Sequence record: NZ_CP017043.1 | DNA from: a plasmid | DNA length: 64,000 nt | Strand: one strand, 5' to 3' | In this document: positions 1 to 64,000 of the stretch, one piece after another | How positions within the stretch are numbered: position 1 is the first letter of the stretch | How the letters are laid out: the number at the start of each line of letters is the position of its first letter | Notes under the pieces: model-generated | What the model was told of the DNA's origin: nothing | The model's database searches: none | The model's input: the letters and a program-made list of their open reading frames with translations, nothing else | Position numbers and translations under genes: made by a program

Positions 1-556
1 CGTTGCCATCAGAGAAGGGATGAATGTTCTCAAACTTCGCATGGAAGTATGCAGCGGCCGTAAAGATATGCTCGTTCGTACGAATAACATCCTGACGGAT
101 CTCCTCGAGTAAATCCTCAAGCTCCGTCTGCACGTCCTCGGGGGCGCTGCCGACCTCATAGCGTCCAGTGACATAATCATGTTTTTTGAATGTCCCCGGC
201 CGTTCACCGACCTGCCACCGCCGCGCATCATAGGTATTCTTTGTCAGCTCATAATGGAGCTGCAGGATAAACTCAGGCGTCAGCGGATCTTTGCGGTCAA
301 ATGCCTCAAAAAGAAGATTGCTGGCGTCTTTGGCGTTGCGTATCTCAAAGATTGTCCGAACATCTCCCGTGAAATTCGTGACCCCATCGCGGTCAAAGAT
401 TTCACGCGTATCATTGTAGGTGATATTCGGATTTTCAATCTTCCCAGAGTGATAGGCAAATTGAATGATATAGCCATTGAGCGCTGCCTCGAGTTCGGCA
501 GCGTTTTTGATGTCCAGATTCTGCCATGCAGAAAGAATCTCCCTGTGTTTATCCAT
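1..556 (-). CDS. Fic/DOC family protein, partial; the 3' end runs off the window start
   Basis: Own translation of the minus strand from the ATG at 556-554 gives MDKHREILSAWQNLDIKNAAELEAALNGYIIQFAYH...AAYFHAKFENIHPFSDGN. It ends in the Fic core motif HPFxDGN(GR) at the window edge. It is absent from the ORF track because no stop codon lies inside the window. Confidence 0.7.
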   Translation of the reverse strand, partial: MDKHREILSAWQNLDIKNAAELEAALNGYIIQFAYHSGKIENPNITYNDTREIFDRDGVTNFTGDVRTIFEIRNAKDASNLLFEAFDRKDPLTPEFILQLHYELTKNTYDARRWQVGERPGTFKKHDYVTGRYEVGSAPEDVQTELEDLLEEIRQDVIRTNEHIFTAAAYFHAKFENIHPFSDGN

Positions 557-600
557 ACCGTATACCTCATAGCATCATCTTCTCAGGACATTATACCACA

Positions 601-798
601 TTATTTGCGGGAAAAACGGTTTTTGACACCATCATAAAACCGATCCAGCCGTCTTTCTAGGCGCGGATCCTCCTCTGTGAAGATCATGGTATAGTCTTTT
701 CCCTTGTCTTTTTTGGCGAGAGCCGCAATAAAAAGCCCGATCCCTATGCCAAATACAACGCAAAGAACCCATGACAGCATGATTATCCCTCCTCTCAT
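601..798 (-). CDS. small membrane protein (65 aa)
   Basis: ORF track. One strongly hydrophobic segment (LSWVLCVVFGIGIGLFIAALA). The start overlaps the upstream giant gene by 4 nt. Confidence 0.4.
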   Translation of the reverse strand: MRGGIIMLSWVLCVVFGIGIGLFIAALAKKDKGKDYTMIFTEEDPRLERRLDRFYDGVKNRFSRK

Positions 799-3700
799 CG
801 AGACGCTGCTTCGGTTTGCTTTTCTTCGAGGTCTTTGGTCACGAGCTGATCTTCTTGTTTGTTCTGTTCCTCAATCAGCAGATTCACCTCGTTGTACCGC
901 AATGTCTTCTCCTGGAACTCGGCTTCCTTCGGGAAGGGCTTCCCGAGTCCCTCTTCACAGTCTTTGACTTCCTGCCGCAGCCGCTCCACCTCGGCTTCTG
1001 CCAGGGGGAGCCGGCCAAAGACGGTACGCGGTGCATTTTCCAGGCGTGCTGCGTTTTCCTCCGGCGTTGTGGCGCCGATGCGGAAGGTATTTGTAGTCAT
1101 ACCTGAGAATACGACCTCGATGTGATGATTTTCGTTCTGCACGACAGAAATTTTCATGCCGCAATACGTCCCGCGCGGTGTCTCCTTGAGTTTTCCGTCA
1201 TAGATTGCACGCGCGCAATCGGCCAACACTTCCCCGATCTCCTTCGGCGTATTGTACGCAACGCCTTGGAGGACGAAGGTCTTGTCATCTTGGTGCTGCT
1301 CAATCGTTTCAATATCTTTTTGCACATTTTTCAGATAGCACTCAGCACTCTTGATAAACGACGGAAGCCCGACATTCAGGCGATGGTTAAGCTTGGACTG
1401 ATCCTCCATATATTGTGCGCGCTCCGCACCAAGCTTTTGCAGCGCATTCCGAAGCTCGAACTGCTCCTTATAAAGCGGATTCCCCGTACAGGCCGCTTTC
1501 AGCTGCGCATAGGTCATCGTAAATTCGTCCACATCCTCCGCTTCGCGTACGGGCGTCCGATTCGTCATGACCTGCGAGATGAAGCGCTGCTTCGTCTCGT
1601 TCGTTTGCCACATGTAGGAATCGAAGGTCGCATCCGTCACATAACGGAAGACCTTGACCTTCTCATTCTCGTTCCCACGCCTGACGATACGGCCGAAGCG
1701 CTGCTCGATCTGGCTGGGCTTCCATGGGCAGTCCAGGTCATGCGAGGCAATGAGCTTATCCTGGATGTTTGTTCCGACGCCCAGCTTATCCGAAGACCCT
1801 AAGAGGACGCGAACCTCCCCTTTCCGGACGCGCGTGAACAGTGCCTCTTTCTTTTCCGGTGTGTCATAGTCATGAATAAAGGCAATCTGCTCTTTCGGTA
1901 CGCCTTTCTCCACGAGTTTTTCCCGAATATCGGCATATACCGTGAACGATGCTTTCGGGTTCGGCGTGGATTGGTCGCAGAAGATTACCTGAGTAGACTG
2001 CTTGTCCGAGGTCTCTTCATAAATCTTATACACGTTATTGACGCAAAGGTTGACCTTACCGTCCGGATTATCCGGGTAGCTTGGATCAATGATGCGGGGA
2101 TCCAGCGCGGCAGATTGTCCCTCCTTCACGACAACAAGCATATTATCCATGCCTTTACCGGTGGACTTATCTGCATCCGCACGCAGCTGAATCGGTTTGC
2201 GCTGCCGAATGAGTTTGGCGCGCTCGGCCAGCCGATCAACAATATCCTTCTGCAGCTGCGACGCCTCTGCCTTTACGATCTCAATTTCATACTCTGGGAC
2301 AGGCAGTTTCAAGCTGTCTGCGGTTTTCACATCCGCAAACTCCTTGAACATGCTCATGAGTTCCGGGATGTTGTTGAATCTTGCAAATCGCGTCTTGGCG
2401 CGGAACCCTTTTCCGGCCGGGTCGATTTCCATCGTTGTCGTTTCCTGACCGAACGCGCTCGCCCACGCATCGAAGTGGTAAAGTCCCTGCTTCTCCAGAC
2501 GGCTGGGGCGAAGATAACGCTGCATTGTGTAAAGTTCTGCCATGGAGTTTGAGAGCGGTGTCCCCGTCGCGAAGACAACGCCGCGCTCATTTGTGACCTC
2601 ATTCAAATATTGAATCTTTGCCAGCAGATCCGTGGATTTTTCTGCGCCCGCAGAGTTGAGCCCCTGAATTTTCGTCGTAAAGGACAAATTCTTGTAAAAA
2701 TGCGCTTCATCAACGTACAGGCGGTCGATACCAAGCTGCTCAAACGTAATGGTCGCGTCTTGACGGCTTTGATACGCCTCCATAATCGCCTCGTACTGCT
2801 TTGTCAGCTTCTTGATCTGCTTCTCCATCTGTTTGACGGAGAATCCTCTGCCCTCCTTCGCTATTCTCATAGCCTCGAGAGAGTCTGTCAGCTCCTGTAT
2901 CTCGCGCTTTAGGAATTGCTCCTGCCGTTCGAGCGACAGCGGGATCTTCCCGAACTGTTCATAGCTCATGATAACGGCATCCCAGTCCTGTCCCGTGATC
3001 TTTGCACAGAACTCTGCCCGCTTGTCCTTCTGGAAATCCTTGGGCGTTGCAACGAGGATCTTCGCGTTCGGATAAAGCCGCAGAAACTCTGCCCCGAACT
3101 GTTCCGTCAGATGCCCCGGCATAATCATGAGCGACTTTTTGCAGAGTCCGATCCGCTTTGATTCCATCGCCGACGCCTGCATTTCAAAGGTCTTGCCGGC
3201 GCCGACAACATGAGCAAGAAGGGTATTGCCACCATATAGCGTATGTGCAACAGCGTCCTTTTGATGCTTCTTCAGCTGAATTTCCGGATTCATCCCCGGA
3301 AAGCTGAGGCGGGATCCATCAAACTCACGCGGCACAATATTGTTGAAATGTCTGTTGTAGTAACTCACCAGACGATTTTTGCGCTCTTCATCCCGGTACA
3401 CCCATTTCAAGAACTCATCTCGCAGATTGTCCATCTTCTGCGCAACAAGAAGAGACGCATCCTCAATCACCACGCCTTTGTCGTTCCGTATGCGGATCTG
3501 CCGATGATTAAGCGCAGCCTCGAGAATGGCCAAGGCGTTTGCATCTTTCGTCCCAAAGGTCGAATACATCTTGACCTTATTCGACCGATGAGTATCCATC
3601 TTGCTCTCTACCTTCCACTCTCCTGTGGAGGCTGCATACTGGACGAGTCTATTTGTTCCGCGATATTCCAGCACGTCCTTGATAAATTGTTCAATATCCT

Positions 3701-6700
3701 CCGTCGGGATCCATGTTGCTCCCAGGTTGATTTTGATCTCATCGGCAGTCAGATCCTTCGGTTTCACCTTCTCCAAAGCTGCAAGATTTTTATTCGCGCG
3801 ATGAATCTCACTGTGCAGATAGGAAACGAGCGGATTGCCGCCTCCGTTTTTCACCGCATCAATTTTCTCGTCATACGTCTGCAAGTGCTCCTGCAGGGCA
3901 GACGCCAATCTTTCCGGCTCCAGCACCTCTGGATGCGCCCCGCTCTCATAATCCGAAAACGTCTTGAAGAGAAAGCCCATCGTCTTGGTGTCAACTGTTC
4001 CATTTGTGACCTGCCACGCGTCAATCCCCAATGCCGTGATAGTATCCGAGAAGATGCGGTGTGCTTCGTTGATCTCAAAATTGAACATGACATTGTTGCG
4101 CAAACACTCCAGATAAAACAGCGGATCGTGCAGGGCAGCAGTCATTTCGGGCGCAGACTTCTCCAGAAAGTCGAAATACCTTATTTGTAACTCATCAGAA
4201 GAATGATCCATGGCATAATAAAATGCCCCTCTGTTTTCTTCCAAAAACAGATCTTTCTTCTGTTCATTCGAAAGTAATCTAATGCCGTTCCATACGGTCA
4301 GTTTTTCAGTGGATATATTGCTGCATGACCTCTGCCGCTGAAACAGTTTCGGAACAGGAAATACCTGCTCTTCTGCAATCCCCTGCATTTCTTGCTGCCA
4401 TTTTTGAATCTGTCGCTCCAAGTTCTCCATGCGTGCACGAACATCACCGGACAGATATTCGTCTGCCGGAAGGTACGAATTTGTTTCCATGTCTTCAAAG
4501 ATGCTGGTGTACTCCAGATCCTCAACGACCTCTTCGGCAGACAATCCTGTGAGTTTGGCCATGTAAGGAATATCAACACGCCCTTTTTCCTGCATGGAGA
4601 TCATCAATGCCTCACCCGGCGTATCTGCATGATCCGGCGGGGTATAAGCATGGATGGTGCGCTTGGAGAATATATCGGATTTCCCGACAAATTCTCCGTT
4701 CTCAACAATTTCCAGAGAGAGCAGCAATGGATAGGATGCGTCCTTGGAAAAGTTTTGCCGAAGCTTGTTATCCTCATAAATACGCCCGTATTTTTTCATA
4801 TATTCGTCATAGAGCTCATTCAGCGTCGCTTGATATTGTGTCAGTTCTGTGTCGCTGCAATCACGCAGCTCGGCATCATACATTGCCCAGATCTGGTCGC
4901 GAATCTGTATGGCCAAAAGGATCTTTTGTTCCGTCTTTTTGTCGAAGGCCACCGTCTCGATTGTCCCCTGCGGCGTGTAATATACGAGGGTTCCATTCTG
5001 CTCGTAGAGACCAAAAGGCTGATTATGTGACGGCGCCTCGACTTCCTGCGGAATGGGAAGCGCATCCGGGAGCGGCTGATATGAATTGGCCGGAATGGAC
5101 GCAAGAACCGCACTCAGCTCATCTGCCAGGGCTTTGCCGCTGTGTCCTTCAACGTAAGGCTCTATCCCAAATGCCATATTACGCATGGAGAGCGTTCCGA
5201 GTATGTCGGACGGATGCTCTATGAAGTAGCGATTCAGATGATAGCCATCTTCGATGCGCTTGCTGCCGTCAAAGTGAACTACTTCCTGCCAATCAGCATT
5301 CACCCATGCGGGCAGTTCAGCATCCGGTGCAAGCTCCTTTTCCCGTTTCCGGAAAATCAGGAGATCGGAAAGGACATTCGTGCCCGCAGCTTCAAACAGC
5401 TGGTTCGGCAGCCGGACGGCACGAATCAGTTCGCCCTTTTGAGCAAGCTCTCTCCGGAGCGAATCATCCTTCTTGTCCATTGTGCCGTGACTTGTGATCG
5501 CAACGACAAGACCGCCCGGCCGGACTTGATCCATCATCTTCTTCAAGAAATAGTCGTGAACAAAATAATTCCTGTCATAGTTGGAATCCGTGATGATATA
5601 GTTTCCGAACGGAACATTGGAAATCGCTAGATCAAAGGAGTTCTGCGGGAAACGTATGCGCTCGAACCCCTTATTCAGTATAGTTGCGCCATCGGCTGCA
5701 TATTGTGCAACCTTTGCCGTGAGCATATCGAGCTCGACGCCGACCCTGCGGCTCTGCTCTTTCATGCTGCTCGGCATATGGTGTAGGAAGCGGCCTGTTC
5801 CGGTCGATGGATCAAGTATGGTTCCCTGCTGAAATCCAGCTTGTTCAAGGCCGCTGTAAATTGCCTGGACAATCTCCGGCGGCGTATAAAACGCATCCAA
5901 TGTGGAGGCACGCGCGGACATATACTCAGGCTCCGTCATGATTTCTTTCGCCTGTTGGTGTTCGCTGTGCCAAGCTGTATTGCGTGCGTCAAACGCCTCA
6001 GAGAGGCCGCCGAATCCTGAATAGGCACGCAGAACTTCCAGCTCCCCTTCATTGGGGAGGTTTCCCGTGCGATCCAGATGATTGGCAATCTGCACGGCTG
6101 CGAGATTTCGCTGAAATACAGCGCGCTTCCCTGCTGTCGTGGACATATCGGCAGAAAGATCCAGTGTAGAAAGATCTACCTCCGCAAATTCTGCGTCAAT
6201 GATGGGAGGCGCGTCCGTCTCGGCATGATCTTCCGCTGCCGGTAGATCAATCGTCTGCGGGTCGATTATCTCAGCTTCGTAAACCGGCCGCACGGTTTCG
6301 GAATCTGTGGCCGCCTCGTCCGCTTCAACAGGAGCCGCTGCAGGTTCTGCATCCGCTTCTGCCGCTGTATCCTCATGCTCGTCTGTCAACGTCTCCGCAC
6401 GGTCCAATACAGGCTCAGGAGCCGCAGTATTTATCCATGAACTCAAAATATCATCGTAGGAGCGCCCGGACAGCTCTGTAAGCTGCACGAATAAATTTTC
6501 CCGCATATCGCTGGAATCAATGCCGGCATACTCATAGAGGGCGCTGCCCATGGGAAGCGCATCCGAAAGCTCCTGGAACGTAATATCCTTCAGATAATTC
6601 CCGCTCGAATCATCGGAATATTTTTCCAAATACCACTCCTTGATTGAGGAATTCATGGATAAAGCAGGTTTTTCTGCCTCAACCGAATCAGTCCCTGGAG

Positions 6701-8006
6701 CAGATTCCTCTAGGGCATTCACGGCAGCCTCTGATTTTTCCGCTGGATGAAGCTCCTGTGCTGCTGCGGGAGTGGCATACGTCGCAGCCAGCTCATAGTA
6801 GGCTCGCCCGATCAGAGCGTTCTGCGCCTCCGACGAAAGCGTCTCTGCAGACATGAGTGCACGCACGAAAGAAAGGTACATTTCACGGGATTGTACGCCC
6901 GTAATATGACCTTCATTTCGTGCAGTTTGAACGTCTTCGAAGAATTTGTTTGCAGATTCCTCCTGCAAAACATCAGGAATGCGGATCGAAAATTCGTCTA
7001 CACGAACGCTTCCTGGGGCTCCGGCATGATCTCCGCCGCCAGGCGTTCCCGCACCTCGGCGAGAACGCTGTTGTAGCTCTGAATCCACTGCATCACGTCG
7101 CGCTTCTTGAGGTCTTCCGTCACGCCGTCCCGCTTGCAGATCGCTGCTGTCAGCGCCTCCGACTGTTCGAACATCATGTCCTCGTAGTCTCTCAGATACT
7201 GATCCAGCGTCCCTGCGTCCAGCATCCGCTTCCACTCCTCCGGCTGGGTTCTGTGCAAATAATCCCGCCTCATGTCGCCCCAAATCCCATAGAGAGATTT
7301 CAGGATCACTTCTTCGGTCATTTGAATCTGCCTCCTTCTGCTTTGCAGCATTTGCTCTGTTCGCCGCAGTAATTGCATTGCCGAGCGAATCCAGAATCGT
7401 ACGCGAAACCTGATTGACCTCTCCCAGAACCACCGCAATATGGACATCTTGCGGAATAGAAAGCTCCGCCGGAAAGGTGTTTTGATTGGAAAGCCCCAGC
7501 CGCGACCGCACAACATATTCTACGCTCGCCGTTAAAAAATCAGCATGCTCCGAGTTCTGCGCCGCGGCAAGCTCTGCGGCCTTCGCTCGGATTGCCTCAT
7601 CCAGCGATCCGTCGCTCCCAAGCGTGCGCAGCACAAGTGCTTCGTGTGCAGGGGTAAACTGCCATGGAATCCCTTGTACCGCTGCATCCCCGTTTTGAAA
7701 AGCAATCGTATCCCGAATGTCATAGACATATCGAACGGTGTACTGATCATCGGGCTCCGATACCAGGAGCGGGATCGCGGCAGCACCATCACGCAATGTT
7801 GTTCGGAAAGAGTTTCGCCAAACATGATCCGGAGCAACGGCGCTTGCCTCAGCTGAGGCACGGTAATGCAGATTGATCTGCTCCATGATGGAATACTTAT
7901 GGAATTTGGCGATGGTATCAAGAAAAGCCCTATATTCTTGGGTACTATTGCTGACCTTAGTGAGATGGTCTCTTATTTCGAGCTGCAGCTGTTCTTTCTC
8001 TTCCAT
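795..8006 (-). CDS. giant fusion protein (2403 aa): N6-adenine DNA methyltransferase plus SNF2/DEAD-like helicase
   Basis: Methyltransferase motif I (ILDPSTGTGRFL) and motif IV (ISNVPFGNY, NPPF-like). Helicase motif I (LLAHVVGAGKTFEM), motif II (LYVDEAHFYKN), motif III (FATGTPLSNSMAELY) and motif VI (GSSDKLGVGTNIQDK). An RG/RD-rich low-complexity linker lies near aa 250-330. A GGAGG RBS precedes the ATG. Confidence 0.85.
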   Translation of the reverse strand: MEEKEQLQLEIRDHLTKVSNSTQEYRAFLDTIAKFHKYSIMEQINLHYRASAEASAVAPDHVWRNSFRTTLRDGAAAIPLLVSEPDDQYTVRYVYDIRDTIAFQNGDAAVQGIPWQFTPAHEALVLRTLGSDGSLDEAIRAKAAELAAAQNSEHADFLTASVEYVVRSRLGLSNQNTFPAELSIPQDVHIAVVLGEVNQVSRTILDSLGNAITAANRANAAKQKEADSNDRRSDPEISLWDLGRHEAGLFAQNPAGGVEADAGRRDAGSVSERLRGHDVRTVGGADSSDLQAGRRDGRPQEARRDAVDSELQQRSRRGAGTPGGGDHAGAPGSVRVDEFSIRIPDVLQEESANKFFEDVQTARNEGHITGVQSREMYLSFVRALMSAETLSSEAQNALIGRAYYELAATYATPAAAQELHPAEKSEAAVNALEESAPGTDSVEAEKPALSMNSSIKEWYLEKYSDDSSGNYLKDITFQELSDALPMGSALYEYAGIDSSDMRENLFVQLTELSGRSYDDILSSWINTAAPEPVLDRAETLTDEHEDTAAEADAEPAAAPVEADEAATDSETVRPVYEAEIIDPQTIDLPAAEDHAETDAPPIIDAEFAEVDLSTLDLSADMSTTAGKRAVFQRNLAAVQIANHLDRTGNLPNEGELEVLRAYSGFGGLSEAFDARNTAWHSEHQQAKEIMTEPEYMSARASTLDAFYTPPEIVQAIYSGLEQAGFQQGTILDPSTGTGRFLHHMPSSMKEQSRRVGVELDMLTAKVAQYAADGATILNKGFERIRFPQNSFDLAISNVPFGNYIITDSNYDRNYFVHDYFLKKMMDQVRPGGLVVAITSHGTMDKKDDSLRRELAQKGELIRAVRLPNQLFEAAGTNVLSDLLIFRKREKELAPDAELPAWVNADWQEVVHFDGSKRIEDGYHLNRYFIEHPSDILGTLSMRNMAFGIEPYVEGHSGKALADELSAVLASIPANSYQPLPDALPIPQEVEAPSHNQPFGLYEQNGTLVYYTPQGTIETVAFDKKTEQKILLAIQIRDQIWAMYDAELRDCSDTELTQYQATLNELYDEYMKKYGRIYEDNKLRQNFSKDASYPLLLSLEIVENGEFVGKSDIFSKRTIHAYTPPDHADTPGEALMISMQEKGRVDIPYMAKLTGLSAEEVVEDLEYTSIFEDMETNSYLPADEYLSGDVRARMENLERQIQKWQQEMQGIAEEQVFPVPKLFQRQRSCSNISTEKLTVWNGIRLLSNEQKKDLFLEENRGAFYYAMDHSSDELQIRYFDFLEKSAPEMTAALHDPLFYLECLRNNVMFNFEINEAHRIFSDTITALGIDAWQVTNGTVDTKTMGFLFKTFSDYESGAHPEVLEPERLASALQEHLQTYDEKIDAVKNGGGNPLVSYLHSEIHRANKNLAALEKVKPKDLTADEIKINLGATWIPTEDIEQFIKDVLEYRGTNRLVQYAASTGEWKVESKMDTHRSNKVKMYSTFGTKDANALAILEAALNHRQIRIRNDKGVVIEDASLLVAQKMDNLRDEFLKWVYRDEERKNRLVSYYNRHFNNIVPREFDGSRLSFPGMNPEIQLKKHQKDAVAHTLYGGNTLLAHVVGAGKTFEMQASAMESKRIGLCKKSLMIMPGHLTEQFGAEFLRLYPNAKILVATPKDFQKDKRAEFCAKITGQDWDAVIMSYEQFGKIPLSLERQEQFLKREIQELTDSLEAMRIAKEGRGFSVKQMEKQIKKLTKQYEAIMEAYQSRQDATITFEQLGIDRLYVDEAHFYKNLSFTTKIQGLNSAGAEKSTDLLAKIQYLNEVTNERGVVFATGTPLSNSMAELYTMQRYLRPSRLEKQGLYHFDAWASAFGQETTTMEIDPAGKGFRAKTRFARFNNIPELMSMFKEFADVKTADSLKLPVPEYEIEIVKAEASQLQKDIVDRLAERAKLIRQRKPIQLRADADKSTGKGMDNMLVVVKEGQSAALDPRIIDPSYPDNPDGKVNLCVNNVYKIYEETSDKQSTQVIFCDQSTPNPKASFTVYADIREKLVEKGVPKEQIAFIHDYDTPEKKEALFTRVRKGEVRVLLGSSDKLGVGTNIQDKLIASHDLDCPWKPSQIEQRFGRIVRRGNENEKVKVFRYVTDATFDSYMWQTNETKQRFISQVMTNRTPVREAEDVDEFTMTYAQLKAACTGNPLYKEQFELRNALQKLGAERAQYMEDQSKLNHRLNVGLPSFIKSAECYLKNVQKDIETIEQHQDDKTFVLQGVAYNTPKEIGEVLADCARAIYDGKLKETPRGTYCGMKISVVQNENHHIEVVFSGMTTNTFRIGATTPEENAARLENAPRTVFGRLPLAEAEVERLRQEVKDCEEGLGKPFPKEAEFQEKTLRYNEVNLLIEEQNKQEDQLVTKDLEEKQTEAASR

Positions 8007-8018
8007 GCTATTGCCTCC

Positions 8019-8044
8019 TATGAGAGCGTTATACCGCTCTCATA
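8019..8044. promoter_or_regulatory. perfect 10-bp inverted repeat abutting the RBS of the giant methyltransferase-helicase gene
   Basis: tatgagagcg-ttatac-cgctctcata lies directly 5' of the GGAGG RBS on the minus-strand mRNA. Operator-like. Confidence 0.4.
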
Positions 8045-8404
8045 GTAGCCCAAAAACACGGCTGCAAAATCCTATGATTTCACAGTGAGAAACATTTCTC
8101 AAGGTCATTATAGCATTCTGCTTTCGTAAGTGCAACTATATTTAGTTACACAAATAAATAAAAAGAAAGGAACAGTAATTTCTCAGGGTTATCATTTTCT
8201 TTTCGCTCCGCGTTGCTTCATTCGCTGCACGCTCATTCCCGCGCTGCTCCGCTCTCAAGAAAAACATAACCTTCTGCTCATTCACTGTTCCCAAGATTTA
8301 TGGCTTTCGCAGAATGCGTCATCCGTCACACGTTCCGGACAGCGCATACTGCTACCGCCTCCCCGCCCGCCTCCTCATGGGGCGTTGCCCCCTGCACCCC
8401 CGAT

Positions 8405-10093
8405 TCAAGCAGAGGTATCACTCGTTTTATTTGTTGTCCGTTGCCGCACAATGCTCTGCTCTTGTGCTGCCCTCTTCTCCCGTTCTTCCTTTTCGGCCTT
8501 CTGAACGACGTAGGAGCCATAAGGGGTATTCGGATGATCCCGATCCCAATTCTGTGGCTTATACCGGGAGAGCATTGGCGATAGGTTTCTTGATTCTACG
8601 CCGTCATTCAGGAGCGCCTTTACAATCTTAGTGTCCATCGTGATGTTATACGGGAGCCGGATGCGCCCTTCCATCTTACGTCGTTGGTATTGGTACTCTG
8701 CTTCGAAGTCTTCTCGCATCTCGGTACGAGGTATCACAACATAGCGGCTCAGTTTTTCATTTTCTCTTACAAGCTCCTGGTCTGCAAGCTTCTGGATATA
8801 TGCGAAATAATCCGCGCCGCCGAATATTTGATTGGGCGAATGATTCATCATTGCCTCCCTGATCTGATCCGGCGTATACTGGCCGCCCAGCACAAGCTCT
8901 TTCATGGCCGCAATGTCCATGTCCGGATTCACAAAGTCTTTCTCTATGTACTGACGGTGCATTGCATCCATATATGCAGCTGCGCAGGAACCTAGATCAT
9001 TCACATCAAACATCGCGATTGCATCTTCTCTTGAAAGTGCCTCCTGCGCCTGTGCCAAGATCAACGCTGCGTATTCGGTGGAATCCGGAAGTGCAGCAGC
9101 AATCGCCAGAGCGATCAGATACCGTTTCACAATATCTGTACGAACACGGCTCCGCAGCATTCTGGCCGCCGTGCGGCCGTCTGGAGAACGAGACTGTCCT
9201 TTGATATTGGTATACGCATCATCGTCTCGCTGATGCAGCCCAAGGCTCTCACACGCACAGAGGAAAGTTTCGTCAAGGTAGGTCTCTCTGCTGCGCCCGG
9301 GTTCGATATAAAGGGGAGACGCCTGAGCAATGGACTTTCGGAGAATCGGCTGCACCTGCTCCTTGAGTAAAAACATCATACGCGCTGGATCTTTCTGATA
9401 AGCAGTCCGCTCGTCCTGAAGACGGCGCATATAGTCCCGATAGATCGCCTCGATGATCTTCTGCTCATCGTCAATGGTGAGCACAGTTGTATTTGTCCTC
9501 TCCATATACTCCCTGGCGAATTTTCGGTAAACATCTGCTTCGCTGCTCATGACACCGCCGGCATACGCCATGATTGCAGCATAGCGATTGTGTCCATCGG
9601 ACAGCGCAGAAAAAAGCGTCTGAAAATAGGATTCATCGGCCTTCCGCTCGTTGGCAGACTGCCGAATTACCTGATTCACAACAGCGATCGGAAAGCCGTC
9701 TTTCAAGATCATGGCCATGCCAATACGATAATCCCGCTGAAGTCCCGCAGCTTCTGATTCTGCCGCTGCGCGCCGCCGATAACTTTCCGCCGCTTCGAGA
9801 TATGTACGCGATGCACGCTCCGCCCACGCTTCATTGATGTTCTCCATGACTTTTCCGGTATAAAGCGCCATTGCGCGTACATCCGGAAGCAGTTTGGTCA
9901 TGGGCGATTTTTCGCAGATCACAGATCTCACGGCATCGACATCATATCCGCTTTCCAAAAGCCGGATTGCGGCCGTCAGATCGTTCTCGTAGTTCTCTGC
10001 CTGTTGATTGGGAAATTCGGCAGTATTCTCCTTTTTGCGCTCAACCATTGTTTGTCCGAGCACATCAAGATATGCAACTGTAATATTTTTCAT
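8405..10093 (-). CDS. hypothetical protein (about 562 aa) with internal repeated helical modules
   Basis: ORF track. The likely start is MKNITVAYL, preceded by a GAGAGAG RBS. The segments DVDAVRSVICEKSP, EDAIAMFDVNDLGS and DQIREAMMNHSPN recur. There is no catalytic motif I can name. Confidence 0.6.
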   Translation of the reverse strand: MKNITVAYLDVLGQTMVERKKENTAEFPNQQAENYENDLTAAIRLLESGYDVDAVRSVICEKSPMTKLLPDVRAMALYTGKVMENINEAWAERASRTYLEAAESYRRRAAAESEAAGLQRDYRIGMAMILKDGFPIAVVNQVIRQSANERKADESYFQTLFSALSDGHNRYAAIMAYAGGVMSSEADVYRKFAREYMERTNTTVLTIDDEQKIIEAIYRDYMRRLQDERTAYQKDPARMMFLLKEQVQPILRKSIAQASPLYIEPGRSRETYLDETFLCACESLGLHQRDDDAYTNIKGQSRSPDGRTAARMLRSRVRTDIVKRYLIALAIAAALPDSTEYAALILAQAQEALSREDAIAMFDVNDLGSCAAAYMDAMHRQYIEKDFVNPDMDIAAMKELVLGGQYTPDQIREAMMNHSPNQIFGGADYFAYIQKLADQELVRENEKLSRYVVIPRTEMREDFEAEYQYQRRKMEGRIRLPYNITMDTKIVKALLNDGVESRNLSPMLSRYKPQNWDRDHPNTPYGSYVVQKAEKEEREKRAAQEQSIVRQRTTNKTSDTSA

Positions 10094-10361
10094 TCGTTGC
10101 TCTCTCTCGTATTTCTGTGGCAGCTTGTAGCATAACGGCATGTGCGCGCCGTGTAGTTTCATCAGCAGCGCTCGAACGAGGCTTTATTCTCGGAATAGAT
10201 GCCATCGTATTTCGATAGAGGCGTTCTACTATCTTTGCATCTTTTCCCTGTGCCAAACGAATACATTCTTCTATGCGGTTGATGTGATGATAAACGAACC
10301 ACAATGCAACAATCAGCAAAAGCGCTGGCATGCTGGCAAAAAACTCGATGGAGAACGACAT
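10065..10361 (-). CDS. small membrane protein (98 aa)
   Basis: ORF track. N-terminal TM segment MPALLLIVALWFVYHHI. Confidence 0.45.
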   Translation of the reverse strand: MSFSIEFFASMPALLLIVALWFVYHHINRIEECIRLAQGKDAKIVERLYRNTMASIPRIKPRSSAADETTRRAHAVMLQAATEIRERATNEKYYSCIS

Positions 10362-10424
10362 ATAATACTCCTTTCCAGTAAAATTGCCCCTTTGGTGAAG
10401 AGGTCAAGATATGCGACAGTAATA

Positions 10425-10667
10425 TCATTCTCTATGCGCCCCTAACTCCAAGGACTCCTTCAAAACAACGCGCGTTTCTTGTATCATCGTCTCTGTGGAG
10501 GCCTTAACATCATGCACGGAAGAAATGACGTGCTCCAGCACTTCTTTGTTTTTCTCTTCCATTTCGAGAAAACGCTTCTCCATGCTCTTCACACGGCAGA
10601 AAAGCTGCAGCGTAACAATCAACAAAACAACTGTTGCGCTGGTCAAAAGTTCAACGAGCAACGTCAT
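10425..10667 (-). CDS. small membrane protein (80 aa)
   Basis: ORF track. N-terminal TM segment LLVELLTSATVVLLIVTLQLF followed by a coiled-coil-like tail. Confidence 0.45.
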   Translation of the reverse strand: MTLLVELLTSATVVLLIVTLQLFCRVKSMEKRFLEMEEKNKEVLEHVISSVHDVKASTETMIQETRVVLKESLELGAHRE

Positions 10668-10690
10668 AATATCACGCCTTTCCTCGAAAC

Positions 10691-13141
10691 TTACGGAGCA
10701 GCAACTTCTTCCGCCGGATCGGAGGATTTATCCTCAATGATGTTGCAGCGGATCAGCCAGCGACGGTTGAACTCTTCAACGCCGTGTTCGCGAACGATCT
10801 CCTTCGCATCATTGACGCCTTTGGTATTGACGGCAACGTAGGCCAGCGAAACGGGACAAGCATCCAAGGCCAGCTGGAAGAGGCGCGAGCCATAAGGCGA
10901 CACATAGTAGTAGTCCATCTTCTTCGTTGCTGATGCGAGAATTTCAATCTGCCGACGGTTCAGCCCAAACAAGGCATAATTCTCGGCCGTTTTTTCTTCC
11001 AGAGCATCATTGTTGGGCAGAAATACGCGGCTGGGACAAGATTCGAGAACAGTGTGGAAAATGGGGCTGTTGACAATATCGGTGATGGATTGTGTCGCAA
11101 AGATAACGGAGGCATTTGCCTTACGGAGAACCTTGAGCCATTCGCGGATCTTCGCTGCAAACTGTTCGTTGTCAAAGAAGACCCAGCACTCATCCAAAAC
11201 AATGATGGTCGGCTCCCCTTTCAGGCTTTGCTCGATCCGATGGAAAATATACATGAGCGTTGTTCCCACAATCTGCGGCGTGCTCATGAGTTTCTCCATT
11301 TCGAACGTCTGCCAGGAGCCGAGCTGGAGGCTGTCTACATCCGAATCGAAAATACGTCCATAGGGACCGCCGGAGCAGAGCGGCGCCAGGGCTTTTTTCA
11401 GTTCTTCGGACTGGATCGCATTCACGAGGTTTGTCATGCGACGCAGACGCTTGTTCTCACCAACGTATGAAGTGGCGATGGCTTCCAGCGCATCCCAGAT
11501 CAGCTGCTTGCGCTCCGGCGTGATTTCAAGATTCTCCTGCCGCACATAGTCACAAATCCATTCAAGCGCCCACTGACGCTCTTTATCATCATCAATCTTT
11601 GCCAACGGCTGGAAGGAAAGTGCCCCCGTTTCCTCATTTCCGAGATCGAAAAAAGTTCCTCCGACGCCCCGTGTGAGGACATAGCTCGATGCCCCCTTAT
11701 CAAACACAAAGACACGGGCATCTTTATATTTGCGGAACGAGGACTCTACCATATTCAAGAAGACTGATTTTCCCGCTCCAGTGGGACCGACTACGAGCGT
11801 ATGCCCAACATCACCGACATGCAGCGTGAGCCGAAACGGCGTATTCCCAGAGGTCTGTGTATAAATAAGCGGCGGTCCCTGCAGGTGCTTATTGCGGGAG
11901 GCTCCTGCCCATATGGTAGAAAGCGGCATCATATGAATGAGATTGGCGCAAGATACCAAATGGCGTCGCACATTGCGGCCAACATTGCCGGGAAGAGAGC
12001 CCATCCAAGCATCTACACTGTTGAGATCTTCGACTTTCGCCTTAAAGCCGATGTTGTTGATTGTCTGAACAACGGCTTTTGCGCGCGTATCTGCTTCATC
12101 CGGCGAATCGCCTAAAACTACAATGCTGGACGTGTAATAGCCGTAAGAGGTAATATCCGACTCGATCAACGTCTCTGCAGCCTTTGCTTGCTGATATTTT
12201 GTAACGGCCGTCTGGTTGAGGTTACTGTTATCCTCCTGGCCACTTGCGAATTCACGCATCATGTCTGTCAGACCCTTGAATTTGGCTTTCCATTCCTTCT
12301 TTTTCTTGCCGACTTCATTCAAGGCATCCAGTTTCCCAAGACAATAGTAGCGCGAGACCCACCGATACGAGAAATTTTGCAGATTCAGGTGATCGAATAT
12401 CCCAAAGATGGTGTTATCCATATACCCGATGATCGTGATAACGCGCATATGTTTACTGCCCAGACGGGGTTCCAATCCGCCGGAAAGCGAAGAATCGCAA
12501 AGGAACTGATCCAGCAGCATCGGATGTTTCGGAAGCTTTAGTTTGCGCCGTTTCATGGATATTGTAGAGTAGAGATATGTGACCATCTCGTCTGCAGATA
12601 GAATTTCACAGGGAATTTGACATGCGAAAAACATATTATATACATCATTCACGACCGTGCGAAAGGCAACGAGATAGTCATCTTCCGTCAGCCCCTTCTG
12701 CTTCTTTCCCTCTACAACAAAGGAGCGCAGTCGCCCCTCATGGTCATTCGGAGGCATCCAGTAGAGCGTGGCGTAATAATCCGACTCAAAATGAGAATCC
12801 CCGCCGCTGAAAAACTCTTTGCGTTCATCGTCCATGATCTTGGTAATCGGATCGGGGAAATAGGAATCTGTCGGATAATCCGTCGAAGGAACGCGCTGAG
12901 ACTCAAAAAACATAACCCAGCCCGTATCCATGGACGTGAAAGCAGAATTCAGCTTTTGCGTAATGACGGAAAGCTGCTCCTTGATGGCCGAATCCAAATC
13001 CGGTCCCCGATAGCTGAATGTCGTCTGCATGGAGCCGTCTTTATTCAGCACAATGGTCGGTGATCCTGGAATAATGCGTGCCCACGGCAACGTATATTTC
13101 AGAGGCTCACTTTTTACCAAGAAACGATCCAAACGATACAT
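10691..13141 (-). CDS. virB4: type IV secretion ATPase VirB4/TrbE
   Basis: Walker A LVVGPTGAGKSVFL, Walker B IIVLDECW, and the VirB4 signature VIFATQSITDI. The 816-aa length matches TrbE/VirB4. Confidence 0.92.
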   Translation of the reverse strand: MYRLDRFLVKSEPLKYTLPWARIIPGSPTIVLNKDGSMQTTFSYRGPDLDSAIKEQLSVITQKLNSAFTSMDTGWVMFFESQRVPSTDYPTDSYFPDPITKIMDDERKEFFSGGDSHFESDYYATLYWMPPNDHEGRLRSFVVEGKKQKGLTEDDYLVAFRTVVNDVYNMFFACQIPCEILSADEMVTYLYSTISMKRRKLKLPKHPMLLDQFLCDSSLSGGLEPRLGSKHMRVITIIGYMDNTIFGIFDHLNLQNFSYRWVSRYYCLGKLDALNEVGKKKKEWKAKFKGLTDMMREFASGQEDNSNLNQTAVTKYQQAKAAETLIESDITSYGYYTSSIVVLGDSPDEADTRAKAVVQTINNIGFKAKVEDLNSVDAWMGSLPGNVGRNVRRHLVSCANLIHMMPLSTIWAGASRNKHLQGPPLIYTQTSGNTPFRLTLHVGDVGHTLVVGPTGAGKSVFLNMVESSFRKYKDARVFVFDKGASSYVLTRGVGGTFFDLGNEETGALSFQPLAKIDDDKERQWALEWICDYVRQENLEITPERKQLIWDALEAIATSYVGENKRLRRMTNLVNAIQSEELKKALAPLCSGGPYGRIFDSDVDSLQLGSWQTFEMEKLMSTPQIVGTTLMYIFHRIEQSLKGEPTIIVLDECWVFFDNEQFAAKIREWLKVLRKANASVIFATQSITDIVNSPIFHTVLESCPSRVFLPNNDALEEKTAENYALFGLNRRQIEILASATKKMDYYYVSPYGSRLFQLALDACPVSLAYVAVNTKGVNDAKEIVREHGVEEFNRRWLIRCNIIEDKSSDPAEEVAAP

Positions 13142-14242
13142 TTACACCTCTCCTCCTTCATGGCCGCGATCTTCAATATACTCGTTCACGTCGACACTTA
13201 CTTCAACCAAACTGTTCTGCGCTTTCTCCAAGATGTCCTCCGTCTCTTTCTTGACTTCGATATGTGCATGAAGGAACTCGGAAAGGTCTTGAAAGCCAAT
13301 GACCGTAGGATCTGCGTTTGCGAGATAAAGCCCAGGGAGGCTTCCCCAAAACACCTTTTTCAGATTGAATTCCTCAACGATATAGGGAACGCATTCCCGA
13401 TCCAGCATATCCGTGAAAAAAGCACGGAACGGCTCGTCATTTGCTTGATCCAGGTGAAAGAGAAAGGTATCCGTATAATAGCCGTTATACACACTGATGA
13501 TGTCTTCTGTGGCCATACGCCGCAGAACCGATCGTGTTGGAAACCATCGCCCCGTATACCGCAGAAAATCTCTCTTGGCCTCTTTTTCATTGAACAGAAG
13601 GAGTCTGCGCGTATGACGATAGGTCATATGCTCCAATCGGCTGTAAATCTCATCCAGCTCATACGGAATCAGCATGGAGACGGCACATACCCGCTTGCCG
13701 TTGATGAAAATGTCGTTGCCGCCAAACTCAAAGTCTATGTCCTGCGAGAGCAGCGCGTCCATGTAGAGCGGGCAATCGGGAAGCTCTTGACGATCTTCTC
13801 CCATGGAGAGCGAAAATGAGAGAACATCCATGATCTCCTGATATTCCAAAACCCTTGCCGCTGTTATCTTCTGGAACTCCTCTAAAAAGGCCTGAACCTC
13901 TTTTTCAAAGTAATCTACGGTTTCATGGATTGAGACGCCTGGGTGCAGCGCATTTTCGACGGAGGTCTTTCCGGCCGCATAGAACGGATTCCAGCCGATG
14001 ATCAGATAATCCTGCGCTGGGACGTCTGCGACGTGCTGATGCTCATTCCAAATGACCCAGCCGCGCCGAAACGCCCAAGGCGGGAGTGTTGTCGAAAGAT
14101 CTGTTGTATATGGGGTGTAGGTGATGATGCTGAACATAGAGCCATTTTTTTGTTTCATAACGGACGGGCGAACGATCCCACCCCACGGGATCCATTCTTC
14201 GATTGCAGTAGACTGCAATCCAAATTCATTCAGTGATGCCAT
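13142..14242 (-). CDS. VirB4 N-terminal-domain paralog (366 aa, no ATPase domain)
   Basis: Colinear similarity to the N-terminus of the adjacent VirB4. IPWGGIVRPSVMKQKNGSMFSIITYTPYTTDLS matches LPWARIIPGSPTIVLNKDGSMQTTFSYRGPDLDS, GWVIWNE matches GWVMFFE, and the LPDCPLYMDALL...GKRVCAVSMLIPY block also aligns. There is no P-loop. Its stop abuts the VirB4 ATG. Confidence 0.7.
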   Translation of the reverse strand: MASLNEFGLQSTAIEEWIPWGGIVRPSVMKQKNGSMFSIITYTPYTTDLSTTLPPWAFRRGWVIWNEHQHVADVPAQDYLIIGWNPFYAAGKTSVENALHPGVSIHETVDYFEKEVQAFLEEFQKITAARVLEYQEIMDVLSFSLSMGEDRQELPDCPLYMDALLSQDIDFEFGGNDIFINGKRVCAVSMLIPYELDEIYSRLEHMTYRHTRRLLLFNEKEAKRDFLRYTGRWFPTRSVLRRMATEDIISVYNGYYTDTFLFHLDQANDEPFRAFFTDMLDRECVPYIVEEFNLKKVFWGSLPGLYLANADPTVIGFQDLSEFLHAHIEVKKETEDILEKAQNSLVEVSVDVNEYIEDRGHEGGEV

Positions 14243-14360
14243 ATTTTACGTTGCCGCGCAGATGTGAATTTTACGCGGCGTTCTCCTTTCTCCCTTGTTA
14301 ATCTGAGTATAAAGCAAAAAAATGCGCGGGATTCCTGTCTTTTTTCAAGAACAGGTCAAC

Positions 14361-14391
14361 AAAAAACGGAAACGGGAATCGCCCGCTTCCG
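14361..14391 (-). terminator. hairpin plus T-run on the minus strand between the VirB3 and VirB4-N genes
   Basis: The minus-strand RNA reads cggaagcgggcgauucccguuuccg followed by uuuuuu. 10-bp stem with one mismatch. Confidence 0.45.
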
Positions 14392-14405
14392 CCAAATGCA
14401 GCCCA

Positions 14406-14678
14406 TCAGGTGTTATAATATCGTTTCTTGTTCATGTATGACTTAATACAGTCAAAAAATTGAACGTCGCCTTTGCAGACATAGATCGCCAAAAAATGCA
14501 AAAGGAACGTGAAAATCAGGATGTAAAAGAACCCAAAGTTCATAATCAGGAACACGGCGAACATTGCATTCCAGATCAGTACGGGCTTAGGCACTCCGGC
14601 GAGCAAAGCTGGCTCCATCAGTCCTCTGAAGAAGTCAACATTATACCAGGAGCGAAGCTCTTCCTCTTTATCTGCCAT
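14406..14678 (-). CDS. virB3: VirB3/TrbD-like small inner-membrane T4SS protein
   Basis: 90 aa with two hydrophobic helices (PKPVLIWNAMFAVFLIMNFGFFYILIFTFLLHFLAIYV). It sits between the pilin and VirB4 genes, as in trbC-trbD-trbE. Confidence 0.7.
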   Translation of the reverse strand: MADKEEELRSWYNVDFFRGLMEPALLAGVPKPVLIWNAMFAVFLIMNFGFFYILIFTFLLHFLAIYVCKGDVQFFDCIKSYMNKKRYYNT

Positions 14679-14694
14679 AAGAAATCAGCTCGTT

Positions 14695-15051
14695 TCAAAA
14701 GAGGAACGCAGAACCGAGCTTCGAGACCACAGTTGCGCCGCCGAGCGCAAGGCCGACACCGCCAACGCCCTGGATGCCGCGCTTGGCGATCTGATTCTCG
14801 AAGTTCATCGTGACCGAAAGCCCCAAAAGGCCGGCTCCTGCTGTGCCGATCGCCGTTGCAATGGGACCGGTGATCGTTTTCTGGAGCTTTTCGAGCGGGT
14901 TTGTCACGACCGCAAAGGTTTCATCTGCGGATGAAGCAAGGGACACTTCGTTGGTAATCAGGACAGCGCCCATCATGCCGAGCTGGAGCATCAGGAGCTT
15001 ATTCTCTTTCGCAAACTTCCCGGCAGCCTTGATCTTTTTCTTGAAATCCAT
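14695..15051 (-). CDS. virB2: VirB2/TrbC-like T4SS pilin
   Basis: 118 aa. Basic N-terminus, a long leader, then two Gly/Ala-rich hydrophobic segments (GPIATAIGTAGAGLLGLSV, GVGGVGLALGGATVV). It lies immediately downstream of VirB11, as in trbB-trbC. Confidence 0.7.
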   Translation of the reverse strand: MDFKKKIKAAGKFAKENKLLMLQLGMMGAVLITNEVSLASSADETFAVVTNPLEKLQKTITGPIATAIGTAGAGLLGLSVTMNFENQIAKRGIQGVGGVGLALGGATVVSKLGSAFLF

Positions 15052-15154
15052 AATAAATCATACCTCCTTGACGATATTCCCTACAAACACTTCTATCTTA
15101 CTTCAAAAAAAGTGCCCGAATTTCCTATGTTTTTTCATTCGCAGACTTTTTTCC

Positions 15155-16114
15155 TCAAGTTACTTCATGATAAATGTACTTTTTCGAGGCCGGATCCCAG
15201 CGCTCAAGTTCGAGTATTTCCTGCACTTTTCGCGTCTTCCCAATGTATTTGAGATAGACGATATAGTGTACCGCCTGGGCGATCGTTGCCTGCTGCGGGT
15301 TCCGAGAGACACGCGCCGTCATGTTCTCAAGGCGAAGAAGCGTATCCACGGCAGAATTGCTGTGAACCGTTGAGCAGCCTCCCCCATGCCCCGTAGACCA
15401 GGCATCGAGGAGCGCCAACGCTTCACCAGAACGAACTTCTCCAACCACAATGCGATCCGGCGTCATACGCAGCACCTGCTTGAGGCAATCCTCCATGGAA
15501 AATGTTGGTGTTGCACGCATCTGCACGCAGTCAACGGCGCTGCATTGCAGCTCTGGGGTATCCTCAATCAGGATGACACGATCATCCAGCTTGGAGATCT
15601 CGGCCAAGATGGCATTGAGAAATGTTGTCTTGCCGGATTTTGTTCCCCCGGCCGCAATGATATTCTTCTTGTGATGGATAGCGTCGATCAGGAAATCATA
15701 TTGTTTTTCCGTCAGCGTCCCCTGTTCAACATAGTTCTCCAGCGAAAATATGGTCTCAGGGTGCTTCCGAATATTGAGGGTTGGTGCAGAAACGATATTG
15801 GGAAGATTCCCTTCAAAGCGGCATTTGGGGAAAAACGAGTTGGACGGAATGTCCGCATCAAGGGCAGGACGCTCCGATACGACCAGCTGCCCTGTCAGCG
15901 CAGCCACATTGAGAATGATCCCGCGCGTATCTTCCGGGGAAATATTTTTCCCCGTATAAGCTCTCCCCTTGCCAAGACTGTCCGTCCAGATCTTGCCGTC
16001 CGGATTCACATATACCTCGAAGACGTTTTTATCCTGCATAAACGGCATGATCGCTTTCATCGAGGTAATGAGCGCATCCATTGTGATGTTATACCGCTCA
16101 CTATTGCTGTTCAT
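15155..16114 (-). CDS. virB11: VirB11/TrbB family secretion ATPase
   Basis: Walker A AAGGTKSGKTTFLNA, Asp box RVILIEDTPEL, His-box region RIVVGEVRSGEA, and GHGGGCSTVHSNSA. Confidence 0.9.
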   Translation of the reverse strand: MNSNSERYNITMDALITSMKAIMPFMQDKNVFEVYVNPDGKIWTDSLGKGRAYTGKNISPEDTRGIILNVAALTGQLVVSERPALDADIPSNSFFPKCRFEGNLPNIVSAPTLNIRKHPETIFSLENYVEQGTLTEKQYDFLIDAIHHKKNIIAAGGTKSGKTTFLNAILAEISKLDDRVILIEDTPELQCSAVDCVQMRATPTFSMEDCLKQVLRMTPDRIVVGEVRSGEALALLDAWSTGHGGGCSTVHSNSAVDTLLRLENMTARVSRNPQQATIAQAVHYIVYLKYIGKTRKVQEILELERWDPASKKYIYHEVT

Positions 16115-19014
16115 TCTTCGTTACGCTCCTTGTTCATTGTCCCTAAAAAGGCATCCAAGCCTAACAGTGGGCTGCTGCCGTTGGTCGTATCCCCCGCTTC
16201 TTCGGTGTCTGCATCGAAAAGATCAAGATCATCGTCCATATCCAGCTCCTCCGGCGCAGCCTCGTCAAAGTCCTCCTGATCGCCAAAAAGGAAATTGGAA
16301 AGCTGTATGTCGCTGTTCTCCCCTTCTGAGGCCGCAGCTTCCTCTGCGTCCGCATTGACGGCAAGAATGGAGGCATCCAGATCAATGAGATCTGATACGG
16401 CATCTGCGGGAGACGGCGTTTCTTCATGCACCTGCAGGATGTTCATACGCCTTTTTGCCTTGCTCTCCATCTCTTCCTGGATGGCCGATTGATGAGTGTC
16501 TTCAACCGCTGCCTGATACCGACGATTTTCGGGGTCTACCTCTTGCGGACTTTCTGTCCGTGTCCGATGATCGGCGGCTGCTTCACTTTCGATATTTTCG
16601 GGCTGGCCGACAGGTTCTTCTTGCCCTGCTGCTGCAATCCCTGCGCTGGAGATCTCTTGCTCATTCAGCTCCTCCTCGGGGTGTTCCCCTGTAATGCGGA
16701 AAATCACATCCTTTTCGTATTGCGCCTTCTCCGCCTCGAGTTTTTGGACATAATCCTTATACGACATTCCGGCTTTGTTCGCCTGATCCTCAAGAACCCG
16801 CTTCCGATCATCCTCTTTCGCGGCCTGATCGGCTGCATGGACATCGAACAGCTCCTTGAAATTCGTGACGCGTGTCACGGTATCACTCACCGCCGGACAT
16901 TTTATCTGTGTCCGTTTGATGAGGAACGGATACTCATAATAACGCAGCTTGTCTCCAAAGATGGCTTTATGCCCGGCCACAAAGACGAGTTCTTTCTCTG
17001 AACTCATCTGGGCGACTTCATCCGGCGTCAAGAGTTCTCGGCCGGTCTGCGACGTAGAGTTTGAGCCCTTGAAAAAGCCGCCGCCCCCGTCGCTGTGCGA
17101 GATGGTCGATATTGTGCGTTTGCCAAGCGTCTTTGAAATTGCCTCGGCCGTTGCACCGCCGGAGTCGATATTAGGGGTAAAATAGATATGCACATGACAG
17201 TTTGAGCCGATGGAGTTGTCTTTGGTGTACTCCTTGTTGAGCTGGTTGACATCCTGGCAGACGATGCAGACTTTGATTCCATAGCCCGCACAGATGGCAA
17301 GCGCAAGCTCTATGCACTTCATATTGCCTAACTGCGGAAACTCATCCAACATGAGCAGAAGGCGCTGCTTCTTTGGCGCGGGTTTATTGGGATCCGTGTC
17401 AAATTTCATGTCCCGTATGAGCTTCGAACAGATCATCTGGATGAAGAGACGTGCAATCGGCTTGACGGCCGCAATATCTTTGACCTCCATGCAGAGATAC
17501 AGCGATACTTCCTGCTGCGGATCGAGCAGGTCGCGAATCGCAAAATCCGATACGCTTGTGTTGTTTTGCACGACCGGATCCTGATAGATCGCCAAAGAGG
17601 TTTGTGCGGTCTGCATAATCGAGGCCGTAGTCTGCTGCGCACCATTCAGAATGTTGGCCGCGCATTCGGCCACCTTCGGATGGGACAACAGCAGATGATA
17701 TGGCGCATTGGTTGGCAGCCCCGTCTGATCTACTGCCTCCCACTGGATTTTCTCCCCTTTTTTGATCTTCTGCTGCAGCGCAACGCGGATCTCATCAATG
17801 GATTTTACCTTGGTATCGAGTGCCTGGGCAAAGGGGCGAAAATCCTTGATATATTCCCCGTAGATTTCCTTGAGCGGATTCTTTTTGCGTTTCACAATCC
17901 CATTTTCATCAAGAATGGGCTTCCCGTCGGCGCCGATCTCTTCCACTTCCAGGAATTCATCCGGGCTGATATGCGGATAATCACGCATATCCGTAAAAAG
18001 CTCTTCCGTTGACTTATCCGGACTGGAGAGAAATGACATAATGTCCGTCGGACACGGGAGCGGCCGCTCCTCTCTATCATGTTTATAAAGCAAGTGCAGG
18101 ATAACGCCGTTCAGGAGAGCTGCAGCCGAGTTCGGCCAAAACTCATCGCCGCCCTTTGATTCTCCATCCGGGCGCACCATGACCGAAACGATAGACTGAA
18201 CGTCCGATAACTCCTCGCTCGTACGATAATTGACCTCGGCCAGTGGGTTCCACCGTGCTGCGGATCCATCCGTGCAGAGCGGCTGAAACTTGAGTACCTT
18301 CTGCTTCAGGACGTTCTTCCGATAGCCGCTGGTCAGGCTCCAGAGTTCGCCCTTCGGATCGAAAAAGAAGATACTGTGCTTCCAGATCAATCCCGTGGGG
18401 ATGATCGTGCAGACGCCCTTACCGCTGCGGGTCGGAGCCATGAGAAGCATATGCTCCACGCCGTCATGCAGCATGAGCTTATGGGTATATGGATTGATAC
18501 CGACAACAACGCCGGAATCCTTGATGATCTTCTCCTTTTTGGTGTAAGGGATCAATCCAAGGAATCTCTTCTTTGTTTTCCTATACTCGTATACGCCCCC
18601 GTTTTTCGAGACGTAAGCGCCGAGATCCGATTTTTCGATGTCCTTGCTCGACGCAAAAGAAGCGCTGCCATGTGATGTCTGCACCAAAAACGCCTTTTTG
18701 AGGAAATACATGCAGACCATGGAGAGCAGCAAAACCAGCTGGGCAAATGACGAGTACGCATCGAGAATATCCGGAATTGCCTTACTGATATGCTCATCAT
18801 ATGACCACACCAGGTAATCATACGGAGGATAAATTTTACTGCCGCCGAGCTCTATATAACTTCCGAGCAAGGGATGATAGTCACACTCCTCTGCTACCGC
18901 CTGTGTCGCATACCATTGCGTTATCAGCATCAAAACAGCGAAAATGAGCACCGTATAAAGAAACGCCTTCTTTTGTGCTGTACGATGAATCTCTTCATCT
19001 ATCATCTCAATCAC
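16111..19014 (-). CDS. virD4: type IV coupling protein VirD4/TraG family
   Basis: N-terminal TMs, Walker A LLMAPTRSGKGV, Walker B LLLMLDEFPQLG. The long acidic C-terminal tail ends in DMDDDLDLFDADTEE. Confidence 0.9.
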   Translation of the reverse strand: MIEMIDEEIHRTAQKKAFLYTVLIFAVLMLITQWYATQAVAEECDYHPLLGSYIELGGSKIYPPYDYLVWSYDEHISKAIPDILDAYSSFAQLVLLLSMVCMYFLKKAFLVQTSHGSASFASSKDIEKSDLGAYVSKNGGVYEYRKTKKRFLGLIPYTKKEKIIKDSGVVVGINPYTHKLMLHDGVEHMLLMAPTRSGKGVCTIIPTGLIWKHSIFFFDPKGELWSLTSGYRKNVLKQKVLKFQPLCTDGSAARWNPLAEVNYRTSEELSDVQSIVSVMVRPDGESKGGDEFWPNSAAALLNGVILHLLYKHDREERPLPCPTDIMSFLSSPDKSTEELFTDMRDYPHISPDEFLEVEEIGADGKPILDENGIVKRKKNPLKEIYGEYIKDFRPFAQALDTKVKSIDEIRVALQQKIKKGEKIQWEAVDQTGLPTNAPYHLLLSHPKVAECAANILNGAQQTTASIMQTAQTSLAIYQDPVVQNNTSVSDFAIRDLLDPQQEVSLYLCMEVKDIAAVKPIARLFIQMICSKLIRDMKFDTDPNKPAPKKQRLLLMLDEFPQLGNMKCIELALAICAGYGIKVCIVCQDVNQLNKEYTKDNSIGSNCHVHIYFTPNIDSGGATAEAISKTLGKRTISTISHSDGGGGFFKGSNSTSQTGRELLTPDEVAQMSSEKELVFVAGHKAIFGDKLRYYEYPFLIKRTQIKCPAVSDTVTRVTNFKELFDVHAADQAAKEDDRKRVLEDQANKAGMSYKDYVQKLEAEKAQYEKDVIFRITGEHPEEELNEQEISSAGIAAAGQEEPVGQPENIESEAAADHRTRTESPQEVDPENRRYQAAVEDTHQSAIQEEMESKAKRRMNILQVHEETPSPADAVSDLIDLDASILAVNADAEEAAASEGENSDIQLSNFLFGDQEDFDEAAPEELDMDDDLDLFDADTEEAGDTTNGSSPLLGLDAFLGTMNKERNEE

Positions 19015-19275
19015 CTTCCCTTGTATGCCATTATATCCATAAAAAACTGCGGTTTTTCTTGTCTTTTATCTACCTGACGTAATTTCTTTTTTTGCCATCA
19101 TCAGCCTACCACCTGCGACTCCAAAAGCAAGTGTAAAGCCTCCGGCCGCTTTGCGCACTTGCTTTTCTCGTCTCCGGCGGTATTCGATGGCTGTCAAAAA
19201 AAGACAATGCAGGGGAGTACGGCTCACAAGAGCAGTAAGATTCCTCACGGTCAGGTATCAAATGGAGGTAATGAA

Positions 19276-19539
19276 ATGAAATTCACAGAAGCAGACAAAG
19301 CCTATCTCATCCGGATCGGCAACGGAGAACAGCACTTGCCGCAAATCGAGGAAGCGACACAGGTGGTACGGCTCACCAAGAACGGCCGTAAAATCTCATC
19401 CAAACGTGCTATCGAGGAGATCGGTCGCAACGAGTTCTTGAGCGCAATGTCTCGCTGCGCATACCATCAAACCGCATCGAGGAGAACTCCTACAGAAGAA
19501 ACCATTGAGTTTGTGGTTCCGGACAGCTTTTGGAAGTAA
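19276..19539 (+). CDS. hypothetical protein (about 87 aa)
   Basis: ATG at 19276 preceded by AATGGAGG. It is the only plus-strand ORF in this block and sits in the gap between the T4CP and VirB10 blocks. Confidence 0.4.
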   Translation: MKFTEADKAYLIRIGNGEQHLPQIEEATQVVRLTKNGRKISSKRAIEEIGRNEFLSAMSRCAYHQTASRRTPTEETIEFVVPDSFWK

Positions 19540-19598
19540 AATACGTCCAATCTCATAAAAATAGCCCCTTGTCTCAATGGATAAGGGGCTGATTCCTG

Positions 19599-20102
19599 TC
19601 AAGGAGCCACAGGTGCTTGTATTTTCTTCAAGATATTCTCTCGTACCGAAGTCGATAGAAATGACCATCGACCGCTCTGGTCAACTTCAAGCAGATACGC
19701 AGCCGGATCGTAATGAATCATGCTCATCACATCTTCCGGCTCCTGCGTGCCTTCTGGAGGCACAACGGAGACTACAACGCCGCCGGAGGTCGAACTGACC
19801 AGATAGTGCATGTGCTCCGTATCATCGAAATACACCTGATAGATGAAATATTTGTCACTCGGCAGCACAGCATTTTCGGCGACGCCTATGACCGGCATAT
19901 GACGCAGTTCTTCCGTTTGACGATCCAGGACGAAATCAAACACGACGCCGCCGATCAGTGCCATTCCCGCGAATCCGATCAGAATACACATGATGATTCT
20001 GTGCCACATTGCTGGATTCCCAGCCTTTAATCCGCCGGTGACGGCCTCATATGTTTCCGAGAGCTTCTTCCCCTTTTTTTCGTCCATCATCGTCTTCCTC
20101 AA
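19599..20102 (-). CDS. membrane-anchored T4SS-associated protein (167 aa)
   Basis: TM segment WHRIIMCILIGFAGMALIGGVVF. It overlaps the VirB10 stop by 4 nt, implying an operon. Confidence 0.5.
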   Translation of the reverse strand: MRKTMMDEKKGKKLSETYEAVTGGLKAGNPAMWHRIIMCILIGFAGMALIGGVVFDFVLDRQTEELRHMPVIGVAENAVLPSDKYFIYQVYFDDTEHMHYLVSSTSGGVVVSVVPPEGTQEPEDVMSMIHYDPAAYLLEVDQSGRWSFLSTSVRENILKKIQAPVAP

Positions 20103-21415
20103 AACGCAATGTTTTGCGTCACATAGATATTAAAGGTGTAGCCCGGCGCAACTGTCGCAGTCGGTGCCTGTATCTCCGTGAGCGCCGTGAACGCAGACGA
20201 ATCCAGCGTGACGCGATCCACCGCGACCGTAGAAAGCGCCGTTAAAGCACTGTTGAACAAGCCTTTCATGAAGTTGCTCCCCGTATGACGATGGAGCTTC
20301 CCTTGAACGCCCGAATAACCAACACCGTCAACGGCCATCATAGCGTTTCCAATGTTCCATGATCCACCGTTTGGCAGAACTACGGTGTCGAAAGAAAGCC
20401 CAATGCGGCTCGATACGTTTCTGCTGCCGCTGCCGCCTTCCACCTTTCCGATTGTGCCAAGGACACGGCTGCCGGCCGGGATGATCAGATTGAGGCCGTT
20501 TACGTCATACACATCTGCCATCACCTGTGCAATAACCGGTCCCGGTGCATCCGTATTGATCCCCGTCAAGAGCATGGCCGGGATAAGCGTACCGGCCATT
20601 ACGGTACGTTCTGACGGCTCGCTGTAAGTGGGAGATGAACTGCGCTGCGCAGTATTGATGACTCTTCCGCTTGCACTTCCGTCACCTGCAGCCGCAGGGT
20701 CTCCCCCACCAACGCCTGTATCAGATGATTTCCCGCCTCCATCAAAAGCAAAGGCGATCGCAGATCTTAATTGCTCCTTGAAACGATCTGCTGCAGCACG
20801 CTCCTCCTCGATGCGTGCCTGGTCTTGTGACGGCAACGCGTAATTCTGGCTGTATGCGCCGCCGGGAGGAGGCATAACAACCGATGTCCGTGGGACATCG
20901 GCATAGCCCGAATAGCCTGGCTGCTGCGGAATTGCCTGAATTCCTTCCGTTGACTGAGGCGGCACGCCGTTCGGATATTGCTCCTGGGGAATATCCGCAT
21001 TTTTATGCGGGTCTTGCTGCTGGCGATTCCTTGATGCGTTCGCTCGTTCAAGCGCCCCGTAATCATCGGACAGTCTGCTTGTACTTCCTCCCTGGACGCG
21101 TGCAGAGTCCGCAATATCTTCGACGCGGGCGCTCTTTTTCTCCGTATGCTCGCCATCATCGCTCGCTGCGTAGAAAAATGCCAAACCAAAGACGAGAAAG
21201 AAAAACACCACAATCCCTGTAACAACAGGCTTTGAGAGGCCAAAGATCGTATCATGCTCTCCTTTGAGCATGGACTTATTGCCCTCTGGTGTCTTAATAT
21301 CCATCCCCTTATCCAACTCTTCGTCCGGAATGGCAAGCCCTTCTTCATCCTTCTTCATTTTCAATTTTCGCCCAGCGACTTCCGAGAGATTGCCTATGAT
21401 CTCTTTCAGTTTCAA
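20099..21415 (-). CDS. virB10: VirB10/TrbI-like T4SS protein
   Basis: N-terminal TM (VVTGIVVFFFLVFGLAFFYAA), a Pro-rich linker and a C-terminal beta domain (VLGTIGKVEGGSGSRNVSSRIGLSFDTVVLPNGG...GVGYSGVQGKLHRH), which is the VirB10 topology. Confidence 0.8.
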   Translation of the reverse strand: MKLKEIIGNLSEVAGRKLKMKKDEEGLAIPDEELDKGMDIKTPEGNKSMLKGEHDTIFGLSKPVVTGIVVFFFLVFGLAFFYAASDDGEHTEKKSARVEDIADSARVQGGSTSRLSDDYGALERANASRNRQQQDPHKNADIPQEQYPNGVPPQSTEGIQAIPQQPGYSGYADVPRTSVVMPPPGGAYSQNYALPSQDQARIEEERAAADRFKEQLRSAIAFAFDGGGKSSDTGVGGGDPAAAGDGSASGRVINTAQRSSSPTYSEPSERTVMAGTLIPAMLLTGINTDAPGPVIAQVMADVYDVNGLNLIIPAGSRVLGTIGKVEGGSGSRNVSSRIGLSFDTVVLPNGGSWNIGNAMMAVDGVGYSGVQGKLHRHTGSNFMKGLFNSALTALSTVAVDRVTLDSSAFTALTEIQAPTATVAPGYTFNIYVTQNIAF

Positions 21416-21437
21416 TGAAGTCAGCTCCTTTCAAGGG

Positions 21438-22568
21438 TTATTTCTTGCGCTCAATCCTGACAATATCACTTTCTCCATACCGCAGTTCCGCGCGGTCGAT
21501 AATTCGGTCGATGATATAGCAGTTGTCTTTTGTCTTGAAGTTCGCCAGGCTGAGATCCTTTTTCCCAGGCTCGCGGATGAACAATGCGGGCAAACGCTTC
21601 ACGCCTTTGTTCACACGGATGATGGTTTTCTCCCCATCGTCGAAAACCATCTCCGGCTTATAGCTGTCATTTCCTTTCACGGAGACCTTGTAGGAAAAAT
21701 TCAGTTTGTCAACGCCGGTCACACTCATATCCGCCGTAATGGTCTGCTCATCCTTTGCGTTTTGCAGGATCGCAGTCTGGGCGTCCTCGAGGCCGTAGCT
21801 CCACCGCACCATGGGATTATACCAATCACTCACAGTGAGGATCAGCTGATAGCTCCTCTTATTCGTGGTGATGATCAGGTTTGTCGTACTGGACTGCACG
21901 ACCGGTTTGACGTAGATGTGCGGCACACCAGCCACGGTCGTAGCATTGACTGCCCACGAACTGGTGTCGCCCCCGCCCACAAAGGAGATCTGCTCGCCCT
22001 TTTTCAGCTCAATATCCGTGAGGTATCCTGTACGGCAGTAAATTTTGTAGAGCTGATCGGGCGCATACGAAAAGGTCATCGTGCTGTTTCCCTGTGCGTT
22101 GGCAGCATCCTGCGTGTAGGAGACAGTATTCCCGCCGTATGGCACTGGATTGATGAGTGCCCGCCTGGAAGAATTGTCATCATAATCGTTGTATGACGCT
22201 CTGTACCTGCTCTCCAGGAGCTGCATCAGCTCCATCTGCAGATCGGACTGAGCTCTAAGCTCTGCCTCGAGATCTGCCAGTCGCTCAGAAATCGTGCGGA
22301 TCAGGTCTTCGTTTCCGCTGTTTTTCTGATCCTTCAGCGACTCGAGTTGTCCGGTCAAGCTGTCCAATTCGTTTTGAAGCTGTTCGCTGTGCCGCATCGC
22401 ACTTTCTGCTGCACCGCTGATTTCAGGATCGGCCTCCTGCTCCACGGGCGCATATTTTGCTCGGAATTCCGAAAGCGTGGCCGCATTGACCGTCCCTGAA
22501 CCCCATACGCTGGAGCACAGGAGCGAGCAGCAAACAAGCAGTTTGAGATTAGCTTTGTTCAGTTTCAT
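21438..22568 (-). CDS. virB9: VirB9/TrbG-like T4SS protein
   Basis: Signal peptide MKLNKANLKLLVCCSLLCSSVWGSGTVNA. The N-terminal VirB9/CagX pattern is present: YLTDIELKKGEQISFVGGGDTSSWAVN...IYVKPVV...TNLIITTNKRSYQLIL. Confidence 0.8.
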   Translation of the reverse strand: MKLNKANLKLLVCCSLLCSSVWGSGTVNAATLSEFRAKYAPVEQEADPEISGAAESAMRHSEQLQNELDSLTGQLESLKDQKNSGNEDLIRTISERLADLEAELRAQSDLQMELMQLLESRYRASYNDYDDNSSRRALINPVPYGGNTVSYTQDAANAQGNSTMTFSYAPDQLYKIYCRTGYLTDIELKKGEQISFVGGGDTSSWAVNATTVAGVPHIYVKPVVQSSTTNLIITTNKRSYQLILTVSDWYNPMVRWSYGLEDAQTAILQNAKDEQTITADMSVTGVDKLNFSYKVSVKGNDSYKPEMVFDDGEKTIIRVNKGVKRLPALFIREPGKKDLSLANFKTKDNCYIIDRIIDRAELRYGESDIVRIERKK

Positions 22569-22587
22569 TCTTCATTCTCCTCTTCTT

Positions 22588-23358
22588 TTATGGCTTGGTC
22601 GTCTGAGTTGCCTGTGCAGTCTGTGGCGCATTCGGCTCCTGGGTAGCCTTCGTTTCAGTATCCCGCTCCCAGCGCAGATCCTTGATGTAGATACCCAGAG
22701 GGTTGACGGCGAGTTTCTCCTTGTCGTCCGTCTTGATGATTTCAACGGTGAATAGTCCTGTATACGGCGTAACTTCACGTCGGCTGGCACCAGCCCGGTA
22801 TTCAACCTCTGACCAGCGCACCTGATAGCTTTTACCGCCCTCCATGGGAATAACGCTGTTGATCGTGACCTGAACGGTCGCATTATGCATCTTCTGCACA
22901 CGATTCTCCGCTTCCATGCGCGACGTGAGGATATTCGCACCATCTTTGGTTAAGAAGCTATAAGCTGTGCTCAGCTGCTTATTGTAAACGACCTCATCCA
23001 AAGGAACGCTGCGAATATCCTGGACAAACTGACGGATAAAGTAACTATACACCTCATCGCTCGGCGTATAGTTGGCCATGGAATTTGCTGTCCCGACGTT
23101 GCGAACCTCCCCTGTCTTGATGTCCGTTTCGACTACATAGACAAGCGTGTTCTCGGTGATTGCTTTGTAGCACAGAGCCCCGGCCAGCGCCACGATGACA
23201 ATGACAAGCCCCAATAAAAGCCGCCGCAGATTGTAATTCTGCTCAATGATCTCTCCCTCGCGGGCGTCCCACTTGCGGCTGGCTTTCTCAGCCGGACTTT
23301 GCGAAGTCGTCGGCGGCGTAAAATGCTCCGCGCGATGAAACAGTTGATCAATCTTCAA
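22588..23358 (-). CDS. virB8: VirB8/TrbF-like T4SS protein
   Basis: Cytoplasmic N-terminus, one TM (LLLGLVIVIVALAGALCY), a periplasmic NTF2-like region, and the conserved NPLGIYIKDL motif. Confidence 0.8.
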   Translation of the reverse strand: MKIDQLFHRAEHFTPPTTSQSPAEKASRKWDAREGEIIEQNYNLRRLLLGLVIVIVALAGALCYKAITENTLVYVVETDIKTGEVRNVGTANSMANYTPSDEVYSYFIRQFVQDIRSVPLDEVVYNKQLSTAYSFLTKDGANILTSRMEAENRVQKMHNATVQVTINSVIPMEGGKSYQVRWSEVEYRAGASRREVTPYTGLFTVEIIKTDDKEKLAVNPLGIYIKDLRWERDTETKATQEPNAPQTAQATQTTKP

Positions 23359-24014
23359 GAAAATACCTCCCTGACATTCTTTGTTGATAAAGACTTTATG
23401 CCAATGCCGTATCGGATGAGATGACCGATCAGCATAGAAATAAGGGAAACGAGTGGGTTGCAGAGACCGAACAAGACGCCGTAGAAGATCCCTTTGCGTC
23501 TGTCTCCTTTGAAGTGACTCCTAAGAAAAAGAGCTGCCATACTGACAGAGACGATTTCAACGCCAAAAATCCGCATAGTTTGCTCTTCCAGAGGAAGAAA
23601 CGCCAACTGATATAACCAGTGCGGCATGGGCAGAGCAAGCAAATAATAGAGGAGTACAAGGATAAGCCCGGCGAGATCGTATGGGATATATGTCTCCGTA
23701 TGCTGATTCTGTTCTGCGCGGTGGAAACGGCAGAACACGTAAAACGCTGCTGCGCCCATACCGCATAGGAGAAAATATATCAGTACCGCTTTTTCATAGA
23801 TAAACGCGCCGGCGAGAAACAGCAGAAAGAGAAGCTTTACATCCATCCCTATGCCGGATAAATCCGCACAGGAGATGTGCCATAAGAGAAACGAAAGAAA
23901 AAGCACATATAAGGGATTTTCCGGCTTCGTAAAGTAGATCAGCAGGACATCCAGCACAAATATCCCGGCCAGATGCTTCCATATCACATAGAACACCTCC
24001 AACCCAAATTTCAT
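23355..24014 (-). CDS. polytopic membrane protein with an A24 prepilin-peptidase-like motif (GMDVKLL)
   Basis: About six TM helices. GIGMDVKLLFLLFLAGA resembles the GxGDxKLL second-Asp box of TadV/CpaA/PilD peptidases. A possible first-Asp region is FVLDVLLIYFTKPENP. It overlaps the VirB8 gene by 4 nt. Confidence 0.4.
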   Translation of the reverse strand: MKFGLEVFYVIWKHLAGIFVLDVLLIYFTKPENPLYVLFLSFLLWHISCADLSGIGMDVKLLFLLFLAGAFIYEKAVLIYFLLCGMGAAAFYVFCRFHRAEQNQHTETYIPYDLAGLILVLLYYLLALPMPHWLYQLAFLPLEEQTMRIFGVEIVSVSMAALFLRSHFKGDRRKGIFYGVLFGLCNPLVSLISMLIGHLIRYGIGIKSLSTKNVREVFS

Positions 24015-24063
24015 TTTATCTAAAAAAAGCTGCTGAAATTCCTGTCATTTGTCAGCAGCGTCG

Positions 24064-24582
24064 TTACTCTTTCGATTTCTCGCTGTCTGATGAAAAACGG
24101 CTTCCTTCGCCGCCGTAGTAAGTAATTGCGTCAGACGGCTGCGTGCTTCCGTTTCCGCTCTGGATGAAGGCGATTGGATCTGAATATTTGCGTTCCCGTG
24201 CTTCGCTGTGTGATGCGGAAGCATTTTCTGCAGCGCCCTGCATAGCTTCTTGTGGAAGTGTTACCGGGCGCGCTGTAATGACGGGAATATTCGGCCTTGG
24301 GAAGTTGATGTTGGGAATGCTCGGCAGCGCTCTTCCTGGGTGTGTATTTGCCCCGTCCTTATGCGCAGCAGCAGAGAACGCAATGAAGGGGCTAAGCTCA
24401 CGTATGGTCTCATGGAATATGGGGACTGCCTGTGGCAGATTCACATCTGCAGCAGGTGTAATCTGCATAAAACTGTCCCGTATCTTCGTATCTGTGGTAT
24501 ATGCGGATCCCATGACAGCACCATAGAGAGCGGTCACAAGCAATGCTCCCAGGATCTTCCCCTTTTTCTGTATCATCAGCAT
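24064..24582 (-). CDS. secreted or membrane-anchored hypothetical protein
   Basis: Likely start MLMIQKKGKILGALLVTALYGAVMG (signal/TM), with a GGAGG RBS 6 nt upstream. Pro-rich middle. Confidence 0.5.
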   Translation of the reverse strand: MLMIQKKGKILGALLVTALYGAVMGSAYTTDTKIRDSFMQITPAADVNLPQAVPIFHETIRELSPFIAFSAAAHKDGANTHPGRALPSIPNINFPRPNIPVITARPVTLPQEAMQGAAENASASHSEARERKYSDPIAFIQSGNGSTQPSDAITYYGGEGSRFSSDSEKSKE

Positions 24583-24592
24583 AGGCAGCCTC

Positions 24593-25084
24593 CTACTTTG
24601 TATAAATACGGCAGCGTAAATCTGTCTGCACATATCCGTCTACTGGATACATCTTGATAGACATGATGGATACGAGCGCATCCTTTGCACGAAAGTCCTC
24701 TAAAAACGTGATATTGTTTGCATACGCTCCTTTGACCGACAACGTGAATGTTTGAAACGGCGCTTCTTCCTCGCCGCTGGAATGCAGGGATTGATAAGAA
24801 ATAAGTTCCAGCTGATGCGCCTGGACTGCAAAAAGAATATCCGACGATACTGCCTCTATTTGCTCCGGAAGAACCGGGCGATAGGTTTGATTGTTGATAA
24901 AACCAGCCTGTTCCTGCCACTCTGTCATTGTTGCACGGATCTCGGCCGCTTGCTGATAAAGAGTGCTGAGTTTGCCAAGACTGAGAAAAAGCGCTGCCGT
25001 CATGCAACATCCACCGATGAGCAGCAATAAAAGCAGACCAGCACGTATATAGCTTTGAGGATTCAATCGTCCGCACATATTCAC
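24593..25084 (-). CDS. membrane-anchored periplasmic protein (163 aa), PilO/GspM-like architecture
   Basis: N-terminal TM (LLLLLLIGGCCMTAALFLSLG), then a coiled coil plus an alpha/beta domain. Chosen over the overlapping 24576..25094 frame, which translates to low-complexity junk. Confidence 0.5.
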   Translation of the reverse strand: MNMCGRLNPQSYIRAGLLLLLLIGGCCMTAALFLSLGKLSTLYQQAAEIRATMTEWQEQAGFINNQTYRPVLPEQIEAVSSDILFAVQAHQLELISYQSLHSSGEEEAPFQTFTLSVKGAYANNITFLEDFRAKDALVSIMSIKMYPVDGYVQTDLRCRIYTK

Positions 25085-25554
25085 GGCTGCACACTCCTTA
25101 TCGAGAGTCTCACAACTCTGCGCCCCTCGGCGTCCTGGTATATGCTGTCAATAGAGGAGTCTCTAAGCATGGGGCTGCGGTTTATGTTTTCACGGAAGGC
25201 TTGCAGCGCGCCATCATTCTCCGGCATAAAGGTCACATACGCATATGGCAGCGCATTCCCATCTGCATCATAGAGATCACCAACGGCGACCTCCAGCAAG
25301 TGACAGCCATCGGGTCTTGCCATCAGCAACTCGTTGAGTCCCTGTCGAACATGGGGATCTTCTTTTTCCGCAAGCTGAATGCTCTGCATTTCGCGCCGCA
25401 TCTGAACAAGATCTTTGTTTGCCTGATCGTAGTCGGACAGCTGCGCCTGGGAAAAATGAATGGTCGAGCTATAAATAACGACCGTCGCTTCCATGCAGAA
25501 CAGGATCAGCAGACAGATCACGGTCATTTTGTGTTTCCTCAGCTTTTCATTCAC
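25081..25554 (-). CDS. membrane-anchored protein (157 aa), PilN-like architecture
   Basis: TM (MTVICLLILFCMEATVVIY) followed by a coiled coil. ATGA overlap with the downstream gene. Confidence 0.5.
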   Translation of the reverse strand: MNEKLRKHKMTVICLLILFCMEATVVIYSSTIHFSQAQLSDYDQANKDLVQMRREMQSIQLAEKEDPHVRQGLNELLMARPDGCHLLEVAVGDLYDADGNALPYAYVTFMPENDGALQAFRENINRSPMLRDSSIDSIYQDAEGRRVVRLSIRSVQP

Positions 25555-25585
25555 CGAGCAATCAACTCCTTTGGGCGAATAAAAT

Positions 25586-26098
25586 TCATAAGATAACGCC
25601 GTCTTTCTTTACGAAGAATCTCGGGACAAGGGTTCCGATGCGCGTTTCTATGATGTCATCGGGCTGCATTGATCTCCTTGCAACCATCGTGACCGATTGT
25701 CCATGCGCATCCATATAGAGATATGCGCAGCCTGTGAGCATACGCCATATCCCTGCACCGGAATTTTTCTGCTTGGCATACGCGCTCCAATCCATCTCTC
25801 TTATAGCAGGATCGTCCGACAGTCTCTTCAACGTCTGCCGGAAAGCGCAAACATCAAATTCCTTCGTTGCTGCTGTAACGGTCACGGCAATATCGTGCGT
25901 CATAATGCGCAGCGTGATCAAAATAGGCGAACTGTGTTCACCTATGGAATACTCTGCAGCGTTGGCTACTGCCGCCTCGATGGCTTCCAGGAAAGTATGG
26001 TCGTTATAAAAAAAAGACCGATACAAGATGCCGTAAATTTGTTCTTGCATTTCAGCGTACTCGTCAAGCCCAGAGCATTGAAATTGGTGGTGTTGCAT
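25586..26098 (-). CDS. hypothetical cytoplasmic protein (170 aa), weak GHKL/anti-sigma-like pattern
   Basis: ORF track. AIEAAVANAAEYS...ILITLRI...DIAVTVT...NSGAGIWRM loosely resembles SpoIIAB/RsbW-type HATPase boxes. Confidence 0.35.
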   Translation of the reverse strand: MQHHQFQCSGLDEYAEMQEQIYGILYRSFFYNDHTFLEAIEAAVANAAEYSIGEHSSPILITLRIMTHDIAVTVTAATKEFDVCAFRQTLKRLSDDPAIREMDWSAYAKQKNSGAGIWRMLTGCAYLYMDAHGQSVTMVARRSMQPDDIIETRIGTLVPRFFVKKDGVIL

Positions 26099-26111
26099 TG
26101 CACATCCTCAT

Positions 26112-26627
26112 CTATTTTGTCAATAAAGGTATGACGCGGCTATATATCCGATCTGTCGAGATCGTGCCGGTATAGCGCCCATCATAACTCCTTGCCGCGT
26201 ATGTATATGGCAGGAACTGTCCCTGCTCAATCTCGTAGAACCCGCAGCGCGGCGTCATTGTGTGTCCCTTCCCATCGCCGGTCATAGCGTATCCGATCAG
26301 CTTTCCATTGACGCTGAACCGAAGATCTGGATCGACCTCATAGAAACCGCCCTCTATCGCTGCGTATTTGATGAACGCAGGATCAGCATCGTTCGGCAGC
26401 CAACCATTATGACGAACGGTCTCCATAACATCTTCATCCTGTTCATAAGCAACAATATCCCCATCTCGAACCGCAAAGCCGGGAATCGCAAGGTAGAGCC
26501 CAATAGGGAGACTGGCCGTTGTATTCATGTAAATCAATGTGGGCATCTGCAGATGAAGCGGATTGACCACGAGAAATACATATAACCACAATGCAGACCA
26601 GATATAGAAACGCCTTGTTATGCGCAT
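26112..26627 (-). CDS. traF: TraF-like conjugative signal peptidase (S26 family) for pilin maturation
   Basis: Start MRITRRFYIW with a GGAGGAG RBS. N-terminal TM. NTTASLPIGLY matches the TraF SxPxGxY box. RSYDGRYTG matches the S26 box D (SxDSRYxG). Confidence 0.7.
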   Translation of the reverse strand: MRITRRFYIWSALWLYVFLVVNPLHLQMPTLIYMNTTASLPIGLYLAIPGFAVRDGDIVAYEQDEDVMETVRHNGWLPNDADPAFIKYAAIEGGFYEVDPDLRFSVNGKLIGYAMTGDGKGHTMTPRCGFYEIEQGQFLPYTYAARSYDGRYTGTISTDRIYSRVIPLLTK

Positions 26628-26727
26628 ATGATCTCCTCCGACATTATTGTATATCAGAGAAAATCCCCATTTTTCCTGTCTTTTGAACAAAAAAGATCTG
26701 TTCGTTTTGAACAGATCAAAGGCCTTT

Positions 26728-27441
26728 TCAAAAGATATAGCTTTTCACTTCATCTTGAAAGTTTCGTACATACCGGCCGAAGCTGCCGGAGTTCAGCCCG
26801 CATTTATCCGCAAGGACGATATTGGAATCATACGGACTCTCCACTATGGTTGCAACAGCAATATTCATGCGGCTATCCTGGTGTAAAATACACTCATCAA
26901 TCCTCTCGAGGAGCTGGCTGTATTGGTCATAATATTGCACAAGCGAGTGAAACCAAAATTCGTCAATGATCTTAAACTCGGGATCCAACTCTTCTTTTGC
27001 GGCAATGATGGTCGCCAGTACCTCCAACATGTTTATGATTTTTGTCCGGAGAAAAACATCGTTGACGGTCAAACGATACTGCAAAGCGTTGAGCACATTG
27101 AGTTTAATCGCTGAATTCCATATGCCTAACTGAGATGAGGATACATGCAGCAGCTCCGTCTGCTTGACAATCGTCTCCTTACGTCTGTATTTCAGATCAA
27201 CGAAGGCCTGCCAGTCCTGCGGGAGAGACTGGATCACCATATCGACCAAGATATAATTCGTTTCCTGCTTCATGATGCGAAACAGAATTTTCCCCCACAT
27301 CGCAGAATCTTTGGCCGAGAGTTCTCGGACAAAGTGTTTTAATTCTGCCAACTCGGTTCGTTTCTTTTGTGCCTTGAAATGCTCATTGAGCATTGTCTCG
27401 GCCAAGTACATTCCCATGATCGGCTTATTGTAGTACAGCAT
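26728..27441 (-). CDS. hypothetical regulatory protein (237 aa)
   Basis: ORF track. All-helical with a possible C-terminal HTH (LADKCGLNSGSFGRYVR). It sits between the T4SS and replication modules. Confidence 0.35.
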   Translation of the reverse strand: MLYYNKPIMGMYLAETMLNEHFKAQKKRTELAELKHFVRELSAKDSAMWGKILFRIMKQETNYILVDMVIQSLPQDWQAFVDLKYRRKETIVKQTELLHVSSSQLGIWNSAIKLNVLNALQYRLTVNDVFLRTKIINMLEVLATIIAAKEELDPEFKIIDEFWFHSLVQYYDQYSQLLERIDECILHQDSRMNIAVATIVESPYDSNIVLADKCGLNSGSFGRYVRNFQDEVKSYIF

Positions 27442-27456
27442 ATGACCTCCGTTGTC

Positions 27457-27867
27457 TTATTCATGGGCAAGGCTCGGATAAGCCAAGCTTCGGCAAAAAG
27501 TATTCAATCGATCATAGTCTATGGTATATGCTTTTGTGTGATCGAAAGATTTTTTCCCTTCAGCCTTGATTGTAAGGATGAAATCCTGTTGTACAAGAGA
27601 ATGAACAATCCTCTTGATAGTGCTTTCAGACCAGAAAGGGAATTCCCCATGCTGCCAGTCTGCGATTGTTTTGCATACCCATTTGCGCTCATTCTCATGG
27701 AGGCATAGCTCCGTCGTAAGAAGTTGGTCAAGTCGATGGAGAAATATCGCCTCGTTCATGCCGATCACGACTGCAAGCTCTGCTCCAAAAGAAATGATGT
27801 TCTCTCCACCGCACACGGGCGTAGATACGATGTCCATGATGTACCTCCTTGCATAATACGTCATCAC
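27457..27867 (-). CDS. RepA_N-like winged-helix protein (short paralog, 136 aa)
   Basis: Shares GMNEAIFLHRLDQLL...KWVCKTIADWQHGEFPFWSESTIKRIVHSLVQQDFI...KAYTIDYDRL with the N-terminus of the adjacent 381-aa protein. Firmicute RepA_N pattern (S.STIKR.I.SL, YTI.Y). Confidence 0.6.
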   Translation of the reverse strand: MMTYYARRYIMDIVSTPVCGGENIISFGAELAVVIGMNEAIFLHRLDQLLTTELCLHENERKWVCKTIADWQHGEFPFWSESTIKRIVHSLVQQDFILTIKAEGKKSFDHTKAYTIDYDRLNTFCRSLAYPSLAHE

Positions 27868-27935
27868 TCATTCAGTATAACCGAATGCAGAATTAAAATA
27901 CTGCACGTTTTTCTGAATGCGAAGACCGTATTTCG

Positions 27936-29081
27936 TCAAGGACTCGCCCGTCCATCCACAATTCCATGTCTTCGCAGAAACTCCTGGGCAAACACAGATC
28001 CCTCACCGTCGGCAGCTGCCTGGCGTGTGAGAAACTCGTGCAGGTTTTGTCGGTGTTCTTGTTTTTGCTCTTTTGGGGCAGGAGGCGGTACAGGTGGAAC
28101 ATAACTGCCAGGGGGCTGTGTTTGGGTTGGAGTTGATTCTTGCCGTGGAGTAACAGGCGCAAATGTATAGTTTTCTTTGAGCGCAGCATGAAGCCAGCCC
28201 GTCGGATTCCGGATGATCTTCGTCTGCATGGCGATCTCCAAAAGTCGGGCTTTGTCGCGCACTTTCTCCTCTCCGTAGCGACGAATAAACTGCTCCAGCG
28301 ATGATGTGGATACCCCCAGTGCAGCACAAAGGCCGCGAACGTCGCCTGTTGTTGTTTCACGTATTCTATGCGTGTTCTCTGTTGTAGTCTCTGTTACGCG
28401 CGCGCGCGAGGAGGGTGCCCAAACCCGCGCCGTTACTGGGGTTTCAGCACCTTCCGTCCGTGGTGTCAAATTGACCTCTGTACGTGGTTCATCTTGCTCC
28501 CCATGTGGTGTCATTTTGACACTTATGCGTGGTTCACCTGATTTGACCTTTTGACCTTCTATGTTATCTTCCGATATATCAGCGGCCTCATGTTCTGGTT
28601 GTGTGTCCTCGGGAGCATGGACGTCTTCGACATATTCCATCTGCTCTCGCATCGGTGGAGGCGCAGAAATACGCCGGTCGACACTTTCTACGCTCTCCTG
28701 AAATTGCTTATGTACGATTTTTTCACTAAGCTCTTCGATCAACTCATAGTTAATGGTGTAGGCCTTCGTCTTGTTGTAGGAATTTCCGATTACCGTCGAT
28801 AACATCACCTCTTGATCTTCAAGAGACTTGATGGTGCGTTTAATCGTGCTCTCCGACCAAAACGGAAATTGGACATTCCATTGCTTGACGGTATTATAAA
28901 TCCAACGGCGTCCGTATTCGTCGCAGATGCCCGCCTCACGGCTGATCCAGTATTGCAGCTGCTGCAGAAATATCGCCTCATTCAGGCCGATGAGAACGGC
29001 AAGGTTCGGCTGAACGGTAAGCGGGGATTCTTGGATCAGAAGACTTGACGCTGCCATCGTTCTCCACCTTCCTATTGCCAT
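27936..29081 (-). CDS. repA: replication initiator, RepA_N family
   Basis: N-terminal RepA_N-like domain (LIGLNEAIFLQQLQYWISREAGICDEYGRRWIYNTVKQW..FPFWSESTIKRTIKSLEDQEVM...KAYTINYELI), an acidic/Pro-rich linker, and a helical C-terminal domain. Confidence 0.6.
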   Translation of the reverse strand: MAIGRWRTMAASSLLIQESPLTVQPNLAVLIGLNEAIFLQQLQYWISREAGICDEYGRRWIYNTVKQWNVQFPFWSESTIKRTIKSLEDQEVMLSTVIGNSYNKTKAYTINYELIEELSEKIVHKQFQESVESVDRRISAPPPMREQMEYVEDVHAPEDTQPEHEAADISEDNIEGQKVKSGEPRISVKMTPHGEQDEPRTEVNLTPRTEGAETPVTARVWAPSSRARVTETTTENTHRIRETTTGDVRGLCAALGVSTSSLEQFIRRYGEEKVRDKARLLEIAMQTKIIRNPTGWLHAALKENYTFAPVTPRQESTPTQTQPPGSYVPPVPPPAPKEQKQEHRQNLHEFLTRQAAADGEGSVFAQEFLRRHGIVDGRASP

Positions 29082-29545
29082 AAAACGAGCGGATCGACAT
29101 ACATATAATTCCCATCCGCCCCTCGAATAATGTACTCGAGGTGCAGATGAGGTCCGGTCACGCGTCCCGTTGCACCAACAAGACCGATAATCGTGCCCTG
29201 TCCCACATACTCATCGACTCTGACATCAACCTCGGACATATGAGCATAGCGTGTATATCCATCAAATAACGGATGATAGAGAAGCACTTGATTACCATAA
29301 CCGTCCGCATAGTCGCCGGCTTGTATGACAACGCCGTCGAATAATGCGGGGATAGGCGTTCCTGCCGGATACCCTAGGTCGACACCTGCGTGGAAAGACC
29401 ATTCTCCTGAGATCGGATGGTAACGCCATCCGAACGCAGACGTGACAGGAAGATCCGAAGCGTATGCCTGTGCTGACAGGAAAACTAAAAGCCCCATTAG
29501 AGCCGCAGAAAAAAACGCTTCTCGTATTCTGCCCACATTATCCAC
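29072..29545 (-). CDS. secreted M23 (LytM) family peptidase
   Basis: Signal peptide AALMGLLVFLSAQAYA. HAGVDLGYPAGTPI...GYGNQVLLYH...YAHMSEV...GLVGATGRVTGPHLHLEY gives the HxxxD and HxH zinc-site motifs. Confidence 0.85.
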   Translation of the reverse strand: MDNVGRIREAFFSAALMGLLVFLSAQAYASDLPVTSAFGWRYHPISGEWSFHAGVDLGYPAGTPIPALFDGVVIQAGDYADGYGNQVLLYHPLFDGYTRYAHMSEVDVRVDEYVGQGTIIGLVGATGRVTGPHLHLEYIIRGADGNYMYVDPLVLWQ

Positions 29546-29568
29546 TCCCCCAAAAACAACATTATGTT

Positions 29569-30129
29569 TTATTCGAGCTCTATTTCTCTTGACTTCGCAA
29601 TGGACTTCATTTCCTTAAAGTAATCTATAAGAGCAAAATATTTCCTTCGCATCAGTCGTTTGTCTACCGAATCTGCTGGGTAACGCTCATCAATATGCGA
29701 CATGAAATCTTCCAGAGATCTTTCAACACCGTCTCCACATTGAACAATATTGCGATCTACAAAATAGCGTATGTCTGACGGAAGGCCTGCATATCCAAGA
29801 GATATAATTTGTACGATGTTTTCGCTTGAATTTGTTAAATCATTTAAGTCAGCATGATGTAATATTGCTCCATCGAGCTTTGCATTTGATATATCCGCAC
29901 CTCGAAGATCTGCATAGGATAAATCTGCATCACGTAAGTCGGCAAATTGTAATTGAGCACCATATAAATCTGCTCCGCCGAGATCCGCGCGCCGCAAATC
30001 TATGCCGCGAAGTTTAGCATGACGTAAGCAAGCTCCACCAAGAAATGCGTTCTGCAGGTTACAGTGCGATAAATTCACCCTTTCCAAATCTGCACGTTGC
30101 CCCCTTCTTCCGAGAAAGCCCATTTCCAA
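29569..30129 (-). CDS. pentapeptide-repeat protein (186 aa)
   Basis: Tandem A(D/N)LxG pentapeptides: ADLRGADLGGADLYGAQLQFADLRDADLSYADLRGADISNAKL. Confidence 0.85.
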   Translation of the reverse strand: MEMGFLGRRGQRADLERVNLSHCNLQNAFLGGACLRHAKLRGIDLRRADLGGADLYGAQLQFADLRDADLSYADLRGADISNAKLDGAILHHADLNDLTNSSENIVQIISLGYAGLPSDIRYFVDRNIVQCGDGVERSLEDFMSHIDERYPADSVDKRLMRRKYFALIDYFKEMKSIAKSREIELE

Positions 30130-30387
30130 TGCAAGTCAAGAATATTTTTCAGTTGATCTTGTGTCAGCTTTCTTCCTTTTCTAAAAGATGGCTTTTTATT
30201 TCTCATCACAATGCTCCTCCTAAACGAGAGAGAAAACGGTCATCCTTCTGATATTTAACGCCGGATATATAAACAGACGTATCATCTTTACTGCCTCGAC
30301 TTTAGAAGAAACATCATTCCCCAGCCCATGATGCCAAGCAAAGCAACAACGACACGAGGGGCGGTGGACTCCACCCAAGCATTCAGA

Positions 30388-30594
30388 TCAACAACAATCA
30401 TCACAGGATTCTCCTAAGTCCTCGACCACCTGAATTTCCATAAAATCAGATTCAAAACAGGAACAGGATTGTTCCACAAGTTCATGGAGATTATCAAGAT
30501 TCTCCACCTTCTCACGCGCCTCATCTTCATCCTCCGCCTCGATCACGATCTCACCGGACAGATCATAAGAAAACGCAACCATGAATTTTCTCAT
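30388..30594 (-). CDS. small acidic Cys-rich protein (68 aa)
   Basis: Start MRKFMVAFSY with a GGAGG RBS 5 nt upstream. Very acidic, with a C-terminal CSCF...CDDCC. Confidence 0.4.
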   Translation of the reverse strand: MRKFMVAFSYDLSGEIVIEAEDEDEAREKVENLDNLHELVEQSCSCFESDFMEIQVVEDLGESCDDCC

Positions 30595-30669
30595 ACGATG
30601 ACCTCCTCTCGTGGTTCGTATATGATTTCCTTGCCAAGTTGTGCTCCCAGTTTTGGAGTACATAGATGG

Positions 30670-30745
30670 CATCCGCTTCGCGTCATCGCCGTTGTGATGC
30701 GAAGATACGCATCCCATTCCAGACCGCTCTACAAGAAACTCTATA
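30670..30745. repeat. 76-bp perfect direct repeat, copy 1
   Basis: catccgcttcgcgtcatcgccgttgtgatgcgaagatacgcatcccattccagaccgctctacaagaaactctata is identical to 32268-32343. It contains an imperfect hairpin cttcgcgtcatc..gatgcgaag. Confidence 0.9.
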
Positions 30746-30898
30746 ATGCTTTGTGTGCGGGTGATTGGCGCGGTGCATTACAATCGCTGCGGGATCATGG
30801 TCTATGGCGACATCGACGCTCCGTCCGACGGCACACGCAATACCGCTTGAAGCACCGCCGCCACCCGCAAAAACATCAACGATGATCTCATTCAGCAT
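30746..30898 (-). pseudogene. C5-cytosine DNA methyltransferase (dcm-like) N-terminal fragment, truncated after about 50 codons
   Basis: MLNEIIVDVFAGGGGASSGIACAVGRSVDVAIDHDPAAIVMHRANHP carries Dcm motif I (FxGxGG) and the following IDxD region. The frame then reads through the 76-bp repeat into nonsense and stops. No downstream methyltransferase motifs are present. Confidence 0.65.
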
Positions 30899-31256
30899 TT
30901 TCTAATTCCTCGAAATAGAACCTGATCGGCCGGTGCGCTTTATCGGTCTCTGTGATTACCCCATATTGCATGGCTATGTGAAAGATAAAAACCTTCTCCA
31001 GACGCTCCAATACGGTTCCGACATATTCGCGAAACTGCTCAATATCAAGCGTGCTTTTATAGTAATTGCATTTCCTGCACGCAGGTTTGTAGTTGGAGAG
31101 AGCGTTCTCTCCCCCTTTACGCAAAGGATAGACATGATCTACCCGCATTTTTTGGATGTTATCAATCTTTCTCCCACAGTACGCGCAGCGTCCCCCATAC
31201 ATTTCATAAACTTGACAGCGTACCTGCTGAGAAATGCGTTTTCTCTTCGTCTGCAT
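30888..31256 (-). CDS. HNH endonuclease
   Basis: CAYCGRKIDN...VDHVYPLRKGGENALSNYKPACRKCNYYK is the HNH/zinc-finger core. Confidence 0.8.
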   Translation of the reverse strand: MQTKRKRISQQVRCQVYEMYGGRCAYCGRKIDNIQKMRVDHVYPLRKGGENALSNYKPACRKCNYYKSTLDIEQFREYVGTVLERLEKVFIFHIAMQYGVITETDKAHRPIRFYFEELENAE

Positions 31257-31307
31257 TTCAACGCCTCCAAATCGACAACAACAGCAGTCTCAATCGCCGC
31301 TGTGGCG

Positions 31308-32216
31308 CTACGCAATATAATCCTCAAAGCGATCGCAGCTACGGAAGATGATTTTATTATTCACCCATCTCTGCAAACGTCGAGCGGTCACAGGAGCGTT
31401 GGGTTTATCGTAGACCATAATATATGGATCATACGCATGATCTTTGAGCCAGTAGACGCGCGCCAGGTCTTCCTCGTGCGTGCTCCAATAATTGACAAGC
31501 ACATATACGCGCCTCTTCCGGAAATCTGTGACAGATGTGCGTTTTGCAAAGGCAGATAACGCTCTAGGAACGCTCCAATCCTTTGGATTATCCCATGCAA
31601 AATGCAGCATTTTCACTTTACAGGCGCTGAGGAGATCCATATTTTCCGGTGTGAACAGTCGCGCGTCGAGACCTTGCGTAAAATCAATCCATGCGCCGCT
31701 ATGAGCAAGCTGTTCTAAAAGTTCCATATGCTCTTTTGCCGCCAAAATATTGGGATCAAGCAGCTTGATTATGCGTTCCCCATGCCAAAATTCATTGAGA
31801 TCCGCGACTTTGTGACTTTCATAACCTTCTTTCCAGCCAACGATGCAAAAGGGACATGCACGCGGGCAACCTCTCGTCAGAAAGCCATAAGCAATTCCTT
31901 GAATGTTATAGAGCGAATAATCCGGACGCATATGTTCAATATGCGCCGGAAGCTGTGCGGCGCTGGTAGTTCCCGTCCCTCCGATTTCTGCACCAATCTC
32001 CGCAAGGCGTATGGAAAGCCCTTGATTCTGCGTAAACACACAGGCTGCATAAAGTTTTTCATATGGCTGAAACAAATTATTCCCCAACAGGACATCTTCA
32101 GGATAAAGCAGATGAACCTGGTCGCCCTGTTTCTTATGCCACGCCGACAGCTTCATCAGGCACAAATTGGGGAATTTCCCACCATCTACGTCAATAAGGC
32201 CAATAGTCATCGCCAT
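31308..32216 (-). CDS. radical SAM domain protein with an N-terminal extension of about 110 aa
   Basis: CxxxCxxC cluster in FLTRGCPRACPFCIV at about aa 117. The N-terminal segment IGLIDVDGGKFPNLCLMKLSAWHKKQGDQV is an extra domain ahead of the radical-SAM core. Confidence 0.6.
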   Translation of the reverse strand: MAMTIGLIDVDGGKFPNLCLMKLSAWHKKQGDQVHLLYPEDVLLGNNLFQPYEKLYAACVFTQNQGLSIRLAEIGAEIGGTGTTSAAQLPAHIEHMRPDYSLYNIQGIAYGFLTRGCPRACPFCIVGWKEGYESHKVADLNEFWHGERIIKLLDPNILAAKEHMELLEQLAHSGAWIDFTQGLDARLFTPENMDLLSACKVKMLHFAWDNPKDWSVPRALSAFAKRTSVTDFRKRRVYVLVNYWSTHEEDLARVYWLKDHAYDPYIMVYDKPNAPVTARRLQRWVNNKIIFRSCDRFEDYIA

Positions 32217-32267
32217 CTTTCACTTCTTCCACACTCTGAACTTCTATGAACGATGAAGAAAAACAGA

Positions 32268-32343
32268 CATCCGCTTCGCGTCATCGCCGTTGTGATGCGA
32301 AGATACGCATCCCATTCCAGACCGCTCTACAAGAAACTCTATA
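32268..32343. repeat. 76-bp perfect direct repeat, copy 2
   Basis: Identical to 30670-30745. It overlaps the 3' end and stop of the 117-aa wHTH gene. Confidence 0.9.
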
Positions 32344-32692
32344 CCTCAGAATTGATCTCGTAGATGTTTCGGTAAAAATTGTTATTCTCGTCCCGTGTTT
32401 GAATTCGGGTAATATATCCACAATCCACCAGCTGCTTCATATACTTCGCATAGGTATTCTTGTTGATGTTAAGGTCATAGCAAATCTGATCTCTGGGGAG
32501 ACAATCCGTATCGCCATATGCGCAGAGATAAGAGTAAATTGTCTTTGCAATCACATGTAAGTTTGGATCCTGCATGACAGATGTGCCGACTATGCCAGCA
32601 CCGTGTTCAAGCACATTTCTGGGATGTTGTCTGATACGTTCTTCCGTCACCTGCATATTAGAGTCTTGTATGTTGCTCATGATGACCTCCAA
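32339..32692 (-). CDS. winged-helix DNA-binding protein, RepA_N-like (117 aa)
   Basis: AKTIYSYLCAYGDTDCLPRDQICYDLNINKNTYAKYMKQLVDCGYITRIQTRDENNNFYRNIYEI follows the RepA_N consensus shape. Its last codons and stop lie inside repeat copy 2. Confidence 0.55.
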   Translation of the reverse strand: MEVIMSNIQDSNMQVTEERIRQHPRNVLEHGAGIVGTSVMQDPNLHVIAKTIYSYLCAYGDTDCLPRDQICYDLNINKNTYAKYMKQLVDCGYITRIQTRDENNNFYRNIYEINSEV

Positions 32693-32742
32693 AAACTAAT
32701 AATCACGCACTTTCATGCTCTTCAACGTGCGCAAAATAACAG

Positions 32743-32997
32743 CTACTCGTTCATCGCATCTACAAGCCATTGAGGAGCAAGAACATTTTTTCCATCATGG
32801 TCAAATAAGACTTGATATGTTACAAAGAATTCTTCTGCCGCCTCTTCAGTGTAATGTTCTTCTGCCAACTCTCCATCTTCAGGACAAAGCGTTTTCCAAA
32901 AAGAACTTTCGAGAAGTTGTTTTATGGCAGTGTCTCTTGCCCCAAAGCCAATACGATAATACGGATAAAGCACGCGAGCATTTCCCATAACGTTCAC
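32743..32997 (-). CDS. hypothetical protein (84 aa)
   Basis: ORF track. Acidic, no TM. Confidence 0.35.
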   Translation of the reverse strand: MNVMGNARVLYPYYRIGFGARDTAIKQLLESSFWKTLCPEDGELAEEHYTEEAAEEFFVTYQVLFDHDGKNVLAPQWLVDAMNE

Positions 32998-33045
32998 CGC
33001 TTTCTCGATTTATCAATCATCTGCCGTAAAAACATTTTTACCTTT

Positions 33046-34656
33046 TTAGATACTATGACCATGAATGATCTCACTTCGCTCAGGAGCTTCATACATGCGC
33101 GAGAGAAAATAATCGTTCTCCTGATATTGAACACCAGCCACATCAACACTTCGGGTATCCATAATAATCGAGTATTTGTTCTTTTTACCGAGGATAGAAA
33201 TCACCTGCATATCTGTCTTGCATCCATAAAATTTACAAGTCTGTAACAGCTCATCAAACAAAACAGCCTTCATCCCGCATAAAGAAATATAATTCAGCCC
33301 AGGGTATTCAAATATATTTAGGCGACCTAAAGACGTACACTCATCCATTAGAATCAAGCATCTGTATCTCCCTTTCATTGGCTCTCCCTTATATCCAAAT
33401 ATCCAGAGCATTTCCAAGAACACACGAAAAATTTGGGATGGTTGGCAAGAATTACCCGGTGGAGTCACCAGATACAAAGATACGGGCTGCGTGTGATTCA
33501 TAAGATCTTTTATACAGAAATCACTTCTTTCCGTATGGTGTCTAAGCACTGGATCAAGATAATCTTTGAGTGCTGCATTTATGATGGACAGAATATAACA
33601 CGCCTGATTATTCGGTATTGACACGATTCCGTGAAGTTTATGGTCAATAATTTTTTGTACCTTTTCCGGTTCCTCTAAAGATATATATGGATACTCCAAG
33701 GGTGTATCATATATTTTCCAATCCAAAGGCATCCAGGCATAAACAGGAGCTCCGTCTTTATCGACCATTCCAACCGTATGATCCTGTATATATTGAGCAA
33801 CATCATAAAGAGATAGAGACTTTGGATGCCGATCTTGATCAGCGTGATATGTATTTTTGAGATGCAGGATGATTTTCGTAAGAACATCGGCAACTTCTTC
33901 TACAACGTCATCACATACCATCATTTTCCCCATCCGGATCAAGGCCGACGAAAGCGTCTTTGCTACAAATAGCTTGTCAGGGCTGTCCATCCGTATCTCG
34001 TCAAGAGGATTCCAGCACGCAGATGTATCATCTGTTGCTGTCGGCTCGAATTTGATTATCGTGTTCCCGAGCCGCTTTCGATAACCTGCGGTGACTTCCC
34101 AGTATTCGCCTTTAATATCATGCACGACTACACTAGATTTCCAACCGTCAAGGAGCGTCGGGATGATAAATCGATCGCTTCGTCTGTGATTCGACTCACC
34201 CTCAATCAATATATGATTACTGGAATTATCTCGTAAATATAGGGGCATAGGGTTCATGTGGCGTTCGACAAACCAATTATATGCTGCTGTCCTTTTATCC
34301 GCAGGAAGTATCTTAGTTAATGGGGGCACTACGCCACTAAGAATTGTGTCATACTGGCCAATTACAACACCTTCATCAGAGATCAGTCCCATCTTGGCAT
34401 ATTTTTTATAACTTCCCTGCTTATTCCCGTCCTCATATTTTTTACAGAAATGTATAAGTATCGCAGTCAATAAACTAAACGCAACAAATGGTGTAATTAG
34501 ACCGATCAAGGCAACATCTTCTGATACTGTAAAATTAAGAATCAGCACTACAATGCTGCAAAACGTCAATCCCAAGACGCTGAGCTTAACGGTAAACACA
34601 GCCGTTATAAGCATGAGAAAAAAGCAGAAAACAGTCCATAAATCAATATGTATCAT
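33046..34656 (-). CDS. VirD4/TraG-family coupling-protein paralog with a degenerate Walker A
   Basis: N-terminal TMs. HILIEGESNHRRSDRFIIPTLLDGWKSSVVVHDIKGEYWEVTAGYRKRLGNTIIKFEPTATDDTSACWNPLDEIR aligns to the 967-aa T4CP (HMLLMAPTRSGKGVCTIIPTGL...DPKGELWSLTSGYRKN...LKFQPLCTDGSAARWNPLAEVN). The P-loop lysine and glycines are replaced by RRSD. Walker B LILMDECTSLG is retained. Confidence 0.75.
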   Translation of the reverse strand: MIHIDLWTVFCFFLMLITAVFTVKLSVLGLTFCSIVVLILNFTVSEDVALIGLITPFVAFSLLTAILIHFCKKYEDGNKQGSYKKYAKMGLISDEGVVIGQYDTILSGVVPPLTKILPADKRTAAYNWFVERHMNPMPLYLRDNSSNHILIEGESNHRRSDRFIIPTLLDGWKSSVVVHDIKGEYWEVTAGYRKRLGNTIIKFEPTATDDTSACWNPLDEIRMDSPDKLFVAKTLSSALIRMGKMMVCDDVVEEVADVLTKIILHLKNTYHADQDRHPKSLSLYDVAQYIQDHTVGMVDKDGAPVYAWMPLDWKIYDTPLEYPYISLEEPEKVQKIIDHKLHGIVSIPNNQACYILSIINAALKDYLDPVLRHHTERSDFCIKDLMNHTQPVSLYLVTPPGNSCQPSQIFRVFLEMLWIFGYKGEPMKGRYRCLILMDECTSLGRLNIFEYPGLNYISLCGMKAVLFDELLQTCKFYGCKTDMQVISILGKKNKYSIIMDTRSVDVAGVQYQENDYFLSRMYEAPERSEIIHGHSI

Positions 34657-35009
34657 ACGATCACTACCTCTCTCGGCTCATATATAATCTCCTTTCCAAG
34701 CTGCTCTGCAAGAGCAAGTTCCTCCCGAACGCCTCTGCTGTTCTCCCAGTTCTGCAGCACATAGATGGCATCGGCGCAGCGCACCATCTCCTTGGTGATC
34801 TGCAAATAGGCCTCCCATTCCATTCCCCACGGCAATACCGCAGGGTTCAGAACGATACTGTCTTGCTCTTGCAGCCGCTGTTCTGCCACGGCAAATATCT
34901 GCTTATAGTCAGCAATACCAGTGATTGCCCCAGCAATGAAAACAATTTTTCCCTCAAGATTCATTTTTACTGTCCTCCATGTCGAAATGGTCTCCAAATC
35001 TACAATCAC
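34653..35009 (-). CDS. DUF4406-like protein (nucleoside 2-deoxyribosyltransferase-like fold)
   Basis: KIVFIAGAITG...VLNPAVLP...ADAIYVLQNWENSRGVREELALAEQLGKEIIY matches the DUF4406 pattern. ATGA overlap with the upstream gene. Confidence 0.55.
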   Translation of the reverse strand: MIVDLETISTWRTVKMNLEGKIVFIAGAITGIADYKQIFAVAEQRLQEQDSIVLNPAVLPWGMEWEAYLQITKEMVRCADAIYVLQNWENSRGVREELALAEQLGKEIIYEPREVVIV

Positions 35010-35512
35010 TGCAAATAATAGGCGCCTGATTCTATATCGCCGTATTGAAATTCATCATGATCTGTAATCTCAACAAGATCTGCTCCAAAAAAATGAGAGC
35101 CGTCTATATAAAATTTCCCAGCACGATATATTCCTGTCTCTATCATTTCCTCTCTCACTCGATATACGGGCTTTCCGTTTTCCAGGAGCACGACAACTTG
35201 ACTTCCCTTCTCCCAATTTGCCATAGATGCTAGGGCATCCTTTTTATGCAGGTAGAGCACCCCTTCACGAACGAGTTTTGCTTTATCGACGCCATCTGAG
35301 ATCGTGCAGCCTGTTGTTAGTACAGATTCACTGTCTGTTGATCGGATTTCACGTTCGTAAATTACCGCTCGATAAGCGACGAAAGTCTCTCCGGGATCTA
35401 CTGGAGATGTAAAAATATTTATGGCCGTAATGATGCCTCCAAACACAACCATTAGTACCATACTGGCGATTATTATGAACAAGAATTCGTCATCGTCTCT
35501 CATATCCAACAC
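35006..35512 (-). CDS. membrane-anchored hypothetical protein (168 aa)
   Basis: TM FIIIASMVLMVVFGGIITAINIF followed by an extracytoplasmic domain. It heads the operon with the two downstream genes. Confidence 0.5.
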   Translation of the reverse strand: MLDMRDDDEFLFIIIASMVLMVVFGGIITAINIFTSPVDPGETFVAYRAVIYEREIRSTDSESVLTTGCTISDGVDKAKLVREGVLYLHKKDALASMANWEKGSQVVVLLENGKPVYRVREEMIETGIYRAGKFYIDGSHFFGADLVEITDHDEFQYGDIESGAYYLQ

Positions 35513-35651
35513 CTTTCTAAACGCTCGTTAAATTCTCTTGCCTCGGATATAATCAGGTAGGTGACTGTAAATCACGATAAAAGACTTTTCTCAGCAACAA
35601 AAAATTGGTACAATAAACGCAAAATTTTTCGTTCCACGAAGGGGACTGACA

Positions 35652-35963
35652 ATGACAATGAAAATATCAGACTGCCTACGGAAAACCAGAAAACAACAAG
35701 GGTTATCACAGGCAGAAATGGCTGAGAAGCTACGGATAAACATGCGTACTTACCAAAACTACGAACGCGGAATAACAAAGTTTCCGGCCGAGGAGCTATA
35801 TAAGCTGGTGCTCATCTTTGGCATATCAGCAGATGATTTCTTCGAAATAGAGCGACATGATGCGCCTGTGCAGCAAGCACTCGATAATCTCAGAGCAGAG
35901 ATGAAACGCCAGCATAAGGAAATCCGGGAGCTCCTCGCTGCATGCCTTCCTGATAAAGGTTGA
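35652..35963 (+). CDS. XRE-family HTH transcriptional regulator
   Basis: LRKTRKQQGLSQAEMAEKLRINMRTYQNYERG is an HTH_3 motif. Confidence 0.8.
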   Translation: MTMKISDCLRKTRKQQGLSQAEMAEKLRINMRTYQNYERGITKFPAEELYKLVLIFGISADDFFEIERHDAPVQQALDNLRAEMKRQHKEIRELLAACLPDKG

Positions 35964-35969
35964 CGCAGC

Positions 35970-36164
35970 CTAATTCCACCAGTATGTGAGGTCAACCCCT
36001 AGTGCCTGACTCAAAACTTCAAGTGTAGCAATGTTTTTGGGGCGCATCCGATCACGTTCCCAGTTATAAATAGAACGGCGTGTGAAGCCGGTAATCCCTG
36101 CAAGATCCGTCTGTGAAAAGCCTCGTTCCTCTCGTAAGTTCCGAAGCCTTTCCCCGAACGTCAT
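35970..36164 (-). CDS. XRE-family HTH transcriptional regulator (64 aa)
   Basis: LRNLREERGFSQTDLAGITGFTRRSIYNWERD. Confidence 0.8.
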   Translation of the reverse strand: MTFGERLRNLREERGFSQTDLAGITGFTRRSIYNWERDRMRPKNIATLEVLSQALGVDLTYWWN

Positions 36165-36733
36165 GGCTCTCCATTGACAGTTTCAAAATACCTGCCAATG
36201 ACCTCGATTACCTGGAGCAGCGTCTGATGAAGCTCTTCCAGGCGCAATTCCTCGATTTTGTAAAAATTCGTTTTACAAGACAGCATTTTGTTGATTCGAC
36301 AGATGTCTGACTCGAGTTTACGATAGATGGGATGTACTACCCATTTTCCCTCTGTGTGCATGGAGATGAATGAATCAAACTCCTGCTGAACGCCAGTGAT
36401 ATAATCTGTAAGATGAATGATCTGCTGGATGTGGATCTTATCAAAATTGGAGATGTGGATCTCAGCCGAAATTTTTTTCAGCTGCTTTTTGCTCATGTCG
36501 ATGTACTGATCTATCAGTAGTGATAGCTCTGATACACCGCCCACAGCTAATATCTGCCGATATTTCCGTATCTGTTGCTCCAACTTGCGATTCTCACGCT
36601 TCAAGCTCTCGTAGTCTGCCGGAGTAATCTTAACAATACGTTCAATCTTGGGCTCACGGGATTCCAGCGCTTGAATTTTCTCCTCGAGTTCACGGATATA
36701 TTCCGCTCTATTTTTCTCGATCTCGACTGACAT
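36161..36733 (-). CDS. coiled-coil hypothetical protein (190 aa)
   Basis: ORF track. Heptad-rich N-terminal half. 4-nt overlap with the downstream XRE gene. Confidence 0.5.
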   Translation of the reverse strand: MSVEIEKNRAEYIRELEEKIQALESREPKIERIVKITPADYESLKRENRKLEQQIRKYRQILAVGGVSELSLLIDQYIDMSKKQLKKISAEIHISNFDKIHIQQIIHLTDYITGVQQEFDSFISMHTEGKWVVHPIYRKLESDICRINKMLSCKTNFYKIEELRLEELHQTLLQVIEVIGRYFETVNGEP

Positions 36734-36968
36734 AGTATGCCTCCCTCTAAGCCCTTGTATAATGCCTCTTGTGCCTCCTTTTGATATTTGCTATAATCAA
36801 AATGGAGTTTGCACGATGAAGATTGACTGTGGATAGTCTTGTATCAGCATGGCGCAGATTCTGTTTCACATATCCGTACCGTCCCATCGGTACGGATATT
36901 TTTTTGAACGGCATGATAATCCACCATCTTTCTGAAACTCGCCAAAGGTATGGGGTCTACGAATATTC

Positions 36969-37265
36969 CTAGATGACGTAATATCTCATCATGCGCGAAA
37001 AATCATATCCATTCGTCCCACGGTATTCAGAGAGGCGGATCAGGTTCTCGTTTTGCTCAGCCTGTTCGGCCTCGTCATACATATATTTGACTTCGATCAG
37101 CTGCGCATCAATGCGCTGCGCAAATCTACGCACAAGGTCACGGAAAGTACGCGTTGACATATTTACATCACTGACCAGCCACTTCTGTCCACTATCAAGC
37201 CTTGCAAGACATTTTCGATAGTTTCCGCAAGCAAACTTGACATCATGGATCTTCCATTCGATCAT
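36969..37265 (-). CDS. hypothetical protein (98 aa)
   Basis: ORF track. No recognisable motif. Confidence 0.4.
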   Translation of the reverse strand: MIEWKIHDVKFACGNYRKCLARLDSGQKWLVSDVNMSTRTFRDLVRRFAQRIDAQLIEVKYMYDEAEQAEQNENLIRLSEYRGTNGYDFSRMMRYYVI

Positions 37266-37285
37266 GATCTCTTGCCCCCTGCGGC

Positions 37286-37483
37286 TTAAACTTCAAGATA
37301 TTGCTCTTCAAAAAAACGACGGTTTGTCTTGCCGCGAATCGTAAATTTACCGCGTTTCCGCAGCTCTTCATTGAGTTCAGCAATGATCTTATACGCCTTG
37401 GACATAGAGATTGCACAAATCTCCGAAACCTCTGCGGGTGTAATGAAGTTGCTCGTGGATTTTTTATATTGCATACTCTTCAC
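37286..37483 (-). CDS. xis: excisionase/MerR-like small HTH DNA-binding protein
   Basis: 65 aa. ITPAEVSEICAISMSKAYKIIAELNEELRKRGKFTIRGK is a typical Xis-type HTH. It lies next to the integrase module. Confidence 0.6.
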   Translation of the reverse strand: MKSMQYKKSTSNFITPAEVSEICAISMSKAYKIIAELNEELRKRGKFTIRGKTNRRFFEEQYLEV

Positions 37484-37489
37484 ATCCTC

Positions 37490-37720
37490 TCAGCCCGCAT
37501 TCGCGGGCTTTTTATTTCCCTGCTCCCCACCAACCTCAAGCAATCTATACCACTCGTTTGAAAACCCCAAAACAGCAGCAATGCGCTTTGCCACTTCTGG
37601 AGAAGGACGGCGGGTTCCTTTTTCGATAAAGTTATAATATTGCCGGCTGATGGCGCATTTCTTTGCGACATCCACCTGCGACAGATTCCCTTTGATGCGC
37701 ATTTCTGTCAACCATTTCAT
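37490..37720 (-). CDS. XRE-family HTH regulator (76 aa)
   Basis: LTEMRIKGNLSQVDVAKKCAISRQYYNFIEKG. Confidence 0.8.
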   Translation of the reverse strand: MKWLTEMRIKGNLSQVDVAKKCAISRQYYNFIEKGTRRPSPEVAKRIAAVLGFSNEWYRLLEVGGEQGNKKPANAG

Positions 37721-37874
37721 TTTTTCACCACCTAATTGCTACATTCTGTTGACAAGAAGATAATACGTCATATTTTCCTTCCTGTCAACATAGTGTAGCT
37801 AATTATTTCGAATAGCTATATTCTGTTGCATCCATTGATGTTGCTACAAATAGTTGACATAATGTAACAGGGGG

Positions 37875-38234
37875 TTGCAGATGAACAGAATGAAATTATT
37901 GCGTGAGCAACACAACCTGAGTCAAACAGATCTAGCTAAAAAGTTAAATATAAGCCGACAGTCATATAATTTCTACGAAAATGAAAAGCGGGATCCAGAT
38001 ACCGCAATGCTAGTTCGAATAGCCGATTTCTTTAATGTCAGCCTGGATTATCTGCTTGGTCGAACAAACGACCCTTCACCGATCGTAAAAGAAATGACTC
38101 CCTCCTATCAGGAGGAAGTCATACAGGATCTTGAGGATATTACACCAGATATGGCCAGCGAAATACGTCAGTATATCAGCTATCTAAAACACAAAAAAGG
38201 AGCTGCTGAAATGGGTATTACGAAAAAAAAGTAG
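37875..38234 (+). CDS. XRE-family HTH regulator (119 aa)
   Basis: LLREQHNLSQTDLAKKLNISRQSYNFYENEKR. Divergent to the minus-strand XRE gene, giving a switch-like arrangement. Confidence 0.8.
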   Translation: MQMNRMKLLREQHNLSQTDLAKKLNISRQSYNFYENEKRDPDTAMLVRIADFFNVSLDYLLGRTNDPSPIVKEMTPSYQEEVIQDLEDITPDMASEIRQYISYLKHKKGAAEMGITKKK

Positions 38235-38337
38235 TACCTTTTTATCCCGTGATCTCAGGATTTACATAAAGCTTTTCAAAAAATGAAGTCTTTGTGCTTC
38301 TATTACAGAAACAGCACTTGAGAAAGGCGATGATCTC

Positions 38338-39423
38338 TTGTCCGTCCATAAAGACACAAAGCGCGGAACATGGTACGTAAAGATCAAATACACCGACTGG
38401 ACAGGCGAAAAGAGGGAAACGACCCGCAGAGGATTCGCAAAGAAAAAAGACGCGCAGCTATTTGAGCAGGATTTTCACCGGCAGAAACAAGGCGCTCATT
38501 CCATGACCTTCAAGGCATTATATGATCTATACATGGAGGACATAAAACCACGCATAAGACCTACAACATATCGAAGCAAGGAATATATGTTCACCTCAAA
38601 GGTGTTGCCGTTCTTCGCAAATTTGCCTTGCGACCAGATTACTCCTGCAAAAATACGGCAGTGGCAAAACGAACTTGTCAAAGGCGATTATCAAGAGACA
38701 TACCTCCGTACTATCAACAACCAAGTTGCAGCCATCTTCAACTTTGCGGTAAATTATTATGGTCTACCAACTAACCCCGCAAAACGAGCAGGGATGATCG
38801 GAAAGAGTCATGCCGATGCAATGAGATTCTGGACGGTTGATGATTTTCAAAAATTTATCAATCACACCACTACTCCACTATACAGAATTTCTTTTTTAAT
38901 CCTTTTCTGGACAGGGATGCGTGTTGGAGAGTTTTTGGCACTGACCTTGGAGGACTTTGATTTTGACAAAAATTTGATACACATAACCAAAAGCTACGCA
39001 CGGCTAGATAACAAGACTATAATCGGCCCGCCTAAGACACCAAAGAGCCGCCGTGATGTCAGCATCCCTGCATTTCTTGTCGATGAAGTCCAGCAGTTTA
39101 TCCAAGCGCAGCATTCAATCAATCCAAATGCACGATTATTTGAAACCGGTAAACATGGATTATCTTATGAAATGAAGCGTGTAGCTGCACAGGTTGGCAT
39201 AGAGAAAATTCGCCTTCATGATCTTAGGCACTCTCATGCCTCCTATCTCATTCACCGAGGAATACCGATCATAGCGATTTCACAACGCCTCGGTCATGAA
39301 AAAATCGAGACTACACTACAAACCTACGCTCACCTATATCCACAAGAGCGCGATATGATTATTGCTGCCATCGAAAGCGATCCGGCAACAAAAGGAGGGT
39401 CAAACGGGGGTCACGGAAAATAA
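38338..39423 (+). CDS. int: tyrosine site-specific recombinase (integrase)
   Basis: Core-binding N-terminal domain. Catalytic region with TGMRVGEFLALT (Arg I), LHDLRHSHASYL (His/Arg II) and TTLQTYAHL (Tyr). Confidence 0.9.
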   Translation: MSVHKDTKRGTWYVKIKYTDWTGEKRETTRRGFAKKKDAQLFEQDFHRQKQGAHSMTFKALYDLYMEDIKPRIRPTTYRSKEYMFTSKVLPFFANLPCDQITPAKIRQWQNELVKGDYQETYLRTINNQVAAIFNFAVNYYGLPTNPAKRAGMIGKSHADAMRFWTVDDFQKFINHTTTPLYRISFLILFWTGMRVGEFLALTLEDFDFDKNLIHITKSYARLDNKTIIGPPKTPKSRRDVSIPAFLVDEVQQFIQAQHSINPNARLFETGKHGLSYEMKRVAAQVGIEKIRLHDLRHSHASYLIHRGIPIIAISQRLGHEKIETTLQTYAHLYPQERDMIIAAIESDPATKGGSNGGHGK

Positions 39424-39470
39424 ATAAGCGCAGATACCCTTGATATACAAGGCGCTCTGCGCTTATTTCT
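39422..39470 (+). terminator. hairpin overlapping the integrase stop codon
   Basis: aaataagcgcag...22-nt loop...ctgcgcttattt is a perfect 12-bp stem. The trailing U-run is weak. Confidence 0.4.
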
Positions 39471-39616
39471 ACTATTCGAGTTCAACTATACCACATTAAC
39501 ATTGTTTTGCAACCCCTGTATTTCAGCCCTTTTCATTCTCTCTATTCTACGGATTCTCCATATTCTACATCTTTTTCGAGTTTTTCGGGGTCAAATGAGG
39601 GTCAGAGGATTCCTCA

Positions 39617-40072
39617 TCAAAAAGGAATATCGTCATCATCAGCAGACATGACCTGCTGGAAAAGCGATTCGTCACTCTGATCCTCCTCCGGGATCGGCTG
39701 CTGGCTTTCCGGATCTGCCATCGAGTTGAGGGCGTTCGCCGAGACCATAGTCGCCTGTTTCGGCGTCAAGAACTCAATGTTGTTCGCCACAACCATCGTT
39801 GCATATCTTTTCTGACCGTTTTTTTCATAGGTATTTACGTCCAGCCGACCGATCACGTTGACAAGATGTCCTTTGGACAGTGATTTTTTGCAGGATTCGG
39901 CCAGCGCATTCCACGCCTCGATGTAGAAATAATTGACGGGATACCGTCCCCTCTCGTCTTTTTTGAATCCCTTGCGTACAGCAAGAGGAAAATGAATGAC
40001 AAGGTGCCCTGCCTGTGTGGTGTACTCGCTGATCTTGGCTGCGAGGCGGCCGCTTAATACAACCTGATTCAT
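39617..40072 (-). CDS. ssb: single-stranded DNA-binding protein
   Basis: OB-fold N-terminus and an acidic C-terminal tail ending DDDIPF. Confidence 0.85.
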   Translation of the reverse strand: MNQVVLSGRLAAKISEYTTQAGHLVIHFPLAVRKGFKKDERGRYPVNYFYIEAWNALAESCKKSLSKGHLVNVIGRLDVNTYEKNGQKRYATMVVANNIEFLTPKQATMVSANALNSMADPESQQPIPEEDQSDESLFQQVMSADDDDIPF

Positions 40073-40382
40073 ATTTATCCCTCCTATGAGTTATTTATGA
40101 TGTGTTCTTATATCTTTATGAATTGGGGAAAGGTTTAAGATGTGGTTATGAACATTTTAGTATGAAATATGATGGGTTTGCCATTCGTTCATAGCCCGTT
40201 AGGAAATCATCTGATATTTTTCAGAATATCTCTTAACAGGCTATGAACCTAGATACCTCATTTCGTCTGTGCGCCACACTTATCGCACGCACCTGGATGA
40301 TCCTGACGATTCCCGCAGCTGGGGCATTCAAACGTAGCCATATGTACCATTCTTCTCACCTCCTCACGGTTCATCATCCATA

Positions 40383-42665
40383 TCATGAAAGATTGGGAAG
40401 GCCATCTTTGTCCCAAACAGGAGCAGCTCCGCAGCGGTCAGAGCAATACCAATAGTATACCCCCTTCTTCTTTTTGCTCTCAGCTCGTTTCAGATACCCC
40501 TTGCCGCATTCGGGACACACAACAATCACAGGTTTATCTTTATGATCTGAAAATGCAGCATTGCAGACCTCTCGATCTTCGCACGACCAAAATGTTCCGA
40601 ACTTCCCCTTGACTTGACGCAGCACCTTTCCGCAGCGCGGACATTTGTCTGTGCGTTTATCTTCCTTTTTGGCCGCGAAGTCCGGCTTTCCCTTTTTATC
40701 GGGCGCCATCGTTTTGCAGTCGGGGTAGCCGGAGCATCCCCAAAAAGCACCAAACTTTCCTTTACGCAGCCGCATTGGCTTCCCGCAATTCGGGCACGTC
40801 GGAAGATCCTTGTTGGTCTGCAGCTGCACATTCTTCGCATCAGCAAGCAGCTCATTGAGAATATCAACTTGTTTCGTCAAAAAGGAATCCAGAGGAATGG
40901 ATCCGTCTGCGATCCGATCCAGATCGGCTTCCCACAACGCCGTTGTGTCCGGATATGTGATTTTGTCCGGCAGCATGGATATGACCATACGCCCCAGCTC
41001 AGTAGGAACAAGATATTTCTTCTCCGTGGCGACGGAGCGCGCTTTTTTCAATCCCTCGATAATCCCGGCTCGTGTAGCCTCTGTCCCGATTCCTTTGCAC
41101 TCCTTGAGACTTGCGGCAAGCTCCTTATCCTTGACATATTTATGGATTTCTTTCATTGCCTGGAGCAGCGTGGCGTCGGTAAAGCGCTTTGGCGGTGTTG
41201 TAACTTTCTCTTTGACCACTCCGTGGTCATATCGTATGACATCACCTTCTGCGACTGCTGGAAGCACAGGAGCTTCTTCACCGTCTTCATCCGGATCCTT
41301 TTTATCCTTCTGGTAAATTTCCTTCCAGCCCATTGTCAGGATCGTTTTTCCGTTCCCGACGAATTCCTCATCCGCACACGAGATGATGACTTTGGTCGCC
41401 TGGTATGTATGGATGGGATAGAACTGGGCAAGATAGGCTTTTACCACGAGCAAATAGAGTTTCTTTTGCTCATCAGATAACTTTGTCAGATCTGCTGGGA
41501 CTGTTGTTGGAATCAGCGCGTGATGCGCCGAGATCTTCGCATCGTTCCATGCACGAGACACAATCTTCACATCAGCCCGCGCAGCGAATTCATCCAGGTG
41601 CTCCTCTGAGATGCCTTCTATATTCCTTATAACTGCTGCTGCATCGCTCAGCTGGTTGGTTGGCAAATACTCACAATCGGAACGCGGATACGTTGTCAGC
41701 TTCATCTCATAGAGCGACTGCATGGCATCGAGCACCTGCTGCGGCGACAGGCCGAATCTTCGTCCGGCTTCCACCTGCAGCGTAGACAGGCTGTAAGGAA
41801 GGCGCTGTCCTTCCTGCTTTTTCTTCTGCTCAACAGCAATAATTTGAGCGCCGTCTCCATGATTGGCCGCAGACTCTATTTTGGAAAGCAACCCCTCCGC
41901 AATTTCTTTTGAAAGCAGCCGATTTTCAGAATCAAGTCCTTCCATATCGGGCTTGCATTTCCATGCTGTTGGTATGCTGCCGTTTTCGTGCTGCCATGTC
42001 ACCTGCAGCACATAATGCGTTGTCGGTCTAAATTGACGAATCTCCTCTTCACGCCTCACAACGAGTGCGAGCGTCGGCGTTTGGACACGACCGACATGGA
42101 CAACGGAATCATATCCTGCGTCTCTGCTCTTGATCGTATAAGCGCGAGAGAGATTCATCCCGACGAGCCAATCTGCCTGGCTGCGTGCGAGAGCGCTGTC
42201 CCGAAGACCTGTATAGTCTTTATTATCCCGCAAGTCTCCGAGCGCCTGAACCACGCTTTTCTGATCCAGTGCATTCAGAAGGATCCGCTTCACCGGCTTC
42301 TTGTTGCTAATATAGAGCAAAACCTCATCAATCAGCAGCTGACCCTCGCGATCTGGGTCTCCTGCATTGATGATATAGTCTGCTTTTTTTGCAAGCTCCT
42401 TGATAATCTTGAACTGCTTCGCTGCGTCTTTCTTGACCTTCAGCTTCCATTCATCAGGGACGATGGGAAGATCGTCCATCGCCCATTTTTTATAGCGCTC
42501 GTCATATTCACCCGGATCGTATTGCTCCAGCACATGGCCAAAACACCAAGTAACGATGTCCTGGCCATTGTTAATCTCAATGCAGCCGTCTTTGGAAGTG
42601 CCCTTCCCTAGATTTTCTGCAATCGCTCGGCCTAAACTTGGCTTTTCAGCGATAAATAAGCGCAT
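40383..42665 (-). CDS. topB: DNA topoisomerase III (type IA) with C-terminal zinc ribbons
   Basis: TOPRIM start MRLFIAEKPSLGRAIA. 760 aa. Three C-terminal C4 zinc-ribbon repeats (CPNCGKPMRLRKGKFGAFWGCSGYPDC, CPRCGKVLRQVKGKFGTFWSC, CPECGKGYL...YYWYCSDRC). Confidence 0.9.
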   Translation of the reverse strand: MRLFIAEKPSLGRAIAENLGKGTSKDGCIEINNGQDIVTWCFGHVLEQYDPGEYDERYKKWAMDDLPIVPDEWKLKVKKDAAKQFKIIKELAKKADYIINAGDPDREGQLLIDEVLLYISNKKPVKRILLNALDQKSVVQALGDLRDNKDYTGLRDSALARSQADWLVGMNLSRAYTIKSRDAGYDSVVHVGRVQTPTLALVVRREEEIRQFRPTTHYVLQVTWQHENGSIPTAWKCKPDMEGLDSENRLLSKEIAEGLLSKIESAANHGDGAQIIAVEQKKKQEGQRLPYSLSTLQVEAGRRFGLSPQQVLDAMQSLYEMKLTTYPRSDCEYLPTNQLSDAAAVIRNIEGISEEHLDEFAARADVKIVSRAWNDAKISAHHALIPTTVPADLTKLSDEQKKLYLLVVKAYLAQFYPIHTYQATKVIISCADEEFVGNGKTILTMGWKEIYQKDKKDPDEDGEEAPVLPAVAEGDVIRYDHGVVKEKVTTPPKRFTDATLLQAMKEIHKYVKDKELAASLKECKGIGTEATRAGIIEGLKKARSVATEKKYLVPTELGRMVISMLPDKITYPDTTALWEADLDRIADGSIPLDSFLTKQVDILNELLADAKNVQLQTNKDLPTCPNCGKPMRLRKGKFGAFWGCSGYPDCKTMAPDKKGKPDFAAKKEDKRTDKCPRCGKVLRQVKGKFGTFWSCEDREVCNAAFSDHKDKPVIVVCPECGKGYLKRAESKKKKGVYYWYCSDRCGAAPVWDKDGLPNLS

Positions 42666-42733
42666 ATAGCAAGCCCCCTTTCAGGATAAGTATATCCCGA
42701 AAAGGGGCTTGAAATTCCTATCATTTTTCAAAA

Positions 42734-43084
42734 CTAGATCAGGTTGTACTCTTTCAATTTCTCCATTCCTATACTTTGATCAATATAGTGGCTCTCGTCA
42801 TAGTCAAGCGGACGTGATTTTTGTGCCTCAAAGACACGGACATCATTTGAGTCGTCTCCCTCTTCCCCTATGTGAGATTTTATAAATTCGGAAGTCGGTA
42901 CATCTAAAGCTCTGGCGATTTCCCCTAACAACAAGGAATCCCTTGTAGGACCGCCCTCGCTCATGAGACGAATAAAAAGATCGTGCTTTGTCCTCGTATG
43001 GCACTCAGCTTCGACTTCCTCAATAGTCATCCCGCGCATTCTGATAAAATTGTTCAGCCTCTTTGCATCTACCCAGTACAACAT
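42734..43084 (-). CDS. HTH-domain protein (116 aa)
   Basis: IRMRGMTIEEVEAECHTRTKHDLFIRLMSEGGPTRDSLLLGEIARALDVPTSEF is an XRE-like HTH. Confidence 0.55.
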   Translation of the reverse strand: MLYWVDAKRLNNFIRMRGMTIEEVEAECHTRTKHDLFIRLMSEGGPTRDSLLLGEIARALDVPTSEFIKSHIGEEGDDSNDVRVFEAQKSRPLDYDESHYIDQSIGMEKLKEYNLI

Positions 43085-43098
43085 ATCAATGCCTCCTA

Positions 43099-44022
43099 CT
43101 ATCTGATATTATCATTGCTCTTTCTATACTTGTCGCACGCTTCTTGGAACGTCTTTCCCATTGTAATCAGAATATCTTTAAGCGCTCTCTGCGCTTCACT
43201 GGATACGCGAGTCGCAGAAATTTCTTTCATGAAATCATCTATCCTCATTGAAGGTTTATCGTCAATAACATCTCTGCTGATAATTGTACGCAATCCCAAA
43301 TCACAAGCAAGGTGAATAGTATCTCCGTTGTCCGGAATAAATTGAACCTGCATAAAGCGGTTTTGCAGGTCAGATTGTCGAAAATGGCATTTTTCAATAT
43401 AGCTATCCAAAAACCCACTGTGTGTAAAGTCACATTTCTTAAAAGTGGCTTCATCAAAAGTACATTGTATAAAGGCTACATTCAAAAACTTGTTATCGGT
43501 AAATACAGACGTAGAAAAATCGGCACAAACCGGATTTACCGCCAAAAAACGATTCCCTTCGAGATGACAATTTTTTTCAAGCCAGACATGGTTGAGATTT
43601 GCTTCACGAAACACATTATCCGAAAATCGACACTGGTTGAATTTTGATTTTCCCAACATTGTGTTCTGCAGATCACATTGATTGATTCTACATACAGACA
43701 TAGTTGTTTGTAGAATTTTGGCATTTAAGAAATTGCAACTTTCAAAAGTAACGTCAGATATATTTGCATTGCTTAATTGTGCATCAGTGAAATCACAATC
43801 CTTAAAATGCAGACGTTCCATGGAAACGCCCGACAAGTCCGCTCCACGAAAAATCATGGAGTGAAACGGATGGATTTCGTTTGAGGAGCAAAAATCAAAA
43901 CCCCGTAAATCACAATTTGTAAAATCTGCTTGTCTGCCGGATTCGTGATTCGTTTGCATCCATCGGTCATGATCGCTTAGAATCCGGCGCACCTCATCCG
44001 AAGAAACCTGCCGTCTATCCAT
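43099..44022 (-). CDS. pentapeptide-repeat protein (307 aa)
   Basis: Long run of A(D/N)LxG-type pentapeptides: CDLRGFDF...FRGADLSGVSMERLHFKDCDFTDAQLSNANISDVTFESCNFLNAKIL... Confidence 0.85.
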   Translation of the reverse strand: MDRRQVSSDEVRRILSDHDRWMQTNHESGRQADFTNCDLRGFDFCSSNEIHPFHSMIFRGADLSGVSMERLHFKDCDFTDAQLSNANISDVTFESCNFLNAKILQTTMSVCRINQCDLQNTMLGKSKFNQCRFSDNVFREANLNHVWLEKNCHLEGNRFLAVNPVCADFSTSVFTDNKFLNVAFIQCTFDEATFKKCDFTHSGFLDSYIEKCHFRQSDLQNRFMQVQFIPDNGDTIHLACDLGLRTIISRDVIDDKPSMRIDDFMKEISATRVSSEAQRALKDILITMGKTFQEACDKYRKSNDNIR

Positions 44023-44055
44023 ATACTATCACCCTCGCCGCATCCATGTCAAAAG

Positions 44056-44439
44056 CTATTGCATTGTATTTTCGGATTCGTAAGCATTCTCCTGCGGAGT
44101 GGTCTCAATATCCTCCGTGGAAGGATTTTCCTCGGACGTTCCTCCCGAGGATTCTTCCACAGGAGCTTCTTGTGTTGCTATCGGCGTCAGCTCGTTCGAT
44201 CGTGACTGCAGCCACGCCAGCACATCCTCGACAGGAATGCGTGAAAGGTCAATCGAGCCTCCATTTTTATTCAGTGCAGCTTGCAGCGCATCTGTCCATT
44301 TTTTATTTCGCGCGTTGTTGATCGCGCTCATTTCTTTTCGTACTTGCTGGATGCGCTTCTCCGTCGCCTTTTGCTTCGACAGCAGATCATCCAGTTTTTC
44401 TTGCTTCTTGGCAAGACGATCCATTGCACTTTTCGCCAT
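44056..44439 (-). CDS. coiled-coil hypothetical protein (127 aa)
   Basis: ORF track. Helical N-terminus with an acidic S/T-rich tail. Confidence 0.45.
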   Translation of the reverse strand: MAKSAMDRLAKKQEKLDDLLSKQKATEKRIQQVRKEMSAINNARNKKWTDALQAALNKNGGSIDLSRIPVEDVLAWLQSRSNELTPIATQEAPVEESSGGTSEENPSTEDIETTPQENAYESENTMQ

Positions 44440-44467
44440 TGCAGAATCATGTCCTTTCCGTCTCTGA

Positions 44468-44770
44468 TTATCCTAAATTGTTCATGGAGGCAAAACCGCC
44501 GGATGCAGCAGCTTTTCCGTGCTGGCACAGATACTCGCGGTTCATCACAAACAGCAGATATAGATCGTTCTCATTGTAGGAATCCAGAATACCGGCTTCC
44601 TCTGCAATGAGCCCGACACGCAAAAGCTTCTCATATCGAATTCTTTTGCGCTCCTTATCCATATCTGCTGAGACCGCATCCATCTGCTTTTTGGTTTCAA
44701 CCAGCTGCCGCTTTAAGCGTGCCAGTCTCTGCTGATTGCTCTCCACTGCCGCCACATCCTCCGCCGCCAA
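44468..44770 (-). CDS. hypothetical protein (100 aa)
   Basis: ORF track. Coiled-coil N-terminus. Its 5' side flanks the oriT candidate. Confidence 0.45.
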   Translation of the reverse strand: MAAEDVAAVESNQQRLARLKRQLVETKKQMDAVSADMDKERKRIRYEKLLRVGLIAEEAGILDSYNENDLYLLFVMNREYLCQHGKAAASGGFASMNNLG

Positions 44771-45077
44771 TGTTACGATTCAAGCAGAGTATACCATGCA
44801 CGCTCCCATTTTTCCCAAAATGGGAATCAAGTTTCCCGTTTGTTTCCCACTTTATTGTTCCCGTTTTGCTAGAATGGGAGTAACTGAAGTTACTCTAAGC
44901 TCACTTATGCATTTCAGCAGGCTGAAACGCCGTTCGACCCAATTCTTACGCCGCTTCGCGGGCGAATTTTTTTGTCGGTCGCCTACGCTCCCTGAACCTG
45001 CCGTTGGCAGTTTGGCGCTATCGCTTATCGTCGCTCCGCGCCGCAGATTTTTACGATCAACTTAGAAGAGAAAACGC
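44771..45077. other. candidate origin of transfer (oriT) upstream of the relaxase
   Basis: 307-bp non-coding stretch. Inverted repeats cccatttttcccaaaatggg (44805-44824) and gagtaactgaagttactc (44878-44895), and direct ttcccgtt/ttcccact iterons. It sits immediately 5' of the MOBQ relaxase gene. Confidence 0.45.
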
Positions 45078-48056
45078 ATGGCTTTATATCATTTTACGGT
45101 CAAAAATGACAAGCGCCCCAAGACAAAGACACAGATTCCGGCCGTCGAACATTCCGACTATATTAACCGCGAGGGAAAATATAAAAATGCAGATGAACGC
45201 CAGCCGCAAAGCATGGATAATGTTATATCCTCAAATCGCAAACTGGATGCGATCGACGGACGAACCGTTTTGCTTTATTCCAGTCCATATGGAAAAATCA
45301 CCAATACGGAAAAAGGGATTGCAGTCACGGATGATCCATCCTATGACACAATCTCAATGGCGCTCATGGTAGCAAAAGAGACCATGGACGAGCCTCTGAG
45401 CGTGAATGGCAGTCTTGCCTTCAAAGCAAAATGTATCCATGCTGCTGTTTTGGCCGATCTGCCAATTACCTTCAAAGATTCAAATATGCAGAGCGTCCTC
45501 GACAAGAAGCGAAAGGAGAAACAGGATGAGCGAGAACGATTTAGAGAACAAGGTGGACGAGTTATCATCCGCAAGAACATTCCAAAGCCCGACATTGACG
45601 AAAATCAGCGTGGAAATGCCGAGACTGTTACCATCGGAACCTTACCCACAATGCGTCAACTGCCCAAACTCCCTGTGGATGGCACTCGATCAGAGGACGC
45701 TGCGTTGCTGGTGTCAAGTGATGAGAGTGGTCAGCTGGGACACGACGGAGACACACGCAATCCCCCTGTGCGATGGGATCTATCTGACGGACGAGAACAG
45801 TACGCTCGAAGAACCGCAAGACGAATCCTAGACAACATCGAAAGCAACATGGATGCGATATACGCACAGCGCCATGTTGAGTACATCAACCGAGAAAAAG
45901 CATTTTCGGAGCGCGGCGATTGCGTCTATAAGCAGCACCATCTTCCCAAATGGGCGAAGGATTCGCCCAGCGTCTTTTTTCGAGCAGCAGACCGTTACTC
46001 TCCAAAAAACGCAGCACGATATAAGGAGCTCGAATTTGCTCTGCAAAACGAATTGACCTTGGAGCAAAACCTAGAGATTGTGAATAGATTCATCCAAGAG
46101 AACCTGCCGGATCATTACTATACGCTCGCCGTACATGATAAAATCGGCGCGATGTCTGACGGGACACATAATCTTCATGTTCATCTGGTGTTCTCCACCC
46201 GTCTGATTGACGAAGTAGAAAAAAAGAAAGAGCGGAAGCGATCCGCTTACTTTCGCTATCCGCTGCGTGATAATGTAAAGGAAAAAACCGAAGATGCGAT
46301 GCGCAGCCATGGAGCGCCTATCGACCGCAAATGGTCAGATCGCACCTACGTCCCACATTTGCGGGCATCTTATGAAGAAATCGTAAACTCTGTACTAGAG
46401 AGATATGGATACAGCGCAAGAATAGACCATCGCAGCCTAAAAGCGCAAGAACAGGAAGCCCGCATGAATGGGGATATTGTTCTTGCCAATCTCTTGCACC
46501 GTATCCCGGAGGAGCACATCAGCAAGCACGGTGTGCTTGAGGAGAGCAATCCGCAGGTGCAGCGGATTAAGAAATACCGCATCCACAAGAAAGAGTATCA
46601 AGATTTACTGTTTGCGGCCGAACTTGTCGCCCACGGCATAGAGGAGGATGAGCGAAAAGAGAAGACGGGACGGCTCAAGAAAAATATCAAAGCGGTCGTA
46701 TCATCGAACGAGTTCATCGAAAGTGAAAACGACGCCAATTCACATATTGGCGAACTCCGAGACAGCTTCGTTGAAGCCGTCCATGCACATGAGCACTTAC
46801 AGCGGATGCTGGTGTCTGCCGAGGATGCACGCGAAAACGCAAAACTCGAGTATATGACGCCGGAGGAGAAAGAAACCTATCAAGCGTATAAGAAGCTTCT
46901 GTCGGACATCCAGCGTTGGACAGATTTTAAGGAAAACCTGTCAGAACCTAAAAATCCGACAAACGAAGAGCTAGCTGCATATCGGCAGCTATTGCCCGCG
47001 CTCGATGAAAAGCTGTCGAACCTCCAGCAGGAAAAAGCCCTGCTTCAGGACAAAATAGATGAACTGGAAATTCGATTGCAGAATACAGATATACAGAAAC
47101 AGATTCAGCTCATCACGCACAAGACGCTGCAGGCCAATGTCAAAATACGCAAAGAGCTGGCGAAGGCCGAGCAAAACCTGGAAATATCCATACGCGCGCT
47201 GGAGCAAGGCTTATTCTCGGAAACACACGCTGAAAATCAGCAAGACACCTATACAACGCATCAGCTCTATTCCATCATACGAAAGCGATTTTACGGCTAT
47301 AAGAAGGAAGTGGAGCGACTGCAAAAACAGCTGGACGCAGCAAAAAAGAAGGTCTTGTCTATGGATCGCGCATTACAGATGGCAAGCAACATCTACACAA
47401 AGGGCGGTCTGAAAAAACTGCGCGAGGATCTGCGCAGCCTGAAAAAGAAGGAAGGCTACCTGCAAAGCGATCAGGCGAAACTAGAGCAAGACATCGCAGC
47501 GTTTCGCAAGCTGCCGACGCCGCCCTCTACGGATCGCGACCTGTACGCAGAATATCAAGAACGGTACAGCGCCCTCGCCTCACGGCGTGACGAGCTGAAT
47601 CAACGGATCCATGACCTGGCAAATCAAAAAATCGAGCTGGAGCAGCGGAAGAAACGACTGGCCGCTCAGATCGACTCGCCGCAAGGGAAGGCCAAAATCA
47701 AAGATATTGCGCTTGGTATCATGAAGAAAAATGCTCCCTATCAAGAGCAATATGATACGCTGCAGGGACGCCTGGAACGAGCAACAGGAAAAATGAACCG
47801 TGCAAAGGTGCAAATGGAGGCGCTGGCCAAAGCGGTACAAAAAGATAAGGGCAACACACAGCGTTATAAAGTAGCTGCACCCGTAAAAGCCAAAGACATG
47901 CCTAGCATTATCGCCGAAGCAGTGTCCGGAAACTCACACTATGCGAGTTTGGTCGCAACGATGCGGGATGATAATAGGGCGCTAAAGACGTGGACGCTCA
48001 TGTCCGAGGCTGCCAAGGCAGAAGAGGCAAATAAAAGATACTACCAAGATCTATAA
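45078..48056 (+). CDS. mobA: conjugative relaxase, MobA/MobL (MOBQ) family, with a long C-terminal coiled-coil domain
   Basis: N-terminus MALYHFTVKNDKRPKTKTQIPAVEHSDYINREGKY (MobA_MobL motif I with catalytic Tyr). His triad HNLHVHLVFSTR. 992 aa with a heptad-rich C-terminal half. Confidence 0.85.
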   Translation: MALYHFTVKNDKRPKTKTQIPAVEHSDYINREGKYKNADERQPQSMDNVISSNRKLDAIDGRTVLLYSSPYGKITNTEKGIAVTDDPSYDTISMALMVAKETMDEPLSVNGSLAFKAKCIHAAVLADLPITFKDSNMQSVLDKKRKEKQDERERFREQGGRVIIRKNIPKPDIDENQRGNAETVTIGTLPTMRQLPKLPVDGTRSEDAALLVSSDESGQLGHDGDTRNPPVRWDLSDGREQYARRTARRILDNIESNMDAIYAQRHVEYINREKAFSERGDCVYKQHHLPKWAKDSPSVFFRAADRYSPKNAARYKELEFALQNELTLEQNLEIVNRFIQENLPDHYYTLAVHDKIGAMSDGTHNLHVHLVFSTRLIDEVEKKKERKRSAYFRYPLRDNVKEKTEDAMRSHGAPIDRKWSDRTYVPHLRASYEEIVNSVLERYGYSARIDHRSLKAQEQEARMNGDIVLANLLHRIPEEHISKHGVLEESNPQVQRIKKYRIHKKEYQDLLFAAELVAHGIEEDERKEKTGRLKKNIKAVVSSNEFIESENDANSHIGELRDSFVEAVHAHEHLQRMLVSAEDARENAKLEYMTPEEKETYQAYKKLLSDIQRWTDFKENLSEPKNPTNEELAAYRQLLPALDEKLSNLQQEKALLQDKIDELEIRLQNTDIQKQIQLITHKTLQANVKIRKELAKAEQNLEISIRALEQGLFSETHAENQQDTYTTHQLYSIIRKRFYGYKKEVERLQKQLDAAKKKVLSMDRALQMASNIYTKGGLKKLREDLRSLKKKEGYLQSDQAKLEQDIAAFRKLPTPPSTDRDLYAEYQERYSALASRRDELNQRIHDLANQKIELEQRKKRLAAQIDSPQGKAKIKDIALGIMKKNAPYQEQYDTLQGRLERATGKMNRAKVQMEALAKAVQKDKGNTQRYKVAAPVKAKDMPSIIAEAVSGNSHYASLVATMRDDNRALKTWTLMSEAAKAEEANKRYYQDL

Positions 48057-48064
48057 GCGAACAC

Positions 48065-48097
48065 AAAAAGAAGCTCTCCATCGAAGAGCTTCTTTTT
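48065..48097. terminator. bidirectional rho-independent terminator
   Basis: aaaaagaagctct-ccatcg-agagcttcttttt is a perfect 13-bp stem flanked by A and T runs, between convergent genes. Confidence 0.6.
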
Positions 48098-48138
48098 ATA
48101 TCCAGCAATACGTAAGCTATGCTTTGTGTAATGAAATT

Positions 48139-57358: not shown

Positions 57359-59311
57359 TCATGTACCCGGCAAGAACTTGAAGCCATTGCTTGTGCAAAA
57401 TTGCTTGATAATCAGCTGCGACAGCTTATCTCCCATGTATACGAACAGGATGCAGATCATGGCCAGTTTCAGCAGTATAACGATCTGCAGGGTGTGCTGC
57501 GTCTTCTGGATGGAATCCGAGGCTGTAACGACTTTTTTCCAATATCCCCCGCTGCGGTCGCCGTTCCATGCTCCGGCAGCCTTTTCCCAGCTCCCGTTTG
57601 CATCAAACAGTTCGAGCAGATGATGCTTCGCAACGGCTGTCTGTACGTTCTCAGGCCAAGGAGTAGTCGCTGGAGGGAATTTGTCTTCCCATGATCCGCT
57701 GTACGGTTTGGACTGATAACCGGGACTTGCCCACGCCTCTGAATCGTCGCCCCAGGGCATAGGCGGCGGCTCGAAGCCGGCGCGCTGACACCATACATCC
57801 CAGTATTCATAACTGATCTGATATGCGCCGTATCCCCATCCATCCTGCGAGGGTGTCTGAAACGGATGCTCCTGCCCGCCGGTCTCTACGCGGCGAATTG
57901 CCTCGACAACCATATCAATGCCATCTCGGCCGCCGAAGTTGCCGTTGGGATTGCCGACAGCCTCCTGAATCGGAACCGTCTTTACGCGGATCAGATCATC
58001 TACCACCATTGTTGTCATAACGGACTGCAGCATGGCCGCAAAGAAACAGAAGAAAAAGAGCTTTATGGATGCGCTGAAAATCCCGTTCATTCCATTTTCT
58101 GCATAGCGCCGCGACCATTTAACACCGGCAAACATAAAGTTGGCAAAACTGAACACGGCAATGAGGTAGAACTCGAGATATGCCATGATAATCTCAAGGG
58201 CAAAGAGGACGAACGATCCAAAAATGATGATGAGGAAAATGACTGCAACAGCACCGGAGGCAATCTTGGCCAGCCAGTCCAGTCCTCCTGCATCGGTTTC
58301 ATTCAGCACGGTGAATATCGGCTCGATGATCTGCGCGCCCTTTGTAACAAGTGACGTTGGATCAACAAGCATCTGTTTTGTCTGCGCTATATCCAGACCG
58401 CTGGTTGACGCTCCGAAGCTGACAAACAGATCTCTCGTTCCGTTGATAATGAAGCCGCCCCAAGCCGTAATGACGTAGAAAAGCATCACATACACCAATA
58501 TCTTCAGCGTCAGCAGCTTGAAAATGCTGAAATTCGGATCTTGCCCCTTTTCGCGGTCTACCGCAATCAAAAGATACGTCATGGCAAGGTCTATTGTCAT
58601 CAGGATTGCGATTGTGTATTTGATGATTCCTTTGAGAAGATCAACTGCTTTCGTACAGGCCAAAGCGACTGTATCAATCGCTTTTTTAACCGGATCCATA
58701 AAGGCAAAGGCCGCATCCCAGACCATGCCCTTACTCTTTCGGCTCATATCAAGTCCTTCTACCGTCGCATTTGCAGGGAGCCACGGAGCATAGGGGTGAT
58801 AAAGCGCAGGACTAATAGGAGAATCGTTGATGCGCACCTCAAAATGCAAATGGGATCCGCGTGATACAGCTGTTTCTTCCGGTCCAGAATAACCAATCAA
58901 CTGCCCACGTCGTACGTGATTTTCTACACTCTGCATAATTGCACGGGCTGGAAGAAAGCCGTCATTCGGATCTAAATCACCATACCATGTTTCAAACTTA
59001 CTTCCATCTGGCGCGGTATGTTCGATAACCACAAATCCATCAAAAGAAGAGTCATTTTTTGCAAGAATGACCGTTCCGTCCGCAACAGCATAAATGGGTT
59101 CATGTACTTCAGTACCGATGTCTATACCGTTATGCGGCTGTACTCTACCAGTAATAGGGTGCGTACGGCGCGGGTTGAAAGGACTTGACACGATGATTTC
59201 ATGTCCGTGCAGCGGCGCATCCATCATCACAAGACTAGAAGCGCATACCAGCGACGCATATCCTTGTAAAAACAACACAATCAATAACAGGAAAAAGTAT
59301 TTTGATCTCAT
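57359..59311 (-). CDS. cell-wall hydrolase fusion: M23 peptidase, polytopic membrane domain and a lytic-transglycosylase-like domain
   Basis: Start MRSKYFFLLLIVLFLQGYASLVCA. M23 motifs (HNGIDIG...SRGSHLHFEV). About six TM helices in the middle (aa 250-450). C-terminal ETGGQEHPF...GWGYGAYQISYEYW resembles the SLT/VirB1 catalytic Glu plus GLMQI-type box. Confidence 0.65.
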   Translation of the reverse strand: MRSKYFFLLLIVLFLQGYASLVCASSLVMMDAPLHGHEIIVSSPFNPRRTHPITGRVQPHNGIDIGTEVHEPIYAVADGTVILAKNDSSFDGFVVIEHTAPDGSKFETWYGDLDPNDGFLPARAIMQSVENHVRRGQLIGYSGPEETAVSRGSHLHFEVRINDSPISPALYHPYAPWLPANATVEGLDMSRKSKGMVWDAAFAFMDPVKKAIDTVALACTKAVDLLKGIIKYTIAILMTIDLAMTYLLIAVDREKGQDPNFSIFKLLTLKILVYVMLFYVITAWGGFIINGTRDLFVSFGASTSGLDIAQTKQMLVDPTSLVTKGAQIIEPIFTVLNETDAGGLDWLAKIASGAVAVIFLIIIFGSFVLFALEIIMAYLEFYLIAVFSFANFMFAGVKWSRRYAENGMNGIFSASIKLFFFCFFAAMLQSVMTTMVVDDLIRVKTVPIQEAVGNPNGNFGGRDGIDMVVEAIRRVETGGQEHPFQTPSQDGWGYGAYQISYEYWDVWCQRAGFEPPPMPWGDDSEAWASPGYQSKPYSGSWEDKFPPATTPWPENVQTAVAKHHLLELFDANGSWEKAAGAWNGDRSGGYWKKVVTASDSIQKTQHTLQIVILLKLAMICILFVYMGDKLSQLIIKQFCTSNGFKFLPGT

Positions 59312-59459
59312 GCCCGCAATCCTCTCGTAATTATATGCTCCTATCCTACCGCGAAATATCTGCTTAAAATTCCTATCATTTGTCACTCAGAAATGGCAAC
59401 TAAATATAGTTGCTTAATTGAAAAAAATCCTGTAAAATAAAAAAGGATGGAGGTGGGCG

Positions 59460-59822
59460 ATGAAGAATATTCTACGGTACAAGGAATACATCGGATCTGT
59501 GGAGATCTCCGAGGCAGAGGGCTTCCTCTATGGCAGGGTTCTCGGCATACAGGAGAAAATCGACTATCAGGCAGTCAGAGCCGATGAGCTGGTCAAACAT
59601 TTTCATCAAGCGGTTGATATGTACCTTGACCGATGCAGAAAAGACGGCGTTTCTCCGGAAATCCCCTACAAGGGCAGCTTCAATGTTCGCATTGCCCCTG
59701 CGCTGCATCGCAGACTTGCCGTCCATGCAGTGCAAAATGGCGTAAACCTCAACCGCCTGGTCGAGACGATCCTCGCCTCCTACGAGCCTCTCTATGCTCC
59801 GGAAAAGGACGTGTTATCATGA
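59460..59822 (+). CDS. hicB: HicB-family antitoxin-like protein
   Basis: YKEYIGSVEISEAEGFLYGRVLGIQEKIDYQA...LVKHFHQAVDMYLDRCRKDGVSPEIPYKGSFNVRIAPALHRRLAVHAVQNGVNLNRLV shows the HicB fold followed by an RHH-like DNA-binding tail. Confidence 0.7.
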   Translation: MKNILRYKEYIGSVEISEAEGFLYGRVLGIQEKIDYQAVRADELVKHFHQAVDMYLDRCRKDGVSPEIPYKGSFNVRIAPALHRRLAVHAVQNGVNLNRLVETILASYEPLYAPEKDVLS

Positions 59823-60973
59823 AGATTACGCTGATGAACAAAAACACGCCCCTCATGTCGCTTGACATCGACATCAAGACCAGCTACGTCAAAGAGATTT
59901 TGAAAATCCACAACGCAGAGCCCATGCCGATCTCCGTATACAGCGACGATGAGACAACGCTCGGCGAGAATTTTACGCAGTGGTGGAACGGCCGCAGCAT
60001 TCCCGCCTCCAGGCGTCAGCTGCGCGAGCGGCTGCAGGAGCTGCATGTGTCGGCGATGGCAGAGATCATCAACAAATCCTTCGGTCTCAGTCTCTCCGAT
60101 CAGTATTGGATCAAGCCGCTCGGAACGGACATTGCGTGGAAGGACATCAACTTCTTTACAAACGAGTTCTCCACGGACATGGGCGAGTTTCTCATTGACA
60201 ACAGGTTCAACGGGGAGCTTGATATGCACTCGCCCGACAACACCTCCGACGGCCTGATCCAGAAGAAATGGATCATCGAGGACGGAATCCGCTGCCTGAT
60301 GAAGACAGGGACTCCCCCGTTTGTCCAGGAACCGTTCAACGAAGTGATCGGCTCGCGCATCCTTGCCTGTATGTCTGTCCCCTATGCAGCATATACACTG
60401 GCAGAGGACGATCAGAGGTTTTACAGCAAGTGCAGCAACTTCATTGACGAAGATCATGAGTATGTCTCTGCATACTATCTCTGCAAGTCCATGCCCCCCA
60501 AGGAGGGCATGGAAAAGGAAGAGCAGCTCAGGCAAGCGATGGAGCACCATCAGATACGCGACGGCGAAGTCTTTATTCAGCAAATGCTCTGCCTTGACTT
60601 CATCATTATGAATGTGGACAGGCATTGGGGAAACTTCGGCTTCATCCGCAACGTCAATACGCTGAAGGTTGAACGTCCTGCGCCGATCTTCGACAACGGG
60701 AACAGCCTCTGGTATGATATGGCGCATATTCCGGAGCACTTCGATCAGGCGAAGACCTTTCGGAAGAAGCATAGAACGCAGATCAAACTCGTAAGGGACT
60801 TCTCCGGCATCGACTTTGCTGCGCTGGAGAGTGTTCCGGCACAGGCGCAGGAGATTTTGCGGGCGAATCCGAATCTGCCGGGCGACCGCGCAGAAAAAAT
60901 CGCGCAGCGCATACAGGAACGCATCCAGATGCTTGCGCGGATCAGGGAACAAAAGAGGGATTCTTTTGTATGA
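59819..60973 (+). CDS. HipA-like Ser/Thr kinase (385 aa)
   Basis: Start MKITLMNKNTP, overlapping the hicB stop (ATGA). CLDFIIMNVDRHWGNFGFIRNVNTLKVERPAPIFDNGNSLWYD is the HipA catalytic-loop motif. Confidence 0.7.
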   Translation: MKITLMNKNTPLMSLDIDIKTSYVKEILKIHNAEPMPISVYSDDETTLGENFTQWWNGRSIPASRRQLRERLQELHVSAMAEIINKSFGLSLSDQYWIKPLGTDIAWKDINFFTNEFSTDMGEFLIDNRFNGELDMHSPDNTSDGLIQKKWIIEDGIRCLMKTGTPPFVQEPFNEVIGSRILACMSVPYAAYTLAEDDQRFYSKCSNFIDEDHEYVSAYYLCKSMPPKEGMEKEEQLRQAMEHHQIRDGEVFIQQMLCLDFIIMNVDRHWGNFGFIRNVNTLKVERPAPIFDNGNSLWYDMAHIPEHFDQAKTFRKKHRTQIKLVRDFSGIDFAALESVPAQAQEILRANPNLPGDRAEKIAQRIQERIQMLARIREQKRDSFV

Positions 60974-60990
60974 TAAGGAGAGTGATTCAT

Positions 60991-61374
60991 GTGGGAATCC
61001 TATCTTCACTAAACACTTGGATTGACGAAGGTGCAAAGGAGCAAGAAAGAATTCGTATTGCAAGGCGTGAAGAAAAAAAGAAAAAAATCGACGAATTTGT
61101 CCATAAGGAGTATACTGGAAAAGTTTTTGGAACAAAGCCCTTAATGGACTTGTTTGGAACACACAACCTTGATGAAGCTTTCAAAGGGAACGCCCCCTTG
61201 CTTACAATGATGTTGGAGGAGATATATCTAAATCAAAAACAAGTATCACGTATGCAAGAATTAGAAGGACGGTATGCGGAGCTCAAAGAACGCTATGATG
61301 AACTGAAAAAAGAGTATGATAAACAAAACGAGCTGATTGCAGAAATCGCCAAAAAATCTGCGCTAACAAGATAA
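60991..61374 (+). CDS. coiled-coil protein (about 128 aa), third gene of the HicB/HipA-like operon
   Basis: AAGGAGAG RBS, then an in-frame GTG at 60991 (alternative ATG at 60970 overlapping the kinase stop). Lys/Glu-rich coiled coil. Confidence 0.5.
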   Translation: MGILSSLNTWIDEGAKEQERIRIARREEKKKKIDEFVHKEYTGKVFGTKPLMDLFGTHNLDEAFKGNAPLLTMMLEEIYLNQKQVSRMQELEGRYAELKERYDELKKEYDKQNELIAEIAKKSALTR

Positions 61375-61376
61375 AT

Positions 61377-61422
61377 AAGGCTTCTCGATCCTATATGCGG
61401 ATTGAGAAGCCTTATTTTATTT
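61377..61422. terminator. bidirectional rho-independent terminator
   Basis: aaggcttctcgatcc-tatatgc-ggattgagaagcctt followed by attttatttg, between convergent genes. Confidence 0.6.
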
Positions 61423-63111
61423 GATGGGTGAGTATTTTGAAATATCTCTTGCCACATCCTTTGCAACAGAGGCTACATTATGTGCTCCTGTTGCAATGCC
61501 TTTACCTATATTTTGTGCGCCTGTTTTAATCCCCATCGCGCCATTCATCATCATGCCAGTAGCGGTTGCCCCACCTGCGCCACCAAATATTTTTTGGGCA
61601 CTTTCTTTTCCAGCATTAACAGCTCGTCCGACAAAATTCCCCTCACTTGCATATTTAGAAAGCCCTTGACCTGCTGCACTCATCATCATGCCAGCTCCAC
61701 TATTCATTGCACTTGCGCCAGCACGAGCCAGTCCGGCAATTCCGCCGCCGCCTTGAGCATATCCCCCTGCTGCAGCCTGTGCCATGTTTCCTGCAACGCT
61801 CGCGCCGCCGGATGCGACGGCTGCACCTGCGGCAACTGCGGTCGATGTCACATTCTTCGCGGTCTGTGTCATGCTTGCACTGGAGAGCGATGGAGAACCG
61901 CTGAGAAGCCCCTGCACGAGCTCCGGGATCTTTTTGATGAGAAGGTAGAGCAGGAAGCTCACCACCACCATCTGGATCAGCACCGGCATATTGCCGATGA
62001 TGCCCCCGGAGCTTTCATCCGTGGCGATCTTGGCAAACTCCTCACAGTAATCTGTGAGGATCTTGCTGGTCATGGCCGCCAGGAATGAAATGACCGATAC
62101 TTTGACGGCCAGATTAAACATCGCACCCAGCGCCCGTTCAAAGAGAAATTTTGTCTGTGGAAGCGCAACAAAGGGGATCAGCGGAATAGTAATCATGGCC
62201 ATCGTAAAAAACTCGATCTTCGCCATGAGAAGCTCAAGACCTGCAAGAAGGAGCAGGATGAACATGACAACCAAACAGAGTATGGTCACAAGGGAAGAAA
62301 TCGGTGACCAGATGGAAAAAGCCTTTTCTGCTGCGCCATAACCGAGCGAGAACATCGCCACGGCGTTTTCGATGAGAGAGTTGCCGCGCACGCCATCGGT
62401 CGAAGTATATCCCCCAGCATGATAACCGAGGGATTCAAACCCGTTGCACAGACTGCCCATGATGTCGATTCCGTGACCGTACCAGTTCAGGATAAGGAAG
62501 AGGTAGAGCCCCGTCTCGAAGAGCGTCTGAACAAGGAATTTCATCTTGTCGCCGCTGATGAGATCCAGCGAGATTTTGATGGATGCTGAGATCGCAGTCA
62601 GGACGATGAGCAGCTTGCCCGCAATCGGGATGATAGCGACAGCCCCGGATTTCGTATAATCAATATATGTCCTAGTGAAGGGCTGCAGGAAATCATACCA
62701 TTTACTGTTTTTGTCCGCATCGACGTGCATTTTATACTCGAATGCCGCCTGATCGCCGCCGGCGCCAACGTATCCGCCGTATGCGGCCATGAGGACGGTG
62801 CCGAAGTTCAGCGCAAGGCCGATGCCGAGGATAATATTCCACGTTGTCTTATTCGCAGATTCGACATTGAAGACGATCATGAGACCTGCGAGGGCGATCA
62901 TGATGGTTGAAATAATCCGCGCGACCACAAACATTCCGTTGGTGATGGTCGTGAGATTGTTCTGAAAGGAACCGTCTCCCGCTTTCAGCCCTATATCTGA
63001 GCTGAACGCTGCATATGCCGTAGAACTATCAGCAAACAGGAAAATGGCGAGCATGAGCGCGGCACCGATCGGCAGATAGGAATATAACGCTCCAATCCTT
63101 TGATTCATCAT
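61417..63111 (-). CDS. virB6: TrbL/VirB6-like polytopic T4SS membrane protein
   Basis: Signal/TM N-terminus and at least six TM helices. The Gly/Ala/Met-rich C-terminal tail (AVAAGAAVASGGASVAGNMAQAAAGGYAQGGGG...) is typical of TrbL. Confidence 0.75.
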   Translation of the reverse strand: MMNQRIGALYSYLPIGAALMLAIFLFADSSTAYAAFSSDIGLKAGDGSFQNNLTTITNGMFVVARIISTIMIALAGLMIVFNVESANKTTWNIILGIGLALNFGTVLMAAYGGYVGAGGDQAAFEYKMHVDADKNSKWYDFLQPFTRTYIDYTKSGAVAIIPIAGKLLIVLTAISASIKISLDLISGDKMKFLVQTLFETGLYLFLILNWYGHGIDIMGSLCNGFESLGYHAGGYTSTDGVRGNSLIENAVAMFSLGYGAAEKAFSIWSPISSLVTILCLVVMFILLLLAGLELLMAKIEFFTMAMITIPLIPFVALPQTKFLFERALGAMFNLAVKVSVISFLAAMTSKILTDYCEEFAKIATDESSGGIIGNMPVLIQMVVVSFLLYLLIKKIPELVQGLLSGSPSLSSASMTQTAKNVTSTAVAAGAAVASGGASVAGNMAQAAAGGYAQGGGGIAGLARAGASAMNSGAGMMMSAAGQGLSKYASEGNFVGRAVNAGKESAQKIFGGAGGATATGMMMNGAMGIKTGAQNIGKGIATGAHNVASVAKDVARDISKYSPIK

Positions 63112-63122
63112 TCACGCTCCCG

Positions 63123-63917
63123 TCATTTTTTAGACTTGATGCTGTCAAGAGCAGCCTGTCCGGCAGCAATATTCCGCGCAGAGGATTTCTGCTGATTGGC
63201 CTCCACTGTTGCCCGGCGAATGTTCTCCGCCTGATAGTGTGCTGCTTCGGCAGCAACGGCATTGCTATACATCTTGGTCATCTGCAGCAGCGCCATCACG
63301 CTATTTGCGTTGATCGCATTGCCCGCCTGCATGACCTGCATGGTTCCCTCCGCCTTGTTGGAGTTCTCCAGCGCCGTCTGCGTGGCCTTGGCGATTTCCA
63401 TATTGCTCTGCTGCGTATTCTGCGCAGACTTCGCCGCATCCTTGAATGTGTCGCTGAGGGTCTCCTGACGCCGGCGCTCATTCATAATGCCGTCATACAC
63501 TGTGGTATTGCCGTTGATGATGGACTGCAGGTCGCCGATACGGTCACGCCATGCGGCATCCAGCGGATCTGCGTTGGGGTTCTTCGTTGCATTGCTCCAT
63601 ATATGTCCAAGGACGCCGTTCTGTCCCATTTTCTCATCCAGCATCTGTTTCTGTTGCCCAAGCTGGCTATCGACGATTTTCTGAATCTCTGCGGGACCGA
63701 TTTTCTTGGCGTTGAGGATCATCAGCGCCAGCTCCTTTTCCTGCGTCGTGAGAATCTTCGCCGTCTGGATGGCTGTCTTGATCGCTTCCTCGATGTTCTT
63801 CTGGTCGATGACGGCGATCGCAGCTTCGGATCGGTGACTGGATGGAATCATGGCGAGAAAAGAGGCAGCAATGCCGAATGCAACGCCGACAGCCACCGCA
63901 GCTTTTTGGGATTTCAT
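63123..63917 (-). CDS. virB5: TrbJ/VirB5-like secreted helical T4SS protein
   Basis: Signal peptide (AAVAVGVAFGIAASFLAMIPSSHRSEA). All-helical, Gln/Ala-rich. It lies immediately upstream of the TrbL-like gene, as in trbJ-trbL. Confidence 0.6.
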   Translation of the reverse strand: MKSQKAAVAVGVAFGIAASFLAMIPSSHRSEAAIAVIDQKNIEEAIKTAIQTAKILTTQEKELALMILNAKKIGPAEIQKIVDSQLGQQKQMLDEKMGQNGVLGHIWSNATKNPNADPLDAAWRDRIGDLQSIINGNTTVYDGIMNERRRQETLSDTFKDAAKSAQNTQQSNMEIAKATQTALENSNKAEGTMQVMQAGNAINANSVMALLQMTKMYSNAVAAEAAHYQAENIRRATVEANQQKSSARNIAAGQAALDSIKSKK

Positions 63918-64000
63918 AGGTCAAACACACTCCTTCTTTAGTTTAGTCTCCCCTAATGTATATCCTACCGAAAAAAATAGGCTCTGAATTCCGATGTTTT

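Follow-up and report, generated by a model that had tools for sequence, protein, structure and literature searches.

Organization of the locus

The window, that is, the whole stretch of 64,000 nucleotides of plasmid record NZ_CP017043.1 that was analyzed, carries a three-gene unit that consists of a hicB-like gene, a kinase gene and a third open reading frame (ORF3), followed by an intrinsic terminator (Table 1). The unit is oriented antisense within the T4SS gene cluster of a conjugative element whose host group is the oral Selenomonas-like Negativicutes. The kinase gene lies between two VirB6/TrbL genes, the upstream neighbor is a divergent M23/TrbL gene, and the 148-bp gap 5′ of hicB contains no gene call and no ORF. 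No HicA gene adjoins hicB, the neighbors of which are the divergent M23/TrbL gene, the kinase gene and ORF3, and no HipB/XRE-HTH gene is present in the operon. All features given in an earlier note on this DNA were confirmed with minor corrections; among them, hicB and the kinase gene share an ATGA overlap, which is read directly from the sequence at 59819–59822 (stop codon TGA of hicB at 59820–59822, kinase ATG at 59819–59821).

Metagenome data yielded the same three-gene order in >20 independent contigs, in which the kinase identity fell as low as 78%, and the dN/dS values across all three genes (0.04–0.22) indicate purifying selection. From this recurrence and selection, we conclude that the ORFs of the operon are real genes and not chance occurrences. 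A Megablast search of PLSDB plasmids with the locus gave no match, and when plasmids and phages were searched with the kinase by tblastn, only relatives with ≤38% identity were recovered, in unrelated contexts.

Table 1. Features of the operon and the second operator copy in the window
Feature	Positions	Strand	Basis
Candidate operator	59396–59413	.	Perfect palindrome GCAACT-AAATAT-AGTTGC, sequence read
Putative sigma-70-type promoter	59410–59438	+	−35 TTGCTT, −10 TAAAAT, assigned by eye
hicB-like gene, 120 aa	59460–59822	+	Pfam, PHROG, fold
HipA/CtkA-superfamily Ser/Thr kinase gene, 384 aa	59819–60973	+	PDB profile, Foldseek, motifs
ORF3, 127 aa, GTG start	60991–61374	+	Start set by homologues
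Intrinsic terminator	61373–61417	+	19-pair stem, 7-nt loop, T tract
Second operator copy	8132–8149	−	Pattern match, GTAACTAAATATAGTTGC on minus strand

HicB and its operator

By Pfam, PHROG and fold, the first gene encodes a bona fide HicB-family protein. It matched PF05534 with 64.1 bits (cut-off, 21) and PHROG 9151, 'HicB-like antitoxin', over residues 1–106 (E = 2.7e-32), and fold searches returned the solved HicAB complexes 4p78, 6g26 and 5yrz. An N-terminal HicB/dsRBD-like domain (residues ~1–62) is followed by a C-terminal ribbon-helix-helix (RHH; residues ~70–108, and RHH proteins were also matched by the HicB profile) and by a low-confidence tail (residues 114–120, pLDDT <50). The earlier note's description of a HicB fold with an RHH tail is thus borne out and, by the PF05534 match, the upstream ORF is HicB and not a HipB/XRE HTH protein. 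Homologues of this protein also occur elsewhere, at orphan loci that have neither HicA nor a kinase (L097-100).

The putative hicB promoter, which was assigned by eye because it was absent from the listing of the consensus scan, comprises a −35 box (TTGCTT, 59410–59415), a 17-nt spacer and a −10 box (TAAAAT, 59433–59438), and a GGAGG RBS lies ~7 nt 5′ of the ATG. The right arm of the operator palindrome overlaps the −35 box. Across six loci, the −10 box is kept as TAAAAT, TATAAT or TACAAT, and the operator upstream of hicB is conserved in kinase-plus, kinase-minus and HicB-only elements, among which HicB is merely ~54–56% identical across the aligned part; the palindrome was not found at unrelated loci. 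The pattern AACTNWATAYAGTTG has two sites in the window, compared to 0.02 expected by chance. At the second site, 19 nt separate the operator from a −10 box (TATAAT, 8112–8107), the same spacing as at hicB, and the site is upstream of a gene for a 2403-aa N6-methylase/SNF2-helicase (795–8006, minus strand; Pfam). With this second operator in front of the methylase/helicase gene, HicB looks like an element-wide repressor.

The kinase

The second gene encodes a HipA-like N-domain (residues ~1–140) and a core kinase, and we identified a P-loop-like segment (SPDNTSDGLIQKKW, residues 138–151), the catalytic loop NVDRHWGNFGF (residues 265–275) and the Mg-binding segment APIFDNGNSL (residues 288–297). 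The catalytic loop is the one given in the earlier note; the length is 384 aa, and not 385 aa as stated there. Among 74 kinase homologues, there is no variation at D267, R268, H269, N272, F273 or G274, nor at D292, G294, K149 or K162, and the DRH..N and FD.G motifs align with those of CtkA. The dN/dS of the kinase is 0.07–0.17 (0.07–0.09 at dS >1), which indicates strong purifying selection. The Arg/Lys-rich C-terminal tail (RIQERIQMLARIREQKR) varies between alleles, with L086 and L092 ending earlier and L104 ending in TPTR.

The proposed assignment to HipA holds for the fold and the intact motifs, whereas the Pfam HipA_C score (21.9 bits) falls under the gathering score (30.5 bits), which formally touches the refuting condition set in the earlier note, and the closest solved structure is CtkA; many relatives of the kinase (40–94% identity) have a precomputed PF07804 match. 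In PDB sequence searches, CtkA was matched with E = 1.3e-5 using the single sequence and E = 3.5e-15 using a profile, and HipT(Lp) with E = 2e-3. The AF2 model (pLDDT 91, pTM 0.91) was matched by Foldseek to CtkA (E = 2.6e-9), to full-length S. oneidensis HipA 4pu5 (E = 1.2e-8, TMq 0.62, 456 columns) and to E. coli HipA entries (E = 1e-6 to 1e-4), such that CtkA is the best PDB match by phmmer, profile and Foldseek. By fold and motif conservation, the protein is a catalytically intact, two-domain enzyme of the HipA superfamily. The kinase also matches the PADLOC defense candidate PDC-M03A (53 bits), and no PADLOC model matched HicB or ORF3 beyond a chance-level hit to LmuB. We found no description of PDC-M03, including its other components, or of DUF1828 (see below) in the literature searched.

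ORF3 and the terminator

The mechanical call of ORF3 (60970–61374, 134 aa) begins at an ATG that overlaps the kinase stop codon. The conserved start, as judged from homologues and gene calls, is GTG 60991 (MGILSSL..., 127 aa), which sits 8 nt past the RBS AAGGAGAG (60975–60982). With this start, ORF3 abuts the kinase gene with a 17-nt gap, so that, of the alternatives left in the earlier note for a 128-aa ORF, close abutment stands and overlap does not. The protein has a charged N-terminal half and a conserved, heptad-like C-terminal segment (ELEGRYAELKERYDELK), and the G+C content of the region is low (0.385). ORF3 homologues form 42 clusters, and 36 representatives were retrieved when a profile was run exhaustively against 1.8 billion proteins. 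Comparison of ORF3 to Pfam, NCBIfam, PADLOC, PHROG and PDB profiles gave nothing significant, only coiled-coil noise or its own orphan family, and no HipS, HipA_N or Couple_hipA match was obtained at E ≤ 1. The suggestion that the third gene is a HipS-like modulator was rejected, given that ORF3 belongs to a narrow orphan family for which Pfam, NCBIfam and PDB offer no relative, and that the kinase already has a HipA N-domain of its own. ORF3 is a backbone gene of the element.

The strong terminator that had been noted at the end of the unit is confirmed by its stem and T tract and is the sole terminator-like site detected in 59200–61600. An A tract flanks it too, and the convergent TrbL/VirB6 gene, which has its end at 61417, is therefore probably terminated here as well.

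Presence and absence of the kinase in related elements

The 4-nt (A/G)TGA overlap between hicB and the kinase gene is kept in every kinase-bearing locus in which the junction was read, spanning 75–100% identity in HicB and 78–100% in the kinase, and the gene calls give a 4-nt overlap in the remaining fetched kinase-bearing loci as well. HicB and its conserved palindromic operator form the constant core of this slot, in most cases together with ORF3. The same slot contains HicB-ORF3 without the kinase in some elements (L101-103, L110-115, L118), and HicB alone, with neither the kinase nor ORF3, in L116/117. Every ORF3-bearing locus has HicB, whether or not the kinase is present, and the RBS-bearing junction ACGATAAGGAGAGTGATT comes after HicB where the kinase is missing and after the kinase where it is present. 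In three contigs (L133, L143, L144), an internally deleted kinase lies beside an intact hicB; no locus with an intact kinase and a broken hicB was found. Since HicB and the operator exist without the kinase, this asymmetric decay is not discriminating, and hicB must be selected for something besides neutralization of the kinase. Two apparent divergent kinase-plus alleles (~50% identity; L132, L135) proved to be frameshift-ridden contigs of near-identical sequence and were discarded.

Alleles of the two genes also reassort. In L086, a HicB of the window type (97.5% identical to the window HicB) stands beside an L092-type kinase (97%), whereas the HicB of L092 is just 75% identical to the window HicB, which argues against tight co-evolution. 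In a neighbor-joining tree of HicB, the kinase-plus group L104 falls with the kinase-minus clade, and the outgroups have no kinase. The junctions are compatible with insertion of the kinase as well as with its deletion by way of short CAAAG(G)A repeats; as to the direction, repeated loss by deletion is the sole event directly observed. The kinase is thus an optional passenger of what appears to be an older HicB operon.

The wider kinase family

The window kinase belongs to a 'HipA domain-containing protein / excisionase' family that is found in Bacillota and Bacteroidota, with >6,800 detectable relatives that have the motifs WWxxRxIPASR, GLSLSDQYW, SPDNTSDG, DRHxxNFG and APIFDxGxSL in common. 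An N-terminal extension of ~90 aa is present in roughly one-eighth of the 80 kinase loci that were fetched. The family is mostly solitary, and most of its members lie outside T4SS clusters. The earlier note had called for a search for co-occurring HicB-HipA pairs: the pair recurs in the >20 contigs of the element lineage, and a HicB neighbor was found in none of the 80 distant kinase loci. XRE-HTH neighbors were found in 3 of these 80 loci by a crude local HMM search; a Pfam scan then took its place, covering 57 upstream neighbors, and no recurrent upstream family was found among these. The nearest kinase relatives without HicB (52–54% identity) have tightly linked small upstream genes, namely DUF1828 (28-nt gap) and a gene for a 71–79-aa unknown protein (32-nt gap), and hhalign comparison of the HicB profile to the DUF1828 and 71-aa partners showed no similarity. 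Coupling of the kinase to HicB occurs only in the element lineage of the window.

Interpretation

The analysis shows the gene identities, the folds, the conservation of the catalytic motifs and of the operator, the translational coupling, the purifying selection and the facultative nature of the kinase; we infer that HicB represses, that the kinase is toxic and is directly neutralized, and what the biological role is. By binding the palindrome over the −35 box, HicB most likely shuts down its own promoter, and it probably also represses the second, same-operator promoter of the giant methylase/helicase gene. The operon would be autoregulated, with the kinase as an optional cargo of the slot that is translationally coupled to hicB, and a type II toxin-antitoxin-like pair would arise by co-option. 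The kinase would phosphorylate a host protein and so arrest growth, HicB would keep it harmless by low transcription, and probably also by binding it via the HicB-fold N-domain or the tail, and the kinase would act when HicB is missing, that is, after the element is lost or, for a short time, when it enters a naive recipient. We tentatively favor this reading, a toxin-antitoxin-like module in which HicB, already resident as a repressor, was recruited to govern a growth-arresting kinase, although we would place it somewhat short of probable. Antitoxin-toxin pairs typically show this gene order and coupling, and the unrelated small upstream genes in the nearest kinase relatives form the partner-swapping pattern typical of toxin-antitoxin toxins. 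Also in its favor are the bona fide HicB without any HicA, the HipA fold, invariant catalytic residues and strong purifying selection of the kinase, the deleted kinases beside intact hicB (see above for the limits of this argument), the conserved operator over the −35 box, and the growth arrest by characterized HipA homologues from mobile elements. Against it are the occurrence of HicB without the kinase, the mostly solitary kinase family, the allele reassortment and the sub-threshold HipA_C score. With the kinase as an optional passenger of an older HicB operon, a toxin-antitoxin variant is plausible but unproven. The interpretation in the earlier note is supported in part: the mix-and-match HicB-HipA pairing stands as a coupled pair without HicA or HipB, but HicB is not dedicated to the kinase. 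The operon could also serve in plasmid addiction, as was proposed, its setting being the T4SS genes of a conjugative element that may be an ICE or a plasmid.

HicB might instead be a regulator only, a resident repressor of the element comparable to the Kor/Ard-type repressors that silence early genes after transfer, with the kinase as cargo that it does not bind; this account is doubtful but has to be taken seriously. Low, autoregulated expression and autophosphorylation would then keep kinase activity in check, as they do for solitary HipA homologues, and the kinase could function in abortive or anti-phage defense or could briefly manipulate the host when the element enters a recipient. Such a repressor would fit the invariant unit of HicB and operator, with or without the kinase and ORF3, the identical promoter geometry at the methylase/helicase gene, the orphan HicB homologues, the overwhelmingly solitary kinase family with its PDC-M03A match, and the free recombination of HicB and kinase alleles. 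It accords less well with the exact start/stop overlap retained in all kinase-bearing loci read, with the HicB-fold N-domain, which is the toxin-binding module in the solved HicAB complexes, and with the small upstream partners of the closest kinase relatives, which look non-DNA-binding and suggest protein-level control.

Two further accounts were weighed. That the kinase is a CtkA-like T4SS substrate delivered to recipient bacteria or host cells, with HicB as regulator and/or donor immunity, is suggested by its closest solved relative, H. pylori CtkA, which is borne on the tfs3 ICE and is Tfs3-dependent (PMC5536186), by its likewise variable presence within T4SS genes, with a VirB6/TrbL gene on either side, by a Fic gene ~4.6 kb away in L001 and by the Arg/Lys-rich C-terminal tail; but the identity to CtkA is low, a HipA-type N-domain is added, most family members are found outside T4SS clusters and the C-terminus is not conserved between alleles, and we consider this unlikely. 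The full circuit, with the kinase as an intercellular T4SS effector that would be a functional analogue of H. pylori CtkA, or as an entry burst, and HicB as an element-wide early-gene repressor that also confers donor immunity, is a similarly slim prospect; if true, it would join HipA-type kinases, HicB antitoxins and conjugative establishment. Alternatively, the cognate module could be HicB-ORF3, with ORF3 as the partner or toxin under HicB and the kinase as an unrelated insertion between them, as could be expected from the constant presence of HicB wherever ORF3 occurs and from the identical junction after HicB and after the kinase. This, too, is improbable: HicB is found without ORF3 in L116/117, ORF3 resembles no toxin or other known family, and the coupling of the kinase to hicB is left unexplained.

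Under the co-option reading, the HicB/RHH partner would be a further case of antitoxin co-option, and the finding is routine if the kinase is an ordinary autoregulated cargo gene. The series of kinase-plus, kinase-deleted, HicB-ORF3 and HicB-only elements with one operator is a natural test set for the question of whether a resident repressor becomes an antitoxin merely by a toxin being slotted behind it. The analysis also flags a large, mostly solitary, uncharacterized family of CtkA-like kinases in gut and oral Bacillota and Bacteroidota (>6,800 detectable members), and the parallel to CtkA and the tfs3 ICE raises the question of whether CtkA-like kinases function in conjugative transfer.

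Comparison with known systems

As in HicAB, the window encodes a HicB N-domain fold with an RHH, like the HicB proteins of Y. pestis, B. pseudomallei and S. pneumoniae; unlike HicAB, it has no HicA, hicB comes first and not second, and the kinase or ORF3 comes next. CtkA (JHP0940) of the Helicobacter pylori tfs3 ICE is the closest solved relative of the kinase in structure and in sequence (~19% identity). It is variably encoded on tfs3, depends on the Tfs3 T4SS and occupies a slot that is also used by a Fic gene (PMC5536186), and both kinase genes are variably present in T4SS-encoding conjugative elements. However, CtkA has 325 aa and aligns to the core kinase only, whereas the window kinase adds a HipA-type N-domain of ~140 aa; a HicB-type upstream gene is not described in the CtkA literature searched.

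The operon resembles HipBA in that a gene for a small DNA-binding protein lies upstream of, and overlaps, that for a full-length, two-domain HipA-fold kinase, in the catalytic logic (D-x-H-x-x-N, D-x-G) and in the palindromic operator at the promoter. It differs in that the partner is a HicB fold plus RHH and not the XRE-HTH protein HipB, in that this partner pre-exists and persists without the kinase, in the extra, unrelated third gene, and in that the kinase is under the HipA_C gathering score and only ~10–12% identical to HipA in the Foldseek alignments. HipBST also has three genes, including a Hip-superfamily kinase, but the order there is HipB-HipS-HipT, compared to regulator-kinase-small protein in the window, and HipT is without N-subdomain 1 (the separate HipS), whereas the window kinase keeps its N-domain and ORF3 is unrelated to HipS.

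Our literature search found no paper in which HicB or an RHH protein is paired with a HipA-like kinase. A 2021 Hip-kinase phylogeny (PMC8262856) counts 10 gene organizations in its section headings and names HipB, HipS, HipS-HIRAN, resolvase-like and Stl-like partners in its abstract, has no mention of HicB or RHH, and describes characterized HipA homologues as growth-arresting toxins carried by mobile elements. The HicB/RHH partner, being absent from the list in that abstract, would add another gene organization of Hip kinases. Further close systems are solitary HipA homologues, such as YjjJ/HipH, and the large, mostly solitary family to which the window kinase belongs; the lineage of the window alone couples the kinase to HicB.

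Operon and gene products

Direct reading of the sequence bore out the three-gene unit at 59460-61374, with an ATGA overlap and a closing terminator, that an earlier note had described. The kinase ORF proposed there is present but encodes 384 rather than 385 aa, and the third ORF, put at 128 aa and as overlapping or closely abutting the kinase, abuts it without overlap and encodes 127 aa from its conserved start; read instead from the ATG at 60970, where it would overlap the stop codon of the kinase, it would have 134 aa. Over 20 independent contigs from metagenomes show the same gene order, and all three genes are under purifying selection (dN/dS 0.04-0.22). Two mechanical ORFs, one antisense to the kinase (59792-61162, minus strand, 456 aa) and one an upstream-extended frame (59633-60973, plus strand, 446 aa), were regarded as side effects of the frame that encodes the kinase, not as genes.

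Table. Features of the window and states of the operon slot (L numbers denote fetched loci with homologues)
Feature	Position	Strand	Remarks
Gene 1, HicB	59460-59822	+	120 aa; stop TGA at 59820-59822
Gene 2, kinase	59819-60973	+	384 aa; ATG 59819-59821 overlapped by gene 1 stop
Gene 3, ORF3	GTG 60991 (conserved start)	+	127 aa, MGILSSL...; start from homologues, external gene calls and RBS AAGGAGAG
Terminator	61373-61417		19-pair hairpin and T tract; end of three-gene unit
Putative operator palindrome	59396-59413		Upstream of hicB
Second palindrome	8132-8149	-	TATAAT box at 8112-8107
N6-DNA-methylase, SNF2 and Helicase_C protein	795-8006	-	2403 aa
VirD4/TraG-type coupling proteins	16111-19014; 33046-34656	-	967 aa; 536 aa
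TrbL/VirB6-like genes	57359-59386; 61417-63111	-	Either side of operon, opposite strand
VirB4-like ATPase			Encoded in window
Topoisomerase III			Encoded in window
MobA/MobL relaxase			Encoded in window
RepB-primase-like protein			Encoded in window
Slot: HicB-kinase-ORF3			Window, L001-4, L086, L092-96, L104-109, L121-128, L130; a few contigs stop within the operon
Slot: kinase deleted	L143, 3001-3324; L144, same		Residues ~58-332 lost, frameshift
Slot: kinase deleted	L133, 944-1600		Residues ~98-213 lost
Slot: HicB-ORF3			Spacer 14 nt; L101-103, L110-115, outgroup L118 (HicB 54% identical)
Slot: HicB alone	L116, 3380-3505 and 3860-3920; L117		Own terminator

Gene 1 encodes a true HicB-family protein, as the earlier note had held: it matches Pfam PF05534 (64 bits) and, over residues 1-106, PHROG 9151 'HicB-like antitoxin' (E = 2.7e-32), a 28-sequence profile matches ribbon-helix-helix (RHH) proteins (SvtR-like 2kel, CopG, omega and Mnt), and in the AF2 model (pLDDT 84.7) a beta-rich N-domain and a long helix precede the two helices of the RHH. 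The operon has no gene for HicA.

The product of gene 2 belongs to the HipA superfamily of kinases and is nearest to CtkA of H. pylori. The HipA-like assignment held for the catalytic motifs (NVDRHWGNFGF at residues 265-275) and the fold, but not for the Pfam HipA_C profile (21.9 bits, below the cut-off of 30.5), and NCBIfam gave no match. By sequence, the best solved relative is CtkA (E = 1.3e-5 for a single-sequence query, 3.5e-15 for the family profile), followed by HipT of Legionella (E = 2e-3). Since Foldseek aligns the confident AF2 model (pLDDT 91, pTM 0.91) with CtkA over the kinase core only (E = 2.6e-9) and with full-length S. oneidensis HipA (E = 1.2e-8, TMq 0.62, 456 columns), with E. 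coli HipA and HipT ranked after the latter, the kinase as modelled has a complete two-domain HipA architecture. Residues S138, P139, G145, K149, K162, D267, R268, H269, N272, D292 and G294 are invariant in 74 homologues, and the kinase is predicted to have an active catalytic site. Its family is very large (more than 6,800 matches in Bacillota, Bacteroidota, spirochaetes and even one archaeal MAG) and is annotated as 'HipA domain-containing protein' or 'excisionase'. In PADLOC, the window kinase scored 53 bits against the defence candidate PDC-M03A.

ORF3 had no significant match in Pfam, NCBIfam, PADLOC, PHROGs or PDB; its family comprises 42 clusters, with only 36 representatives in a search of 1.8 billion proteins, and all members with fetched genomic context belong to this element lineage. 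In HipBST, HipS replaces the kinase N-domain; because the window kinase already contains that domain, the HipS-like role once proposed for ORF3 has no basis and was rejected. ORF3 alleles look mosaic: unlike the N-terminal part, the C-terminal third of the window protein resembles sequences of the type in L111, a kinase-less locus, and from locus to locus the identities of ORF3 are discordant with those of HicB and the kinase. G+C of the region (61000-61399) is 0.385, compared to ~0.5 in its surroundings. Between otherwise similar elements such as the window and L086, ORF3 (~50%) has diverged much more than the adjacent hicB (97.5%), which suggests cassette-like recombination at ORF3.

Distribution of the pairing and loss of the kinase

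HicB homologues at least 69% identical all occupy the same slot between two TrbL genes, and a homologue at 53% is an orphan alongside unrelated genes. For the kinase, 80 GTDB loci whose homologues are 35-42% identical (about ten with an N-terminal extension of ~90 aa) were surveyed: no HicB or ORF3 relative lay within ~4 kb in any of them, and the 57 same-strand upstream neighbours showed no recurrent Pfam family (0 HicB, 1 HTH_3). The nearest kinase relatives lacking HicB (46-54% identity) are preceded by DUF1828 (gap 28 nt), by a 71-79-aa protein of unknown family (gap 32 nt) or by no linked gene, and neither protein resembles HicB; they are possible alternative partners or antitoxins. DUF1828 or the 71-aa protein was seen ahead of kinases at 52-54% identity in L087 (3571-3972) and L005 (4753-4968). 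These two surveys show that the HicB-kinase pairing is restricted to a single lineage of conjugative elements: the co-occurrence recurs within it and not in the distant kinase loci.

Within the slot, which exists in four states, the kinase is facultative and HicB is not. Repeated kinase loss by deletion is seen directly: the internal deletions in L143/L144 and in L133 are independent, and hicB and ORF3 are intact in all three loci. A further truncation may be represented by cluster P0053 (236 aa), which shares 99% identity with the window kinase across 49% of its length. The close relatives L104 (with kinase) and L101 (without), whose HicB and ORF3 are 78% and 82% identical, differ essentially in that only L104 has the kinase, and the junction ACGATAAGGAGAGTGATT, which carries the RBS, comes after the kinase in kinase-bearing loci and after HicB in kinase-less ones. 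HicB and kinase alleles have also reassorted, e.g., in L086. L116 and L117 represent a more distant element, in which the operator core is the same and HicB has ~54% identity across residues 1-111.

Putative operator and element context

The perfect palindrome GCAACTAAATATAGTTGC overlaps a -35-like TTGCTT and lies 19 nt upstream of the -10 TAAAAT. Its core is kept upstream of hicB in kinase-bearing, kinase-less and HicB-only elements, spanning HicB proteins only ~54-56% identical over the aligned part. The second copy, identical at 17 of 18 positions, has the same 19-nt distance to its TATAAT box ahead of the methylase/helicase gene; by chance, the core pattern would be expected 0.02 times per window. 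This arrangement is the strongest hint that HicB, which would bind both palindromes, is an element-level RHH repressor, and the second copy suggests a small HicB regulon inside the element.

The window is a conjugative element. Methylase/SNF2/helicase combinations such as its giant protein are typical of anti-restriction or establishment proteins on conjugative elements; part of a comparable 2772-aa gene can be seen in L005, a Mitsuokella locus. The left TrbL/VirB6 gene has an N-terminal M23 peptidase fusion and a long C-terminal extension, and likely starts at ATG 59311 (MRSKYFF...) rather than GTG 59386. Close HicB and ORF3 homologues are labelled 'uncultured Selenomonas sp.' by their sources; many of the contigs stem from projects on human metagenomes, several with an oral label, and some of the carrying contigs exceed 200 kb. 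In the related locus L001, a Fic-domain gene (10786-11155) lies in the same T4SS cluster, ~4.6 kb past ORF3 and outside the window. The tfs3 element of H. pylori has one slot in which ctkA alternates with a fic gene (PMC5536186).

Possible roles of the operon

We rank first, tentatively, a co-opted type II toxin-antitoxin (TA)-like module, in which HicB would repress the operon and probably also bind the coupled kinase, which would stop growth once HicB is missing. The conserved antitoxin-toxin order with its 4-nt overlap, the genuine HicB fold, known to serve in toxin binding, the intact and strongly constrained HipA-type kinase, partner swapping in the nearest kinase relatives, and the fact that the kinase has decayed in places whereas hicB never has all argue for such a module. 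Conversely, elements that lack the kinase keep hicB, most members of the kinase family are solitary, and there is free recombination between HicB and kinase alleles. The main rival, a possible reading that we place second, is that HicB is solely a repressor and the kinase regulated cargo, related to defence or establishment. That HicB and ORF3 form the cognate pair is improbable. We also think it unlikely that the kinase is a CtkA-like T4SS effector, a reading by analogy with CtkA, whose gene is variably present in the tfs3 ICE and which requires the tfs3 T4SS (PMC5536186).

Comparison with known systems

The HicB-kinase pairing is best regarded as a variant of partner shuffling, which is well known in TA systems, rather than a new category. 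We found no literature on such a pairing. In the 2021 Hip-kinase phylogeny, which distinguishes 10 gene organisations, the partners given in the abstract are HipB, HipS, HipS-HIRAN, gamma-delta-resolvase-like and Stl-like, and HicB, RHH and CtkA are mentioned nowhere in the paper (PMC8262856); the TASmania main text has HTH_3.HipA_C pairs and does not list HicB.HipA_C. Unlike in HicAB, HicB here has no HicA beside it, and in contrast to HipBST, where HipS supplies the N-domain, the kinase keeps its own and ORF3 is not HipS. CtkA is the closest solved relative but aligns in Foldseek with the kinase core only, whereas S. oneidensis HipA matches the fold at full length. What the present system adds is a natural series of kinase-plus and kinase-minus elements with a common operator.
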